The translations under genes were made by a program, and so were the position numbers. The notes under the pieces were generated by a model, which saw nothing but the letters and a program-made list of their open reading frames with translations, was not told the origin of the DNA and did no database searches. Positions 1 to 64,000 of a DNA stretch of 64,000 nucleotides are shown one piece after another. Position 1 is the first letter of the stretch, and each line of letters starts with the position of its first letter. Source of the stretch: Verrucomicrobiota bacterium (GTDB lineage Bacteria; Verrucomicrobiota; Verrucomicrobiia; Opitutales; JABDGR01); assembly GCA_048497935.1 (NCBI GenBank), contig JBEHYY010000001.1:129977-193976 (forward strand), written 5' to 3'.

Positions 1-28
1 TGTCGAGGCAACCTGAACTTTTTCTCCC

Positions 29-1252
29 ATGGCCATTGAATTCAACGCTGACTCCACCGGGGTAACCGAGGCGAAAGGCTTTGCCGCCGCCGCCATCAGT
101 TGCGACATCCGCGAAAAAGGCACCGACCGGCTGGACCTTGCCTTCGTGTACTCCACCGCGCCCTGCACCGTGGCGGGCGTCTTTACGAGCAATGACATCA
201 AGGCCGCGCCCGTCCGTGTGTGCCGGGAAATCATCGATTCGGGCAAACCCGTGCATGGATTTGTCGCCAACAGCGGCAATGCGAACGCCTGCACCGGACC
301 GCAAGGGCTGATTGACGCGCGGGAGATGGCGCAGCGCGCCAGCACCACTGCCGGTTTGCCCAACAACAGCTTCCTCGTCTGCTCGACCGGGCGGATTGGC
401 CGGGCCTTGCCCATGCCGCGTATTCTTTCCGGCATTGAGCGGGCCCTGCCCGCGCTGGGCGCCACCCAGGAGCACAGCCGCCAGGCCGCTGAAGCCATCC
501 TGACCTCGGACACGCGGCCCAAGACTTGCACGGCGCGCTTTGCCTGGGAGGGCAAGATGGTGACTGTCGCCGCCATGGCCAAAGGCGCGGGCATGATCCA
601 GCCCAACATGGCCACCATGCTCGCCTTTTTGTGCACCGACGCCGGCGCGCCGGCCGCACTGCTGCACGAAACCTTGCAGGCGGCGAACAAGCATACTTTC
701 AACGCCATCACCGTGGACGGCGACATGAGCACCAACGACACCGTGCTGTTGCTGGCCAATGGTGCTTCCGGCGTGGATTTGGCCAAAGCACCCGCGGAAG
801 CCCGCGCGCTCTTTGCGCAAGCCGTCACGCAGGTGTGCGACAGCCTGGCGCAAAAGATTGTCGGCGATGGCGAGAAAATCACCAAGGTGGTGGAGCTCCT
901 CGTGCGCGGGGCGCCGGATGAAGCCGCCGCCGAGCGGGTGGCGCGCGCCATTGGCAATTCGCTGCTCGTGAAGTCCTCCTGGTTTGGCGAAGACCCGAAC
1001 TGGGGCCGCGTCATCGACGCCGCGGGCTACGCGCGCGCGCACCTGTGCGAGGAGAAGATTACGATGTTTTACAACGACACCGTGGTGCTCAAACACGGCC
1101 TCGCGCAGGACCGGCATATTCCCCAGTGGAAGGAAATCGTCCGCCAGCCGCGGTTCCGCATCACGCTGGAGCTGGGCCTGGGCGCGGGCCAGTACCGACT
1201 GCTCGCCAGCGACCTGACGGAAGGCTACGTCAACTACAACAAAAGCGAGTAA
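29..1252 (+). CDS. argJ: Bifunctional ornithine acetyltransferase/N-acetylglutamate synthase
   Basis: NSGNANACTG, KGAGMIQPNMATML autoproteolysis site, DGDMSTNDT, C-terminal DLTEGYVNYN. Confidence 0.97.
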   Translation: MAIEFNADSTGVTEAKGFAAAAISCDIREKGTDRLDLAFVYSTAPCTVAGVFTSNDIKAAPVRVCREIIDSGKPVHGFVANSGNANACTGPQGLIDAREMAQRASTTAGLPNNSFLVCSTGRIGRALPMPRILSGIERALPALGATQEHSRQAAEAILTSDTRPKTCTARFAWEGKMVTVAAMAKGAGMIQPNMATMLAFLCTDAGAPAALLHETLQAANKHTFNAITVDGDMSTNDTVLLLANGASGVDLAKAPAEARALFAQAVTQVCDSLAQKIVGDGEKITKVVELLVRGAPDEAAAERVARAIGNSLLVKSSWFGEDPNWGRVIDAAGYARAHLCEEKITMFYNDTVVLKHGLAQDRHIPQWKEIVRQPRFRITLELGLGAGQYRLLASDLTEGYVNYNKSE

Positions 1253-1401
1253 GGCTGCTGTCGCGCAAAATCCGCCAAGCCGCCATCCATTCGTAACCAC
1301 CGCCGACTCGTGTTCGCCCTTGCACCCGGACGCGATGTTTGCCATTTTTCCCGTTTTCACCAACCGCCACCGCCGCACTCTGTCCCAATAAGTTTTTACC
1401 G

Positions 1402-2289
1402 ATGACTCCGGAGCTCGATCCGACGACAAAAGCCCGCGTGCTGCTGGAAGCGCTGCCGTACATCCAGCGTTTTCGCGGCTCTATTTTTGTCATCAAGTTT
1501 GGCGGCGCCTTCATGGACGACCCCGACCCCACGGCGCGCCTGAGCGGGGCGACCGACCTCGCCTTTCTGGCGGCGGTGGGCATCCAGGTCGTCGTGGTGC
1601 ACGGCGGCGGCAAGGCCATCACCCGCGCCATGGAAGGCGCCGGGCTGAAGCCCGAGTTCCGGCACGGCCTGCGCGTGACGGACGAGGCGGCCATGAACAT
1701 CGTGGAGCAAACGCTCAACGGCCCGCTCAACGCGGAAATTTGCGACCTCCTGCGGCAAAAGGGCGGCAACCCGCTCGGCATGAAAGGCAATGATGTCTTC
1801 CTCTGCCAAAAACATTTTCCCAAAAATGAGGCCGGGGAGCCGGTGGACCTCGGCTATGTCGGCGAAGTCAACCACGTCAAAACGAAGCTGATTAAAAAAG
1901 CCTTGGCCGAAGGTTACACCCCCATCATTTCGCCGGTGGCGGTGGATGAGCACGACCACCCGTTCAACACCAATGCGGATGTCGCCGCCGGGGCGGTGGC
2001 CAGCGCCTTGCGGGCCCGGCGTCTCGTGTACCTTTGCGACGTGCCGGGGCTGCTCTCCGACCCCGGCCGGCCGGAATCGCTGCTCTCCACCCTGAAGGTG
2101 AGCGACGTGGCGGAGCTGAAGAGCCGGAAAGTCATCACCAGCGGTATGCTCCCGAAGGTGGACAGTGCCGTCAAAGCCCTCGACGAAGGCGTGCACCGCG
2201 TCCACTTTGTGGACGGGCGCAAGCCGCACAGCACGCTGCTCGAAATCTTCACGGACAAGGGCATCGGCACGGAAATCGTGAATGGCTGA
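1402..2289 (+). CDS. argB: Acetylglutamate kinase
   Basis: [44 protein letters not shown]; start moved to ATG 1402. Confidence 0.96.
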
Positions 2290-2367
2290 GATGGACCGGC
2301 GGCCCTCCGGGGCCGCGGCATTGCCATTGCCGCACCGTCTTTTTCCTTTCTTCATTTTCTCCCTCCC

Positions 2368-3576
2368 ATGACCGACACCACCACCGACTTTGAGTCCTAC
2401 CTGCTTGGCAACTATGCCAAGCCCGCGCTCACGCTGGTGCGCGGGAAGGGCCTCCATGTCTGGGATGCGCAAGGGCGGGAATACCTGGACTTTGCCGCCG
2501 GCATTGCGGTGACAGGATTGGGCCATTGCCATCCCACCTGGGTGGCGCGCGTGCAGGAGCAGGCCGCGACACTGGCGCATTGCAGCAATTATTACCGGAA
2601 CCTCCCCCAAGGGCGGCTAGCCAAGGGACTGGTCGAACACATCGGCCCCGGACGGATTTTCTTCTGCAATTCCGGAGCCGAGGCGAACGAGACCATCCTC
2701 AAGCTCGCCCGGCTGCATGGCCGCGCCTTGGAAAAAGGCGTGGACGGCAAGCGGTACAAGGTCATTTGCGCGAAGAATGCCTTCCACGGCCGGACCTTTG
2801 GCGGCATGGCGGCGACCCCGCAGGAAAAAATCCAGAGCGGCTTCAAGCCCATGCTGGAAGGTTTTGCCTTTGGCGAAATCAATAATCTCGCAAGTTTTGA
2901 AAAACTCGTGGACGCGCAGACCGCGGCCATTTTTGTCGAGACCATCCAGGGCGAGAGCGGCGTCCACCCCTGCAGCCCGGAATTCCTGCGGGGCCTGCGG
3001 GCGCTCTGCGACAAACACCAGCTTTTGCTCATGATTGACGAAGTGCAGTGCGGGATTGGCCGGACGGGCAAGTTTCTCGCCTGCACCCATGCGGGCATCA
3101 CGCCTGATGCCGTGGGCCTCGCCAAGGGCGTCGGCGGGGGCTTTCCCCTCGGTGCGGTCTGGGTGGCGGAAAAATATGCGCCGTTGTTCACTCCCGGCTC
3201 GCACGGCAACACCTTTGGGGGCAACCCGCTGGCCTGTGCCGCGGGATTGGCCGTGCTGGAGGTCATGGAGCAGGAGAAGCTGATTGACAACGTCAACGCG
3301 CTCGCGCCGGCCTTTCACCAAAAACTGCGGAAGTTGGCGGCGGAAGTCCCCCACCTCATCACCGAGGTGCGGGGCCAAGGCTTCATGATCGGGCTGCAAA
3401 TGACGACGGACCTGCCTCCCCTCATCACCCAATTGCGGGAAGCGGGTCTGCTCGTCGTATCCTCCGGGGGCAATGCCATCCGGCTGCTCCCGGCGCTTAC
3501 GGCCACGGCGGCGGACCTTGACGCCGCGCTCGCCATCCTCCGGAAAGTTTTTATAAGCTGGAAACCCGCCGCCTAA
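2368..3576 (+). CDS. argD: Acetylornithine aminotransferase
   Basis: Class III PLP motifs FFCNSGAEANE, FHGRT, DEVQCGIGRTG, LAKG; arg operon context. Confidence 0.95.
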   Translation: MTDTTTDFESYLLGNYAKPALTLVRGKGLHVWDAQGREYLDFAAGIAVTGLGHCHPTWVARVQEQAATLAHCSNYYRNLPQGRLAKGLVEHIGPGRIFFCNSGAEANETILKLARLHGRALEKGVDGKRYKVICAKNAFHGRTFGGMAATPQEKIQSGFKPMLEGFAFGEINNLASFEKLVDAQTAAIFVETIQGESGVHPCSPEFLRGLRALCDKHQLLLMIDEVQCGIGRTGKFLACTHAGITPDAVGLAKGVGGGFPLGAVWVAEKYAPLFTPGSHGNTFGGNPLACAAGLAVLEVMEQEKLIDNVNALAPAFHQKLRKLAAEVPHLITEVRGQGFMIGLQMTTDLPPLITQLREAGLLVVSSGGNAIRLLPALTATAADLDAALAILRKVFISWKPAA

Positions 3577-3595
3577 CCACGCCCACCTCTTTATC

Positions 3596-4525
3596 ATGAA
3601 ACACTTCCTCCAGGAAACAGACATTCCGCAGGATGAACTGGATGCCCTGTTCAGCCGGGCTGCGCGGCTGAAGCAGCAACGTGGGCGCACCGGCACCGAC
3701 GCCCTGCACGGCCAGTCGTGGGGTCTGATGTTTTTCAAGAAGAGCACACGGACGCGCGTGTCCTTCCATGTCGGCGTGGCCGAGTTGGGCGGCACGCCCA
3801 TCACCCTCAATGCCGACGACCTGCAAATCTCCCGGGGTGAAACCGTGGCGGACACCGCGCGCGTGCTGTCGCGCTACCTGCATGGGCTGGTCATTCGGTG
3901 CTTTGAACACAAGCTGCTTGAGGACTTTGCCTCGACCGGGAAAATTCCCATCGTCAACGCCCTGTCCGATTTCCTCCACCCCTGCCAGATTTACTCGGAT
4001 GCCCTCACCCTGGCGGAGCGCTGGAGCGAAGGCGGCGACCTGCTGGGCTCGCTGGCGGGCAAAAAAATCGTGTTTTACGGAGACACCGCCTGCAATGTCG
4101 CCAATTCCTGGCTGCTGGGTGCGAACCACTTTGGCATGGAGGTCATTCTCTGCGGACCAAAGGGCTTTGAGCCAGGCGTGGAGATCACCTCCTTGCTGAA
4201 AAAACAGGGCGGGAAATTCACCTTCACCACCGACCCCAAGGAAGCGGCCAGGGGCGCGGACGTGCTCTACACCGACGTGTGGGTGTCCATGGGCAAGGAA
4301 GCCGAGGAAACAGGCCGGCTGCAAAAACTGCAACCTTATGCCGTGACGCGGGAATTGCTCGACCTTGCCAAGCCGGGCGCCTACTTCATGCACTGTTTGC
4401 CGGCGCACCCGGGCCTCGAAGTCACCCAGGAAGTGCTCAATGATCCGCGGAGCATCATCTTTGACCAGGCGGAAAACCGCCTGCATATGCAAAAGGCAAT
4501 CCTCGAATGGATCGTCAAAAAATAA
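3596..4525 (+). CDS. argF: Ornithine carbamoyltransferase
   Basis: STRTR, HPCQ, HCLP, QAENRLH motifs. Confidence 0.96.
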
Positions 4526-4557
4526 CCGCCATTTTTAACCCACAACCTTACTCATCC

Positions 4558-5793
4558 ATGAAAATCGCCCTTGCCTACTCCGGCGGCCTCGACACTTCGG
4601 TCATTCTCAAATGGCTGCGGGAAACCTATGACTGCCCGGTGGTGACCTTCGCCGCGGATATTGGCCAGGAGGAGGAACTTAACGGCCTGCCCGCCAAGGC
4701 GAAGGCCACCGGCTCCGCCAAGCACTACACGCTGGACCTCGTGGAGGAATTCGCCAGCGACTTCATCTTCCCGATGATGCGCGCCAACGCCGTGTACGAA
4801 AACCAGTATTACCTGGGCACCTCCATTGCCCGGCCCCTCATCGCGAAGGCGCAGATCGACATCGCCCGGCGCGAGAAGTGCACGCACCTGGCCCATGGCG
4901 CCACCGGCAAAGGCAACGACCAATGCCGGTTCGAGCTGACCTTTGCCGCCTTGTCGCCGGAGCTCGACATCATCGCCCCCTGGCGCGACGCCAAGTTCCG
5001 CGCGGAATTTCCAGGCCGGAGCGAGATGATCGCCTATTGCCAGAAGCACAAAATCCCCGTCGAAGCCTCGGTCAAAAAGCCCTATTCGATGGATCGGAAT
5101 CTCCTGCACATTTCCTATGAGGCCGGCATCCTGGAAGACCCCTGGTTCGACCCGACGACGCCGGAGAACAAGGGTATGTTCAAGCTGTCCGTTTCACCCG
5201 AAGATGCGCCGGACAAGGCCGAATACGTCGAGCTGGAATTTGCCGCCGGCAACTGCGTGGCCGTGAATGGCAAGCGCCTGTCCCCCGCCGGGGTGATGCG
5301 GACACTCAATGCCCTCGGCGGCAAACATGGCATCGGCCGGGTGGACCTGGTGGAGAACCGTTTTGTCGGCATGAAGAGCCGCGGGGTCTATGAAACCCCG
5401 GGCGGCGCCATTCTTTTGCAAGCCCATCGGCAGGCCGAAAGCCTGACGCTCGACCGCGATTTGGAACATCTGCGCGACTCGCTCATCCCGAAATACGCCG
5501 AACTGGTGTATTACGGGTTCTGGTTTGCGCCTGAGCGCGAGGCACTGCAGGCCCTGGTGGACAAGAGCCAGGAGACCGTCACGGCCACCGTCAAACTCAA
5601 GCTGTACAAGGGCAACATCATCACCGTGGGCCGCAAATCGCCCCTGTCGATGTATGATGCCAACATCGCCTCGATGGAAGGCGTGAAGAGCGCCTATAAC
5701 CAGGACGATGCCACCGGCTTCATCCGGCTGCAAGGCTTGCGCCTGCGCGCCCGGCACGCGGTGCTGTCCCGCAAACCGGCCAAAAAGAAATAG
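4558..5793 (+). CDS. argG: Argininosuccinate synthase
   Basis: [38 protein letters not shown]; start ATG 4558. Confidence 0.97.
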
Positions 5794-5863
5794 GCAGGCT
5801 TGTTCTGGCCGGGTGACTGGGGTAAAATGTTCTTCAGGCCAGCACCCACTGGCCCGATGTGGC

Positions 5864-7666
5864 GTGAACCTATTACTGAAGCAATTCAGTGCGTTGCTCA
5901 CCCTGGCCGTTATGGCGGGTGTGCCCCACCCTTTGCACGCCGCCTCGGTGCCCCTGGCACCGGAAAGCACGGTGCTGGTGGTGGCCAAAGCGGGTGACAA
6001 GAATGAGCAAGACGCCGCCCGGCTGCTACAAACTTGGTTGCGCAAGGCCTGCGCCAGCCCGGCAGGCTTCGACATCAAGGACGACTCGGACGCTTCCGCC
6101 TGGAGCGGTAAAACCGCGGTGGCCGTCGGTCGTAATTCACTATTAAAGCCTGACTCCCGGCTCGATGAACTGAATGACGACGGTTTTGTCATCCATGGGC
6201 AGGAGGGGATTATCACGATTGCCGGCCATACCAGCAATGCAACCTATTATGGCGTCGTTTCCTTTTTGGACCGCTATGCCGGGGTGCGCTTTTATATGCC
6301 CGGGGAATTATGGACGAGCCTGCCCGCCACACAGAAGGTCGCTTTTGAGGGCGATGATGTTGTTTCGCAACCCTTTGTGGTTTCAGGATTCATCAGCGGC
6401 GTCACCACCAAGGCCCAGGGCGATGAAAACTGGTTGAGAAAAATTGCCGGAACGCGCCGCAAAGCCGACACCCACCAGCACGATCTCTGGGCCATTTTCC
6501 CGCCGGAAAAATATGCCGCCACCCATCCGGAAATTTACCCCATCTACAATGGCCAGCGTTACATTCCCACAAGCGCCGGAGACCAATCCTGGCAAGTGGA
6601 CTTTACGGAACCGGCCACCTTGGGCGCGGCCAAGGAATCCATCACCGAATACTTCAAGAGCCACCCGGCGGCGCCGTATATTGCCGTGAGCATTAACGAC
6701 AATACCCGCTGGAGCGAAAGCGAACGCAACCAGCAAGTCATTGCCGCGTTCAAGGAACAGTACCCCCGGGGGGACTATACCCTCATTGCCACAAGCGATA
6801 TTTACTGGCGATTCATGAACCAATTGGCGGAATGGATGCACGAAGCCTTTCCGGGAAAGTTTTTGGTGGGGCTGGCCTATCTGCCCACGCGCGCCGCGCC
6901 GACTTTCAAGCTGGCGGATAACATCATGGTTTTCACGGTTTTCCACCTAGGCGAGCTGGCGGCCTATACCGCGTCAAACAACGGCCAGCCTTCCCTCCTG
7001 GATGCCTGGCTGGCGGCCACCCCCCACTTGGCCAACCACGATTGGTATGAAGGCGATGGCTACCTTTTCCCGCGCATCTATTCGCAGCAATGGTCCCAAT
7101 ACCTCCGCGTGCTCGCCGCACATGAAAGCTTTGCCTATATGCACGCGGAAGCCTACCCGAATTGGGGGTTCGACGGGCCCAAATTCTACATCCTGGCAAA
7201 AATGTGGTGGGACCCCTCCCTCGATCCCCGCGGGCTGACCCGCCAGTTTTGCGCGGATATGTTCGGTCCGGCGGCGGAACCCATGTTTCTTTATTTTGAA
7301 GAGTGGGAGAAGTTATGGACAGAGCTGGACCTGAAGGAAGGCCCGCTGCGCAAATTGGCCCTCTGGAACACCCAGTTTAAGACGACCCTGGCCAGTCGCA
7401 GCATGCTCCTCCATTGCCAGGACTTGCTCACCCAAGCCGCTGCCCTGGCGCAAACCAGCGAACAGCAGGCCCGCGTGGCGCTTTTTGCCAAATGCTTCGC
7501 TTTCAGCCAGAGCCTGTTTGCCCTCCAGGAAGACCCCGGCAACAAGGCACTCCATCAACACGCCGTGGAACTCGCCAACGAGTTAATCAAAGATCCATGG
7601 GCGCTGTACAATACCGCCAATGCCGCGGAAGCCATCAAAATCATCTCGAAAGACCCGCCGAAATGA
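5864..7666 (+). CDS. Secreted DUF4838-like (glycoside hydrolase-related) protein
   Basis: Signal peptide from GTG 5864; GH20/GH67-type N-domain (DGFVI..ITIAG..TYYGVVSFLDRYAGVRF); HPEIYP; MWWDP..FCADMFGPAAEPM. Confidence 0.7.
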   Translation: MNLLLKQFSALLTLAVMAGVPHPLHAASVPLAPESTVLVVAKAGDKNEQDAARLLQTWLRKACASPAGFDIKDDSDASAWSGKTAVAVGRNSLLKPDSRLDELNDDGFVIHGQEGIITIAGHTSNATYYGVVSFLDRYAGVRFYMPGELWTSLPATQKVAFEGDDVVSQPFVVSGFISGVTTKAQGDENWLRKIAGTRRKADTHQHDLWAIFPPEKYAATHPEIYPIYNGQRYIPTSAGDQSWQVDFTEPATLGAAKESITEYFKSHPAAPYIAVSINDNTRWSESERNQQVIAAFKEQYPRGDYTLIATSDIYWRFMNQLAEWMHEAFPGKFLVGLAYLPTRAAPTFKLADNIMVFTVFHLGELAAYTASNNGQPSLLDAWLAATPHLANHDWYEGDGYLFPRIYSQQWSQYLRVLAAHESFAYMHAEAYPNWGFDGPKFYILAKMWWDPSLDPRGLTRQFCADMFGPAAEPMFLYFEEWEKLWTELDLKEGPLRKLALWNTQFKTTLASRSMLLHCQDLLTQAAALAQTSEQQARVALFAKCFAFSQSLFALQEDPGNKALHQHAVELANELIKDPWALYNTANAAEAIKIISKDPPK

Positions 7667-7679
7667 TGCCTTTTTTGAC

Positions 7680-8831
7680 CTAAGCCAAAACCCGCGCACC
7701 GGGGCCAGTGCGGGCGGTAAAGATGACCGGTTCGTGCCCAAACTGCTTGGCATAAGCGGCAGTGACAGGGGCGGCGGTCTGCGCAGTGAACTCAGGGGTC
7801 GTCAGTGCCATCACCGCCCCGCCAAAGCCGCCGCCAGTCAGGCGCGCGCCATGGACGTCGGGCAGCTTGACCAGCCGATCCACCAGGAAATCCAATTCCG
7901 GGCAGCTATTGAGGAAAAGTTCGCGGGAGCTTTGGTGTGAAGCGATGAGCTGCTTGCCCACCACGGCGAGGTCGCCTTTCTCCAAGGCCTTGACCGTGGC
8001 GCGCACGCGCTCAATCTCCCGTGTGACGTGGAGAGCGCGGGAGTACTGGTCGGCCGTCAGCTCCGTGCGGGCGGTTTCCACCTCATCGGGGCTGATGTCA
8101 GCGAGAAACCGGGCCGCAGGGTGATTGCGCTGCAAAATCTTGAGGGCTGCCTCGCACTCGCGGCGGCGGGTCGCATAAAGTGAATCCAGCAAGGCGTGCT
8201 TGGCACCCGTGTTGAAGACCCAGAATCGTGCGGAGGCAGGCATCGGCACGTTGGTGAAGGTCTCGGCCTTGCAATCAATCAGCACGAGGCGGCCTTCCTG
8301 GCCAAAGGTGGAGACGCCCTGGTCGAGAATGCCGCAGGGCATGCCGACAAACTCGTTTTCCGCCAGGCGGGCCCAGCGGGCCAGGTTGGTGGGCGTGATG
8401 GTAAAGCCAAACAGCTCGCGCAACGCCACGGCGGTGGCCAGCTCCAGCGCGGCGCTGCTGGACAGGCCGGCACCGGCTGGCAAGTCGCCGGCAATGGCCA
8501 AGTCAAAACCCGAGGGGAAATTCAATGCGTTTTTTTGCAGTGCCCAAGCGACGCCGAGCGGATAATTGGCCCAGGCCGGGGCGCCTTGGAGCGGCGTGAG
8601 GCCATCCAAGGCCGCCTCCACGGGAGCGCCATAGGGCTGGCTGTAAATCCGCACCTTGCGATCAGCGCGGCGGGAGGCGGCCACCTGCACCCCGCGGTCG
8701 ATGGTGGCGCCAATGACCAGGCCGCCATTATAGTCCACATGGTTGCCGATGAATTCCAGACGGCCTGGGGCGTAACCACAGACGGTGGGCGCGGTGCCAA
8801 ATTGCTTTTTAAAGAGGTCGGAGGCAGTCAT
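7680..8831 (-). CDS. galK: Galactokinase
   Basis: APGRLEFIGNHVDYNGG, PAGAGLSSSAA, CGILDQ, GARLTGGGFGG; start ATG 8831. Confidence 0.95.
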   Translation of the reverse strand: MTASDLFKKQFGTAPTVCGYAPGRLEFIGNHVDYNGGLVIGATIDRGVQVAASRRADRKVRIYSQPYGAPVEAALDGLTPLQGAPAWANYPLGVAWALQKNALNFPSGFDLAIAGDLPAGAGLSSSAALELATAVALRELFGFTITPTNLARWARLAENEFVGMPCGILDQGVSTFGQEGRLVLIDCKAETFTNVPMPASARFWVFNTGAKHALLDSLYATRRRECEAALKILQRNHPAARFLADISPDEVETARTELTADQYSRALHVTREIERVRATVKALEKGDLAVVGKQLIASHQSSRELFLNSCPELDFLVDRLVKLPDVHGARLTGGGFGGAVMALTTPEFTAQTAAPVTAAYAKQFGHEPVIFTARTGPGARVLA

Positions 8832-8970
8832 GAGCGTAAAGGGATGATGGAAGAGGGAAATCGTGCCGGGGAAAAGCAAAAACGGCGGAGGGACCTCAGG
8901 AGCTGGCATTGCCTTTTGGGCGCAACCTGCCAACAATGGCGGTGGTTATTGTCTGGAAACCGCCATAGTC

Positions 8971-9561
8971 ATGCCCAAAACATCATCGCCCCAGGAAGTG
9001 GCGGAGCTGGAGCTGGCGCTGGAAAAGTCGCGCAAGCTGCCAACATTTCGCGTGCTCATGGTGTTTTTCTGGGGGTTGATCATGGCCAAGTGCCTGTTGG
9101 CGCAGTGGGCGGCCACGCGCTACGAGATGCCGATCAACACCAAGTTCTATGTCTGGACGCTTTCGCTAGTGGGTTCGGGGGCGTTGACGCTGGTGTATGC
9201 CTGGGTGCTGTTCAAAGAACTGCCCACCATGCCGCTGAGCGGGCGGATGGCCAGCGCCACCTGGGCAGGCTGTGCCATCGGGTTTGGGCTGCTGGCGCTG
9301 GTGGCGATGCTGTACCATGCCTTTAACCCCTTTTTCCTGCCTGCGCTGGCGGCCATCCTGCTGGGCGTGGGCTGCCACATCCAAAGCGTGATTTCCCGGC
9401 GCCTGCTCTTCCGGACCCTGGCGGTGGGCTGGTGGCTGACGGCTTTGGGCCTCTTTACCCAGACGGACATCGACGCGCTGGCGTGGATGGCACTGGCGCT
9501 GCTGTTGCTCATCGTTTTCCCGGCTGGCTGGCTGTTCTTCACCCGCAACCATTCCGCCTAA
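8971..9561 (+). CDS. Hypothetical integral membrane protein (~6 TM)
   Basis: Multiple hydrophobic segments; start ATG 8971 chosen. Confidence 0.7.
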   Translation: MPKTSSPQEVAELELALEKSRKLPTFRVLMVFFWGLIMAKCLLAQWAATRYEMPINTKFYVWTLSLVGSGALTLVYAWVLFKELPTMPLSGRMASATWAGCAIGFGLLALVAMLYHAFNPFFLPALAAILLGVGCHIQSVISRRLLFRTLAVGWWLTALGLFTQTDIDALAWMALALLLLIVFPAGWLFFTRNHSA

Positions 9562-9621
9562 ACGCACGCCCCGGAAAAATCTCCCGGGTGGAGGCTGCCG
9601 CAAAAAACGGGGGCCCTTCTA

Positions 9622-11871
9622 TCAAGCCGGCGGGCGGTTGGGCCGGTAAGAGTAATAGTCGTAATAGCGGTAGGAGTAGTAATTGGGCTCCCGGTGGTCG
9701 ATGAAGTTGACGACCATGCCGTAAACATTCACCCCGCGGCGGTTCAGGCTCTCCAGCGACGTACGCACCTGGCGCAGGCGGGTGAAGCCAGCGCGGACGA
9801 CAAAGACCACGGCATCCGCCCGGGTGGCAAAGCTGGCGGCATCGTCGGTAAGCAGGATGGGCGGGCTGTCGAAGATGACAAAGTCGTAGCGGGAACGCAG
9901 CGTCTGGATGGACTCGCGGAAACGCTCGCTCATGAGCAGCTCGCCCGGTTGCATCGGGTAATGGCCGCAGGAGATGAAGTCCAGGTTTTCCGAGTTGGTG
10001 TGCTGGATGACATCGTCGAGGGAAAGGCCGTCCTGGATGTGCTCGGCCAGGCCACGATCGTTCTTCACGCCAAAGCGCTTGTGCAGCTGGCCGCGGCGCA
10101 TATCGGCATCCACCAACAGTGTGCGCGAAGTGGCAAAGCCCAGGGTGATGGAAAGATTGGCCGAGAGCGTGGACTTGCCTTCGGACGGCATCGAGCTGGT
10201 GAGCATGATGACCCGCGGGCGCTGGCCCTGGCGGTCCATGTAGAGCAGCGAGGACCGGATGTTGCGGCAGGCTTCGGCAAATTGCTGGCGCTGGTCGTTG
10301 TTTTTGAGCAACTCAACCTGGCCGCTGATGCGCTTTTGCATCGGGATCACACCGAGAATTGGCTGCTCAAAGCGTTGGTTGAGGTCTTCCACGGACATCA
10401 CGCGGCCATCCAATGCGCCCAGCAGGAACACGACCATGAGGCCCGCGGCAAAACCGATAAAGGCGCCTTCGCCAATCTGGCGCGCGGTGTTTTGCGCATC
10501 CTTGCTGGCCGCCGAGGCCGGGTTGTTGATGGTCAGCATCTCCTGGCCAAGCTGGCTGGCTTCGGGCAAGGCCGTCTGCCCGGCAATGGCGCGGGTGTAC
10601 AACTGATTGTTCAACTGGATGGAGTTATCCAGCTTGTCCAATTCATCCTTCATCTTGCCGTATTCGACTAATTTGGCGGAAAGGGACTTTTCCTGTTCGT
10701 GCACGCTGAGCAAATCCTTCTCAATGTTGGCCTTCAGGCCTTCCAGCTTGTCCACCCGCTGGCCGCGCAGAACCTTGAGATCGCCCTGCAAGGTGTTCAA
10801 TTCCGCAAGCTTGCTGATGATTTTGGGATGGCGATCCGCCAGGCCGCCATTTTGCAGCTGGTCGATCAAGGCGCGCAGTTTGACCTCCTGGTCTTTTTTC
10901 TGCTGATAGTCCGGCTCCGCCGGCAGGAGGCCGATCTTGGCAAACTCGCGGTCGATGATTTCCACATTCACACCGTCGGCAATGTACTTGGAGAAATAAT
11001 CCGTGGATTTGAGCGGCACCTCATCACCCGGCGCGGGCACATCCGGCTGATGGGCGGTGATGATATCCTTGTTGAGGGCGGCAGCCAGCGTATTGCCCGG
11101 CGCCGCCGGGGCCGGCACGGGGGCCGGGGCGAGATCCGGGTTCACCTTGCGGGTGCGCAGCTTGGCCAGCTGGGCCTCCAGCTCGAGCTGTGTTTCAATC
11201 AGCGTATGCAGGCTTTTATTGGCTGCGTCCAACTCGCCCGGCAAATCAGCCAGGTTGATTTTATTTACGTATTCGCTACGCTTGGCCATCAACGTCTGGA
11301 TGTCCTTCTCATAGCCGGCCGCGACCACCTTGAGCTGCGTGCCGTACTCGGTCAGGCGTTGCTGGCGCTGCGCTTCCTTCTCGGCGAGAAAATCCTCCAT
11401 CAACGCCTGCAAATAGCGCTGGGTGTAGTCGGGGCTGCTGCCATGGGCCTGCAGGCGCAGGATCAGGGTGCCGGGCAGGTACTCCACGGAAGAATCCACA
11501 CTTTGCGGCGGCGTGCCGGGCGGCATCAGCTTCATGGCATCTGCCCGGGCCTGGTCTTTCAGACGCTGGCTGTTGTTGAGGTTGTGCACCTGCGTGGCAA
11601 AATAGTTCAGCGTGACCTCGTTGACGCTGGCTGCCGAGTTGATGCCGGCGGAAATCTGCATCCCCACCATCATTTCCGCATGGGATGAGTAGGTGGGCGG
11701 GATGTCCCGCGTGCGCCAGACCTGCAACAACCCGCCAGCCGTCATGGTGATGATCATGATCCAGCCGAAGCGCTTGAGGTAGATGCGCGCACGGAACAGA
11801 AACGCATGCAGCGTCTCGGACCATTCGACGTGCTGGCCTCCTTCGCCGGATTCAGTGACAGGGGTGGGCAT
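9622..11871 (-). CDS. wzc: Polysaccharide co-polymerase / BY tyrosine autokinase (Wzc/GumC-like)
   Basis: Two TM segments flanking coiled coil; Walker A PSEGKST, DADMRR, DSPP; C-terminal Tyr cluster YYSYRYYDYYSY. Confidence 0.92.
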   Translation of the reverse strand: MPTPVTESGEGGQHVEWSETLHAFLFRARIYLKRFGWIMIITMTAGGLLQVWRTRDIPPTYSSHAEMMVGMQISAGINSAASVNEVTLNYFATQVHNLNNSQRLKDQARADAMKLMPPGTPPQSVDSSVEYLPGTLILRLQAHGSSPDYTQRYLQALMEDFLAEKEAQRQQRLTEYGTQLKVVAAGYEKDIQTLMAKRSEYVNKINLADLPGELDAANKSLHTLIETQLELEAQLAKLRTRKVNPDLAPAPVPAPAAPGNTLAAALNKDIITAHQPDVPAPGDEVPLKSTDYFSKYIADGVNVEIIDREFAKIGLLPAEPDYQQKKDQEVKLRALIDQLQNGGLADRHPKIISKLAELNTLQGDLKVLRGQRVDKLEGLKANIEKDLLSVHEQEKSLSAKLVEYGKMKDELDKLDNSIQLNNQLYTRAIAGQTALPEASQLGQEMLTINNPASAASKDAQNTARQIGEGAFIGFAAGLMVVFLLGALDGRVMSVEDLNQRFEQPILGVIPMQKRISGQVELLKNNDQRQQFAEACRNIRSSLLYMDRQGQRPRVIMLTSSMPSEGKSTLSANLSITLGFATSRTLLVDADMRRGQLHKRFGVKNDRGLAEHIQDGLSLDDVIQHTNSENLDFISCGHYPMQPGELLMSERFRESIQTLRSRYDFVIFDSPPILLTDDAASFATRADAVVFVVRAGFTRLRQVRTSLESLNRRGVNVYGMVVNFIDHREPNYYSYRYYDYYSYRPNRPPA

Positions 11872-11913
11872 GGGGAAAGGTTGGGTGGGTTGAGGGGGAG
11901 GACGCCGGTTGTT

Positions 11914-13242
11914 TTAGTCAAACGGCGAGATCAGATGCCGCTGGTCCACCAGAATGACATCGCCATTTTGCAGCTCTTTTTCGCCCGCGGTGCCCTTGCC
12001 GTCATAGATGAATTCGCTCATGTTCAGCACCGTGTCCGTTTTTTCGACTTTGCCCGTCTTGGCATCGGTCACATTGCGGAGCAGGTGGGTGCTCTTGAGG
12101 TCGGAAAATTTGTCGTACCCCACTTGGGAGAGGGCTTGGAAAACCGTGTGGTTTTGAGGCGTGATGGGGAGCACGCTCGGGCGGCCGACACCCTTGCCCA
12201 GCACAGTCACCGAGCCGGTGGTATCCGTTTTGGAGGGGACGGAGATGAAATCGCCAGGCTTCACCGGCATATCGGGCGGATGGCCGTTTTTCATCATTTC
12301 CGCGACATTCAGCACAGTGGAATTATCGCCCAGGGCATCAACTGCTTCGGGTTTAGCCGGCGCGGTACCCGGGGCCGGAGTGGAAGCCGTGGGTGCGTTG
12401 CTCTTGCTCACCGGGTGATGGATGATGACGTGCTCGCTATCCGCATCCCCGCGAAAACCCCCGGCATAATCATGGATGACATCCCAGACGGTCAGAATCT
12501 TGTTGGGCGGAATATTGATATAGCCGGGCTTCTGGACGGAGCCGTCGATATACACCTTGCCGCGCGAGCCTTCGCTGCGGTAATACGCCGCCAGGACGAT
12601 GGGGTGCCCCGTTTTGTAGAAACCCAGCGTCGTACTTGAAAGGTGATCCTGAATCTGCTGGGCGGTGTCATGCAGTGTGCTGCCTTCAACTTTCATGGGC
12701 TCATTGGTCCAGGGAACGTTGATCGTGCCATCTTCCGCCACGAGGAGCAGGCTGGGCCGATCTTCGCGATCCTCGACAATTTTCAGGGCAATCAAATCGC
12801 CCGGCACCAGATAGTGCTCATTGTCGATGTTGGCCGGGGTGGCCGGCATCGGCAAAGCCGAGACATCCATACCGGAAGGCACTGCCGAAGGGACGGCCGC
12901 TATGGGCGTGGCCCCAGCGCCGGTGCCCGCCGTGCCATTGGCATTGGGCGTCGTCGCATTGCCTGCTCCGGATTGCGGCTGCAAACCACCGATGGGCGCC
13001 AGGTCGCCACCAGGGTTAGTGCTGGGCAAGCCACCCGTGGTGGAGTTGCCCGTGGTCGCATTGGCCCCCACTTGCGGGACCTTGAGCGCCGGTGGCTTCT
13101 GAAACATTTGCGCCTGGGTCGCCGGGCCGGCGCCGTACAACGAAGCCTCCGAGGCGGGCTCGCCGGGGCGGGGCGGCTGGGCCATCAGCCCACCAAGGGT
13201 GGCCAGCCAAGCGAAGGCGAAAAGGGAAAAGCGGGATTTCAT
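11914..13242 (-). CDS. Polysaccharide export (OPX/Wza-like) protein with SLBB domains
   Basis: Poly_export motif YLVPGDLI..VAEDGTINVP; SLBB repeats; Pro/Thr-rich N-terminus; no C-terminal membrane helix. Confidence 0.85.
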   Translation of the reverse strand: MKSRFSLFAFAWLATLGGLMAQPPRPGEPASEASLYGAGPATQAQMFQKPPALKVPQVGANATTGNSTTGGLPSTNPGGDLAPIGGLQPQSGAGNATTPNANGTAGTGAGATPIAAVPSAVPSGMDVSALPMPATPANIDNEHYLVPGDLIALKIVEDREDRPSLLLVAEDGTINVPWTNEPMKVEGSTLHDTAQQIQDHLSSTTLGFYKTGHPIVLAAYYRSEGSRGKVYIDGSVQKPGYINIPPNKILTVWDVIHDYAGGFRGDADSEHVIIHHPVSKSNAPTASTPAPGTAPAKPEAVDALGDNSTVLNVAEMMKNGHPPDMPVKPGDFISVPSKTDTTGSVTVLGKGVGRPSVLPITPQNHTVFQALSQVGYDKFSDLKSTHLLRNVTDAKTGKVEKTDTVLNMSEFIYDGKGTAGEKELQNGDVILVDQRHLISPFD

Positions 13243-13322
13243 AAGGCCATCCAGCGCGGAAGCCCGCAATGTAGCAGTTGAAAACCGCTTAGGCTACCCC
13301 AAAAAATTATCCCCGGCAGGGG

Positions 13323-14735
13323 CTAGAAATCGTACCGCAGGCCAATGATAAACCGGTTGCGCGTATAATTGCGGGCGCCAAAATTGGAATATTTCTGCGT
13401 AAACTCGTAGCTGGAGTAGAGGGTGAGCTTTTTGCTCACATTATAGTCCAACTGCGGCGAGATGGTGTATTTCTCATAGCGCTCCGGCGTGGTGCCGCCG
13501 GAGTCATGCCCGCGTTCATAATACGCCAGCAGGCTGCCCACCATGTTTTTAAAGAGAAAATCCGTGTGCTCGATTTTATAAGAGATGCGGTCCACCGTGA
13601 TCGCGTTGGACACATAGCCAAAGTTGGACGAGCGGGAGCCCGTGATGGTGTTGCTCACGGTCGAGCTGAGCGGGAAGATGGCGGATAACTCGCCCACATA
13701 CGTGCTGGGCTGGCTCGAGTCGCCATTGGTGCCGTTGGACTTGAAGTTGTAGCCGGTGAAGCCGACGGTGCCCTTGAGCGTCAAACTCTGGCTGACCCAG
13801 GTGACCGTGGGGGCAACATACCAGGACGAGCTGTCGTTTTCCAAATGGACCTTGTAGTAATTGAGCGTGTAGCTGCCATCGAGATTGAAGGTGTAGGCTC
13901 CCCAGGTCTGGCGGGCGCCCGCAGTGGCGGTGTATTGCCAGCGCCGCAGGAAATCGTAGTCCGAATTCTGCGGGAAAACATCGTAGCGATAGACACCGCC
14001 ATAGAAGACGGTTTCCGGCCCGGCCTGGTAGTCGCCCTTGATGCCAATCTGGTTCATGAAGCGGCCGAACGCCTTGATGTCGGTGATGACTTTGCCCGTG
14101 TTGGGGTTGACGGAGAGCGCGTCGCTGGGCTGGACGGAGTAGTTGAAGGAATCGTAAATGGTCAGGCTGACGGATTCGCTCGGCTTAAGCGTGTAGGCCA
14201 GTTGCGAATCGGGCGAAACACTGGCGAAATTGGTGTAGGAACTCAGGTCGGGATGGAATACGTACTGGTCGTAGGAAAGACCCAGTTGCAGGGCGAGGGT
14301 ATTGATCTGGGTGAGCCGGTAGTTGATGCCAACGACAATGCCGGGCCGCAGGATGATGTCGCTGGACTTGTTGCTGTTCGAATAGTTGATGTTGTCGTTG
14401 AACTCGATTTCAAACGAGCCTTTGACGTTGACGGGCACACCATTCTTGCCGCCAATCACGAAGGTGGGCATCGGTCCGCTCTGCCCAAAGGCACTCACAG
14501 GCGGAGGAGGGGGCGCATCCGTCTTGGGCGGAGTCTCCGAACCCGGGGCGGAGGCGGCGGGCGGCTGCGCCGGAGCGGCGGTACCTGCTTCCGTTTGCGA
14601 CCGCGCGACTTTCGGCAGGGCAAGCCCAATTGCAACCACCCACAGGATTGCCACCCAGCGGCCATGCCCCGATTCACCCCAATTTTTGACAGAGAAGCTC
14701 TTGTGTGATGATACCGCTGGCGCGCCTTCCTTCAT
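13323..14735 (-). CDS. Outer-membrane beta-barrel, polysaccharide-export associated (BBP2/EpsX-like)
   Basis: EFNDNINYS motif, alternating beta strands, terminal YTRNRFIIGLRYDF; co-oriented upstream of wza/wzc. Confidence 0.8.
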   Translation of the reverse strand: MKEGAPAVSSHKSFSVKNWGESGHGRWVAILWVVAIGLALPKVARSQTEAGTAAPAQPPAASAPGSETPPKTDAPPPPPVSAFGQSGPMPTFVIGGKNGVPVNVKGSFEIEFNDNINYSNSNKSSDIILRPGIVVGINYRLTQINTLALQLGLSYDQYVFHPDLSSYTNFASVSPDSQLAYTLKPSESVSLTIYDSFNYSVQPSDALSVNPNTGKVITDIKAFGRFMNQIGIKGDYQAGPETVFYGGVYRYDVFPQNSDYDFLRRWQYTATAGARQTWGAYTFNLDGSYTLNYYKVHLENDSSSWYVAPTVTWVSQSLTLKGTVGFTGYNFKSNGTNGDSSQPSTYVGELSAIFPLSSTVSNTITGSRSSNFGYVSNAITVDRISYKIEHTDFLFKNMVGSLLAYYERGHDSGGTTPERYEKYTISPQLDYNVSKKLTLYSSYEFTQKYSNFGARNYTRNRFIIGLRYDF

Positions 14736-15003
14736 GATTTAGAGCAAACCCCCTAGGCACGTTTCGCCCCTGTCTCCATAAGTCTCCTTAGGGAAGCGGT
14801 GGGGAGTTAACGGCTTTTCACACATAGGCATTGTAAAAATGGGTATATCCACCTATATATTGGATGTCAAAAAATTAGGGTTATTACTTTAATCTAGCAA
14901 GATTATCGAAATAAAGGCGCCAATTTTTACATATTTTTTCCATTAGAAGTGCTGCGTTTATGGCCGATAGTCCTTATAGTTATTCCATATTTATCGGATA
15001 ACC

Positions 15004-16596
15004 ATGATGAAACCTAATCCTTTTTTGTTAGCACTTTCCGCCTTAACGATGGGCCTGCCGGCCCATGCCGCCGATTCCACCCTGGCCACCCCGGCGCCCG
15101 CCGCGCCCGCCACTGGCGCCGCCGTGCCCCTCGAGCTGACACCCGAAGCCATTTCCAAAGACAAGCAAACGGTGGACATTAATTTGGCCCGTTGGTTTTT
15201 CGGTTCAACGTTGCTGGTGCCCGGCCCTGATGGCAAGCCGAAGCAAATAGTGTATAAAACCCATGACGAATCGCCGATGTCCGTCTTCCTGGATGATGAT
15301 TTGACCGCGAACTACAAGCTGCCAGCCGGGGAAACACACTTCGTGATTGATATCGGCGCCGTCAAGACCTCCAACCGGTTCGGCTTCTTCAGCTTTAGCG
15401 CGGTGGGGTCGGTGGATCTCTACGCCAGCAGCTCGAGCCAGCCCATCACCACCTTTAATCCGACCGACAAAGAGTGGACGCCCGTCAATGTCCACGGCGA
15501 CTTTTCCAACCGCCATGCGCTGGGGCTGGACTTGAAGGCGCTGGAATGCCGCTACTTGCTGGTTGTCTTCCACACCACGCAACCCGGTGACATCAGCCCC
15601 TTGGCCTTGTACGGCACCACCAGTGTCATCGGCAGCAACAGCCTCGCCCCGGACCAGGCGAACAACGACCCCAGCAAGGCCAAGGCCCCCGTCAAACAAA
15701 ACGACCTGGTGGAATTCGACTTTGCCAACCGGGCCTTTGGCTCAAAGGTGACCCACGTGGCGGGCGGCGATGTGAAGGAAGCGCAAAGCGTGCTCACCAG
15801 CGACCCGGATAGGAAGCTGGCCCTGGGCACGGATTCCACTGGCGCCACCAGCAAGACCAACCCGACCGTGAACCCGACCAAGGTGACCAACGTCTTCGTG
15901 GTGGACATGGGCAAGCAGCGCGACATCAACAAAGTCGGCCTGCTCTTCAACACCAGCGGCCCCGGCAAATTCGAATTCTACTTCCTGAACAACCTGCCCA
16001 CGCAGGGCGGCAATGCCGCCGCCACGGCACTGTGGCGCGCGCGTACGGCCCCGCCGGTGCAGCTGGCCATGGCTTCCGGCTCGCTGGCCGAGGCGCTCAT
16101 CCTCGCGCAAGTTACCAGCGCGCCGGAAACGGGCATCGACCAGATTCAATATCTGCCGGATAACTTCTTCGAAAATAACAAGCCCATCATCACGCAGGAT
16201 GTGAATCCCGACAGCACGCGCGTGGCGCAGACTTTTGATAGTAATCTCAACTTCCGTTACGCGCTGGTGCGCTGGGTGCCCAATACGCCCAACCAACCGC
16301 CCGTGGAAATCCTGCGCATCAACCTCATCGGCAAGGTGCCCATTGATAATTTTAATGCCGCCTCGCGCTCCGCATCAACCGCGGCCAGCCTGCCCAACTC
16401 CGTGCAGGGACCCAACACTCCTCCCACGGTTTCCAATCAGCCAACTGGCGGTGGTGGTAGCCCCGGCGGTGGTGGCGGCGGCGGTGGTGGTGGGGGGGGT
16501 GGCGGTGGTGGCGGTGGCGGTGGTGGTGGTGGCGGTGGTGGTGGTGGCGGTGGTGGTGGCGATCCTCCGCCCACGCCTCCTCCGGTCAGTCCCTAA
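15004..16596 (+). CDS. Secreted protein with two discoidin-like beta-sandwich regions, poly-Gly linker and PPPVSP terminus
   Basis: Signal peptide; two related motifs (FVIDIG / FVVDMG; CRYLLV / FRYALV); Gly tract near C-terminus. Confidence 0.75.
   Translation: MMKPNPFLLALSALTMGLPAHAADSTLATPAPAAPATGAAVPLELTPEAISKDKQTVDINLARWFFGSTLLVPGPDGKPKQIVYKTHDESPMSVFLDDDLTANYKLPAGETHFVIDIGAVKTSNRFGFFSFSAVGSVDLYASSSSQPITTFNPTDKEWTPVNVHGDFSNRHALGLDLKALECRYLLVVFHTTQPGDISPLALYGTTSVIGSNSLAPDQANNDPSKAKAPVKQNDLVEFDFANRAFGSKVTHVAGGDVKEAQSVLTSDPDRKLALGTDSTGATSKTNPTVNPTKVTNVFVVDMGKQRDINKVGLLFNTSGPGKFEFYFLNNLPTQGGNAAATALWRARTAPPVQLAMASGSLAEALILAQVTSAPETGIDQIQYLPDNFFENNKPIITQDVNPDSTRVAQTFDSNLNFRYALVRWVPNTPNQPPVEILRINLIGKVPIDNFNAASRSASTAASLPNSVQGPNTPPTVSNQPTGGGGSPGGGGGGGGGGGGGGGGGGGGGGGGGGGGGGGGDPPPTPPPVSP
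16447..16560 (+). repeat. GGN trinucleotide repeat encoding poly-Gly
   Basis: GGT/GGC run with one AGCCCC interruption. Confidence 0.9.
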
Positions 16597-16615
16597 CCCG
16601 GCTTGACCCAAGACC

Positions 16616-16655
16616 AAAACAAAAGGCGCAGCTTTTGCTGCGCCTTTTGTTTTTT
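16616..16655. terminator. Bidirectional intrinsic terminator
   Basis: AAAACAAAAGGCGCAGC-TTTT-GCTGCGCCTTTTGTTTT between convergent genes. Confidence 0.9.
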
Positions 16656-16677
16656 ACCGTAATGGAGAATCGCCAGT

Positions 16678-17307
16678 TTACTTCTGGGTGTCTTCATACC
16701 ATTCCGCCACCTTGGCCCAATTGACAACACTCCAGAAGGCGGTGATGTAGTCGGGCCGGCGGTTTTGATACTTCAGGTAATAGGCGTGCTCCCAAACGTC
16801 GAGGCCCAGGATGGGGTCGCCATAGACTTCGGCGACGCCCTTCATCAGCGGATTGTCCTGATTGGGCGTGGAAGTGATGGCCAGGGACTTGTCGGCTTTG
16901 ACAATGAGCCAAGCCCAGCCGCTGCCAAAGCGTGTCGTGGCGGCTTTGCCAAAGGCTTCCTTGAAGGCGTCAAAGCTGCCAAAAGCCTTGGTGATGGCGT
17001 CTGCCAGCTTGCCCGTGGGCGCGCCGCCGGCCTTGGGACCGATGGCTTTCCAGAAGAGCGAGTGGTTGGCGTGGCCGCCGCCATTGTTGCGCACTGCTCC
17101 GCGGATGGCCTCGGGCACCTTGGAGAGGTCGCCAATCAATTCATAAATGCACTCCGGGGCGGTGAGGCCGGCATCAGCCAGCGCCTTGTTCACATTGGTG
17201 ATGTAGGCGTTGTGGTGCTTGGTGTGGTGGATTTCCATCGTGCGCGCGTCGATGTGCGGCTCGAGGGCATCGTAGGCGTAAGGCAGGGCGGGCAGGGTGT
17301 ACGGCAT
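16678..17307 (-). CDS. sodA: Superoxide dismutase (Mn/Fe family, Mn-type signature)
   Basis: [31 protein letters not shown]. Confidence 0.93.
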
Positions 17308-17386
17308 GGTTGTTTCAGGTTAAAGTGAAAACACAGACAGAGTGTTTAACAAAAGCCTCTTTCAGCCCAGCGTCAACCCCGCACCA

Positions 17387-17920
17387 TCACTTATTTTTGG
17401 GTTCATACCACCAACGATAATGCTTTCCGGCCCAGACCGGCCCGGCGTAGTCCACCCCAATGCGTGGGCCGCGCCGGCGGCGGGTCCGGGGGGGCAAGGC
17501 TTGGGGGCCTTCAATCCAGAGGCCGGTCGCCTCGGCGCAAGGCAATCCATCGAAACCCTTGGTGACTTTCAGCGCCTTGGTCAGTCTTCCGGGCCCGACC
17601 GCACCTTCGACGCCGCGCAGCAACACCGCCGACGGATAGCCTTCCGGGCCCGTCACCAGGTTAAGCATCCAGTGGACGCCATAGCACAAATAGACATACC
17701 AATATCCCGGTGGACCGAACATGACCCGGTTGCGCGGCGTGAGCCCCCGCGAGGCGTGCGAAGCGCGGTCGCGCGGGCCGCAATAAGCCTCGGTTTCGAC
17801 AATCCGCACGCGCACCACCCCACCCTGCCCATCCCGCCGGCAAAGCCAGCGGCCCAAAAGCTGCGGCGCCACCACCCGCGCGGGCTTATGCCAAAGGTGC
17901 TCGATCGTCTCCATGGCCAT
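17387..17920 (-). CDS. DNA-3-methyladenine glycosylase (MPG/AAG family)
   Basis: RIVETEAY, YVYLCYGVHWMLN, AVLLR, GPGRL, PRIGV. Confidence 0.92.
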   Translation of the reverse strand: MAMETIEHLWHKPARVVAPQLLGRWLCRRDGQGGVVRVRIVETEAYCGPRDRASHASRGLTPRNRVMFGPPGYWYVYLCYGVHWMLNLVTGPEGYPSAVLLRGVEGAVGPGRLTKALKVTKGFDGLPCAEATGLWIEGPQALPPRTRRRRGPRIGVDYAGPVWAGKHYRWWYEPKNK

Positions 17921-17929
17921 TTCCGATTC

Positions 17930-18385
17930 CTAAAAATCCTTTTGCTTGGTGTCCACCACGAGGGTGACCGGGCCGTCGTTGATGGCGCGGATTTCCATCA
18001 TCGCGCCAAACACGCCGGTGGGCACCGGCTTGGCGAGGGAGGCTTCCAGCGCGCGATGCAAACGGGCAAAGACCTCCTTCGCCTGTTCCGGCGGCGCAGC
18101 ACGGTTGAAGGAAGGCCGGGTGCCTTTTTTCAGGCTGCCATAGAGTGTGAACTGGCTGATGAGCAGGATCTGCCCGCCAGTCTCGGCCAAGGATAAATTC
18201 ATCCGCTCCGATTCGTCCTCAAACACCCGCAACGCCGGCAGTTTGTTGGCCAGCCAGGCAATGTCGTCATCCGTGTCCGCGGCTTCAATGCCCGCAAAGA
18301 CCACCAGGCCGCAGGCAATCGCGCCGACCACCTGGCCCTCGACGGAGACGCTGGCTTCCTTCACTCGCTGGATGACGGCACGCAT
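17930..18385 (-). CDS. dtd: D-aminoacyl-tRNA deacylase
   Basis: MRAVIQRV, SQFTL, RPSF, NDGPVT. Confidence 0.96.
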   Translation of the reverse strand: MRAVIQRVKEASVSVEGQVVGAIACGLVVFAGIEAADTDDDIAWLANKLPALRVFEDESERMNLSLAETGGQILLISQFTLYGSLKKGTRPSFNRAAPPEQAKEVFARLHRALEASLAKPVPTGVFGAMMEIRAINDGPVTLVVDTKQKDF

Positions 18386-18397
18386 AAAAGGGCCAAT

Positions 18398-19288
18398 CTA
18401 TTTGTTCCCGCCGACCAAAACAAGCCCGACCGCGACGAGCAGGAGCAAGGCCCCCGCCAGCCGCCGCGTCATCACTCCCGCACCCGCCGCACGCTCTTGA
18501 TTGCCAAACCAGGATCCCGCCAGCCAGACGAGCAGGATGCTCCATAGCCCGCGGGTGGAATACACCACATTGACGCGCGCGGCCTCGCCGTAGTGCCCCA
18601 GCGTCCACGCCATGCCAGCGGATTGCACGGCAATGACGATGCTGCCCCACAGCGCCCAGGGCCAGGCCTCGCGCGAAATCGCCCGGAGGGGACTGCGAAA
18701 GAAGGGAATGAGGAAGAGCGACTCGACCACGACCGTCGTCATCATCACCGCCACAAAGGCCACCGGATCGCACTCGCGCCCATGCATCTGGAAAACGAGG
18801 TCGCACCGGGCATAGCAGCCCGCCGCAATCACAGCGAGGACGACGGTGCGCGCCAGCCGGGCGCGGTCCTGCCAGCTCGACAGCCCGAGGAGGAACACGG
18901 CGCTCGTGGACAAGGCCGAGGCCAGCCACCAAGGCCAGGGCATGGGCCCCGCGCCGAGCGTCACTGTGAACACGGCCACAAACACCACCTTGACACCAAA
19001 CACCGGAGCGATGACCGACACATCCCCCACCCGCATGGCCATGAACGTCAACACCTGCCCGCAAAAAAACAGCACGCTCGCAAACAAGGGCCACTGCAAC
19101 AGCTCCCAGGAAAGATGCTCCGGCAAAAACCACCAACCAGGCAGGAACAGGATGCCCATGGCCAGATTGCTCAGGAAGGCGATGCGCAGCGGGCCCGCGC
19201 CGCCGTCGAGCGCGCGCTTGAGCATGACACTGCCAAGGGCAAAGCCGAACGACCACAAAAGCGGTTGGATCAGGAAATAGGGCGGCAT
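18398..19288 (-). CDS. DMT/EamA family transporter
   Basis: ~10 TM helices in two repeats; GDVSVIAPV. Confidence 0.8.
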   Translation of the reverse strand: MPPYFLIQPLLWSFGFALGSVMLKRALDGGAGPLRIAFLSNLAMGILFLPGWWFLPEHLSWELLQWPLFASVLFFCGQVLTFMAMRVGDVSVIAPVFGVKVVFVAVFTVTLGAGPMPWPWWLASALSTSAVFLLGLSSWQDRARLARTVVLAVIAAGCYARCDLVFQMHGRECDPVAFVAVMMTTVVVESLFLIPFFRSPLRAISREAWPWALWGSIVIAVQSAGMAWTLGHYGEAARVNVVYSTRGLWSILLVWLAGSWFGNQERAAGAGVMTRRLAGALLLLVAVGLVLVGGNK

Positions 19289-19301
19289 CGGGGGCGAAGG
19301 C

Positions 19302-20228
19302 TCACGCGCTCAATTCATGGCGCAAGGCGGCTTCCAGCGCAGCCTGCCGCCAGGTGAAACCCGCCTCCTGCAACCGGCGCGGCTGCACGGCAAGGTCCGC
19401 CAGCATCGTCTCCTCCGCCATTTCGCCAAACATCATCTTGAGCATGAAGGCCGGGACCGGCGGCTTCACCGATTTGTTGATCACCTTCCCAATCATCTCT
19501 GTCATTTCACGGTTCGTGCAGGCATGGGGCGCGACGAGATTGACGGGGCCGCGCAACCGCGCGTCATGGATGAGCAAGAGCAACGCCTCCACCACATCGG
19601 CATAGCTGATCCAGCTCACGCGCTGCGTGCCGGAGCCCACCGGGCCGGCCATGCCCATGTTAAATACCTTGAGCATTTGCTCCAGCGCCCCACCCTCGCG
19701 CGCAAGCACCACGCCCAGCCGGGCGGCAACAGTGCGCACCCCCGCTGAAACTGCCGGCGTGGCCGCGGCTTCCCAGGCACAGCATAAATCCGCCAAAAAT
19801 CCCCGGCCTGGCGCCGCCGTCTCATCCACCAACTCCTTGCGCTGGTAGCCGTAATAACCGATGGCCGAGGCACAGACAAAAACATGCGGGCGGGAAGACT
19901 CTGGCAACGCGGCGATGCGTTCAGCGAGCAATTTGGTTGAGAACACCCGACTGTCGTGAATGGCCTTTTTTGCGGTGGCGCTCCAGCGCTGGCCCACTGT
20001 TTCACCCGCGAGATGCACCACGGCGGTGACGTTCTCGAATACTTGCGCGGGGAGCTCGCCGGACGCCGGGTTCCATGTCATGGCGTTGGGCCGGGGCTTG
20101 TGCGCAAGCTCCCGCACCTCGCCGCCGAGCATACGCCAGCGCAGGGCCAAGGCGCGGCCCACCAGGCCCGAAGCGCCCGTGAGCAACAAGCGGCCGGGAT
20201 GTGAAGGTGTGGAAATTTCGGCAGACAT
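19302..20228 (-). CDS. TIGR01777/YfcH-family NAD-dependent epimerase
   Basis: TGASGLVG, HLAGE, SAIGYYG, RLGVVL, GPVNLVAP. Confidence 0.9.
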   Translation of the reverse strand: MSAEISTPSHPGRLLLTGASGLVGRALALRWRMLGGEVRELAHKPRPNAMTWNPASGELPAQVFENVTAVVHLAGETVGQRWSATAKKAIHDSRVFSTKLLAERIAALPESSRPHVFVCASAIGYYGYQRKELVDETAAPGRGFLADLCCAWEAAATPAVSAGVRTVAARLGVVLAREGGALEQMLKVFNMGMAGPVGSGTQRVSWISYADVVEALLLLIHDARLRGPVNLVAPHACTNREMTEMIGKVINKSVKPPVPAFMLKMMFGEMAEETMLADLAVQPRRLQEAGFTWRQAALEAALRHELSA

Positions 20229-20258
20229 GGTGCGCCGTACTCTACGCTTCCGCACGGT

Positions 20259-21692
20259 TCAAAGCAATGCCCGCATTTTTTGAAAATCCTGCAAAGCCTG
20301 GCGGCGGGCCACTTCGTGAGCCACGATGGGACGCGGATAATTTTCACCCAGGCGCACGCCGGCGGCGGCGAGAGCCTCCGCCGGGGCGGCCGCCGGTTGC
20401 TGGACGAACTGCGCGGGGAGTTTGGCCAGTTCGGGCACGTAGTGCTTTATGTATTCGCCCGCCGGGTCAAAGCGCTCGCCCTGCAAGGTGGGATTGAATA
20501 CGCGAAAATAGGGCGCGGCGTCGGCCCCGCAACCGGCCACCCATTGCCAGCCCATCGCGTTGCTGGGGAGATCGGCATCCACCAGCGTGTCCCAAAACCA
20601 TGCCTCGCCGGAGGTCCACGGCTGGCGCAGATGCTTGATTAAAAAAGAAGCACACACCATCCGCACGCGGTTGTGCATCCAGCCCGTCTGCCAAAGCTGG
20701 CGCATCCCGGCATCGACGAGGGGATAGCCCGTCTGCCCCTGCTGCCAGGCGCGCAATAGCCGGGCGTCGCGCCGCCAGGGAAAGCGCTTGAAGTCCTCCC
20801 GCAGCGGTTGCTCCGGCATCTGCGGGAAATGGTGCAGCAGATAATGCGCGAACTCGCGCCAGCCGATTTCCGCAAGAAATTTTTTGGATTGCAGTCCCGC
20901 CGCCCATGCCTGCCGTGGCGACACCTGCCCGAAATGCAGATAGGGGGACAAGCGCGAGGTGCCGTCCTCCGCCGGGAGGTCGCGCGCGCGCGGATAATTC
21001 TTCCAAGTCTCTTTGGCCAGTGTGTGCAGGCGACGGCGCGCCCCGGCCGAGGTGGGTTCCCAGGCGGCATAAAACGCTTTATCCCAGGGAATTTTCGGCA
21101 GCAGGCCCAGCGCATCCACGGACAGTGAATGCGGCCAGGCAGCTGGCGTCTGTTCGCCCAAAACTTGTGCAGCAAGTTTTTTCGGTGTCCCAGGTGGCGG
21201 CTCCTCCAGGCAGCGCCGCCAAAAGGCGGTGAAGACCTGGAATGGTTTGCCGGATTGGTTGAGGATTTTATCGGGGTTGAATAAATAGGCTCCGGGAACT
21301 TCCTTAACCTGCAAGCCGGCGGCCAATAAACTGGCGGCGGTTTTTGTGTCCCGCGCCTTCAAGTGCGGCGCGCTGGCCGAACTCCAAAAAACATTCGAGG
21401 CGCCCGTTTCCCGCGCGAGTTTGAGCAGCTCTTTCTCGCTCGCTCCTGCGCGCAAAACCAGCTGCGACCCTTTTGCGCGCAATTGCGCGTCCAAATCTTT
21501 CAGTGCGTGGTGCAGCCACCAGCGCGAGGCGGCTCCGGGCGTCCAGGGCGCTTCTTCCTCCGGTGCCCAGATAAACACCGGCACCACCGGCCCGCCCACG
21601 GCCAGCGCGGCGGTGAAAGCCGGCTGATCGTCTAACCGTAAATCGCGGCGCAGCCAGACGAGGCTGGCAGATTGGGCGGAGTTGCGGGACAT
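20259..21692 (-). CDS. phrB: Deoxyribodipyrimidine photolyase (class I CPD)
   Basis: WLRRDLRLDD, TSRLSPYLHFG, GWMHNRVRM, DAAPYFRVFNP. Confidence 0.95.
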   Translation of the reverse strand: MSRNSAQSASLVWLRRDLRLDDQPAFTAALAVGGPVVPVFIWAPEEEAPWTPGAASRWWLHHALKDLDAQLRAKGSQLVLRAGASEKELLKLARETGASNVFWSSASAPHLKARDTKTAASLLAAGLQVKEVPGAYLFNPDKILNQSGKPFQVFTAFWRRCLEEPPPGTPKKLAAQVLGEQTPAAWPHSLSVDALGLLPKIPWDKAFYAAWEPTSAGARRRLHTLAKETWKNYPRARDLPAEDGTSRLSPYLHFGQVSPRQAWAAGLQSKKFLAEIGWREFAHYLLHHFPQMPEQPLREDFKRFPWRRDARLLRAWQQGQTGYPLVDAGMRQLWQTGWMHNRVRMVCASFLIKHLRQPWTSGEAWFWDTLVDADLPSNAMGWQWVAGCGADAAPYFRVFNPTLQGERFDPAGEYIKHYVPELAKLPAQFVQQPAAAPAEALAAAGVRLGENYPRPIVAHEVARRQALQDFQKMRALL

Positions 21693-21781
21693 TCACCCGC
21701 ATCTTGTCTCCATCGGCCGGGCGCGGGCAAGGCGTTTATCCAACCTTGCGTTCACGGGGAAAATCAGGGTATATTAATAGT

Positions 21782-22197
21782 CCAGTTCCCGGGGATGTTC
21801 ATTCGCTCGCCAGCGCCCCGGCGCCGGCGAGAGGAAAGTCCGGACACCTTAGGGCAGGATTCCCCGTGAAAGCGGGGGCGTCGCGGGTCAAGCCGCGGCG
21901 ACGGAAAGTGTCACAGAAATCAAACCGCCCCTCGCGCGCAAGCGCGGCGGGTAAGGGTGCAAAGGTGGGGTAAGAGCCCACCGCGGCGTTGGCAACACCG
22001 CCGGCCAGACAAACCCAATCCGGTGCAAGACCAAATAGGGGACCGCGCGGCCCGCGCAATGGTCCCGGGTAAGTCGCACGACGCCCAGCGCGGCCGCCAG
22101 CTTCGCAAGGAGCCGGCGGCAGAGAAATGAATGAGCGGCGGGAATGCCGCGAGGCGCCCGCCAGAACAGAATCCGGCTTACGGCCCCCGGGAACTGG
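21782..22197 (+). ncRNA. rnpB: RNase P RNA
   Basis: GAGGAAAGTCCGG and ACAGAATCCGGCTTA conserved motifs; terminal P1 helix CCAGTTCCCGGGG/CCCCGGGAACTGG. Confidence 0.96.
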
Positions 22198-22306
22198 TTG
22201 TTTTTTAAGGTGAAAAACAGGAAAACAGGAATCAGAAAACCGGACAGCAAAGCCGGAGGACAATTTGTTTTTGCCTCGCGCTCCGGTTTTCTGTCTTCTG
22301 CACGCC

Positions 22307-22771
22307 ATGAATCACTGGTTGATGAAATCGGAGCCGGATGTCTTTGGCCTGGCCGAGCTGCGCAAGAAAGGCACGGCGCCCTGGGACGGCGTGCGCAATT
22401 ACCAGGCGCGCAACTTCATGCGCGCGATGAAAACCGGCGACCGCATTCTCTTCTACCACTCGAGCTGCGACATCCCCGGCGTCGCGGGTCTGGCCAAAGT
22501 GACCGGCGAAGCGCGCAGTGACGATTCCCAGTTCGACCCCCAATCCGAATTTTATGATCCCGGCGCCAAGCGCGACAACCCCCGCTGGTCGCTCGTGGAT
22601 GTGAAATTTGTGGCCGAGTTTCCGAAGTTTGTGTCGTTGGAAGTCCTGCGCCAACAACCCTCATTGAAAAAGATGCGCCTGCTCGCCCCGGGCAACCGGC
22701 TGTCGGTGCTGCCCGTCACCCCGGCGGAGTTCAAGCTCATTGGTAAACTCGGCGGGCAAAAAGACGCATAA
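22307..22771 (+). CDS. EVE domain protein
   Basis: WLMKSEP, WDGVRNYQARN, FYHS, RLSVLPV. Confidence 0.93.
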   Translation: MNHWLMKSEPDVFGLAELRKKGTAPWDGVRNYQARNFMRAMKTGDRILFYHSSCDIPGVAGLAKVTGEARSDDSQFDPQSEFYDPGAKRDNPRWSLVDVKFVAEFPKFVSLEVLRQQPSLKKMRLLAPGNRLSVLPVTPAEFKLIGKLGGQKDA

Positions 22772-22823
22772 AAAAGCCCGCCCCTCACAAGCAGACGCAG
22801 AGTCTGCTCGTGAAAGGCGGGCT
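22771..22823 (-). terminator. Long hairpin terminator
   Basis: AGCCCGCC..AGCAGAC-loop-GTCTGCT..GGCGGGCT, followed by a T-run on the minus strand. Confidence 0.7.
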
Positions 22824-22868
22824 ACTCAGTCGTTCTGGATAAAACTTGGCCGACTGGAAATCGACCGT

Positions 22869-24332
22869 TTAGCTGTTCGGGTCGCTGGACTCGTCCCAGC
22901 TGCTGGTTCCCGAATCATAGACATACCATTGGGTGGTAACGGGGTCGTAGGCGTAATCCGTGCTGTTCACATTGGAATATTCCCAGTCATCGCCGCTGAG
23001 CAGATAGACCGGGCCATTGTAAATATTCGGGTCGCCTGTAGGGCCCCAATCGCCGCCGCCCTCGTCAATAGTCTCGTCGAACCAGCCGTCGAGGTAGGTG
23101 TCATAAGCCCAATCGCCACTATAATAGAGATAATGGGTGGGACGGTGGCTGCTGAGGGACCAGGTTTCGTTCTCGTAATCGTACTGCGCCCAATAGCCAA
23201 CGTCGTAGTAGTCTCGCGCCCAGGTGCCATTCGACTGGACGAAGGCGTCCCAAAAATAAAAATTATCGTTGCCTTCGCCCGGGTCCTCCGGCTCCGTCGT
23301 GGGCGTGCCGTTGTTCAGAAACCAGGCGTCAACAAGCGGATCGTAAACATAGCTGGCGTAAACGACGTAGGCCGGACCTTGCACCGACGGACGCGGGTCA
23401 CTGCCATAGCTAGTCCAAACACCTGCGGACCCGCTAAACCAGTCGCCAGTGACAATGTCGTGGGCGTAGTCCGTGCTGTCGATCGTCACGTACGACCAAT
23501 GGGCGGTTGGATCGGCGGCCGAATCCCAGTCGTCGCCATCGGCCAAAAACCAGTCATGCGTGATGGAGTCGGTGGCATAATCAACATCATCAAGGGTGAG
23601 ATAACTCCAGCTGGCCGTCGGATCGTCCGCAGCATCCCAATTGTCGCCATCCGGGGTAAACCAGTCACCGGTAACGGTGTCGTGGGCATAGGCGGTACTA
23701 CCGATGTTCAGATGCACCCAATTCGCCGTCGGGTCGTCGCTTTCATCCCAGCCGCTAGTTCCAGAGTTGTAGCTGTACCATTGGGACGTGACCGGATCGT
23801 AGGCATAATCCGTGTCTGCAATGGTGGAATATTCCCAGCCATCGCCGCTGAGCAGATAGACCGGGCCATTGTAAATATTCGGGTCGCCTGCAGGGCCCCA
23901 ATCGCCACCGCCCTCGTCAATGGTTTCGTCGAACCAGCCGTCGAGGAGGGTGTCATAAGCCCATTCACCGCTGTAATAGAGATAGTGCGTGGGGCGGTGG
24001 CTGCTCGAACTCCAGGTGTCTGTCTCGTAGTCGTACTGCGCCCACTGGCCAATATCGTACCAGTCTCGTGCCCAAGTGCCATTGGACTGGGCGAAAACAT
24101 CCCAAAAATAGAAATTATCATTACCCTCGCCCGGGTCTTCCGGCTCTGTCGTGGGTGTGCCATTGCTCAAAAACCAGACGTCGGGAATGGGATCGTAAAC
24201 ATAATTGGCGTAAACGACGTAGGCCGGACCTTGCTGCGCTCTAGCCGGAGTGGCCGAAGCCAGCAATGCAGCCAATGGCAGGATGCTCAGACAGCGCATC
24301 ACCTTGGCCGTAAACCGATAGCATTTATTCAT
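22869..24332 (-). CDS. Secreted Trp/Tyr/Asp-rich repeat protein
   Basis: Signal peptide; duplicated ~170-aa unit; ~37-aa repeats (YAHDxxTxxWF..DxxxDPTAxW). Confidence 0.8.
   Translation of the reverse strand: MNKCYRFTAKVMRCLSILPLAALLASATPARAQQGPAYVVYANYVYDPIPDVWFLSNGTPTTEPEDPGEGNDNFYFWDVFAQSNGTWARDWYDIGQWAQYDYETDTWSSSSHRPTHYLYYSGEWAYDTLLDGWFDETIDEGGGDWGPAGDPNIYNGPVYLLSGDGWEYSTIADTDYAYDPVTSQWYSYNSGTSGWDESDDPTANWVHLNIGSTAYAHDTVTGDWFTPDGDNWDAADDPTASWSYLTLDDVDYATDSITHDWFLADGDDWDSAADPTAHWSYVTIDSTDYAHDIVTGDWFSGSAGVWTSYGSDPRPSVQGPAYVVYASYVYDPLVDAWFLNNGTPTTEPEDPGEGNDNFYFWDAFVQSNGTWARDYYDVGYWAQYDYENETWSLSSHRPTHYLYYSGDWAYDTYLDGWFDETIDEGGGDWGPTGDPNIYNGPVYLLSGDDWEYSNVNSTDYAYDPVTTQWYVYDSGTSSWDESSDPNS
22872..24233. 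repeat. Intragenic direct duplication (~22872-23381 vs ~23724-24233)
   Basis: Near-identical DNA blocks at offset 852 (QGPAYVVYA..GPVYLLSGD). Confidence 0.85.
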
Positions 24333-24525
24333 GGTATACGAGGGTTGGAGTTAGGATTAGACAAACCGGCGTCCCCATGACCCACGATGGGACATGATGT
24401 ACGCGGCCCACCGGTTTATCTGATTTAATGATGCCCATGTTTACCCAAAGTGGACATTTATTTATCCCCAACACCTTTTTCAGGAACCGTTACTAGGCCT
24501 CCGGCCCTTATTGCTTGATAAAAAA

Positions 24526-24599
24526 CGGGGGCGGTGGGACTCGAACCCACGACCAGCAGTTTAGAAAACTGCTGCTCTATCCGCCTGAGCTACGCCCCC
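24526..24599 (-). tRNA. tRNA-Arg(TCT)
   Basis: GGGGGCGTAGCTCAG..GCAGT-TTTCTAA-ACTGC..GGTTCGAGTCC..CGCCCCCG cloverleaf; CCA not encoded. Confidence 0.95.
24561..24599. repeat. att core, left copy (within intact tRNA)
   Basis: TTAGAAAACTGCTGCTCTATCCGCCTGAGCTACGCCCCC identical to 45672-45710. Confidence 0.95.
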
Positions 24600-24637
24600 A
24601 AATCGTTTATTTTCAATGACTTAAAACTGTATGAAAT

Positions 24638-24676
24638 GGTGCTAAAATAAGCACCTGTCACCCGTTTTTGTAACCC
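24638..24676. promoter_or_regulatory. Palindrome plus tandem putative integrase arm sites
   Basis: GGTGCT-N6-AGCACC; TGTCACCC-N5-TGTAACCC, mirrored at 45513-45533. Confidence 0.6.
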
Positions 24677-24690
24677 ATAGGATTTTGGGC

Positions 24691-25371
24691 ATGAAAACGA
24701 CCAAATCCAGCTCTGCACAAGCGGGTTATACGCAGGTTGCCGAATGCCTGTTTCGCCACGATTCATCAGGCAAATACTACGCCCTATTGAAACGCAGCGG
24801 CAAGCAAATCCGCCGCTCACTCAAGACCACCGACCGCAAGCTGGCAGAGCGCCGCTTGGCCGATTTCCGCGAAAAGGTGGGCCAGCTAGACCTAGCTAAC
24901 GGCAGGGGCAAGATGGCGTTTACAGACCTTGCCAAGCGGTGGTTGGATGTCGTCCGGGTTCACCTCAAGCCCCGCTCAGCCAGGACACGCGAAGTTTACC
25001 TGAAAACAATCAACGCAACGTTCGGTGACCTGCCAGTGCGAAGCATTACCCGCGCTCAATGCGAAGACTGGGCTAAGCTTCGTAGCCCTGCGGTGTCCGC
25101 TTCAACGTTTAATCAAGAAACCGAAACACTACGCGCCGTGCTGCGCGATTTCCTCAACCGGCTGGCCAAGGCATCCCCTCGCCTGCCAGATCAACCCCTG
25201 GTGCCCATTCTCGACGCTAAGAACGCTCTGGATACGGCCTGCAAGCTCAACGGCTTCCCACACTTTACCCACCACAGCTTGCGGCATTTCTTCGTCAGCA
25301 ACGCCATCGAAAAAGGCGTGGACTTTAAGACGATAACTGAACTCGAAATATGGTTACTGAAAACAAACTGA
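24691..25371 (+). pseudogene. Tyrosine integrase, internally deleted and C-terminally truncated
   Basis: Arm-binding N-terminus (RRSLKTTDRKLA), core-binding region and HSLRH present; box I Arg and GH..Y catalytic Tyr absent. Confidence 0.88.
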
Positions 25372-25676
25372 ACCTAAAGCCGGGAGTATACGTCAGCGGG
25401 AGCATTCTCTCGAGCACGGTCTCCCTCCACAACCGTAAGGACGGCTCTGGCCAATTCGTGCGCGTAAGCCACGAGCTGGCTACCCGTCCTGGCGTGCTCG
25501 TCCTCGAACAAATCTACGATCCGGTTAAGGATGCTGGCGTCAAAGTCGAGGGAGGCAAAGTCATGGCCTATCCGGCCTACCCAGAAGACAAACCCATCAC
25601 CCTCAAGTGCGAACCTGGGGCGATTCGGGAGTTCAAGGGTAAGGTTAAGATTACCAAGGCAGAAATCATCGCCTGA
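25350..25676 (+). CDS. Small beta-rich hypothetical protein (possible phage ssDNA-binding OB fold)
   Basis: 108 aa, beta-strand pattern, RKDGSG hairpin; function is inference. Confidence 0.5.
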   Translation: MVTENKLNLKPGVYVSGSILSSTVSLHNRKDGSGQFVRVSHELATRPGVLVLEQIYDPVKDAGVKVEGGKVMAYPAYPEDKPITLKCEPGAIREFKGKVKITKAEIIA

Positions 25677-25712
25677 GCAATGTACTATGACCGTCAAGAT
25701 GCCAGAGAATCG

Positions 25713-25768
25713 GGGCCGAGCGGTTGGCTCGTCCGGCGCAAGCCGGACGAGCCGCCGCCGGCCCTTTT
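25713..25768 (+). terminator. Strong hairpin with GNRA loop
   Basis: GGCTCGTCCGGC-GCAA-GCCGGACGAGCC inside an outer GGGCCG/CGGCCC stem, then TTTT. Confidence 0.65.
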
Positions 25769-25810
25769 CCTTGTTTATAATCGAGTAATAACTGTCCCAA
25801 CGCTCATCCG

Positions 25811-26524
25811 CTAGCTTTGATAAACCTGCTCCCATGTAAATCGAAAGGGATTCAAAGGCTTGATCCAGCCGTAAGACTTCTTCGATTCGAAAAGCAGTTC
25901 GTTTCTTGAGGCATCGCGTGGGAGCGCGGAGGTTTCCGCATCGAGGACTAGGCCAGCCGAAACCGCTCGAATAACGACATCAGGCCGTTCGGTTAATTGG
26001 GCCACGCCTTTCATTCTGGTAAAAAAATCTGTTTCTTCTTTGCCATAATGGCCCGCGTAGTCTTCGTCATACCCTCCGATGCGCAAATAGTGATCCTTGT
26101 GAAATAGCAAATTTACTTTGCTTGGCCGACACTTGACTGCGGAAGGATGCCGAATTCTTCTCGGGCGATAAAAAAACCTCTGCTCCAAAGGATGCAGTTC
26201 GAATAGCCGTTGCGCATCTTTGGCCCAAAGAAGCGTGTCGATGTCGGAGACATAGATCCATTCCTCGGCATGCCAGCAACCCAAATTTCTTGCTCCAGCA
26301 CAATTCCAGGGAATATCTTCCTTGATCCTGAATACCTTGATTGGGATTTGGCAGCCATGCTGCCGCACCAAAGCGGCCGCCGAGGTCTGAGGGCTGCCGT
26401 CATCAATCAACAAAATTGTCGGCAGGGACGTCAATGCCCCGACATAGGTGTTCCAGCACTCAATCTGCATTTTGAGCATCCGAGGATTGTCATAGTAAAG
26501 GAATACCATGTTCATAACATACAT
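25811..26524 (-). CDS. GT-A glycosyltransferase (GT2 with GT7-C-like motif)
   Basis: LLIDDGS, GARNLG, DID, GGYDEDYAGHYGKEETD; start may be 26515 (ATGA overlap). Confidence 0.85.
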   Translation of the reverse strand: MYVMNMVFLYYDNPRMLKMQIECWNTYVGALTSLPTILLIDDGSPQTSAAALVRQHGCQIPIKVFRIKEDIPWNCAGARNLGCWHAEEWIYVSDIDTLLWAKDAQRLFELHPLEQRFFYRPRRIRHPSAVKCRPSKVNLLFHKDHYLRIGGYDEDYAGHYGKEETDFFTRMKGVAQLTERPDVVIRAVSAGLVLDAETSALPRDASRNELLFESKKSYGWIKPLNPFRFTWEQVYQS

Positions 26525-26913
26525 AGAGCATTTTCGTGACGGAGATCAGACCCATGCTGGTCAAAATTTAAATACCGATTTTTATGAATTTTGCCCTGAA
26601 AATGACGATGGCTTAGTCCAAGCTTATGGACGGCGTAATTGAAGCTCAATTGATCCCGGCGAGAATTTTCTGCAATTTCTCCACGCCATAGTTCGTTGAA
26701 CTGCCTCACTTTGTCGGAATAGCGGCGCAGCAGTACCCCGGACTCAATGAAACCATGGTTTTTCTGAAAATTATACGCACAATACCATTCCATCTCACGT
26801 GTAATAAGGCCTGACGCATCGAGCTGCATGCGCAGACATTCGGCAGCCTCGACATAGACGCAATTTCGCGAACGATCATTGGCGAGCGCGGTGTAAACGA
26901 CGGGCTTGCTCAT
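26512..26913 (-). pseudogene. DUF616 (TOD1/MUCI70-like) glycosyltransferase with in-frame internal deletion
   Basis: VVYTAL joined directly to RNCVYVEA; SRRDQLSFNYA retained; ~90 aa shorter than paralog 31563-32243. Confidence 0.75.
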
Positions 26914-27026
26914 GAGGGACCCAGGAAGGAATGGAAAGGAAAGGATCCAGTCAAGAAATTTGCTCTCGTGATTTTTAAAATGCGAGTTAGATATATCATG
27001 CTTTCAATTATATTTTCATTATCTCC

Positions 27027-27650
27027 ATGTATTTATCTGAGCAACACAAATTCATTTTTGTTCATAATCAGAAAACTGGCGGTCAAAGTGTCGCCCGATA
27101 CCTGGCTGAAACCGTTGCAGATGTGCGAGCCATTCTGCCGAGACATTCGATCACCCGGCATGGCATCGGAAAACTGGGCCCGGCCACTTGGGCCGGCTAT
27201 TATTCCTTTGGGTTTGTACGGAATCCCTGGGCAAGATTGGTCTCTTGGTACAACATGATTACCGAACGACCGCAGAAGGAGTTCATTTTCTGGCGACATG
27301 TCAGAGCCAACGCCTCCAACTTTGAGGAATTTATTGAATTATGTGTGTCCGGCATCCAAACCGCTGATCGGCTGGGCGTCCGTGAAAGAGGAGTCTTGCG
27401 AAATCAAATCGATTATTTCACTGCGGAAACCGGTGAAGTTGCAGTCAATTTCATTGGCAAATTCGAAAACATTCAAAACGACTTTGATTCGGTGCTGCAA
27501 AAGCTAGATTTGCCGAGAGCGGAGCTTCCCAAGATCAATTTCACCCAAAAAATCGATTATCGAACCTGTTATAGTGACACTACCGCTGCACTGATTGAGC
27601 AGTGCTTTGAGAAGGATATCAAATTTTTCGGGTACACTTTCGGTGATTAA
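27027..27650 (+). CDS. Sulfotransferase family 2 protein
   Basis: FIFVHNQKTGGQS (5'-PSB), FVRNPWARLVSWY (3'-PB), FIGKFENI. Confidence 0.9.
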   Translation: MYLSEQHKFIFVHNQKTGGQSVARYLAETVADVRAILPRHSITRHGIGKLGPATWAGYYSFGFVRNPWARLVSWYNMITERPQKEFIFWRHVRANASNFEEFIELCVSGIQTADRLGVRERGVLRNQIDYFTAETGEVAVNFIGKFENIQNDFDSVLQKLDLPRAELPKINFTQKIDYRTCYSDTTAALIEQCFEKDIKFFGYTFGD

Positions 27651-27861
27651 TATTCACTTTTTATTAATTTTACTTGGCCACCCTGTGTTCAGATTCATAA
27701 GTAAAGTAGTTTATTATACAAGTTGCTCGACAACAATTACATATAATTCGTCGTGAAAAATGCATGGCCGTATCAAATATGCTTGTCAATTTGCGATAAT
27801 TGACAAATCATGGGTGGCAGTAAATCTATGACACCGCCCCAATCCCCAGATATATAATATC

Positions 27862-28221
27862 ATGAAAACCCAATCCGAAACCTTGAATGCTGATCTTGCG
27901 CGCGTTTTTACCGATGCGCTCGAAAATAACCGTGATGCGGTTTTCGAATTTTTCTCAGATTATTTTTTCAATGCCGATTGCTGGCAAGGTTTCGCCCTTA
28001 TTTTGAGTGAAGCCAGCGGCCAATGCTGGTGCAAAGACGATCATGGCGCGGAACTGGCCGGATTGGTTATCAGTTCGCCGCAAATGTTGGAAACCGCTTT
28101 GACCAAAGAGGTAGGGGTTATTGAGGCGGCATGTAAGAATGGCGAGGTTGATCCAGCCAACCCCATACCTGGATCCGTCAAGGCGATTTTGAATTCGCGC
28201 AAACTCCAGCCGGTGGGTTAG
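27862..28221 (+). CDS. Hypothetical protein
   Basis: ATG ORF after AT-rich promoter region and before a hairpin; no motif recognised. Confidence 0.6.
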   Translation: MKTQSETLNADLARVFTDALENNRDAVFEFFSDYFFNADCWQGFALILSEASGQCWCKDDHGAELAGLVISSPQMLETALTKEVGVIEAACKNGEVDPANPIPGSVKAILNSRKLQPVG

Positions 28222-28277
28222 TTTTTTACGCCACGTCAGGTGCGCAACCCCTTGACGAAGGGGGCTGCGGCAATTTT

Positions 28278-29327
28278 TTACCTTCGCAAAATACGAGGTA
28301 GGTATTTTCCTCGCAATTCGGGTATTTGCCGCATTTGTTCGATTGCTTCCCCAACCGATAAGGCGTGAATTTCGTGGACGGGCCAAAGGGAGGCTGCTTT
28401 TACCAGTTCTGGATTTGCTTCAGGGTGATGGATGGCGCAGGTCAAGGCGGGCGTTGCCGCGATTTCCCATTGGGTGGAGTGTATCCAAATAGCGAGTCTG
28501 CGCACCCGCTTCGCGTGGTTGTCCACCGTGGCGGCAAAAACTCGCGCCAACCTTTGATCCTGCCCGCGGACTGGATCGTAATCGCGACCGAGATAGAGTC
28601 CGTATTCCCGGAGATCGGCGACGACCTGGGCGGGTGCATGCAGATTTATGACTGGCGCATCGGGAGCAGGTGGGTTCCAAAACCTTCTCAGCGGTTGCAA
28701 GGAATCAACATCTGATAGGAAGCTTTCTTGGCCCGCAAGGAAGCGCTCGGGGGCGTAAACTTTGTGCGCGGATTGCAATTCCGGGTCCCTTCCCATGATC
28801 CAGTCACAATGCACGCCGCCATTATACTTTCCCCCGCCACTCCAGCGCTCTACAAGTTTCCGCATGTAATTTCCACGCACCGCATAACAATGGGTCCTTT
28901 CGCAATCGGCGCAGCGATAAACCCCGGGTTTAATCAATGCCGGAGGCTTCCCAGTCAGATTTACATGCTGCCCACCAATCATCAATTGATCCCAGTCGTT
29001 GGGAACAATTTGCAGAAACTCCTCCACTTTCTCCTTAAAATCGTCGCCAAAACAAACATCGTCTTCGAGGACTAAAATGCTTTGCGCCCCATCAAGAATT
29101 GCTGATTGCAGTGCCTGCTGATGCGAGCGGAGACAGCCCCAGGCTCCGGGTGAACTTTTCCAATGAAGTGGTTTAGATGCAATCGTGCCATCCACGGCTT
29201 CCATTACCACTGGAGGTTTAAATGGCCATTGGCTCAGTTCCAAAACTTGCTTCGCGTGAGTCAAGCGATCTGGTCGTCGCTTTAGATTGATCAGCACCAC
29301 TCGGTCGAAATATTGCCGCAAATCCAT
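28278..29327 (-). CDS. Glycosyltransferase family 25 with C-terminal extension
   Basis: INLKRRPDR, AVDG, GCLRSH, LVLEDD. Confidence 0.88.
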   Translation of the reverse strand: MDLRQYFDRVVLINLKRRPDRLTHAKQVLELSQWPFKPPVVMEAVDGTIASKPLHWKSSPGAWGCLRSHQQALQSAILDGAQSILVLEDDVCFGDDFKEKVEEFLQIVPNDWDQLMIGGQHVNLTGKPPALIKPGVYRCADCERTHCYAVRGNYMRKLVERWSGGGKYNGGVHCDWIMGRDPELQSAHKVYAPERFLAGQESFLSDVDSLQPLRRFWNPPAPDAPVINLHAPAQVVADLREYGLYLGRDYDPVRGQDQRLARVFAATVDNHAKRVRRLAIWIHSTQWEIAATPALTCAIHHPEANPELVKAASLWPVHEIHALSVGEAIEQMRQIPELRGKYLPRILRR

Positions 29328-29360
29328 GGCGTTAAATTAATGCCGGTATGTGAAATCAAT

Positions 29361-29897
29361 TTAGGAGTTACCCTTGTTCAAATGTGGAAAATCCACGCTT
29401 GGTTCAGGTAGTTGCAAAAAACGGCACAATACTGTCCATCCAGCGCCATGCTCAATGTCCATCCGGAGAAGACGGTTTTCTTTGCCTTGGAAGTATTTCA
29501 ACACTTCCGAATGATGACGTTGATAAGCCGGGGAGAAATCATCCGCTGACGGGTTAAGCTTGCCGTAGATTCGAACATCTGCCTCCAGCCGGAATGCCTG
29601 ACTCGGATTTGGGAGCACGCTAGAGTTGACGAACGGGAGGTAATGGGCGGTAACAGATTTGAGCCAGTTTTTCTGATCCCGTTCGGTGTAAATGAACAAG
29701 GAGTTGGGAAATATTTGGTCGAGTTCCTTAAATCGGCAGGCAACAGTAACATCCGTGGCACCACGGTACCGATGAAAGTCTATCATCGAGTTCGGCCAAT
29801 GCACTGTTGAAATTTTTAGATACTGCAAAGCGAGCGCTAGACTCGATGTCCCAGTCCTTGATATGCCGATCCCAAATATCTTGTTAAACTCGCGCAT
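29361..29897 (-). CDS. Sulfotransferase (Sulfotransfer_4-like)
   Basis: KIFGIGISRTGTSSL, WLKS, GWTVLCRFL, FPHLN. Confidence 0.88.
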   Translation of the reverse strand: MREFNKIFGIGISRTGTSSLALALQYLKISTVHWPNSMIDFHRYRGATDVTVACRFKELDQIFPNSLFIYTERDQKNWLKSVTAHYLPFVNSSVLPNPSQAFRLEADVRIYGKLNPSADDFSPAYQRHHSEVLKYFQGKENRLLRMDIEHGAGWTVLCRFLQLPEPSVDFPHLNKGNS

Positions 29898-29982
29898 GCA
29901 TGCCTAATTAATGAATTTCCCCTATTTATCAACCTTGCAAAAATCATTCCAAGTTCGCTTCTGATATGGTAAGCCTGACCTT

Positions 29983-30804
29983 GTGACAAGCATCAGCATA
30001 GTTGTAGTTACTTATAACGACCCGCTGCGCTTGCGGCTGTGCTTGTTTGGCCTGCTGAGACAGATAGAATGTGCCTACGAGTTGATTGTTGTCCATGACG
30101 GGGGCAATCGAGAGATCAATCAACCCGTTTTTGACGAACTACGACGGCATGGGCGTGATATTTCGGAAGTTTGGCTGGGGCCCGAGACTCCCGAATTCAG
30201 GCTTTCAGCAGCCCGCAATCTTGGCCTTAAATTGGCCCATGGGTCACGGGTATTATTCATCGACGGAGATTGTATTCTCGCCCCTGACGTGGTGCGTGCA
30301 CATCTGGCCTATGCCGACACTCCTGTGCTGGTGGCTGGCGCACGAAAGCGGCTCCCCATAGAATGCGCAGATTCCTTGCAGCCAGAGCATTTTGGCCAAC
30401 TTGAAGACTACGTTACCAGCATTGACGAAAGATATCAATTGTATGGGCCGAAATACGTTGCACTTAGAGATGCCCTACGAACGGGCGAGAAAACCATCGT
30501 GCTGACGAGCTATGCCCAAGTTTGGGGATTTCAGATCAGTGTGCCGACGAATTTGGCGCGGCAAATCGGCGGCTTCAACGAGGAATTTGTTGGTTACGGA
30601 GGAGAAGATGAGGAGTTTGCCGCTAGAATGACCCAAGTCGGGGTTTCGCTTTTAGGCCGTTTCGATTTGATTTCATATCACTTGGATCATCCACCCCGGC
30701 ATTCTGGCAAAAGAACTTGGCTCACGCGTGTTCTGGAATCGGTGCGTAGGCCGAGCCCGGTCCGCAATGGAGGGCCCCTAACGGGTCCGGCCAGCTTGCC
30801 TTAA
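29983..30804 (+). CDS. GT2 glycosyltransferase with GT7-C motif
   Basis: SIVVVTYN, VHDGG, SAARNLG, FIDGD, GGFNEEFVGYGGED. Confidence 0.9.
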   Translation: MTSISIVVVTYNDPLRLRLCLFGLLRQIECAYELIVVHDGGNREINQPVFDELRRHGRDISEVWLGPETPEFRLSAARNLGLKLAHGSRVLFIDGDCILAPDVVRAHLAYADTPVLVAGARKRLPIECADSLQPEHFGQLEDYVTSIDERYQLYGPKYVALRDALRTGEKTIVLTSYAQVWGFQISVPTNLARQIGGFNEEFVGYGGEDEEFAARMTQVGVSLLGRFDLISYHLDHPPRHSGKRTWLTRVLESVRRPSPVRNGGPLTGPASLP

Positions 30805-30822
30805 GCAAACCACTGTTTCTCA

Positions 30823-31566
30823 ATGCAGAGCAATCCAGAGCCATCCTACGGCCGATTAGACGACCAATCCCATGCTGGATCAGGGGAATTGGGCATCGTC
30901 TTCCTTCACCATGATATAAACGAGGCCGTGCAGGTCAATTTGCAGAGCATTCGCCGGAGTAACCCTGAAGCAAAAATAGTTACCATGAGCGCTGGTGCTG
31001 CACTTCCCGAAGGCTATTCCTTGGAGGCAACCCCGGAAATCAGAAAATTCCACCTTGGCAGCAAGACCACCGGGGCGGATTGGTTGTTATGCTCGTGGTT
31101 TTCCCAGCGTAAAGAACATTGTCGAAAATGGTGGATTGTCGAATGGGATGTCTTTTGCTTGATTTCCGTTCGGCATTTTTATGCCCCAGTTTGGCATTTT
31201 CCTTTCGTGGCTTCGAGCGTGCGGTTGCGCCATCGCGAAGCGGAATGGTTCTGGTTCAAGGATATTAAATCTCTGCCCGAGGCCTGCCGGCCCTACGCCA
31301 TGGGCACGGTGCCATTTCTATATTTGTTATCTGAAGAAGCGCTTGCGCGGATTTGTTCAAATTATCTGGAAAATCCAATTATAGCCGGGAACTCTGAGTT
31401 GCGGTTCACAACGGTGGCCAATATGTGCGGTTATCCGCCTTGCGGATTTAGCCCCCCTGGGGATCAAATCGGCTGCAATCCATGGATGGTCTTGCCCAAG
31501 CATAAGAGCATTTTGCACCCGGTAAAACGCCCCATGGTGAGTAGCTTGCCGGAGCGCCCCGCTTAA
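30823..31566 (+). CDS. Hypothetical, probable GT-A-like protein (DUF3405-like)
   Basis: WWIVEWDV (DxD-like), ELRFTTVA, terminal HPVK. Confidence 0.6.
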   Translation: MQSNPEPSYGRLDDQSHAGSGELGIVFLHHDINEAVQVNLQSIRRSNPEAKIVTMSAGAALPEGYSLEATPEIRKFHLGSKTTGADWLLCSWFSQRKEHCRKWWIVEWDVFCLISVRHFYAPVWHFPFVASSVRLRHREAEWFWFKDIKSLPEACRPYAMGTVPFLYLLSEEALARICSNYLENPIIAGNSELRFTTVANMCGYPPCGFSPPGDQIGCNPWMVLPKHKSILHPVKRPMVSSLPERPA

Positions 31567-32243
31567 TCACGCGTCGGCACCGATCGCGGGCCCACATGCT
31601 TCAGCCAATTGAAATGCGGGTTGTCGAGCATCAGGCCCGGTAAATGCGCATACTTCAGGCCCGCCTTGTAAGCGGCGTAATTGAAGCTCAACTGATCACG
31701 ACGTGAGCCTTCCATGATCTCTCGGTGCCAGATCTCATTGAATTGCTCAACCAACTGAGTGTGCCTGCGGAACAGGACTGAGCATACGGCAAAGCCGTTG
31801 TTGAGCGGATAACCTTCCTGAAAATATTTTCGCATTTGCCGATCGATGGTTTCGAGCGAATCCAGGCTCTGCCTCGCGCATGTTCTGCCCTCTTGATAAA
31901 GGCAATTGCGGTAACGGTGCTTAAACACGGCAAGATCGTGCTCACCCAAATACGCTTCGACCCATTGGGGCAACGGCAGGTTGGATTTGACTTCCATGCT
32001 GCCATCGATCCAGAGGCTGTACTGCGCTTCCGGAAAATAGCGATGCGGCAGGATTTTGTGCACTTTAGCATTGCGGCATGGATCCGAAAATTTCTGAAAT
32101 ATCGGCCGGACTTCCCAACCGGATGCGGGTTGGGCTTCCTCCAGAAAAGCAATAAAGTCAGCCTGACCTCTCCATTGACTGGGAACTGGCCGCAGGGGAT
32201 CGTAGCCCTTGGTGATTGCTGTATAGACGACGAAGTTTTTCAT
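31563..32243 (-). CDS. DUF616 (TOD1/MUCI70-like) glycosyltransferase
   Basis: VVYTAITKGYD, KILPHRYF, SLWIDGS, RDQLSFNY; ATGA-coupled to upstream gene. Confidence 0.88.
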   Translation of the reverse strand: MKNFVVYTAITKGYDPLRPVPSQWRGQADFIAFLEEAQPASGWEVRPIFQKFSDPCRNAKVHKILPHRYFPEAQYSLWIDGSMEVKSNLPLPQWVEAYLGEHDLAVFKHRYRNCLYQEGRTCARQSLDSLETIDRQMRKYFQEGYPLNNGFAVCSVLFRRHTQLVEQFNEIWHREIMEGSRRDQLSFNYAAYKAGLKYAHLPGLMLDNPHFNWLKHVGPRSVPTRD

Positions 32244-33115
32244 AACGATTTTAGCAGCGCTTCGTATTTTTTCACAATCATCGTAATATGAAAATCCGCT
32301 GCCCGTCGGAGGCAATTGTCTCGCAATAGATTGTAGAGCGCATCGTCGCTTTGCAAGGCTGCGACCCATTGACTGCAGTCCTCCACGGTTGAAAAAATAG
32401 TGCAATCCGGTCCCAGCTCACGATACGCCGGCTCATCGCTCGAGATGGAAGGGATGCCAAAGCCCATGCTGTTGATCAGCTTGATGCCGGAGTTCACCGT
32501 CACATGAAAGCCCAGCACTTCCTTGGCCAGCCGGTCTTTGACCGTCGCGGACAAATGGGATTGGGCCGGCACCCTCCGCAAGTGCGGATGGTCGCCGACA
32601 TGCCGCAAGTTAAGGCTGATGCCGGTTTTGCGAAAAACTTGAATGATGGTCTCTTGCGACAGGCCATCGTCGCGATATATGTCGCAGTCAATATTCTCCA
32701 AAGGCGGCAGCCAATGGCGGCAGCCCAGCCAGGTCGGGCGGCGAAGCAACGCATCGTTGGGCGTGCCTTCAAAATTGCAGTGATGGTGGTGAATGACCTC
32801 CACCCGGCCCAAGTCATTAAAACGGCGGCGAACAAATTCGGTGCTGGCCAGATAAACCTCAACCCCTTTTTTCGGGGGGTGGAGATCAATGATGTCCCAG
32901 ACGACTTTCCCTCTTTGGGAAAGGGCTTCCAGAACACCCGGGCCCAGGACGGGTTTTACGCACAAAAATGCGGAATAGCGGCTGGGAAGGTTGCCGACAT
33001 TCAGATCTTCCAGCAAATAATCGCAACCCAATCGCGTGGCGATATCCAGGCAGCGCACCTGGGTGCTGGAAGGGTGTTTGGCGTTGCCCACAAAGAGTAC
33101 ATGCTTGAGATCCAT
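32240..33115 (-). CDS. Putative GT-B glycosyltransferase-like protein
   Basis: VVWDIID, KLINSMGFGIPSISSDEPAYRE resembling GT4 C-terminal motif. Confidence 0.6.
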   Translation of the reverse strand: MDLKHVLFVGNAKHPSSTQVRCLDIATRLGCDYLLEDLNVGNLPSRYSAFLCVKPVLGPGVLEALSQRGKVVWDIIDLHPPKKGVEVYLASTEFVRRRFNDLGRVEVIHHHHCNFEGTPNDALLRRPTWLGCRHWLPPLENIDCDIYRDDGLSQETIIQVFRKTGISLNLRHVGDHPHLRRVPAQSHLSATVKDRLAKEVLGFHVTVNSGIKLINSMGFGIPSISSDEPAYRELGPDCTIFSTVEDCSQWVAALQSDDALYNLLRDNCLRRAADFHITMIVKKYEALLKSL

Positions 33116-33411
33116 GGTGTGTGGCAATGAGATGTGTGAGGCTATTGGCCCTCCGGTCGATGCTAAGGCTTAGGGTGTGATATGGGACGGTCAAGTTCAA
33201 GATATTAGATGCATATCACTGTCCTAGCTATTTTTTGCTCTATGATTTAGCATTTTAAAATAATAATTCCCATGCGATATAGTCTATGCTTCATGATAAA
33301 AACTCAAAACCTTACCTAATTGATTATCTTCCGTTGACAAGTTCTTCTCGTTGGTAAAAATCAGCTTAACGCATTGAATTTTTCCATTAAAAACGCCCAA
33401 CCCTAACTCTC

Positions 33412-33882
33412 ATGAAAATTATTCGCGCACTGCTTCTCGCTATTGGGTTATTCGGAATTACTAGTCCCGCTTTTGGGATCACAATTTGCTGGTCTGGCGT
33501 TTCAGCAAATGATCCTAGCGTTACCGGCTCTGGATCCACTTGGGCCGTAGGTAATTTTTCCGGCCCCACGCAATCAGCAGATGGGACGGCGTGTACAGCA
33601 GATATTGCCTGTCAAGTTACATATTTCTATTTTACGGGACATGTTTCCCAATATGTTGTACAGGCATGGTGCCAATCCCCATATTACCACGATTACACCG
33701 AAATTTTCAATTCAATGTGGGGAAATGAAATTGATGGTTTTTCATATCATATCACGGGCATTGCTGCCCCTTTATCCGGCTGGTGCTCGGAAACAGGTGA
33801 TGCTACTTTTTATGACAGCAGCAATGCACAACTTGGCTCGATTCATCATTATCTAGACGGGTATCTTGATGCTGAGAACTAG
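33412..33882 (+). CDS. Small secreted beta-rich protein, module copy 1
   Basis: Signal peptide ..TSPAFG; 5 Cys; similar to 39114-39620. Confidence 0.75.
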   Translation: MKIIRALLLAIGLFGITSPAFGITICWSGVSANDPSVTGSGSTWAVGNFSGPTQSADGTACTADIACQVTYFYFTGHVSQYVVQAWCQSPYYHDYTEIFNSMWGNEIDGFSYHITGIAAPLSGWCSETGDATFYDSSNAQLGSIHHYLDGYLDAEN

Positions 33883-33906
33883 GCTGTGATTCATGAAACA
33901 GATACC

Positions 33907-36261
33907 CTAGGGGCGATTTATTGGGATTTTCATAGCCTTCTTTAAGTTGTTTTCAATAATCAGCAGATTTTGTGGATTTTGAATCATCCTAGTTAAATTA
34001 TCGTGCTGGCTGGCGGGTAAGTTGGCGGCGTCAAGCGCAGCTTGCGCGGCACTGGGGTTAGTCGGCACCCAAGCGGAAAGCGCACCAATCAAAGCATTCA
34101 TCCTGGCGTTGCTTTCGCTTACGGTGACGGCCAAAGCAAAAGCTCCTGCGGGGTCACTAGTAGATTGCCCACGCTGCACAACTTCGATAATGGCTGCATC
34201 GCGCTCCGGGCCTGCCGGAAGGGTTGAAACCCATTGTACGGAGGCTGGCATATCTTGTGCCACCCAATTACGGGCCAATTCAGTGGCTGCTGATACCCGG
34301 GCAGCTCCCGCCGGTAACGAAGCCAAAGCTTGGGCTGCTTGTGATGGATCAGTTTTACTCAAGACGGGGATATTACCCGCGACCGATGCCGACATGGCGC
34401 TATCACGCGTCGCCCCGTTGGGCAAGGATTCCGCCCAGGCATAGGCTGCTTGGCCATCCGATTTGGCCCAAGCCGCAGCGACCAACTGCGCCACCGTCGG
34501 GCCAAGATAAGGATCAGAGGCGAGACTTTGCGCGTAAGCCGCCGCCCCAGTAGGATTTGAGGAAGCAAACGCACCGATAACATTTTGCAGGACCTGCTTT
34601 CGGGTAACATCCGGAGTGCCTTCAGGCAGATTTCGCACCCAAGTCAGGGCGGACTGAATGTCCTTGGCTGTCATCTGGCTGGCCAACAGTAAAACCATGC
34701 TGTCCCGGTTCGAACTGGGGGACATCTCTGCCACATAGGCAGATGCCGTTAAAGGGTCCGACTGGATAAATTGCGGCAAAACTTTGTTCACCGCTGAATT
34801 CAAAGAACTGCCAGCTAAGTTGCCGTACACCCAGGACAAAGCTGAGGCAGCATCTGTTTTAGCCCAGGTGGCAAGCACCTGCTGAATATAATTATTACGT
34901 TGGTTATCGTCATCAACGTGCACGGCAACAGCCATGGCTGCTGCCGGGTCACTTTTGCTCATAACAGCAAGAACTTGAGCAACCGCCTTTGTATGAGCCG
35001 TCCCGGTAGTATTCTGGTCCAGCCATGCTAATGCGGAATTAGGGTCGGTGTTAGCCCAAATAGCGGACAGCATACCGACGAGATTGTTACGTGAAAGACC
35101 AGCTGGCAGCGCAGCTACAATATCAGCGGCGGCATGCAAGTCTTGCGTGGCGAGTTTACTAATGCTCAGGGCGATGGCTTTATCCCGCTCGACAGCAAAG
35201 GGCAGGGATAGGGCTGCCTGCAGAGCAGCCTTGGGGTCTAATGCCGCCCAACTGCTAAAAAGGCTTTGGGCCGCCTCCAACAAGCCAGCTCCAGGCGGCA
35301 AGTCGTGTAACGCCGCAAAGGCTGTCGTAGGATCCTTCTTGCTCCATTTGAGGAACAGGTCTTTATAAGCTGCGGCGGTCCGTTGGCTGGGCGGCAGGTT
35401 GCGCAATGCCGCAAAGGCCCGGGCTGGGTCGCTATTAGCCAAGGCGCCGAAAATCGTGTATAGGATCTTGCGGCGGATTTCTGCGCTGTCAATTTGATCC
35501 AAGGCCGCAAAGGCAGCAATCGGGTCGAGGCCGGCCCAACGTTTAAACAGCACCTCCAAAAGGTTGGCTCCGCCTTGACCGGAGGAAAGGCTTTTGACTG
35601 CGGCGACTGCGCCAAGGGGGTCGGCGCCCTGCACCCAAGCAGTCAGCACAGCGTCAATGGCCGCTGTGCGAAAGGCAGCATTGCCGATAGCCAAAGCAGA
35701 ATCCAAGGCCAGCTTCGGGTTGATGCTCGCCCAAACGCCCAGCACGTTCTTGAGCATCGTCGGGTCGCCATCGCGCACCGAGCTGGTCATGGCGTAGCCA
35801 AAAGCGCTTTGCGGATCTGCAGTCGTCCATTTAGCGAAGGCCAAGTCCCTGACGTGATTGCGGAGCGCTTCTTCTGGGCAAGTGCGGACTTGGTCAAGCA
35901 AGTTAGCCAGTTGCGCTACTGGAGTTTTCTCGATCAGTGAGACTACGGCCAGCAAGCGCGCCGAGCCGGCATACTTCTTTATAATCTCAGCCAAGGCACT
36001 CTTGGGATCCCACGCCACATTCTTGGGCAAGGCTGCCGTACTGCCGGGGATCACTGCAGGCGGCCGTATATAAATCTCGGCCTTGGCCTGCGTCGAAGAG
36101 GACGCTACGGGTATGAAGTGAAAGCCCAAATTGCGGCCTAAAACAAATGCTCCCGCCAATACCAAAGTACCCAAGATATAGCCCACCCCTAGCTGCCAGC
36201 CGGGCGATTTCCGCTGGAGTACCGGGTTGCTTGTTGGAATGTCTGGTGGGGTACGATTCAT
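33907..36261 (-). CDS. Membrane-anchored alpha-solenoid repeat protein, type A copy 1
   Basis: N-terminal TM; many W-x3-DP-xAA-x2-W/A..LP repeats. Confidence 0.85.
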   Translation of the reverse strand: MNRTPPDIPTSNPVLQRKSPGWQLGVGYILGTLVLAGAFVLGRNLGFHFIPVASSSTQAKAEIYIRPPAVIPGSTAALPKNVAWDPKSALAEIIKKYAGSARLLAVVSLIEKTPVAQLANLLDQVRTCPEEALRNHVRDLAFAKWTTADPQSAFGYAMTSSVRDGDPTMLKNVLGVWASINPKLALDSALAIGNAAFRTAAIDAVLTAWVQGADPLGAVAAVKSLSSGQGGANLLEVLFKRWAGLDPIAAFAALDQIDSAEIRRKILYTIFGALANSDPARAFAALRNLPPSQRTAAAYKDLFLKWSKKDPTTAFAALHDLPPGAGLLEAAQSLFSSWAALDPKAALQAALSLPFAVERDKAIALSISKLATQDLHAAADIVAALPAGLSRNNLVGMLSAIWANTDPNSALAWLDQNTTGTAHTKAVAQVLAVMSKSDPAAAMAVAVHVDDDNQRNNYIQQVLATWAKTDAASALSWVYGNLAGSSLNSAVNKVLPQFIQSDPLTASAYVAEMSPSSNRDSMVLLLASQMTAKDIQSALTWVRNLPEGTPDVTRKQVLQNVIGAFASSNPTGAAAYAQSLASDPYLGPTVAQLVAAAWAKSDGQAAYAWAESLPNGATRDSAMSASVAGNIPVLSKTDPSQAAQALASLPAGAARVSAATELARNWVAQDMPASVQWVSTLPAGPERDAAIIEVVQRGQSTSDPAGAFALAVTVSESNARMNALIGALSAWVPTNPSAAQAALDAANLPASQHDNLTRMIQNPQNLLIIENNLKKAMKIPINRP

Positions 36262-36286
36262 GGATCAAATAGTCGGCTTTATGGTG

Positions 36287-38647
36287 TTATGGCCCATTCC
36301 CCTTTTGCGCACCGTTATTACTATCAGGCTGGCCGGAGGGTTGATTTGATTCGGAGGAATTATTTCCACCGCTCGTGCTACTTTCTTGCTGCAAAGGAAC
36401 GGTAACCGGCCCGGAACCATTGGGAATTACTGTCACTGTATGGCCGGTCATCATCATGAGCCCGCCAGCACTTTTTTGTATCGAATACGCCTGTTGCAAC
36501 TGGTTGAAACGCGCGGCAGCGGCTGATTTCAATTCACCGGATGGTAAATCCGCCACCCATTGACCGGCTGCATCCGGATCGTGACTCATCCAAGTTGTAA
36601 CCAGTAAACTTGCCACGTTTTCAGTGTTGTAAGAACCTGCCGGCAATGCGGCAACGGCATGGGCTGCAGCGCCAGGATCAGTCTGACTCCAAGTATTTAC
36701 AATCGAAGCGAATGAGATATGATTATCATTAGTTTCTAATTGTTTAACCGCCTCATCCCAAGCAGCCGCCGGATCTGCTTGAGACATATTGAAAAGGGCT
36801 GCGCTAACTGCGACCGATTGGGTATACCCTTGCGGCAGTGTTTTCGCCCAATCGAATGCAGCTTGGTAATCACTTTTGGCCCAAACATCCGCTACGCCGC
36901 TGGCAATCGTATTAAAATCCGAGGATGACGTAGGGAGAGTCTCGGCATAATAAGCTGCTCCTGCGGGATCAATAGCCGCCCAGTTTTTGACAACGATGTT
37001 AGCCATCGCATCATGCCGTGCTTGATCCGAAATATCCGATGGCAGATTTTTCACCCACTCCAAGGCCACACGAATATCCTGTTGGGCCAGTGCCGAGGCC
37101 AAATTAACAATTGCAGAATCACGGAGTGGGCCATCCGGCAACCGCATGACATAGCCGATTTCCGCTTGGGGGTCGGCTTCGATGACAATCGGCAGCACTG
37201 TGGAAAGGGCGAGTTCGCGTATATCGCCGGTTAGATTGTCCTGCACCCACGCCAAGGCTGCCGCCGCATCAGCCTTGGCCCAATTGCCTACGGCAGTTTG
37301 CAGATACTTGTCATGCAGTGCGCCCGTGGGCAGTTGGGCGATGTAGGCCATGGCGGCCGTCGCATCTGTCTTACCCAGCTTATTCAGCACGTCGCCCACT
37401 GCCTCGTCGTGGACGTTGCCGGAGACGTTTTTGTCTAACCAAGCCAGCGCGTTGGCCGGGTCGGCATCGGCCCACGTTCCGGATATGTATTGTTTGATGA
37501 GATTATTACGGTCGGCTCCCGGTGGCAGGCTAACGATAAAGTCGGCTGCATGTTCTGGGTCTTGCATTGCGTAATTGGCCAAGACCATCGAAAATGCGTG
37601 TTCGCGATCCTGGGCCGCCGGCAGGGTCTGGGCCGCAGACAGCGCCGCGGCGGGATCTGATTCCGACCAGGCGTTAAAAGCGGCCTCAATGGCCGTTTGC
37701 CGGAAGGTCCCGGCCGACATGCCTTGTAGGGCAGCAAAAGCCGCGTTGGGATCCAGCCGCGCCCAGGTTTGAAAAATCTCGTGATAGGCGAGCGGTAACT
37801 GTTGATTAGAGGGCAATTCGCGTAGCAGGTTGAAGGCCTTAATCGGGTCGCTTAAGGCGAGATTGCTCAGGATGATGCCTCGGGCAATAGTGCGCGTATC
37901 CTCGCTTTCAATCTTGTCGACATTGGCCCAAGCGGCGAGGGGATCTACCTCCGACCAACGTTGAAAAAACCACTTCATTTCGTTGGGGATGGTTGATCCA
38001 GGAGGGAGTGCCTTCAAGGCCGCCAATCCCTCCAGCGCATCATCCCGGCGCACCCAATTGTTGAATATCTTGGTTACGGCATCCTGCCGAAATGCCGCAT
38101 CGTCCAGCTTCAGGGCGGCAGCCAATGCGGCATGCGGGTCGTTTCGGGCCCACATGGCAAAGATGTTGGAAATAGGGGTGTTCTCCGGCTTGCCCTCGCG
38201 CATAGTTGGAAGCGCAAAAGCCAAAGCCGCCTGCGGGTCGTCTGCCACCCATTTGGCATAGGCAAAATCCGTGACTGCGCGGCGCACTGCCGAATCCGGG
38301 CAACTGGCCGCCAATTGAATTAGACTGGCTAATTCATTCACGGGCGTGTTTTCAATCAGTTGGGCTACAGCCAAGATACGCTCACCGTTGGCATATTTCC
38401 TCAAAATCTCCCCCAAAACGCTCTTGGGATTCCACTTTGGAATCAACAGGCTGGATACGGGCTTGGCGACCGGAGTGTGGCCCTGCACCTTGGCCTTGGC
38501 CTCCGCCCGACCATATCCCCATCCCACGGCCAATGCCGCCAAGATTGCCAAAACAGCCACCCCATATCGAATAACGCACAATTGGGTTGGCGGCATCGGC
38601 GGAAGCCGTCCTGAACGATCGTTTGTCCCCTGCTGCGCTGCGGTCAT
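36287..38647 (-). CDS. Membrane-anchored alpha-solenoid repeat protein, type B copy 1
   Basis: N-terminal TM (VGWGYGR); same repeat class. Confidence 0.85.
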   Translation of the reverse strand: MTAAQQGTNDRSGRLPPMPPTQLCVIRYGVAVLAILAALAVGWGYGRAEAKAKVQGHTPVAKPVSSLLIPKWNPKSVLGEILRKYANGERILAVAQLIENTPVNELASLIQLAASCPDSAVRRAVTDFAYAKWVADDPQAALAFALPTMREGKPENTPISNIFAMWARNDPHAALAAALKLDDAAFRQDAVTKIFNNWVRRDDALEGLAALKALPPGSTIPNEMKWFFQRWSEVDPLAAWANVDKIESEDTRTIARGIILSNLALSDPIKAFNLLRELPSNQQLPLAYHEIFQTWARLDPNAAFAALQGMSAGTFRQTAIEAAFNAWSESDPAAALSAAQTLPAAQDREHAFSMVLANYAMQDPEHAADFIVSLPPGADRNNLIKQYISGTWADADPANALAWLDKNVSGNVHDEAVGDVLNKLGKTDATAAMAYIAQLPTGALHDKYLQTAVGNWAKADAAAALAWVQDNLTGDIRELALSTVLPIVIEADPQAEIGYVMRLPDGPLRDSAIVNLASALAQQDIRVALEWVKNLPSDISDQARHDAMANIVVKNWAAIDPAGAAYYAETLPTSSSDFNTIASGVADVWAKSDYQAAFDWAKTLPQGYTQSVAVSAALFNMSQADPAAAWDEAVKQLETNDNHISFASIVNTWSQTDPGAAAHAVAALPAGSYNTENVASLLVTTWMSHDPDAAGQWVADLPSGELKSAAAARFNQLQQAYSIQKSAGGLMMMTGHTVTVIPNGSGPVTVPLQQESSTSGGNNSSESNQPSGQPDSNNGAQKGNGP

Positions 38648-38677
38648 GGGATGGAGGGGGTTAAGCCTAGCCCAGAC

Positions 38678-38710
38678 AAATTGTAACTAATCAAACCAAA
38701 CGTCAATACC
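38678..38710 (-). promoter_or_regulatory. Conserved promoter-like motif upstream of solenoid pair 1
   Basis: Minus strand GGTATTGACGTTTG-..-TACAATTT, conserved at 44614-44646. Confidence 0.55.
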
Positions 38711-39113
38711 TGTATCACTTCGCCATAGCCCACCCGGCGGCAAATATTGCACCCGCCGACACTGCGAACGAAATAACGCGCCGTCGGGTTTCCGGTAGAA
38801 GCTCCCTATACCGTCTTTTGTATCATGGCGTGTTTTCTTTATACATGAGCCGAGGTAAAGCCGCACTAAATTAGCCCGCGCCCACAAGGGTCGGAAGCTG
38901 ATGGTCATTCGTTATCAAAATTCATCCATAACGGCACGACTTATGCTACCATAAAATATAAAGTTTTATTTCTGTGTCTTTTTTGCCATTGACGGACTGC
39001 TAGGATTAGACGATTATCTGCGGTACTAAAAGGGATTTGTTTTTAAACCCACCCACTCAAGAATGCCTGAACAACCTTGGATCTCTTACTCAAAACACCA
39101 ACCCCTTATCCTT

Positions 39114-39620
39114 ATGAAACTCTTTCGTCCGTTCTTAATGGTCGTCGCCATTTTTGGATTTGTTAGTCCGGCACACGCCTACCTAAACTGCTGCTATCTC
39201 GATGACAATCCGGGGACTAGCATAGATACATCCGGAACTTCCGCTTTCACTGCCAGTAATACATCCGCCACAAATGATATTTTTGCAACTACCGCCACGG
39301 GCCCCACGTCCCAGCGAAATACTTCAGATACATATATTACAATTGCCGACTATTCCATTGATGTGTATCAAGATCCGCAGCGGGAGCGCTGGTTTTGGGA
39401 TGGCTCCTCCACCCTGATTATAAATGACACTATCACCGTTGATCATGATGATTTTTTTGGCTACGAAACTGATTTGTTTCATGTTGATGTAATAAGCCTG
39501 GATCCCACTTCTTATTATGCATATGAGAACTACGAGTGGGGGACCTATTACGACGGCAATCCTTCCGATGCGACATATTTTCATTACGTTGATGTTGGCT
39601 TTGTAAACTGCGGTCCGTGA
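39114..39620 (+). CDS. Small secreted beta-rich protein, module copy 2
   Basis: Signal peptide MKLFRPFLMVVAIFGFVSPAHA from ATG 39114. Confidence 0.75.
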   Translation: MKLFRPFLMVVAIFGFVSPAHAYLNCCYLDDNPGTSIDTSGTSAFTASNTSATNDIFATTATGPTSQRNTSDTYITIADYSIDVYQDPQRERWFWDGSSTLIINDTITVDHDDFFGYETDLFHVDVISLDPTSYYAYENYEWGTYYDGNPSDATYFHYVDVGFVNCGP

Positions 39621-39776
39621 TGGTTTTTTATTCTTATGGAACAACGGATCAGAAGACCGTGATATGTCACTGGGCTGCGGGGAGATCCTCTATTAAGTGA
39701 ATTTTCGCCAGATAAGTGAAACGACTTATCCAAATTTCAAGCGTTCCCTCGCGGAAGTTTTTATGCCAAGCTTAGA

Positions 39777-42203
39777 TTAAGGATGCTGGGATGGGGGTTT
39801 CCTCCTCGCATCGTTTCGCGCCTGGATGCTTTTTGCATTGCTTATTTGGCTCTGAACCGAAATGCGCTGCCCATAGGTGAGCGGGGCTGATTGAAGGACG
39901 GTGGTGGCCGCCACAGGGTCATACACTGCCCACCCAGTAAGCGCCTGCCCAATAGTGATATAGCGATTATCGTCGGTACTCGAAGTGAGCGCTAGAGCAT
40001 AGGCGGCAGCCCCGTTGTTTAGGGCTTGGGTGGGAATGACTCTTTGCATGACACTATCACGCTCAGCCCCGACCGGAATGGACTCCACAAATTTCGCGGC
40101 CGCCGAGGCATCCTGTTGCGCCAAATTGTCTGCGATGATAGGTGTGGCAAAGGAACGGGAATTGCCCGGCGGGAGTGTCATAACAGCCTGCGCGGCTGCC
40201 ACAGGGTTGGTTTTGCTCAAAAAAACAGCGATCTCAGCCTGGGCCGCCTTGGTCGCCGGCGTCCCTGCCGGTAAGTTATTGAGGGCGTAATTCCAAGCTT
40301 CCACCGCATCGATATGAGAAAAGCCCGCCACTGCTGCGGCCATTGCACTATCCCGGGTTGGTCCGGGGGGGAGGGATTCCGTCCAAGCCAAGGCGGCTTT
40401 GCTGTCACTTTTAGCCCAATCGTCTGCGACGCCGATGACTGCTGCACGCGCATTTGGGTCCGTTATCAGACTTTGGGCATAAGCAGCTGCTGAGGAGGGG
40501 TCTTTCACCGCAATGGTGTCAATTATTTGCCTCCATGCTTTCTGTCGGACAGAGTCGGGAACGTCCTGCGCGAGCCCTTGGGCCCAGTTGATTGCCGATT
40601 GGAAATCTTGCTTCGCTAGCGAAGAAGCTACGTGCAGGATTAAATCGTCGCGGCTGGAACTGGCCGGCATCTGGGCTATGTAGACTGAGGCATCTACAGG
40701 ATTTGCATTGACCATCTGCCCCAATAGACTGGCTAAGGCCGAATCATAGATGTCGCCGGTCAGGTTTGTATTGGCCCACGCCAAGGCGGAAGCAGCGTCC
40801 CCTTTGGCCCAGCCATTTAACGTTCCCATAACATATTTGTCCCGGAGGGCGCTTTCCGGCAGCCGGGAAATATAGGCCAAAGCATCAAGGGGATGTTCTT
40901 GGGCCATTTGGCCAAGAATTGAGTAGACGGAAGTGTCATGCATTGTGCCGTCGGCATTTTGATCAAGCCACGCTAGAGTGGCGGCGGGGTCAGAATTGGC
41001 CCAGACTGACGCTAAAACGCCAATCAGATGGTCGCGAGACACTCCCTGCGCCATGTCGGCGATATAGTCAGCAGCAGCTTGATGGTCTTTAATCACGTAG
41101 GCCCGCACGCTTTCGGCGAGGGCCTGGTTCCGTTCCCCATTGGGCGGCAGCGATTGGGCCGCCTGAAGCGCCGCCAGCGGGTCGGTGGCTGCCCAGCTTT
41201 TAAAAACACTCTGGATGGCGGCCAATCGACCTGCTCCTGCTGGAATACTCTGTAGAGCTGTAAAAGCTTCCACCGGGTTTTGCGCGCCCCACTTTTGAAA
41301 CAAATTGCCATAGGTGGCCGGTGCTTGCTGGCCTGCGGGCAAACCAGCGAGGGTCTTCAGCGCCTCCGCCGGATTGCTATTGGCCAAGTAGCCGATGATG
41401 GTGTTTTGGAGACTTTGACGCGTGCTTGGGTTATCCACCTGGTTCAAGGCCGCCAAGGCGGCGGCGGGGTCCAGGCGCCCCCAATGGTCAAAAACCATGC
41501 GGAGGAAATCCGTTTTGCCTTGGCCGGGGGGCAGGCGTTTGGCGGCCGCGACGGCACCGAGGGGGTCTTTGCCTTCCGCCCAGGCAGCCAGCACGGTATT
41601 CACCCCCACGATGCGGAAGGAAGCATTTTTCAGGGCAAAAGCGGCGGCCAGAGCGGCCTTGGGGTCGGTTGCCGCCCAAAGAGTGAAGACACTATTCAGC
41701 AAAGCTGGATCCCCGCTGCGGAGGGAAATGATAGTCGCGTAGGCCAGGGCGGCCTGTGGGTCGGCGGCGGTCCATTTCGCCAAAATCATATCATTGATAG
41801 CTTGCCGGGCTAATTCCCTCGGGCAATTGCGCATCTGATCCAGTAGGCTGGCTAGTTGTGCCACGGGGGTTTTCTCGACTAGTTTGGCAATCGCCAGCAA
41901 ACGCTCCGTGCCGGCATATTGCCGCATGATTTTTCCCAAGGCGCTCTGTGGATCCCAAGCTACGTTGTGCGGTGTGGCGGCGGTGCTGCCCGGTGCGAAC
42001 GCTGGTGGACGCGCGTAGCCCACCTTGGCGGTGGGGGAAAATGGTGTCTTTGGCCTGGCGTGAAAACCCAAGCTCCATCCTAAAATGAAAACCCCCGCAT
42101 AGGCTAGCACCGCGATCATGACCGGACCACTTCGCCAACCTCTCGACGAGGGTATTCCCGGCTTAGGCGCGCAATCGCGAGAATGTTGCGATTCAGATGG
42201 CAT
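39777..42203 (-). CDS. Membrane-anchored alpha-solenoid repeat protein, type A copy 2
   Basis: Colinear paralog of 33907-36261 (NVAWDP..EKTPVAQLA..AKWTAADPQ). Confidence 0.85.
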   Translation of the reverse strand: MPSESQHSRDCAPKPGIPSSRGWRSGPVMIAVLAYAGVFILGWSLGFHARPKTPFSPTAKVGYARPPAFAPGSTAATPHNVAWDPQSALGKIMRQYAGTERLLAIAKLVEKTPVAQLASLLDQMRNCPRELARQAINDMILAKWTAADPQAALAYATIISLRSGDPALLNSVFTLWAATDPKAALAAAFALKNASFRIVGVNTVLAAWAEGKDPLGAVAAAKRLPPGQGKTDFLRMVFDHWGRLDPAAALAALNQVDNPSTRQSLQNTIIGYLANSNPAEALKTLAGLPAGQQAPATYGNLFQKWGAQNPVEAFTALQSIPAGAGRLAAIQSVFKSWAATDPLAALQAAQSLPPNGERNQALAESVRAYVIKDHQAAADYIADMAQGVSRDHLIGVLASVWANSDPAATLAWLDQNADGTMHDTSVYSILGQMAQEHPLDALAYISRLPESALRDKYVMGTLNGWAKGDAASALAWANTNLTGDIYDSALASLLGQMVNANPVDASVYIAQMPASSSRDDLILHVASSLAKQDFQSAINWAQGLAQDVPDSVRQKAWRQIIDTIAVKDPSSAAAYAQSLITDPNARAAVIGVADDWAKSDSKAALAWTESLPPGPTRDSAMAAAVAGFSHIDAVEAWNYALNNLPAGTPATKAAQAEIAVFLSKTNPVAAAQAVMTLPPGNSRSFATPIIADNLAQQDASAAAKFVESIPVGAERDSVMQRVIPTQALNNGAAAYALALTSSTDDNRYITIGQALTGWAVYDPVAATTVLQSAPLTYGQRISVQSQISNAKSIQARNDARRKPPSQHP

Positions 42204-42239
42204 AAGATCCAATTGTTGGCAGAAATGCGCTTATTGACG

Positions 42240-44585
42240 TTATCTACTTGTATCCAATCCGGACGCCGGGGCTAAAGGGACCGCGATAAGCTGACGCGGG
42301 GCCTCATCATCTCTTGGGACACGCATCCCCACCCCCGACTGGGAGAGACCAGGTGAAATGGTGATTGATTGATTATGGACATTCATGGAGATCCCGCCGC
42401 TGTTTTTAAAAATAGCATTGGCTTGTTGCATTTGGTTGTACCGCGCCAAGGCCGCGTCATGCAATGATCCTGGCGGAAGATGCTTAACCCACTCGGTCGC
42501 AATTGCGGGATCGCTCGACATCCACTCAGTTATTAGGAAATTGGCGGTATTGGTGGAGACCTGCCCAAGTGTATCCTCGGGAAGTGAAGCCATCGCTTGG
42601 GCCGAAGCGGCGGGATCAGTCCGGCTCCAAGCATATATAATGCCTTGAAATTGATTAGTATAGCCTTCGGTCCGCCAGTATTCGATGGCATTGGCCCATG
42701 CGCCAGGGCCATCGGACACCGCCATGCCGACCAAGGCTGCACCAACCGTGCTTTCCCGTGCTTCCCCAGGCAAAGTCTCCGCCCAAGCCAGCGCTTCCTT
42801 CGGGTAGGTTTTCGCCCAGTTTTGAGCTAGATTTCCGGCGAGTGCATTGTAATTTGTATTCTGGTTGTTATCGCGGACGAACGCCGCTGCGCTGGCCGGA
42901 TCGGCTTTGGCCCAGGTATTAATTATGCCCGCTAGGGCATTGCTTCGTGCTGTGCCAGAAACGGTATCAGGAAGATTCCTTACCCAATTAATTGCACCTT
43001 GAATGTCCTCCCTGGCCATTGAAGCCGCCAAGCTCGCAATGGCTTTGTCGCGCGTGGCGCCCATGGCCAACTGACGGACATAGTCCATCGCCGCCATGGG
43101 ATTGGCTTGGACCAACAATGGTAGGACTGCCGCGAAGGCCGTATCTTGCGCATTACCGCTAAGGTTGGCCTGCGCCCAAGCCATGGCGGCGGCAGGGTCT
43201 TGCTTACCCCAGTTCGCGAGGGAATCCTGCAGGTATTTCTCACTCAAAGCACTTGGGGCCATTTGGACGATGTAGGCCATGGCCGCCTCAGGATCCAAAT
43301 TGACGATTTTGCCTAAAACCTCACTCACGGCAGCATCGTGGGTGGAACCGGAGGTGTTTTTGTCGAGCCAAGTTAAGGCAGCAGATGGGTCGGCATCAGC
43401 CCATAAGCCTGCCACCAGGCGATTGACCAGATTGTTGCGAACGGTTCCCGGCGGCAAAGATGCCAGATATTCGCCCGCAGCTTGGGAGTCTTGAAGAGCA
43501 AAGTTGGGCAGGGCTAATTCGATGGCCTTGTCCCGGTCGGGGCCGGGAGGAAATTGTTGCGCGGCACGAAGGGCCGCCAGGGGATCAACTTCCGCCCAGC
43601 CGTTAAAAGCACCATCGACCGCTGCCGTCCGGGTGCTGCCTACAGGCAAATCCCGCAGGGCGGCATAAGCCGCGTCGTGGTCTTGCCGCGACCACGCCTG
43701 AAATACATGGAGGTAAATTTGCGGTGATTTTTGATTGGTAGGCAGGCCATTAAGCAACCTGACAGCCTCAATCGGGTCGCTGTAAGCCAAATTACTTAAA
43801 ATGATGCCCTGGACGGTACTGCGCATCTCGGCGTTGGCAATTTCGCCCACATGGACCCAGGCCGCCAGCGGGTCCACTTCCGACCAGCGTTGATATAGCC
43901 ACCGTTCCTCGTTGGCAATGGCGGTGTTGGGCGGCAGGCTCTTGAGCGCAGCCAAGGCGCCAAGCGGGTCTTCGCCTTGCACCCATTGGTTCAGGACTTT
44001 GGTGACGGCGTCCTGCCGGAAGGCGGCGTTGTCGAGCTTGAGCGCGGCGCCCAAGGCGGTTTGGGGGTCAATCCGCGCCCACTTGCCAAGGATGCCCGAA
44101 ATCGGCGAGCGATCGGGCGTGGTTGTTCGCATCGTCGGTAGGGCATTGGCCAGGGCGCCTGGCGGGTCAGCCGCCACCCATTTAGCATAGGCAAAATCAA
44201 CAAGATGCTGGCGCACGGCGGCATCGGGGCATTGAGCGGCTTGTTGGATGAGTGCTCCAAGCTCAGAGACGGGGGTGGCCTCCACCCATTGTGCCACAGC
44301 TAAAATGCGATCACCACCAGAGTATTTGTGCAAGATATCTGCCAGTATGTTTTTAACGCCGCGATTGCTGGTTGGCAGATCGAAAACGGTCTTTGAGTCG
44401 GATGAAGCATACAATGTGCTTTCAGTCTTACTCGGAATCATATAACGGCCATATCCCCAGCCGGCGGCAAAAACCGCCAAAGCGGTTAAAATGGCTGCCG
44501 TGCGATGCACGGCAAGGCGTCGATTTGAGGGTGCCCGATTGGGCTGCCCCATGGGATCGATTGCTCCCTGTTGAGCTTGGCTCAT
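42240..44585 (-). CDS. Membrane-anchored alpha-solenoid repeat protein, type B copy 2
   Basis: Colinear paralog of 36287-38647 (GWGYGR, RWSEVDPLAAW, WADADP). Confidence 0.85.
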   Translation of the reverse strand: MSQAQQGAIDPMGQPNRAPSNRRLAVHRTAAILTALAVFAAGWGYGRYMIPSKTESTLYASSDSKTVFDLPTSNRGVKNILADILHKYSGGDRILAVAQWVEATPVSELGALIQQAAQCPDAAVRQHLVDFAYAKWVAADPPGALANALPTMRTTTPDRSPISGILGKWARIDPQTALGAALKLDNAAFRQDAVTKVLNQWVQGEDPLGALAALKSLPPNTAIANEERWLYQRWSEVDPLAAWVHVGEIANAEMRSTVQGIILSNLAYSDPIEAVRLLNGLPTNQKSPQIYLHVFQAWSRQDHDAAYAALRDLPVGSTRTAAVDGAFNGWAEVDPLAALRAAQQFPPGPDRDKAIELALPNFALQDSQAAGEYLASLPPGTVRNNLVNRLVAGLWADADPSAALTWLDKNTSGSTHDAAVSEVLGKIVNLDPEAAMAYIVQMAPSALSEKYLQDSLANWGKQDPAAAMAWAQANLSGNAQDTAFAAVLPLLVQANPMAAMDYVRQLAMGATRDKAIASLAASMAREDIQGAINWVRNLPDTVSGTARSNALAGIINTWAKADPASAAAFVRDNNQNTNYNALAGNLAQNWAKTYPKEALAWAETLPGEARESTVGAALVGMAVSDGPGAWANAIEYWRTEGYTNQFQGIIYAWSRTDPAASAQAMASLPEDTLGQVSTNTANFLITEWMSSDPAIATEWVKHLPPGSLHDAALARYNQMQQANAIFKNSGGISMNVHNQSITISPGLSQSGVGMRVPRDDEAPRQLIAVPLAPASGLDTSR

Positions 44586-44613
44586 GGGATGATAGGGTGA
44601 ATTTAACTTAAAT

Positions 44614-44646
44614 AAATTATAGCCGCTCAAAACAAACGTCAATACC
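44614..44646 (-). promoter_or_regulatory. Conserved promoter-like motif upstream of solenoid pair 2
   Basis: Minus strand GGTATTGACGTTTG-..-TATAATTT. Confidence 0.55.
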
Positions 44647-44651
44647 AGAGC

Positions 44652-45350
44652 TCACGGAATGGGTTGGTCCTTTTGTTCTCGACGTTGCCACAATATTGCC
44701 TGTTTCTCCAAAGGCCAGCACCGGTAATGGGTGACCAGTAGCTTAATTGCGTCTGGTTGGCGCGTTTGGGCTATTCGACTATGGCCCTTTTCGGAGAAAT
44801 ACTTTTCGCTTCCAAAGGGGTAACATGAAGTGAAAATGTAATTCACTTTTTGCTCAACGCAGGCATGTAAAACCTCAAGCGGATTGTGCATATGCTCCAA
44901 TACCTCACCAAAAATGGCCAGGTCCCTGTTCGCGACTAAGGCAGCGTAATCAGTGGGGATGTGGTATGCCAAACCCGCTAGATTTTCTCTTCTAAAACGT
45001 GCCAGCGCGAATTGTATGGCCTCAGGATCAATATCGTAAATGGCGACATCCGCTCCCAACCGTGAAAAATACAGACCGTAATCGGCGACTAGACACCCGT
45101 AATCCAGAATTTTCAAATCGGCGATTTGCCCACCTAAAACAACGATCCGTTGATGGATACGGGCTGCTTCATGATAGCGAGTATAGTCCATCATGGTGCG
45201 TATAATTTTAGGATTTATGCCATACTCGCGGCACCGCTCAATTCGATCTTCTTGGGGAATATTCGCTAATTCATGAATCAACTCCTTCGATACCGAGTAA
45301 TAAGCGGCCAACATACCGGCACGGTCCTCAGATGATTTTCCTTCGTGCAT
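44652..45350 (-). CDS. Class I SAM-dependent methyltransferase
   Basis: ILDYGC, YDID, EVLEHM motifs. Confidence 0.85.
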   Translation of the reverse strand: MHEGKSSEDRAGMLAAYYSVSKELIHELANIPQEDRIERCREYGINPKIIRTMMDYTRYHEAARIHQRIVVLGGQIADLKILDYGCLVADYGLYFSRLGADVAIYDIDPEAIQFALARFRRENLAGLAYHIPTDYAALVANRDLAIFGEVLEHMHNPLEVLHACVEQKVNYIFTSCYPFGSEKYFSEKGHSRIAQTRQPDAIKLLVTHYRCWPLEKQAILWQRREQKDQPIP

Positions 45351-45512
45351 AAGTTTCTATTTGAAAATCTGAACATATATTCAAACAGATCCCAATATTT
45401 AAACGCGATGAAGAATCCGCGAACGAGCTAGCGAGCAGATTATTTGCTGTTTTCGGCAATAGGATAGTACACCGCCCTAGGAGGTCGATCGCCCCCACTA
45501 GCAACAAAAACT

Positions 45513-45533
45513 TGTAACCCCTTTTTGTAACCC
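45513..45533. promoter_or_regulatory. Tandem putative integrase arm sites (right end)
   Basis: TGTAACCC-CTTTT-TGTAACCC. Confidence 0.6.
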
Positions 45534-45671
45534 GGTGGCTGAAAATGAGTCACTTGGAGAGCATTCAGGAGCACTCCAGTTGAAGCAGTAAATTGCGTAA
45601 TTTATTGTTTTGCATACTCTAGCGCACTCAGGACGATGTCAGCCAATTACATCAAAAAATATCGTTTTACA

Positions 45672-45710
45672 TTAGAAAACTGCTGCTCTATCCGCCTGAG
45701 CTACGCCCCC
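45672..45710 (-). repeat. att core, right copy = displaced 5' half of tRNA-Arg
   Basis: 39-bp identity to 24561-24599, ending at the anticodon loop. Confidence 0.95.
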
Positions 45711-45731
45711 CGTGCTTGACGGTCGCCCTTC

Positions 45732-45759
45732 AGTCTGCCCGATTCCGCGGCCACGGCAA
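45732..45759 (-). promoter_or_regulatory. Possible original tRNA promoter
   Basis: TTGCCG-N16-CAGACT just upstream of the tRNA 5' fragment. Confidence 0.35.
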
Positions 45760-46152
45760 GGAAATCTCCGGGTAGGTTGAAATATGTGGAGTTTTGCCCG
45801 CCGATCAAAAAACGATGGTTTATTCATCCGATCCCGAAGAAACGCGTGCGGCAAATTTCACGCCGAATGCCGCGATTACAAAGTTATCCCCGGGCATCTA
45901 GGGTGAATATCTACCGTTAAATGACGTTAAAATGACCTTCGTGTCGATTAGTTACCTTTGCCACGAAATAATTTCATTTAGTTTTCAAAAACATCTTGCG
46001 ACATGGAAAGTGAATTGTTCTAACCGGGCATAGCCAAGTGTATTAAACCCTTTTCCGACCGTTAGTCCATGGATGCCTACAGTGGAGTTTTACGCTGATT
46101 CTCAGAACCCTGCGTCCAACTACCCCTTCCCCAACCTTAACTCCATCCACTT

Positions 46153-48186
46153 ATGCACGCGTTCTCCCGCCTCCGCCATTCCCCGCAACAATCGCTTCCC
46201 TTGCGCCTTTCCCTCTGGGTGGCGTGTTTGGCTGGCGCCTTATTGCTGGGGAGCCCCACCCTCCATGCCGCGGACCAAACCGTGACCGGCAACCTGACGG
46301 TGACCGCCAATGCGACGGTCGCCAATGATTTCGACGCGGGCTGGAGCTGGGTGACGCTTACCGGCACGGAAAAGCCGGGCAACAGCGGCACGTGGCTGCA
46401 CTTCAACCTGGACCTGAGCGACATCACCACCGTCGCCAGTGCCACGACCTATGTCATCCCCGGCCTCAACATTGGCGTGACCAATGGGACCATCGCCAAC
46501 GTGGTCAACACGGGCTACAACCCGAACACCTCCTGGACCTGGCAGGAAGGGCTGACCAACGTGGTCGGCGGAGTACTGTACTTCAATGGCACCCCGGCGA
46601 CGCAAATGAGCCTGTCCAACCTCGGCGTGCTCACCGTTTACAACGCCTCCAATGCCAGCAACACCCTGACCCTCGACCCAGCCAACCAGAAGATCGTGTT
46701 TAGCAGCGGCGTGACGCTCGCTGGCAATGCCACCACCCTTTCCATCTACTCGGGCACCACGGGCATCGCCCTGGGCACCTTGGCCACGGCCAATGGCACC
46801 GGCGCGGTCGCCATGGGCAATGGCAGCATTGCCTCGGGCACCAACGCCACAGCCATGGTGGGCGGCACTGCCTCGGCGGCCAACGCGATGGCTTTTGGCC
46901 TGAGCACCACGGCCAATGCCACCGGCGCCGTCGCTCTAGGCAACGGCAGTATCGCTTCCGGGGCCAATGCCACAGCCATCGGCCCTGTCGCCACGGCCAA
47001 CGCCACCGGAGCCATCGCCATCGGTGACCATACCGTGGCCTCGGTCTATGACTCCGTGGTGGTCGGCCATTACAATGACAGCAGCCTTACGGGCAGCACC
47101 TCCTCCTGGGTGGGCAAGGATCCCGCGTTCGTCGTTGGCATCGGCAACAGCGGCACTCCGGCCAACGGTTTGGTGATCCTTAATAATGGCGATATTTATT
47201 CGGGCACCAGTGCCACCTATGACAGCGTAAGTGGCGCGCCGTACGGCACAGGAAATTATTTTGCCTGGATCCCAACCACCGGAACTTTTGTGGCCGCCAC
47301 CAATATTCAAAGCGGTTCCAATGTGAGTTACAACGGACAAGTGGTCCTCGGCGATCACGTGAAAAGTATCGGTATTGGTTCGGTGGCCATTGGCGCCGGG
47401 GCTTGGTCTGTTAACACGGGCGCGGTCGCAGAAGGATATGTGGTGAATGCTTTTGCACTCGGCTCCGTGGCATTGGGAGAATTGAGCGACGCGCATACAC
47501 AAGGCTCAATCGCCATGGGCTATAACAGCGGCGCCATCGGCGGGTATGGTTCCGTTGCCTTGGGCATGAATTCTCTGGCCTGGAGTGATGGTGATTTTGC
47601 CTCTGGCAATTATAGCTCAAGCACCGGGGCTGGCTCAGTGGGCATTGGCAATACTTCCACGTCCAACGGCATCGGCGCAATTGCCATGGGCAACCTGACC
47701 AACGCCACCGGCAATGGCACGCTCGCCCTGGGCAACACTGTCACCGCCACCGGCAATGGCACTATTGTCATGGGTAATGTCAGCACCTCAACAGCCAATG
47801 GCGCTTTAGCCTTGGGCAACAATATCACCATCACGACCAATGCGACCGTCAACGGCACCGGCTCGGTCGCACTGGGCAACAACCTGACGGTGACCACAGA
47901 CCACGCCTTCGTCGCCGGGCAATGGGCTGGCGTGAGCAACGGCAGCGGCAACTTCACCGTCGGCGGCAGCGGCCCAACCTCTCCCCTCCTCGTTTTGGGC
48001 AATGGCACCAGCTCGGGCAACCTTGGCACGGCCTTCAAAGTGCTCAAAAACGGCGATGCCACCGTCTATGGCAATGCCACCATCGGCACCAGCACCACCA
48101 ACGCGACTCTTTCCGGCAATGTCACGCTAACCAAACGCCAAGGGGACATTATCATGGGCAGCTTTGGCAACGGCGGCGGAGACTAA
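46153..48186 (+). CDS. Secreted fibre/adhesin with YadA-head (Hep_Hag) repeats, no autotransporter anchor
   Basis: Signal peptide; 14-aa A/S-x-A-x-G repeats; GNG..AFKVLKNG motifs; C-terminus KRQGDIIMGSFGNGGGD. Confidence 0.85.
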   Translation: MHAFSRLRHSPQQSLPLRLSLWVACLAGALLLGSPTLHAADQTVTGNLTVTANATVANDFDAGWSWVTLTGTEKPGNSGTWLHFNLDLSDITTVASATTYVIPGLNIGVTNGTIANVVNTGYNPNTSWTWQEGLTNVVGGVLYFNGTPATQMSLSNLGVLTVYNASNASNTLTLDPANQKIVFSSGVTLAGNATTLSIYSGTTGIALGTLATANGTGAVAMGNGSIASGTNATAMVGGTASAANAMAFGLSTTANATGAVALGNGSIASGANATAIGPVATANATGAIAIGDHTVASVYDSVVVGHYNDSSLTGSTSSWVGKDPAFVVGIGNSGTPANGLVILNNGDIYSGTSATYDSVSGAPYGTGNYFAWIPTTGTFVAATNIQSGSNVSYNGQVVLGDHVKSIGIGSVAIGAGAWSVNTGAVAEGYVVNAFALGSVALGELSDAHTQGSIAMGYNSGAIGGYGSVALGMNSLAWSDGDFASGNYSSSTGAGSVGIGNTSTSNGIGAIAMGNLTNATGNGTLALGNTVTATGNGTIVMGNVSTSTANGALALGNNITITTNATVNGTGSVALGNNLTVTTDHAFVAGQWAGVSNGSGNFTVGGSGPTSPLLVLGNGTSSGNLGTAFKVLKNGDATVYGNATIGTSTTNATLSGNVTLTKRQGDIIMGSFGNGGGD

Positions 48187-48777
48187 CCGTCCAGCCCTAC
48201 TTTTAACCACAAGCAACCTAACCCTCATCCACCATGCATGCGTTCCTCCACCTCCGTCAGTCGATGCAAAATCTTTTCGTGCCCCGGCGTTCCCGCCTCG
48301 GTGCTTGGCTGGCCGGCGCCTTATTGCTGGGGAGCCCCACCCTCCATGCCGCGGACCAAACCGTGACCGGCAACCTGACGGTGACCGCCAATGCGACGGT
48401 CGCCAATGATTTCGACGCGGGCTGGAGCTGGGTGACGCTTACCGGCACGGAAAAGCCGGGCAACAGCGGCACGTGGCTGCACTTCAACCTGGACCTGAGC
48501 GACATCACCACCGTCGCCAGTGCCACGACCTATGTCATCCCCGGCCTCAACATTGGCGTGACCAATGGGACCATCGCCAACGTGGTCAACACGGGCTACA
48601 ACCCGAACACCTCCTGGACCTGGCAGGAAGGGCTGACCAACGTGGTCGGCGGAGTACTGTACTTCAATGGCACCCCGGCGACGCAAATGAGCCTGTCCAA
48701 CCTCGGCGTGCTCACCGTTTACAACGCCTCCAATGCCAGCAACACCCTGACCCTCGACCCAGCCAACCAGAAGATCG
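46234..48777 (+). repeat. 463-bp identical direct repeat (46234-46696 = 48315-48777)
   Basis: Identical by eye at offset 2081; encodes shared N-terminal domain. Confidence 0.9.
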
Positions 48778-50201
48778 CCTTCAGCAGCGGAGCGACCCTG
48801 ATGGGCAACTCGACGACCATTTCCATCTATGCAGGCAGCGGTCTTACTTTTAACGGTACCACCGGCCTCCCCACCGGGTCGGGTAATTATATGCTGTTTG
48901 ACGCGGTCCGCGGTGTTTTTGCGGCGGGTAACATCACGGGCAGTTCTGATTTGACGGGCGATGGCGAGGTTGCCATCGGCTATGCCGTAACCAACTCCGG
49001 ATGGGGTTCGGTGGCTTTGGGCGTGTCCGTTTCCGCCCTCGGGGCCAGCGCGGTCAGCATCGGCGGCGGAACTTATGCCGGGCATAGCTCGGCGGTGTCC
49101 ATTGGCGGCGGAACTTCCGCCTACAATCTCGGGGGCGTCGCCCTGGGCTCGAATAGCACGGAAATCGGCGGTGAAGGCGCCGTGGCGATCGGCAACACCG
49201 CTCTTGCCGACTTCATCGGCGCCGTGTCCATTGGCAATCTCACCGTCGCCAATGGCACGGGCGCGGTGGCCCTTGGCAATATTTCCAACGCCACCGGGGC
49301 CGGCTCCATTGCCATCGGCAACAACAACACCGTCAACGCCACCAATGCGGTCGCCATCGGCGCGAACGTGCGGGTGCAGGCGGTATCCGGCAACACGGGA
49401 AACAACAGCATTGCCATTGGCAGCAGCGCAAGCGTGAAAGGCGCCAATAGCATCGCCATCGGCGGACACGTGGATTTGACGAATGCCTATTATCCCACGG
49501 ATGGCATTGCGATTGGCGGCACCAACTGGGGTTGGTCGGGTATTTCGGTTGGGCCTAACTCCGGGGTTTACAACGATGCCGGGATTGCCATGGGTTATGC
49601 CAGCTATGTGGGCGGCGATCCTTATAATGGCACCATGGGGAATGCCTGGGGCTCCGCGTCCATTGGCACCGGAGATTTTGCGCTGGGAGGAGGCGCGATC
49701 AGCTTTGGCGCCTATAACAGGGCCACCGGGGATGGCGCCATCGGCCTGGGCAATCGAAATTTAGGCAATGGCACTGCGGCAGTGGCCATCGGCGGCTATT
49801 CGAATGCCACCGGTGACTATACGACAGCCATTGGCGCAAACAATACCGTCACCGGCAACAGCTCGGTGGCCCTGGGCCATCATATCAACATCACGACGGA
49901 CAGCGCGGTGGTCGCCGGGGTGGCGGCGGGCACTGGCACCTACATCACCACTAATTTCTACAATGGCACCACCACCCACAACAACAGCACCGCCTACACC
50001 TTCCCCAGCGGGAGCGGCGCATCCTCACCGCTGTTTGTTCTGGGCAATGGAACAGTCGCCATAACTTCCAATGGCACGGCCACCACGGTGAACGCCACCC
50101 TCGGCACCGCGCTCACCGTTCTCAAAAACGGCACCGTGGTGATTCCCAAACGCCAGGGGGACATTGTCATGGGCAGCTTTGGCAACGGTGGCGGAGACTG
50201 A
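48234..50201 (+). CDS. Second YadA-head fibre/adhesin paralog
   Basis: Same N-terminal domain and C-terminal motif (KRQGDIVMGSFGNGGGD), divergent head repeats. Confidence 0.85.
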   Translation: MHAFLHLRQSMQNLFVPRRSRLGAWLAGALLLGSPTLHAADQTVTGNLTVTANATVANDFDAGWSWVTLTGTEKPGNSGTWLHFNLDLSDITTVASATTYVIPGLNIGVTNGTIANVVNTGYNPNTSWTWQEGLTNVVGGVLYFNGTPATQMSLSNLGVLTVYNASNASNTLTLDPANQKIAFSSGATLMGNSTTISIYAGSGLTFNGTTGLPTGSGNYMLFDAVRGVFAAGNITGSSDLTGDGEVAIGYAVTNSGWGSVALGVSVSALGASAVSIGGGTYAGHSSAVSIGGGTSAYNLGGVALGSNSTEIGGEGAVAIGNTALADFIGAVSIGNLTVANGTGAVALGNISNATGAGSIAIGNNNTVNATNAVAIGANVRVQAVSGNTGNNSIAIGSSASVKGANSIAIGGHVDLTNAYYPTDGIAIGGTNWGWSGISVGPNSGVYNDAGIAMGYASYVGGDPYNGTMGNAWGSASIGTGDFALGGGAISFGAYNRATGDGAIGLGNRNLGNGTAAVAIGGYSNATGDYTTAIGANNTVTGNSSVALGHHINITTDSAVVAGVAAGTGTYITTNFYNGTTTHNNSTAYTFPSGSGASSPLFVLGNGTVAITSNGTATTVNATLGTALTVLKNGTVVIPKRQGDIVMGSFGNGGGD

Positions 50202-50254
50202 CCCGCCGCGTCCGGTCGCGTCCACGGTGACTTAAACTTCAACTCCTGTTGCAA

Positions 50255-51046
50255 ATGAACATGAAAAAGAAATTTTTGGTTTGGCTGGGTTCCGGACTGG
50301 TGCTCATGGCGGTGGCAATGGCCGACCCTGACTGGTGGACGAATACCACGATCGGCACCAATTTCATCGATGGGGCCGCCACCCCACAAAACTACGCCCC
50401 GCTCAACCTGGGCCAGCTCAAGAATGTCGCGTCCAAGGCGAAACTGTACTTGGACACGCAGTTTCGCTGGCAGGGCGGAGCGGGTACCGCTGTCAATGCC
50501 ACCGTCAGCGGGTTTGGGAACACCACGGCACTCAATTACGAGCCGGCCAACCTCGGCCAGCTCAAGGTGGTGGCCAAGCCGTTTTATGACCGGCTCATTG
50601 CCCTCGGCTACAACACGAATGCCAATTTGATTGCCCGCGGATTCCCGGGCAATTGGACGGGCAACTACGCCTGGGATCCTAGCACCGCGACATCGGTGAA
50701 TTACGCCCCGGCCAATCTGGGCCAGTTGAAAATGGTGTTTTCGTTCGATCTGAGCGTGAACGCGGTTTCCGACACGGATGGCGACGGTCTGCCCGACTGG
50801 TGGGAAAAGGCCTACTTTGGCGGCAGCCTCAGCCAAACGGGCAGCGGGGACTATGACAGCAACGGTCTGAGCAACAAGGATGAATATGAACTGGAACTGG
50901 ACCCCCATGTTGACCAGGCCGGCAATATGACCAACCACCTGCAATATGAATATGACGCCCTGGGGCGTCTGACCAATGCCACCGGACTCTCCATTTCTGG
51001 GAATTACACTTACGACGCGGAAGGCAACCCAACCCACACCCAATAG
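50255..51046 (+). CDS. Secreted adaptor-like protein: 3x NYxPxNLGQLK, Ca-binding DxDxDG repeats, terminal YD repeats
   Basis: Signal peptide; DTDGDGLPDWWE; YEYDALGRL..YTYDAEGN. Confidence 0.8.
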   Translation: MNMKKKFLVWLGSGLVLMAVAMADPDWWTNTTIGTNFIDGAATPQNYAPLNLGQLKNVASKAKLYLDTQFRWQGGAGTAVNATVSGFGNTTALNYEPANLGQLKVVAKPFYDRLIALGYNTNANLIARGFPGNWTGNYAWDPSTATSVNYAPANLGQLKMVFSFDLSVNAVSDTDGDGLPDWWEKAYFGGSLSQTGSGDYDSNGLSNKDEYELELDPHVDQAGNMTNHLQYEYDALGRLTNATGLSISGNYTYDAEGNPTHTQ

Positions 51047-51055
51047 GATTTTTTC

Positions 51056-54000
51056 ATGAAACGGATTTTTTACATTCTCACCATTTTATTTTGGCCGTCG
51101 CTGCTCCAGGCGCAGGGCTTTACGCCGGGCACGCAACGCGTCAAACCCGATCCGGCGGCCCTCGCGGCTCAGCTGCTGGCCACACGTTCGAACGGGGCCG
51201 GGGGAGCGGGCGAACGGTTTCACACCGACAGCCTCTCGCCCGATCTCGTGACGGAGGGCGGGAATGAGGCGGATGCGATAACGGTGGAAATCACCGATTT
51301 GGCGGCGCAGTTGCAGCACGATCCCCTGGCCATCTACAACTACTGCGTGAACCGGATCGAGTACGAGCATTACTGGGGGGCGAAAAAGGGCGCGACGATG
51401 ACTTATCTCGAAGGGAGCGGCAACGCGTTCGACACAGCGGCGCTCATGGTGGCCCTGCTGCGCGAATCGGGCTTCAGCGCGGGCTACCATTTTGGCACGG
51501 TGGCGGTCTACGACTCGGACCTGGCGGCATGGTACAAGCTGGATCGCTACGACGCGGACTCGGGAAATTATCCCTTTGACGACTTGAGCAACAGCGATTT
51601 TTTCACTCAATACGAGCCGTTCATTGATGCGAACGGCTACGACACTGACTATGGCGACTATGACGAGGGAGATGACGACGATGTGAGCCTGATCAGGGAA
51701 ATCCGCTTTGTGGTCAGTCGCGGGATTTTCAGCCTGGCGCGGGGCCTGCCTTTTATCTTCCCCTATTTTGACGAGGATAACCGGCTGTACTGGGAGATTC
51801 CACACGTGTGGGTGCGTGTGCAGATCGGCGAGGACGTGTATGAACTGGATCCCTCCTTCAAGCTGCACGAACCGGCGGGCGAAAAAATCGACCTAGCCAC
51901 GACGACCGGCTATGACCATAGCGCCCTAAGCACCGCGATGGGAGGCACAGCCCCGTCCAACACCACTATCCAGGGCCTGGTGGAGGGGAATCTGACGGCG
52001 GCCCTGGGAAATTACACCAGCAACCTGACGGCGTGGCTGAAAGCCAACCGCCCGAACGACTCCGTGGACTCCATTTTGGGGCGGGAAGTGGTCATCCCCT
52101 ACTACGCCACCAGCCTGGGCGACGAAGCCCTGATCGAGGACTGGGACTACTTTGACTCGGATTTCTTGACGATGCAAACCTGGGACGCGATACCCGACGA
52201 ATGGTTTCCCCGTCTGACCATTTCGATCGGGCAATACAAGGGCGGGGGCAGCCCCACCACGCTGTTCACGGACACGCTGTCGTTGGCGGCCCTGGGGGAC
52301 CAGTGCCTGTCCCTGCACTTCAGCGGCAATACGGCCTATCTTTCCCTGAATGACGGGGCTTGGACGGGGGACAACCTGACCAACGGCACGATCACCCTGG
52401 GCAATCGGACCACGGTGGACGTGCAAATTTCTGTCAACCAGCCTTTCGGCAGCCTGGATGGGTCCGGGGATCTGGATGACACCGGCAGCGGGGATTTTTC
52501 CAGCCCGCCCCCGCCCATCGTGACCTATAAGGTCAACAACGACTATGTTTACGCCCTGATCCACTGCTATGACTCCAGCCCGCACCTGATCAGAAAGCGC
52601 CAGGAAGTGATGGAGGGCTATCTGGCGGCATCCATTGCCGAGAGTGACTGGCGTGTGCGCAGCGAGCTGCTGAACGTGATGGGGCTGACGTACATGGAGC
52701 AGACGGAATTTTCCGACTCCCTGGTGGGGAGCCAATTCGGGGTGCTGCCATTTTATCCATACCGGATCGGCCGCCTGGCCCAGGAGGCCGCCTACTACCT
52801 GGATATGTACCAGATCACTTCGGATGATGAGGCGGTGAAAAGCAACGAGACGGACTTGATCCATGCCTTCCAATTCGCGGGTCTTTTCGACAGCGCCTTG
52901 GAGCACGGCATCCTCGAGCAGCTCCAGGGGCCGACCGTCCACGCGGTCTCGACGATGAAGGTCTTGCAACTGGCGAACACCGCGAATGTGACCATTTACC
53001 GGGGGGATGAGTACAACTGGAGCTCGATAAACTCCACCTTGTCGGCCAATTACTCCGGCCAGATCTCCTCCATCGGCAACATAGTCACGGGGAGCCATGG
53101 CGCGGTGCTGATCCCGGGGAGCTCGACGATCAGCTCCGGCAACTGGACGGGGTGGAGTTATTATCTGGTGGGAAATTCGAGCGCAGCGGCCTTGATTGCG
53201 GGCAATTACAGCGGAGGAATCCCGACGAGCAACGGCACGGTGGACTCAACCTACCGACGCCCGATCCCACCGCCCCTGCCTCCACCCGCCGCCCCGATAG
53301 TCAATAGCGCCGAGCCGGTGGACCTGGCAACGGGGGCCTACACGTACGACCGGACGGACCTGGAGCTGGGCGGGCCGGCGCCGCGCGGGCTGGCGTTTGC
53401 GCGGAATTACAATTCGAGCCGACACTTGGATAATTCGCCGGGGCTGGGGTACGGGTGGACGGACAATTTTAACCTGCTCGTCAGCCTTTGCAGCAACGGG
53501 GAGAACGGACTGGGGCAGGCGACGAGCTACCAGGCAGCGCCGTATCTGGCGGCGATCGCCGCGGCGGAGGACTTGTTCACCAACCACGCGACGGCGAAAG
53601 ACTGGCTGGCGGCGGCGCTGACGGCGGACTGGGCGATTGACCAGCTGACGCGCAAGAGCGTGGTGCTGACGATGGGTGACCGGACCGTGGAATACACTGC
53701 GCTGCCCGACGGCACCTTCGCCGCGCCGGCGGGGCTGACGGCGACGCTCGCCTTCAGCGGGAACCACTACTCGCTGGCGGAGAGGCACGGGAACACCTAC
53801 AACTTCCTGGCCATCAACGGCACGACGGGCAACGGGGCGATCTCCAACATCACCGACCTGTACGGGCAGGCGCTGACCTTCACCTACGGCAACACGGGGC
53901 TGCTGACGACGGTGACGGACAGCTTCAGCCGCAACGTGACGCTGAACTGGACGAACGGGACGCTGGCCAACATCACCGACAGCACGGGCCGCCACGTGGA

Positions 54001-57000
54001 CTACAGCTACACGGGAGGCAACCTGACCTCCGCCACCGACGCGGACGGCAAGACATGGACCTTCAGCTACGACGCGCACCACAACCTGACGGAGCTGAAG
54101 GACCCGGGGAACAACACGTTGGTGGACAACCTGTACGACGGGCACAGCCGCGTGTACGAGCAGGACAGCCAGGGGAACGTGAGCAAGGCGTGGAAGTTCT
54201 ACTACACGGGCTTCGCCAACGCGCAGGAGGACCCGGCGGGCAACGTCACCACCTATTATTACGACAACAACCTCCGGCTGCTCAGCATCCAGGACCCGCT
54301 GGGGAATTTTGACCAGCGGGTATATGACGGCCAGGACCAGATTGTGCAGTACTACACGCCAGACGGCAACTTGACCGCCTATACCTACGACAAGAACCAC
54401 AACCTGACGGTGACGACGAACGCGCTGGGCCACAACCTGACGAACACCTTTGACGCGGCCAGCAACCTGACGGCGACGACCGACTTCCGCGGGAACACGA
54501 CGCACTTCACCTACAACAGCCACTTCCAGCCGCTGACGGTGGTGGACGCGACGAGCACGACCATCCTGACCAACACGTACAACGCGACCACGGGCAACCT
54601 GGAGACGACCACGGATGCGGGGAACAACACGACGACCTTCACGATGAACGGGCTGGGCCAGGTGTCGCGCATAGACTACGCGGACAGCACCCACGAGACC
54701 TTCACGTACAACGACCTGGGCGACCAGCTCACCCACACGGACGCGCGGGGCAACGTCACCAGCCAGACGTACGACCACCACCGCCGCCCGCTTGTCACGA
54801 CGCTGCCGGGGAACGCGACGCTGACGAATGTATACGACGACGAGGGGAACCTGCAGTCCGTGACGGACGCAGGCAACCACACGACGAGCTACACGTACAG
54901 CCCGTCGCAAAAGCTGCTGACGACGACGATGCCGGCCGTCATCGCCGGGACGGCGAACACCACGAACCACTACGACACGCGCGACTGGCTGGCGACGACC
55001 ACGGACGCCCTGGGCCACAACATCACATACACCTTTGACGCGGCCCAGCACCTAACGGCAACGACGGACCAGCTGAGTCACACCGTCGCGCAGGACTATG
55101 ACGTGAACGGACGGGTGAACTCGACGATAGACGCGATGAACGCGACGACGAGCTTTGGGTACGATGCGGCGGGGGAGCAGACGCGGCTAACGGACGCGTT
55201 GACGCACGATTTGGGGTACACCTACGACGAGAATGGGAACCGGCTGACGCTGGTGAACCGGCGGAGCCAGACGTACACGTACACGTACGACGCGGACAAC
55301 CGGGCGCTGACGCTGGAGACGCCGCTGAGCCACACGACGACGACAGGGTGGAACGCGCGAGGGCTAGTGCAGAACATCACGCGGCCGTCGGGGAACGTGA
55401 CGGCATACACGTACGACAGCCGGGGGCGGGTGGCGACGAGCAACGACACCGTGGGGAACCTGACGTTCAGTTACGACAACAACGGGAACCTGCTGACGGT
55501 GGGTCAGGGCGGGGCGAACCTGACGCGGGCGTACGACGCGCGCAATCGGGTGACGAGCTATACGGACGGGGGCAACAACACGATCGGGTATGGGTACGAC
55601 GACATGAACAATTTGACCTCGGTGACGTACCCGGGGAACCACACCGTGACGTACGCGTACGACGCGCGGCACGAGCTGACGTCAGTGACGGACTGGGGGA
55701 ACCGGACGACGAGCTACACGTACGACGTGGCGGGAAAGATGACCGGCATCACGTACCCCAACGGGGCGAGCCGGGCGCTGACGTACGACAACGCGGGGCG
55801 GGTGACGCAGATTGCGGACTGGCGCGCGGGGAGCAAGCGGCTGGCGCTGGCGACGTTTGGGTACGACGCGAACGGGCGGGTGACGGACGAGTTTGCGGCG
55901 CCAATCCCGCGGGCGTACGGGGAGGCAAACATCACCGCGACATTTGACAACGACAACCGGCTGCTGACGTTCGGAGTTCTGAGCCCCACCTACGACGATG
56001 ATGGGAACATGCTGACGGGGCCGCTCCTGGCATCCAACGTGTCAGCCAACTATACGTATAATGCGCGGAACCAGTTGGTATCGGCCGGCGGGGTGACGAA
56101 TACCTACGACGCCTTGGGGAACCGGATTGCGACGACGGTGGGCGGGCAGACGACGACGTATCTGATGAACCCGAACGCGGCGCTGCCGCAGGTGCTGATC
56201 CGGACGAAGCCGGACACAACGCAGACGTATTACGTGTATGGCGCAGGCGGCGTGCTGCTTTACGAGGTGACGGGGATCGGGGGTAGCGAGAGCTATAAAA
56301 CTTACCATTACGATGCCCGGGGTAATACTGCCTTTATTCTGGAGAGCGACGGGGTCACGGTGACGGACCGGATGGAGTATAGCCCCTTCGGTACCACGAA
56401 TTACAAGAATGGCACGACGGACACGCCGTTCCTCTTCGGGGGTGCCTACGGCGTGATGACGGACAGCTCCGGCTTGCTCTTCATGCGCGCCCGGTTCTAC
56501 AATCCGCTCATGCATACTTTCGTCAACGCCGACCCCATTGGCTTTGGCGGCGGCATGAACTGGTATGCATATGCCAATGGCGACCCGATCAACGCAATGG
56601 ACCCGTTGGGGCTGACGGCTGGGGACACGAGCGGGGCGACACATTATAACGGTCCGACCATCGGTCCCGTCACTGGGTGGCGTGCTTATGCGCCGTTTTG
56701 GTTGCAAGGCGCAGTTGACCAACTCGGTTCAATTCTGGCCCCGATGTCAAATGCAATGAGCTACAATATGATTACTGGCCATCGGGTCAGTATACTTTCT
56801 CCTGACCCTGGTATCATGTACGATCGGCCATATTTGAATGATTATCAAAAAGGCGGCCGTGATGTTAACGCCATAATCACGTTAGGAGGTTTGTTTGCCC
56901 TCAGCCCGAGAGCGCCGGTCGTTGCGGCAGAGAGTGATGCGCTCACAGGAGCTGAAGCTGCTCGTGCCGCCTTGGGTAAAGGGCCGCTCGCAAATCCTGG

Positions 57001-57211
57001 AACTCCTTTAACTGCCGAAATGCGCGCGGCACTACAGGAAAATTTAGCTGCCAGCCAAAACAACTTGAATCTCGCTCGACAGGGATTGAATCGCGCCGGA
57101 AATCCCTTCACGAGCGCACAAGCACAGCAGGCTGCAATTAATGCGGCCCAGAATCGGATAAATGAAATCAACAAGATTATGGAATCCGGTCTCCAAGCCC
57201 CGAGGAATTAA
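51056..57211 (+). CDS. Rhs/YD-repeat polymorphic toxin with N-terminal transglutaminase-like domain
   Basis: Signal peptide; GNAFD..HVWV..LDPSFK; EPVDLATG (DUF6531-like); YD repeats; core end ARFYNP..DPINAMDPLGL; ~198-aa low-GC tip. Confidence 0.93.
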   Translation: MKRIFYILTILFWPSLLQAQGFTPGTQRVKPDPAALAAQLLATRSNGAGGAGERFHTDSLSPDLVTEGGNEADAITVEITDLAAQLQHDPLAIYNYCVNRIEYEHYWGAKKGATMTYLEGSGNAFDTAALMVALLRESGFSAGYHFGTVAVYDSDLAAWYKLDRYDADSGNYPFDDLSNSDFFTQYEPFIDANGYDTDYGDYDEGDDDDVSLIREIRFVVSRGIFSLARGLPFIFPYFDEDNRLYWEIPHVWVRVQIGEDVYELDPSFKLHEPAGEKIDLATTTGYDHSALSTAMGGTAPSNTTIQGLVEGNLTAALGNYTSNLTAWLKANRPNDSVDSILGREVVIPYYATSLGDEALIEDWDYFDSDFLTMQTWDAIPDEWFPRLTISIGQYKGGGSPTTLFTDTLSLAALGDQCLSLHFSGNTAYLSLNDGAWTGDNLTNGTITLGNRTTVDVQISVNQPFGSLDGSGDLDDTGSGDFSSPPPPIVTYKVNNDYVYALIHCYDSSPHLIRKRQEVMEGYLAASIAESDWRVRSELLNVMGLTYMEQTEFSDSLVGSQFGVLPFYPYRIGRLAQEAAYYLDMYQITSDDEAVKSNETDLIHAFQFAGLFDSALEHGILEQLQGPTVHAVSTMKVLQLANTANVTIYRGDEYNWSSINSTLSANYSGQISSIGNIVTGSHGAVLIPGSSTISSGNWTGWSYYLVGNSSAAALIAGNYSGGIPTSNGTVDSTYRRPIPPPLPPPAAPIVNSAEPVDLATGAYTYDRTDLELGGPAPRGLAFARNYNSSRHLDNSPGLGYGWTDNFNLLVSLCSNGENGLGQATSYQAAPYLAAIAAAEDLFTNHATAKDWLAAALTADWAIDQLTRKSVVLTMGDRTVEYTALPDGTFAAPAGLTATLAFSGNHYSLAERHGNTYNFLAINGTTGNGAISNITDLYGQALTFTYGNTGLLTTVTDSFSRNVTLNWTNGTLANITDSTGRHVDYSYTGGNLTSATDADGKTWTFSYDAHHNLTELKDPGNNTLVDNLYDGHSRVYEQDSQGNVSKAWKFYYTGFANAQEDPAGNVTTYYYDNNLRLLSIQDPLGNFDQRVYDGQDQIVQYYTPDGNLTAYTYDKNHNLTVTTNALGHNLTNTFDAASNLTATTDFRGNTTHFTYNSHFQPLTVVDATSTTILTNTYNATTGNLETTTDAGNNTTTFTMNGLGQVSRIDYADSTHETFTYNDLGDQLTHTDARGNVTSQTYDHHRRPLVTTLPGNATLTNVYDDEGNLQSVTDAGNHTTSYTYSPSQKLLTTTMPAVIAGTANTTNHYDTRDWLATTTDALGHNITYTFDAAQHLTATTDQLSHTVAQDYDVNGRVNSTIDAMNATTSFGYDAAGEQTRLTDALTHDLGYTYDENGNRLTLVNRRSQTYTYTYDADNRALTLETPLSHTTTTGWNARGLVQNITRPSGNVTAYTYDSRGRVATSNDTVGNLTFSYDNNGNLLTVGQGGANLTRAYDARNRVTSYTDGGNNTIGYGYDDMNNLTSVTYPGNHTVTYAYDARHELTSVTDWGNRTTSYTYDVAGKMTGITYPNGASRALTYDNAGRVTQIADWRAGSKRLALATFGYDANGRVTDEFAAPIPRAYGEANITATFDNDNRLLTFGVLSPTYDDDGNMLTGPLLASNVSANYTYNARNQLVSAGGVTNTYDALGNRIATTVGGQTTTYLMNPNAALPQVLIRTKPDTTQTYYVYGAGGVLLYEVTGIGGSESYKTYHYDARGNTAFILESDGVTVTDRMEYSPFGTTNYKNGTTDTPFLFGGAYGVMTDSSGLLFMRARFYNPLMHTFVNADPIGFGGGMNWYAYANGDPINAMDPLGLTAGDTSGATHYNGPTIGPVTGWRAYAPFWLQGAVDQLGSILAPMSNAMSYNMITGHRVSILSPDPGIMYDRPYLNDYQKGGRDVNAIITLGGLFALSPRAPVVAAESDALTGAEAARAALGKGPLANPGTPLTAEMRAALQENLAASQNNLNLARQGLNRAGNPFTSAQAQQAAINAAQNRINEINKIMESGLQAPRN

Positions 57212-57215
57212 TACC

Positions 57216-57581
57216 ATGACCGAGAAAGAACAATGGCTCAAGGAACGGTTAAAAGCGAGCCCCCCCCTGTCTGAAGATGAACGGTGGTTAATAGACCTTC
57301 TGGCAGATCGTTTAGTCCATGAGAACGACTTGTCCGGAGCGATTGATACTTTAGAAATGCTGCTGTCATTGGATGCTTTGCCAGCACTTCTGAATGTGCT
57401 GAAGGATACGATGCGTCCTCTTCAAATTCGTCAACAAGCTGCAAGAGCAGTTCACAAAATTGGAGCCGATTATGTGAACACAAAGTTGATTGAACTCAAA
57501 ACTTCCGACTTGCCAGAACTTCGAAAACTGGCGGCAATCGCGTTGGGCCAGAGCGAAAATGAACCCACGAGCCAGCCATAG
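57216..57581 (+). CDS. HEAT-repeat protein, putative immunity protein
   Basis: Starts 4 bp after Rhs stop; low GC; IRQQAARAVHKIG and LRKLAAIALG. Confidence 0.75.
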   Translation: MTEKEQWLKERLKASPPLSEDERWLIDLLADRLVHENDLSGAIDTLEMLLSLDALPALLNVLKDTMRPLQIRQQAARAVHKIGADYVNTKLIELKTSDLPELRKLAAIALGQSENEPTSQP

Positions 57582-57662
57582 CAATGGAAGTGCCCTGTGC
57601 CTCTTTTCAATTTCCATGCCATAATAGAGCGTCACGGGGCAGCTTCTCGGCTAGGAACCCTC

Positions 57663-57796
57663 TGGGTCGGCGCCCGGATATACAACCCCCAGGGCGGCAG
57701 GTTCCTCAGCCCCACCCCCTCGGCCACACCGCCAGCTGCGATCTTTATTTGTATGCCGGAGAAAATCTGATCAATCACACCGACGTGACCGGACGG
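57663..57796 (+). pseudogene. Frameshifted orphan Rhs core remnant
   Basis: WVGARIYNPQGGRFLSP / frameshift / PLGHTASCDLYLYAGENLINHTDVTGR. Confidence 0.75.
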
Positions 57797-57919
57797 AGTC
57801 CGGTGGCCACAGATGAAGCGAAGGCCAAAAAAAAATCCGGAGGGGGATTTTTAAAAAAACACTCCGGACAATCCGAATGCCCCACGATTCCGCCATCAAA
57901 CCAACCGGCTTAAAATTAA

Positions 57920-58114
57920 TCAGGACTTAACCCCAAGCGCCGCAGATTCAACCGGGGCCGGCAAACCGGGCTGGGCAGCCGGGGCGGGTGCCAGCGGAGC
58001 GGCGCCAAACAGCCCTCCACGCTCGACGACCACGCCGTGGGTGTCCGCCTCGGAACAGGCGGAAAAACCAGCGGCAGCCGACAAGACGATAAGAAGGGAA
58101 AGGACCCGTTTCAT
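57920..58114 (-). CDS. Small putative lipoprotein
   Basis: MKR + hydrophobic stretch + FSAC lipobox. Confidence 0.6.
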   Translation of the reverse strand: MKRVLSLLIVLSAAAGFSACSEADTHGVVVERGGLFGAAPLAPAPAAQPGLPAPVESAALGVKS

Positions 58115-58206
58115 GGGAGAAATTCTAGCGGAAACTCCCCAGAGGCGTCAAGAGCAAGCGCCGGAATAACGTGGCATTTGCCGCCAAAGGCACCATACTG
58201 CACCCC

Positions 58207-59919
58207 GTGGATTACGACGAGCCCAACCCGCGCAAGCGGTTGTACATCATCCTTGGGGTGGCGGCGGTGTTGCTGTTGGCGGCGGGGCTGGCGGCGCGCC
58301 CGGCATACCGCTGGTTCAAGCAGTGGCGGGCGCTGCAGATGGCCGAGGCCTCGGCGCAGGCCCTGCGCAGCAAGGACTTGAAGACCGCGGCGGAAAAGGC
58401 GGAAAGCGCCATGCGCTTGTGGCCCTGGGATGCGCGGGTGACGCGGCAGGAGGCCCGGGTGCTCTCCGCGGGAAACCCCGCGGCGGCCCTGCCGATGTGG
58501 CTGCAGACGTGGAGTATGTCGCACGAGGTGGGCGATTTGCGCGAGGTGGTGAACTCGGCCATCCGGGCGGCGAACAATCCGCTGGCGGTCGAATATTTTG
58601 CCCTGCTTCAGAAGGCCGACCCGCAAAACCCGGCGACCTGGTTTCTGGAAGGGGAAATCCGCTACAACCAGCAACAATGGCCGGAAGCCCTGGCAGCGTT
58701 GAAAAAAGTGATCGACGCCCCGGACGCCCCGCCGGAAGCGCATTTCCTCTATGCCACCGCCGCCGTCCATACGGCCGACCCGGTGTTGGCCCGCGAGGGG
58801 TTAAGCCATCTGAATGCTTTGACGGAGCGCACCGACCAACTGGGCCTGGGCGCGTTGCGGGTGCTCGGCACCTACGATGCGTTGTCGGCCACCGATGCCG
58901 GCGTGGTGGCCACCAAGCTGCAAAACCACCCCTTGGCGACTCGCGGGGACAAGCTGCTCGCCCTGCGCCTGTCCAGCCGCCAACCCGGCGTGGACGAGGC
59001 ATCCCTCATCAAAGCCGCGCATAGTTTATTCCCGCCCAACGACCCCGACGCCTTGGACATCGTGGGCCTGTGGCTGATGAGCCAGGGCAAATACGCCGCC
59101 GTCCTCCAATTGATTGATTCGGAGACGGCGTTGACGCGCAAAGACCTCTTCCTACTGCGCTCCGATGCCATGGCGGCGCTGGGCCAGTGGCAGGCGATTG
59201 AGCAGTCGCTCAGCTCCACCAACCCCCGCCCGCCCCTGCCCGAAGCCGAACGCTTGCTGTGCGAGGCCCGGGCGTTGACCGAGCTTGGCCAGGGCCCGAG
59301 TGCGCAGCTGGCTTGGGAGCGTATCGTCAACGCCGTGGGCAATGAGCCGGCGAAGTTGTATGATGTGGCCATGTATGCGGTGAAGCTGAAGCTCGACGAC
59401 ATCGCGCGCCCGGCCTTCCAACGGTTGCTAAAGACGGCCGAACGCCGCCGGGAGGCATTCGAGCAGTTGATCCACCTTGAGATACGTGCGCACAACACCG
59501 CCGCCGTCCACCAGCTGCTCCTTGAACTGGGCAAAGATTTCCCGGACGACGCTTTTGCCCAGAACGACACGCTCTACACCGGCTTTTTACTGGGCACCGC
59601 CGAACCGGACAAACTGGCCGCCGCCCACAAATTGGTGGCCGATAGCAAGGTGCCCTATCTTTCCTACCGCGTGACGCTGGCGCTCGGGCTGCTCATCGCC
59701 GGACAACCGGCCGACGCGCTCAAGGTCTTTGATGGCGTCACGGCCAGCACCTGGCCCACGACCACCCCGGGCTGGAACGCCGTGTACGTCGGCGTGTTGC
59801 GCGCGAATGGCCAGCGGGACCTGGCCAGCCGCATTGAACAATCCATCAAAGCGGACGACCTGCTGCCCGAGGAAAAGAAACTGCTGGCCATTCCCCTGCC
59901 CCCGGAAGTGGTGAAGTAA
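58207..59919 (+). CDS. Membrane-anchored tetratricopeptide-repeat protein
   Basis: N-terminal TM helix; TPR motif DPQNPATWFLEGEIRYNQQQWPEA; GTG start uncertain. Confidence 0.75.
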   Translation: MDYDEPNPRKRLYIILGVAAVLLLAAGLAARPAYRWFKQWRALQMAEASAQALRSKDLKTAAEKAESAMRLWPWDARVTRQEARVLSAGNPAAALPMWLQTWSMSHEVGDLREVVNSAIRAANNPLAVEYFALLQKADPQNPATWFLEGEIRYNQQQWPEALAALKKVIDAPDAPPEAHFLYATAAVHTADPVLAREGLSHLNALTERTDQLGLGALRVLGTYDALSATDAGVVATKLQNHPLATRGDKLLALRLSSRQPGVDEASLIKAAHSLFPPNDPDALDIVGLWLMSQGKYAAVLQLIDSETALTRKDLFLLRSDAMAALGQWQAIEQSLSSTNPRPPLPEAERLLCEARALTELGQGPSAQLAWERIVNAVGNEPAKLYDVAMYAVKLKLDDIARPAFQRLLKTAERRREAFEQLIHLEIRAHNTAAVHQLLLELGKDFPDDAFAQNDTLYTGFLLGTAEPDKLAAAHKLVADSKVPYLSYRVTLALGLLIAGQPADALKVFDGVTASTWPTTTPGWNAVYVGVLRANGQRDLASRIEQSIKADDLLPEEKKLLAIPLPPEVVK

Positions 59920-59925
59920 AAAAAC

Positions 59926-61281
<1,356 letters not shown>

Positions 61282-61358
61282 GCGTCAGCTAGGCCCGCAT
61301 TAAACCATAATTCCCCGCCCCAAGGCAAAACAAAACGAGCGTTCGGCGAGCGCGTTTT

Positions 61359-61682
61359 TTACGCGGCGGCAGGGCGCTGTTTCGCCCCAACCCGCGCGCC
61401 CCGTCTTTGGGATTTCGTTTTCTTTGCAGCCGCCTGAATGAGGGCGAGCTTCTTCTCCCGCGGCCAGGTTTTGATTTCATATTCCCGCTGCCGGGCCGGG
61501 CGCAGGGCGGAGAAGGATTCACTGTAAACCAAGGCCACGGGCCGGCGCGTGCGGGTATAGCGCGCGCCCTGCCGGGTGTGGTTGTGGTGGTGCAGGCGCC
61601 GTTCGAGATTGTTGGTGCAACCCGCATAGAGCGAGTCATCCGCGCACCGCAAAAGATAAACGTGATGGAGAACGGCCTTCAC
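61359..61682 (-). CDS. GIY-YIG nuclease family protein (UPF0213/YhbQ-like)
   Basis: VYLLRCADDSLYAGCTNNLERRL..H..GARYT..REYEIK. Confidence 0.88.
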   Translation of the reverse strand: MKAVLHHVYLLRCADDSLYAGCTNNLERRLHHHNHTRQGARYTRTRRPVALVYSESFSALRPARQREYEIKTWPREKKLALIQAAAKKTKSQRRGARVGAKQRPAAA

Positions 61683-61748
61683 TGGCTCTCCGTTCTAGGG
61701 AACCACGCGGAAAAAGCAACGATGCGCCGCCGTCCTGACCGGCCCGGC

Positions 61749-62342
61749 TTACTTCCGTTCCGGCTTGATGACAACATGGTCCACCAAGCCATAGGCCTTC
61801 GCCTCCTCGGCTGTCATATAGAAATCGCGGTCGGAGTCTTTTTCAATCTGCTCGACCGTCTTGCCGGAGTGCTTGGCCAAGGTTTCGTTGATGACCCGGC
61901 GCCAGCGGAGAATTTCCTTGGCGGCGATGGAGATGTCGGACGTCTGCCCCGTCGCGCCGCCGGTGGGCTGGTGCATCATGATGCGGCTGTTGGGCAGGGC
62001 GTAGCGCTTGCCCTTGGTGCCCGCGGAGAGGAGCACGGTGGCCATGCTGGCGGCCATGCCAACGCTGTAGGTCACCACATCGCAGGAGAGGAAGTTTATG
62101 GTGTCGTAAATCGCCATGCCCGCGGTGACGCTGCCGCCGGGGGAGTTGATGTAGATGTGGATGTCCTTCTTGGAATCCTCCATCTGGAGGTAGAGCAACT
62201 GCGCGATGATGTCGTTGGCGATGTGGTCGTAAATCGGCACGCCGAGGAAGATGATGCGGTCCTTCAGGAGGCGCGAATACACGTCCCAGCTTTTTTCGCT
62301 GCGGCCATCGCGTTCGACAACATTGGGAAGGACGTAGGTCAT
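61749..62342 (-). CDS. clpP: ATP-dependent Clp protease proteolytic subunit
   Basis: [23 protein letters not shown] (Ser), HQP (His), RDFYM (Asp). Confidence 0.97.
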
Positions 62343-62434
62343 GGCGGAAAGGGTTTAAGGATGAAAAAGGCAGGATACACTAAACCTAAACGGCGGAAAA
62401 TTCATCCTGAATTGGAAAAAAAACGCCGCAAAAC

Positions 62435-63751
62435 CTATTTCGCGGGCGCGGGGGTGACCTTAGCCTCCTTGACGATGAAATCAAGCGTCTTCGAATGCAG
62501 GACAAAGCGCTGGAGCTGGGCGAGCAGGCTGCGGTCTTCCTGCAGGCGCTTGACGATTTGCTCCGGGCGCTGGCGGGTCATGATGGCCTCCTGCATGATG
62601 CGGCGGTGGAGGTCCTCGTTCTCGACCTTGATGTTTTCCTTCTCGGCGATCTTGAGGAGGATCATGAGCGTCTTCACGCGGCCGGCGGCGGCGCTGTGGG
62701 CGCTCTTGAACAAGGCTTCCTTGTTTTTCTCAAATTCCTCCTCGGGGATACCGGCGCGCATCTGGCGCTCGAGGTAGTCGCGCAGCAGGCTCTGCGTCTC
62801 GTTCTCGACGGCGCTTTCGGGCAGCGGGAAATCCACCGCCCCGGTGAGGGCCTTGACCACCTGCTCGCGGCCGGCGGCGGCGCTGTCCTGTTCCTTGCGG
62901 GACTTCAGGTCGTCGCGCACGCGCTCGCGCAGTTGCTCGGCATTCTCCACCTGGAGCGATTTCAGGAAGGCATCATCCAGCGCGGCGGGGCGTTTTTCGC
63001 GCACTTCGAGCACTTCGAGGGCGTAGGAGGCCGTCTTGCCGGCAAGGGCGGGCACTTCAAAATCCGCGGGGAAGGCATGGGTGACGTCCTTCTTGTCATT
63101 GGCCTTCAGGCCGATGATGCCGTCGATAATCGCGCGCACGCCGGGGGCGGTGGTGGAGCCGGCCTCCTCCCAGGTGCTGTTCTGCGTGCCGTAAATGGGC
63201 TGGTCGGGGCTGATTTCGGCAATGGGCTTGCCGTCAATCGTGCCGGTGTAGTTAAGGCGGACAAAGTCGCCAGTGGCCGCGGCGCGCTCCACCACCGCAT
63301 AGTCCGCGCGCTGGTTGCGCAGCTCGGTGATGGCGGTATCAACATCGGCATCGGTGACTTCCACCGTCGGCACGGTGATGGGCAGGCCCTTGTATTCGGG
63401 CAGGGCAAACTCGGGCTGCACATCGACGGTGATCTTCAGCACCGCATCCTTGCCCACCGCAATGGCGTCGCCATCCACATTGACGGCGGCGAAAATGTTG
63501 ACCTTGGACTCCTTGACGGCGTACTCATACGCCTTGCTGGTGACCTTGCGCTGGAGCTCTTCGGTAATCTCCTTGGCGTAGCGGCGTTTGACCATGTCCA
63601 CCGGGGCTTTGCCGGGACGGAAGCCCGGCAGGCGGACGGATTGGGCAAACTCACCCACCAGGGATTTTTCTTCGGCGGCGACTTCCCCGGCGGGGACCGT
63701 CACCACCAGCGTCTTGCGGGTGGGAGAGACTTCTTCGATGGCGATGTTCAC
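62435..63751 (-). CDS. tig: Trigger factor
   Basis: GFRPGKAP ribosome-binding motif; FKBP domain; GTG start 63751; tig-clpP-clpX synteny. Confidence 0.95.
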   Translation of the reverse strand: MNIAIEEVSPTRKTLVVTVPAGEVAAEEKSLVGEFAQSVRLPGFRPGKAPVDMVKRRYAKEITEELQRKVTSKAYEYAVKESKVNIFAAVNVDGDAIAVGKDAVLKITVDVQPEFALPEYKGLPITVPTVEVTDADVDTAITELRNQRADYAVVERAAATGDFVRLNYTGTIDGKPIAEISPDQPIYGTQNSTWEEAGSTTAPGVRAIIDGIIGLKANDKKDVTHAFPADFEVPALAGKTASYALEVLEVREKRPAALDDAFLKSLQVENAEQLRERVRDDLKSRKEQDSAAAGREQVVKALTGAVDFPLPESAVENETQSLLRDYLERQMRAGIPEEEFEKNKEALFKSAHSAAAGRVKTLMILLKIAEKENIKVENEDLHRRIMQEAIMTRQRPEQIVKRLQEDRSLLAQLQRFVLHSKTLDFIVKEAKVTPAPAK

Positions 63752-63953
63752 GGTAGTGGTAAAAAAAGGTTCGCAGGGCAGGCGCCCCGCATGTCGGGAA
63801 ACCGTCCATAAAACCACCCCGCCCTCCGGGGGTCAATGGCGGAATTGGCTGTTCTTTTTCCAATTTCGGCAGGGCCGGCCCGCCGCCTGGTTTAATTGCT
63901 GTCGAAACGGCATGATTCCGGCTATAGTGTCGCCCACCCGCCCCCGCTTTCCC

Positions 63954-64000
63954 ATGCTCTCCCGCGTTGCCGATAGTCTCTACTGGCTCAGCCGCTATAT
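63954..64000 (+). CDS. Alpha-E domain (DUF403) protein, 5' partial
   Basis: MLSRVADSLYWLSRY signature N-terminus. Confidence 0.8.
   Translation, partial: MLSRVADSLYWLSRY

Follow-up and report, generated by a model that had tools for sequence, protein, structure and literature searches.

Passages of the literature on ECF sigma factors describe membrane-tethered members in which a transmembrane (TM) helix and an extracytoplasmic C-terminal part are fused to the sigma factor, including IutY of Pseudomonas putida and the groups ECF48, ECF52, and ECF53, with SCO4117 as an example (PMC8999054). Verrucomicrobia are not mentioned in passages of the ECF re-classification, the supplementary group descriptions of which may classify sigma factor fusions of the kind reported here (PMC7826278). 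Among the titles and abstracts listed for ECF sigma factors, including those on Verrucomicrobia and the re-classification, none describes the solenoid family analyzed below. Among periplasmic helical repeat proteins, AlgK, BcsC, PelB, and PgaA are TPR-type scaffolds of synthase-dependent exopolysaccharide systems.

Two B-A operons in a Verrucomicrobiota genome

The locus lies in a stretch of 64,000 nt (the window) from the 2.95-Mb genome of a Verrucomicrobiota bacterium (Opitutales; JABDGR01), assembly GCA_048497935.1, contig JBEHYY010000001.1, positions 129,977 to 193,976 of the forward strand. According to a preliminary description of this DNA, a unit composed of a small plus-strand ORF (S), two minus-strand solenoid genes (A and B), and a promoter-like box is present twice, and the ORF coordinates, the BLASTP alignments, and the boxes all agree with that layout. 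The first copy comprises S1 (33412 to 33882, plus strand), an orphan ORF of 156 aa with a signal-peptide-like N terminus (MKIIRALLLAIGLFGITSPAFG); A1 (33907 to 36261, minus strand; 784 aa), a predicted inner-membrane-anchored HEAT-like solenoid; its paralog B1 (36287 to 38647, minus strand; 786 aa), the upstream gene of operon 1; and a box at 38678 to 38710 (minus strand; TTGACG ... TACAAT). The second comprises S2 (39063 to 39620, plus strand), an orphan ORF of 185 aa with a likely start at M18, position 39114 (MKLFRPFLMVVAIFGFVSPAHA); the predicted solenoids A2 (39777 to 42212, minus strand; 811 aa) and B2 (42240 to 44642, minus strand; 800 aa as an ORF from TTG 44642, with the start that aligns with B1 at ATG 44585); and a box at 44614 to 44646 (minus strand; TTGACG ... 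TATAAT), directly upstream of which is a SAM-methyltransferase-like gene (44652 to 45350, minus strand). The S and A genes are convergent, with stop codons 24 nt apart for S1/A1 and 156 nt apart for S2/A2, and a consensus terminator scan listed no terminator between them. The B1-A1 gap is 25 nt, and the B-then-A genes are about 25 nt apart in each operon.

The two operons may each be transcribed from a separate sigma-70-like promoter box. The boxes (TTGACG...TAyAAT) precede the B starts by ∼45 nt and are identical at 27 of 33 nt (82%), and a scan of the whole assembly with the box motif patterns matched these two sites only. The hexamers are ∼15 nt apart by count, and the boxes were not listed by a consensus promoter scan with spacers of 16 to 18 nt. 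Visual inspection of the orthologous pairs in two relatives' loci (L023 and L024) showed no conserved upstream box.

The A and B proteins align colinearly in BLASTP (E ≤ 2e-132 in each comparison), with identities of 44% for A1 and A2 (350/791), 48% for B1 and B2 (357/748), and 39% for A1 and B1 (264/678). At 44 to 48% protein identity, A and B are past synonymous saturation. An A clade (support of 99) and a B clade (support of 100) each include one gene per pair from two other genomes, G008 and G003, and in both trees A2 and B2 are closer to the pairs of these other genomes than to A1 and B1; A2 is 59% identical to the downstream gene of the G008 pair. The two modules thus appear to be old paralogs. 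Of the tandem duplication proposed in the preliminary description, the two copies of the unit stand, but a recent in-place copy is at odds with the trees. Tandem pairs were present in 7 of the 20 relatives' loci, and a second pair type is common to five genomes. As judged from these sequence comparisons, the B-then-A pair is an old conserved unit, of which the locus would hold two old paralogous two-gene copies. The conserved adjacency suggests that A associates with B.

A and B are predicted membrane-anchored solenoids

In both A and B, a membrane anchor at the N terminus is followed by about 21 repeats, each of 32 residues. The previously noted W-x(2-4)-D-P-x-x-A repeat is real, with 10 to 11 regular-expression matches per protein at spacings of 32 or 64 residues. 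In the AF2 model of A1 (pLDDT of 85.8), a TM helix (residues 25 to 48) is followed by a disordered linker (49 to 88) and by helical repeats (89 to 776) that contain 42 helices. The TM prediction and the model favor the earlier view of A and B as alpha-solenoids that are anchored in the membrane and expected on its periplasmic side, where the repeats presumably project. Each protein would thus possess a short cytoplasmic tail and a single TM helix, with a disordered linker leading to about 21 HEAT-like repeats in the periplasm.

A Foldseek search of the PDB with the A1 model returned 174 matches at E ≤ 0.001, the best of which were HEAT solenoids (CAND1, SF3B1, importins, and PP2A-A; E of 3e-6 to 1e-4). 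A1 shares with HEAT/ARM-type proteins a superhelix of tandem two-helix repeats as well as structural similarity to solved HEAT solenoids, with sequence identities of 9 to 13%; because the TM-scores are low (0.16 to 0.35), the structure matches establish a generic solenoid only. No HEAT, ARM, TPR, or Sel1 family of Pfam fits A or B. The sole Pfam entry to appear was ELYS (PF13934), at 14.9 to 25.7 bits and below the cutoff of 28.8, and NCBIfam returned nothing. A sequence search of PDB chains with A1 gave 0 matches, and an atlas look-up retrieved only unnamed or ELYS-labeled Verrucomicrobiota clusters.

Class I anti-sigma factors carry an N-terminal cytoplasmic zf-HC2/RskA-like domain of roughly 80 residues before the TM helix. 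The residues that precede the TM helix in A and B, about 24 to 45 and disordered in the model, are too few for such a domain and have no Pfam match to one. Sigma-70 regions 2 and 4 are likewise absent from A1, A2, B1, and B2 in Pfam searches.

The family includes membrane-tethered sigma factors

In the host genome, 33 ORFs belong to the A/B family at E ≤ 1e-5; their summed length of about 22,000 codons corresponds to about 2% of the genome. A hydrophobic 19-mer (KD ≥ 1.5) is located near the N terminus in 26 of the 33 paralogs, and 22 have another member within 5 kb (our count). Matches among public cluster representatives numbered 16,754 at E ≤ 1e-3 and 1,286 at E ≤ 1e-30. On the basis of these sequence searches, the family is a large, uncurated family of Verrucomicrobiota with a great expansion in the present Opitutales lineage, and it has no curated model despite thousands of public relatives.

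In some relatives, the same solenoid forms the C-terminal and apparently periplasmic portion of an ECF sigma factor tethered to the membrane. Of 10 long matches picked for a late match start, 6 have Sigma70_r2/r4 domains on the N-terminal side of the solenoid, and a sigma profile built here matches 14 of the 148 best family matches. Two sigma-fused paralogs are present in the host genome (C1:39083-41650 and C16:32860-35466), and two further fused members are found in another genome, G004, where they are sisters of unfused members in the tree (L034/L036, support of 100; L040/L035, support of 89). The periplasmic domain of the fused members is homologous to A and B over its whole length (677 to 730 bits). 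By our count, 12 of the 33 paralogs are at most two genes from ECF, two-component, or chemotaxis genes. Given the close relationship between sigma-fused and sigma-less forms, the solenoid probably serves as an input or binding domain outside the cytoplasm.

We therefore consider it on balance probable that A and B act in the periplasm as binding modules, either sensors or scaffolds, and work as B-A pairs; they would correspond to the input domains of tethered sigma factors but without the sigma part, and would be carried as cargo of a mobile island, with S1 and S2 outside the unit. Under a more specific proposal, which we regard as unlikely, the sigma-less pairs would be periplasmic co-receptors or decoys that heteromerize with the solenoids of tethered ECF sigma factors or compete with them for ligand. 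If so, the lineage would possess an expanded signaling network, with its one-component sigma factors tuned by sensor-only paralogs, and mobile islands could carry tuning modules of their own. The kinship between sigma-fused and sigma-less forms opens a testable question as to how Opitutales use their membrane-tethered ECF sigma factors, of which there are more than 20 per genome.

The small ORFs S1 and S2

S1 and S2 can be aligned over their 26 N-terminal residues only (10 identical; E of 9e-6, BLASTP). Their common feature is the signal peptide; the mature parts cannot be aligned, and the 5′ flanking DNA is partly similar. The small ORFs are thus far more diverged than the solenoids, as originally noted. 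When the 779-nt intergenic region of S1 was shuffled 2,000 times, an ORF of at least the length of S1 appeared twice, and 2,000 shuffles of the 1,129-nt region of S2 gave one of at least the length of S2 in 8 cases; a long shuffled ORF with a signal-peptide-like start occurred at most once in 2,000 for each.

The preliminary description interpreted S as a fast-evolving exported protein for which A and B act as a dedicated periplasmic chaperone, receptor, or immunity factor. The equal place and orientation of S1 and S2 in both modules, their shared signal peptide and 5′ flanking DNA, ORF lengths far beyond chance, and mature sequences that have diverged past alignment while A and B have retained 44 to 48% identity would all fit such a trio, but comparison with relatives did not bear it out. 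No homolog of S1 or S2 was found in the nine other genomes of the family, in a gene-called collection of 5.8 billion proteins, or elsewhere in the host genome, and no S-like gene is located downstream of the orthologous B-A pairs of G008 and G003, where a convergent paralog follows after 245 nt (L023) or a tRNA-Arg(CCG) is found (L024). In these comparisons, the solenoids have no consistent small secreted neighbor. Among downstream ORFs of 90 to 260 aa in the 20 relatives' loci, 2/80 were signal-peptide-like, compared to 329/7,693 in the genome background, a rate that is about the same and derives from raw ORFs and a crude signal peptide rule, with contigs L027, L028, and L036 ending close downstream. 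Since homologs of S are absent and S-like genes are missing beside the orthologous pairs, the comparison does not support the trio, which we judge to be very unlikely; the idea of a cargo with its receptor stems from a single island. The shared position, similar 5′ region, and signal peptide of S1 and S2 are also expected under a functional link with A and B.

The composition of the small ORFs bears on both the trio and a second possibility, that S1 and S2 are decaying or nonfunctional remnants of a single gene of the ancestral unit that was duplicated and have no present role. Both have a GC content of 45% and poor codon scores (−14 and +4), with atypical codon-position GC (GC1/2/3 of 0.48/0.50/0.38 in S1), and S1 is missing from the gene-called protein collection. 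In addition to being orphans, neither has a confident predicted fold: the AF2 model of mature S1 from a single sequence (pLDDT of 37) gave no usable fold, the pLDDT for S2 is below 50, and the best score of an atlas look-up with S2 (0.76) is below noise. Yet both frames are intact and far longer than expected by chance, a canonical signal peptide is kept in both, and the collection includes S2 as a called gene, so that loss of function appears quite unlikely. A complex prediction for mature S2 (residues 41 to 185) with the predicted periplasmic portion of A2 (residues 85 to 811) from a 27-row alignment scored 0.00 with an uncertain partner fold and weighs neither way. Taken together, S1 and S2 probably encode genuine secreted proteins that are specific to the island and lie outside the conserved unit.

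The region is probable cargo of a tRNA-Arg island

The preliminary description placed the unit on a mobile island with glyco-modifying enzymes, a view reinforced by tRNA-Arg repeats, an integrase fragment, low GC, and genes for glycosyl-, sulfo-, and methyltransferases. The 5′ half (24561 to 24599) of a tRNA-Arg(TCT) gene (24525 to 24600, minus strand) is the left copy of a 39-nt direct repeat, and the right copy (45672 to 45710), 100% identical, marks the right end of an island of ∼21.1 kb. Adjacent to the tRNA is an integrase-like ORF (24685 to 25371, plus strand; 228 aa) in which only an N-terminal SAM-like domain (Phage_int_SAM_3 / Int_N) and no catalytic domain was found; it is probably truncated. 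The cargo at 25811 to 33127 comprises GT2-like, Sulfotransfer_2, GT25, Sulfotransfer_4, GT2, and TOD1/MUCI70-like genes and two ORFs without a family. GC content is 0.45 to 0.58 in the island and 0.60 to 0.64 outside. In G004, the 39-mer is present again at a distance of 3.9 kb from the orthologous tRNA, with stray copies in G001 and G003, and right-flank synteny within the genus is too weak to define an empty site. The element thus shows flanking tRNA-derived direct repeats, deviant composition, and a site that varies among relatives, and the whole region is probably the cargo of this ∼21-kb element, which has integrated at tRNA-Arg.

The neighbors of A1, A2, B1, and B2 are glycan-modifying enzymes, and none of the four is adjacent to a signaling gene. 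A and B could instead be scaffolds in the periplasm on which a sulfated or methylated surface glycan, the product of the island enzymes, is assembled or modified, comparable to the repeat-protein scaffolds of exopolysaccharide systems. Among the island enzymes are GT2, GT25, and TOD1/MUCI70-like genes, two sulfotransferase families, and a methyltransferase. On contig C19, a 649-aa family member is encoded in another cluster, which contains paralogs of the island enzymes (TOD1/MUCI70-like, 49% identity; Sulfotransfer_2, 32%), an ABC transporter, and a rhamnosyl-O-methyltransferase-like gene, but the two glycan loci are not independent because both are in one genome. Moreover, the orthologous pair in G003 adjoins an alpha/beta hydrolase and an SRAP peptidase rather than glycan genes, 28 of the 33 paralogs are outside glycan clusters (our count), and no synthase, polymerase, or outer membrane exporter is among the annotated island ORFs. 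A glycan scaffold is, on this evidence, unlikely.

Comparison with known systems

The island resembles other tRNA-targeting islands in its tRNA-identical direct repeat, adjacent integrase-like gene, and deviant GC. The repeat of a usual tRNA island covers the 3′ part of the tRNA, whereas here it corresponds to the 5′ half, and the integrase ORF retains the N-terminal domain only. Like the exopolysaccharide TPR scaffolds, A and B are predicted periplasmic helical repeat proteins encoded beside glycan-modifying enzymes; they differ in having no TPR or Sel1 match, neighbors that are transferases only, with no synthase among the annotated island ORFs, and an inner membrane TM helix in place of a lipid anchor or outer membrane porin fusion. 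With the eukaryotic HEAT solenoids (importin-beta/karyopherins, CAND1, SF3B1, and the PP2A A subunit), A and B share an all-alpha superhelix of two-helix repeats, but they are membrane anchored and presumably periplasmic, have a 32-residue W-x3-DP repeat, and lack a Pfam HEAT/ARM match. Paralogs of A and B have the layout of tethered ECF sigma factors, with sigma2-sigma4, one TM helix, and a periplasmic domain. Unlike these sigma factors, A1, A2, B1, and B2 have no sigma domains and only about 25 to 45 cytoplasmic residues, and the predicted periplasmic part is a HEAT-like solenoid rather than a FecR-like or carbohydrate-binding domain.

Two diverged modules share their layout and a promoter-like box

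The doubled unit of one small open reading frame (S) and two solenoid genes (A and B) was found where the preliminary description had placed it, with all six ORFs present. Module 1 consists of S1 (window 33412..33882, +), A1 (33907..36261, -), and B1 (36287..38647, -), and module 2 of S2 (39063..39620, +), A2 (39777..42212, -), and B2 (42240..44642, -). As had been claimed, the solenoid genes are colinear, over almost their whole length (A1/A2, 44% identity; B1/B2, 48%; A1/B1, 39%), and the small ORFs are far more diverged, being alignable only over the first 26 residues, 10 of which are identical. The DNA of S1 and S2 keeps some similarity in the 5′ flank and signal-peptide codons and none beyond. 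B and A are separated by 25 to 27 nt in both modules, so that both pairs resemble single operons. The conserved promoter also proposed corresponds to a promoter-like box upstream of both B1 and B2 (GGTATTGACGTTTGkTTTGA...TAyAATTT; 82% identity over 33 nt); across the 2.95-Mb assembly, the motif patterns for this box hit no other site. The box was not among the sites returned by a consensus promoter scan with 16- to 18-nt spacers, possibly because its hexamers are, by our count, ∼15 nt apart.

S1 and S2 far exceed the lengths expected by chance in their AT-rich surroundings: as few as 2 and 8 of 2000 shuffles, respectively, yielded an ORF as long, and for neither did more than 1 of the 2000 combine that length with a signal-peptide-like start. 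Both have a GC content of 45%, weak codon-position structure, and poor codon scores (-14 and +4); S2 is present in a collection of gene-called proteins and S1 is absent. Judged on sequence, S1 and S2 are probably real secreted proteins. Their first 40 to 50 mature residues (window 33481-33600 and 39183-39330) are Ser/Thr/Gly/Asn-rich and the remainder is aromatic-rich. It is pure speculation that, with transferases carried on the surrounding island, S1 and S2 could be glycosylation substrates.

The modules lie on an island at a tRNA gene that is an apparent recurrent target

Both modules are carried by an integrated element of ∼21.1 kb bounded by 39-nt direct repeats, the right copy of which (window 45672-45710) perfectly matches the 5′ half of tRNA-Arg(TCT) (window 24525-24600). 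The repeated part comprises nucleotides ∼2 to 40 of the tRNA and not its 3′ end, an unusual orientation for tRNA-targeting islands, and the intact tRNA therefore uses a 5′ half supplied by the island. An integrase-like ORF, in which the N-terminal domain alone was detected, follows the tRNA; the GC content is 0.45 to 0.58 between the repeats versus 0.60 to 0.64 outside; and the cargo beside the modules includes GT2, GT25, and TOD1/MUCI70-like genes, two sulfotransferase families, and a methyltransferase. These features uphold the earlier proposal of a mobile island with glyco-modifying enzymes. A second direct repeat of 31 nt (...TTTTTGTAACCC), with copies 81% identical, is located just inside both ends (window 24646-24676 and 45503-45533) and may be an arm-type binding site. 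In the related genome G004, another copy of the 39-mer is located 3.9 kb away from the orthologous tRNA-Arg (G004:C9:228132-232173, partly locus L056), indicating repeated use of the site, and two further genomes of the genus contain stray copies (G001:C102:14689-14727 and G003:C146:3-42). This distribution suggests that tRNA-Arg is a recurrent integration hot spot with differing cargo.

The ∼1.8 kb between the left flank and the tRNA (window 22756-24519), which contains two ORFs (487 and 546 aa) that overlap and lack a Pfam family, has no counterpart in six genus relatives; there, the left flank is ∼20 to 60 nt from the tRNA where both matched on one contig. Two YadA-head-repeat proteins of 677 and 655 aa are encoded side by side in window 46153-50201 and share a ∼620-nt stretch of 92% identity (window about 46132-46756 and 48214-48837). 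Outside the island, window 50249-57211 encodes a 2051-aa RHS-repeat protein that has DUF6531 and a transglutaminase-like core; the ORF before it (265 aa) shows traces of RHS and TSP3 repeats.

A and B belong to a large, uncurated solenoid family

No Pfam or NCBIfam model matched A or B above the cut-off, with ELYS alone appearing below threshold, and a sequence search of A1 against PDB chains gave zero matches. The AlphaFold2 model of A1 is confident (pLDDT 85.8, 27-row alignment) and places a transmembrane helix (residues 25 to 48) between a disordered tail and a disordered linker that extends to residue 88; 42 helices follow, the last ending by residue 776. The predicted structure thus agrees with the description of these proteins as membrane-anchored alpha-solenoids. 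The repeats have a period of 32 residues, in which W, D-P, L-P-x-G, and R positions recur. Foldseek retrieved the HEAT solenoids CAND1, SF3B1, importins, and PP2A-A (E 3e-6 to 1e-4) with TM-scores of just 0.16 to 0.35, which shows a generic solenoid and does not single out a specific relative.

A profile built from A1, A2, B1, and B2 identified 33 family ORFs in the genome carrying the island (∼22,000 codons by our sum), 26 of which have a hydrophobic N-terminal segment and 22 of which, by our count, have a further member no more than 5 kb away. The same profile matched 16,754 public cluster representatives at E ≤1e-3 and 1,286 at ≤1e-30; named relatives are uncultured Opitutales MAGs. At E ≤1e-20, matches were present in 17/121 sampled genomes of the phylum, own included, mostly from the same order and with 1 to 3 matches each. 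The ∼800-aa subfamily (E ≤1e-60) was found in 8/9 other genomes of the same taxonomic family and in 0/21 genomes from the order's other families.

The B-A pair is old and occurs apart from S

A tree was built from 37 family proteins without dropping any (quick search, SH-aLRT support only, midpoint root); 10 come from the own genome and the other 27 from 20 relatives' loci. A1 and A2 group with the downstream genes of the orthologous pairs in G008 and G003 (support 99), and the four upstream genes form the B clade (support 100). The G008 pair is closer to A2 (59% identity) and B2 (54%) than A1 and B1 are, so the B-A pair is an old unit. Either modules 1 and 2 separated before those lineages or one came by transfer. 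Of the tandem duplication initially described, the presence of two modules stands, but neither is a recent in-place copy of the other. A second, independent pair type, with the same upstream and downstream clades, occurs on own contig C8 and in G001, G003, G004, and G006.

The preliminary description cast A/B as a dedicated chaperone, receptor, or immunity factor for a fast-evolving exported S. The comparisons do not support such a role: no S1 or S2 homologue was found in a six-frame search of 9 other genomes of the family, in a 5.8-billion-protein collection, or elsewhere in the own genome, and no S lies beside the orthologous pairs. A convergent paralog lies 245 nt downstream of the G008 pair, and the G003 pair is followed by tRNA-Arg(CCG) and simple repeats. 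Across 20 loci, 2/80 downstream ORFs of 90 to 260 aa were signal-peptide-like, neither convincingly (genome background, 329/7693); this survey used raw ORFs instead of gene calls and a crude signal-peptide rule, and L027, L028, and L036 offered little 3′ sequence. The small secreted-looking ORF after the own C8 pair is a G/P-rich frame of low complexity and lacks a counterpart in relatives.

Sigma factors and other regulators accompany some members of the solenoid family

One alternative is that A/B act as a glycan scaffold. It is kept alive by a second glycan cluster in the own genome (G000:C19:39253-46953, L063), annotated by Pfam as TOD1/MUCI70-like, ABC transporter, solenoid, Sulfotransfer_2, and rhamnosyl-O-methyltransferase-like genes, in which a second solenoid gene is located among paralogs of the TOD1/MUCI70-like (49% identical) and Sulfotransfer_2 (32%) genes; the neighbors of the orthologous pair in G003, however, are unrelated. 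ORFs with RmlA- and RmlB-like N termini, recognized by eye, follow the C19 cluster.

A and B are best read as paired putative binding modules of the periplasm; the large solenoid family to which they belong is uncurated and associated with sigma factors. Sigma70_r2/r4 domains are present at the N terminus of 6/10 long family hits, picked for a late match start, and a home-built sigma profile matches 14 of the best 148 family hits. By Pfam, solenoid-sigma fusions comprise two paralogs in the own genome and two in G004. The G004 fusions are sister to unfused members (L034+L036, support 100; L040+L035, support 89), and the unfused loci have no separate sigma ORF. The own genome encodes 22 long ECF proteins (385 to 868 aa) that form one clade and have a transmembrane segment at about residues 208 to 269 and a periplasmic C-terminal part; for a genome of 2.95 Mb, this number of membrane-tethered sigma factors is very large. 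The solenoid is borne by 2 of the 22. Other own paralogs adjoin ECF genes (contigs C1, C16, C24, and C2), pairs of OmpR-type regulator and histidine kinase (C4 and C8), or a CheW-CheR-CheW-MCP set (C21). A gene for a 212-aa TM-anchored protein (G000:C8:14087-14725) lies upstream of the solenoid pair on C8 and is conserved at this position in G003 and G004. In at least 5 of the long ECF sigma factors, the domain of this protein makes up the C-terminal part. This protein and its paralogs, stand-alone or sigma-fused, follow the same pattern as the solenoid. Among known systems, the account of IutY and ECF52 in PMC8999054 describes membrane-bound sigma/anti-sigma fusions that are freed by proteolysis.
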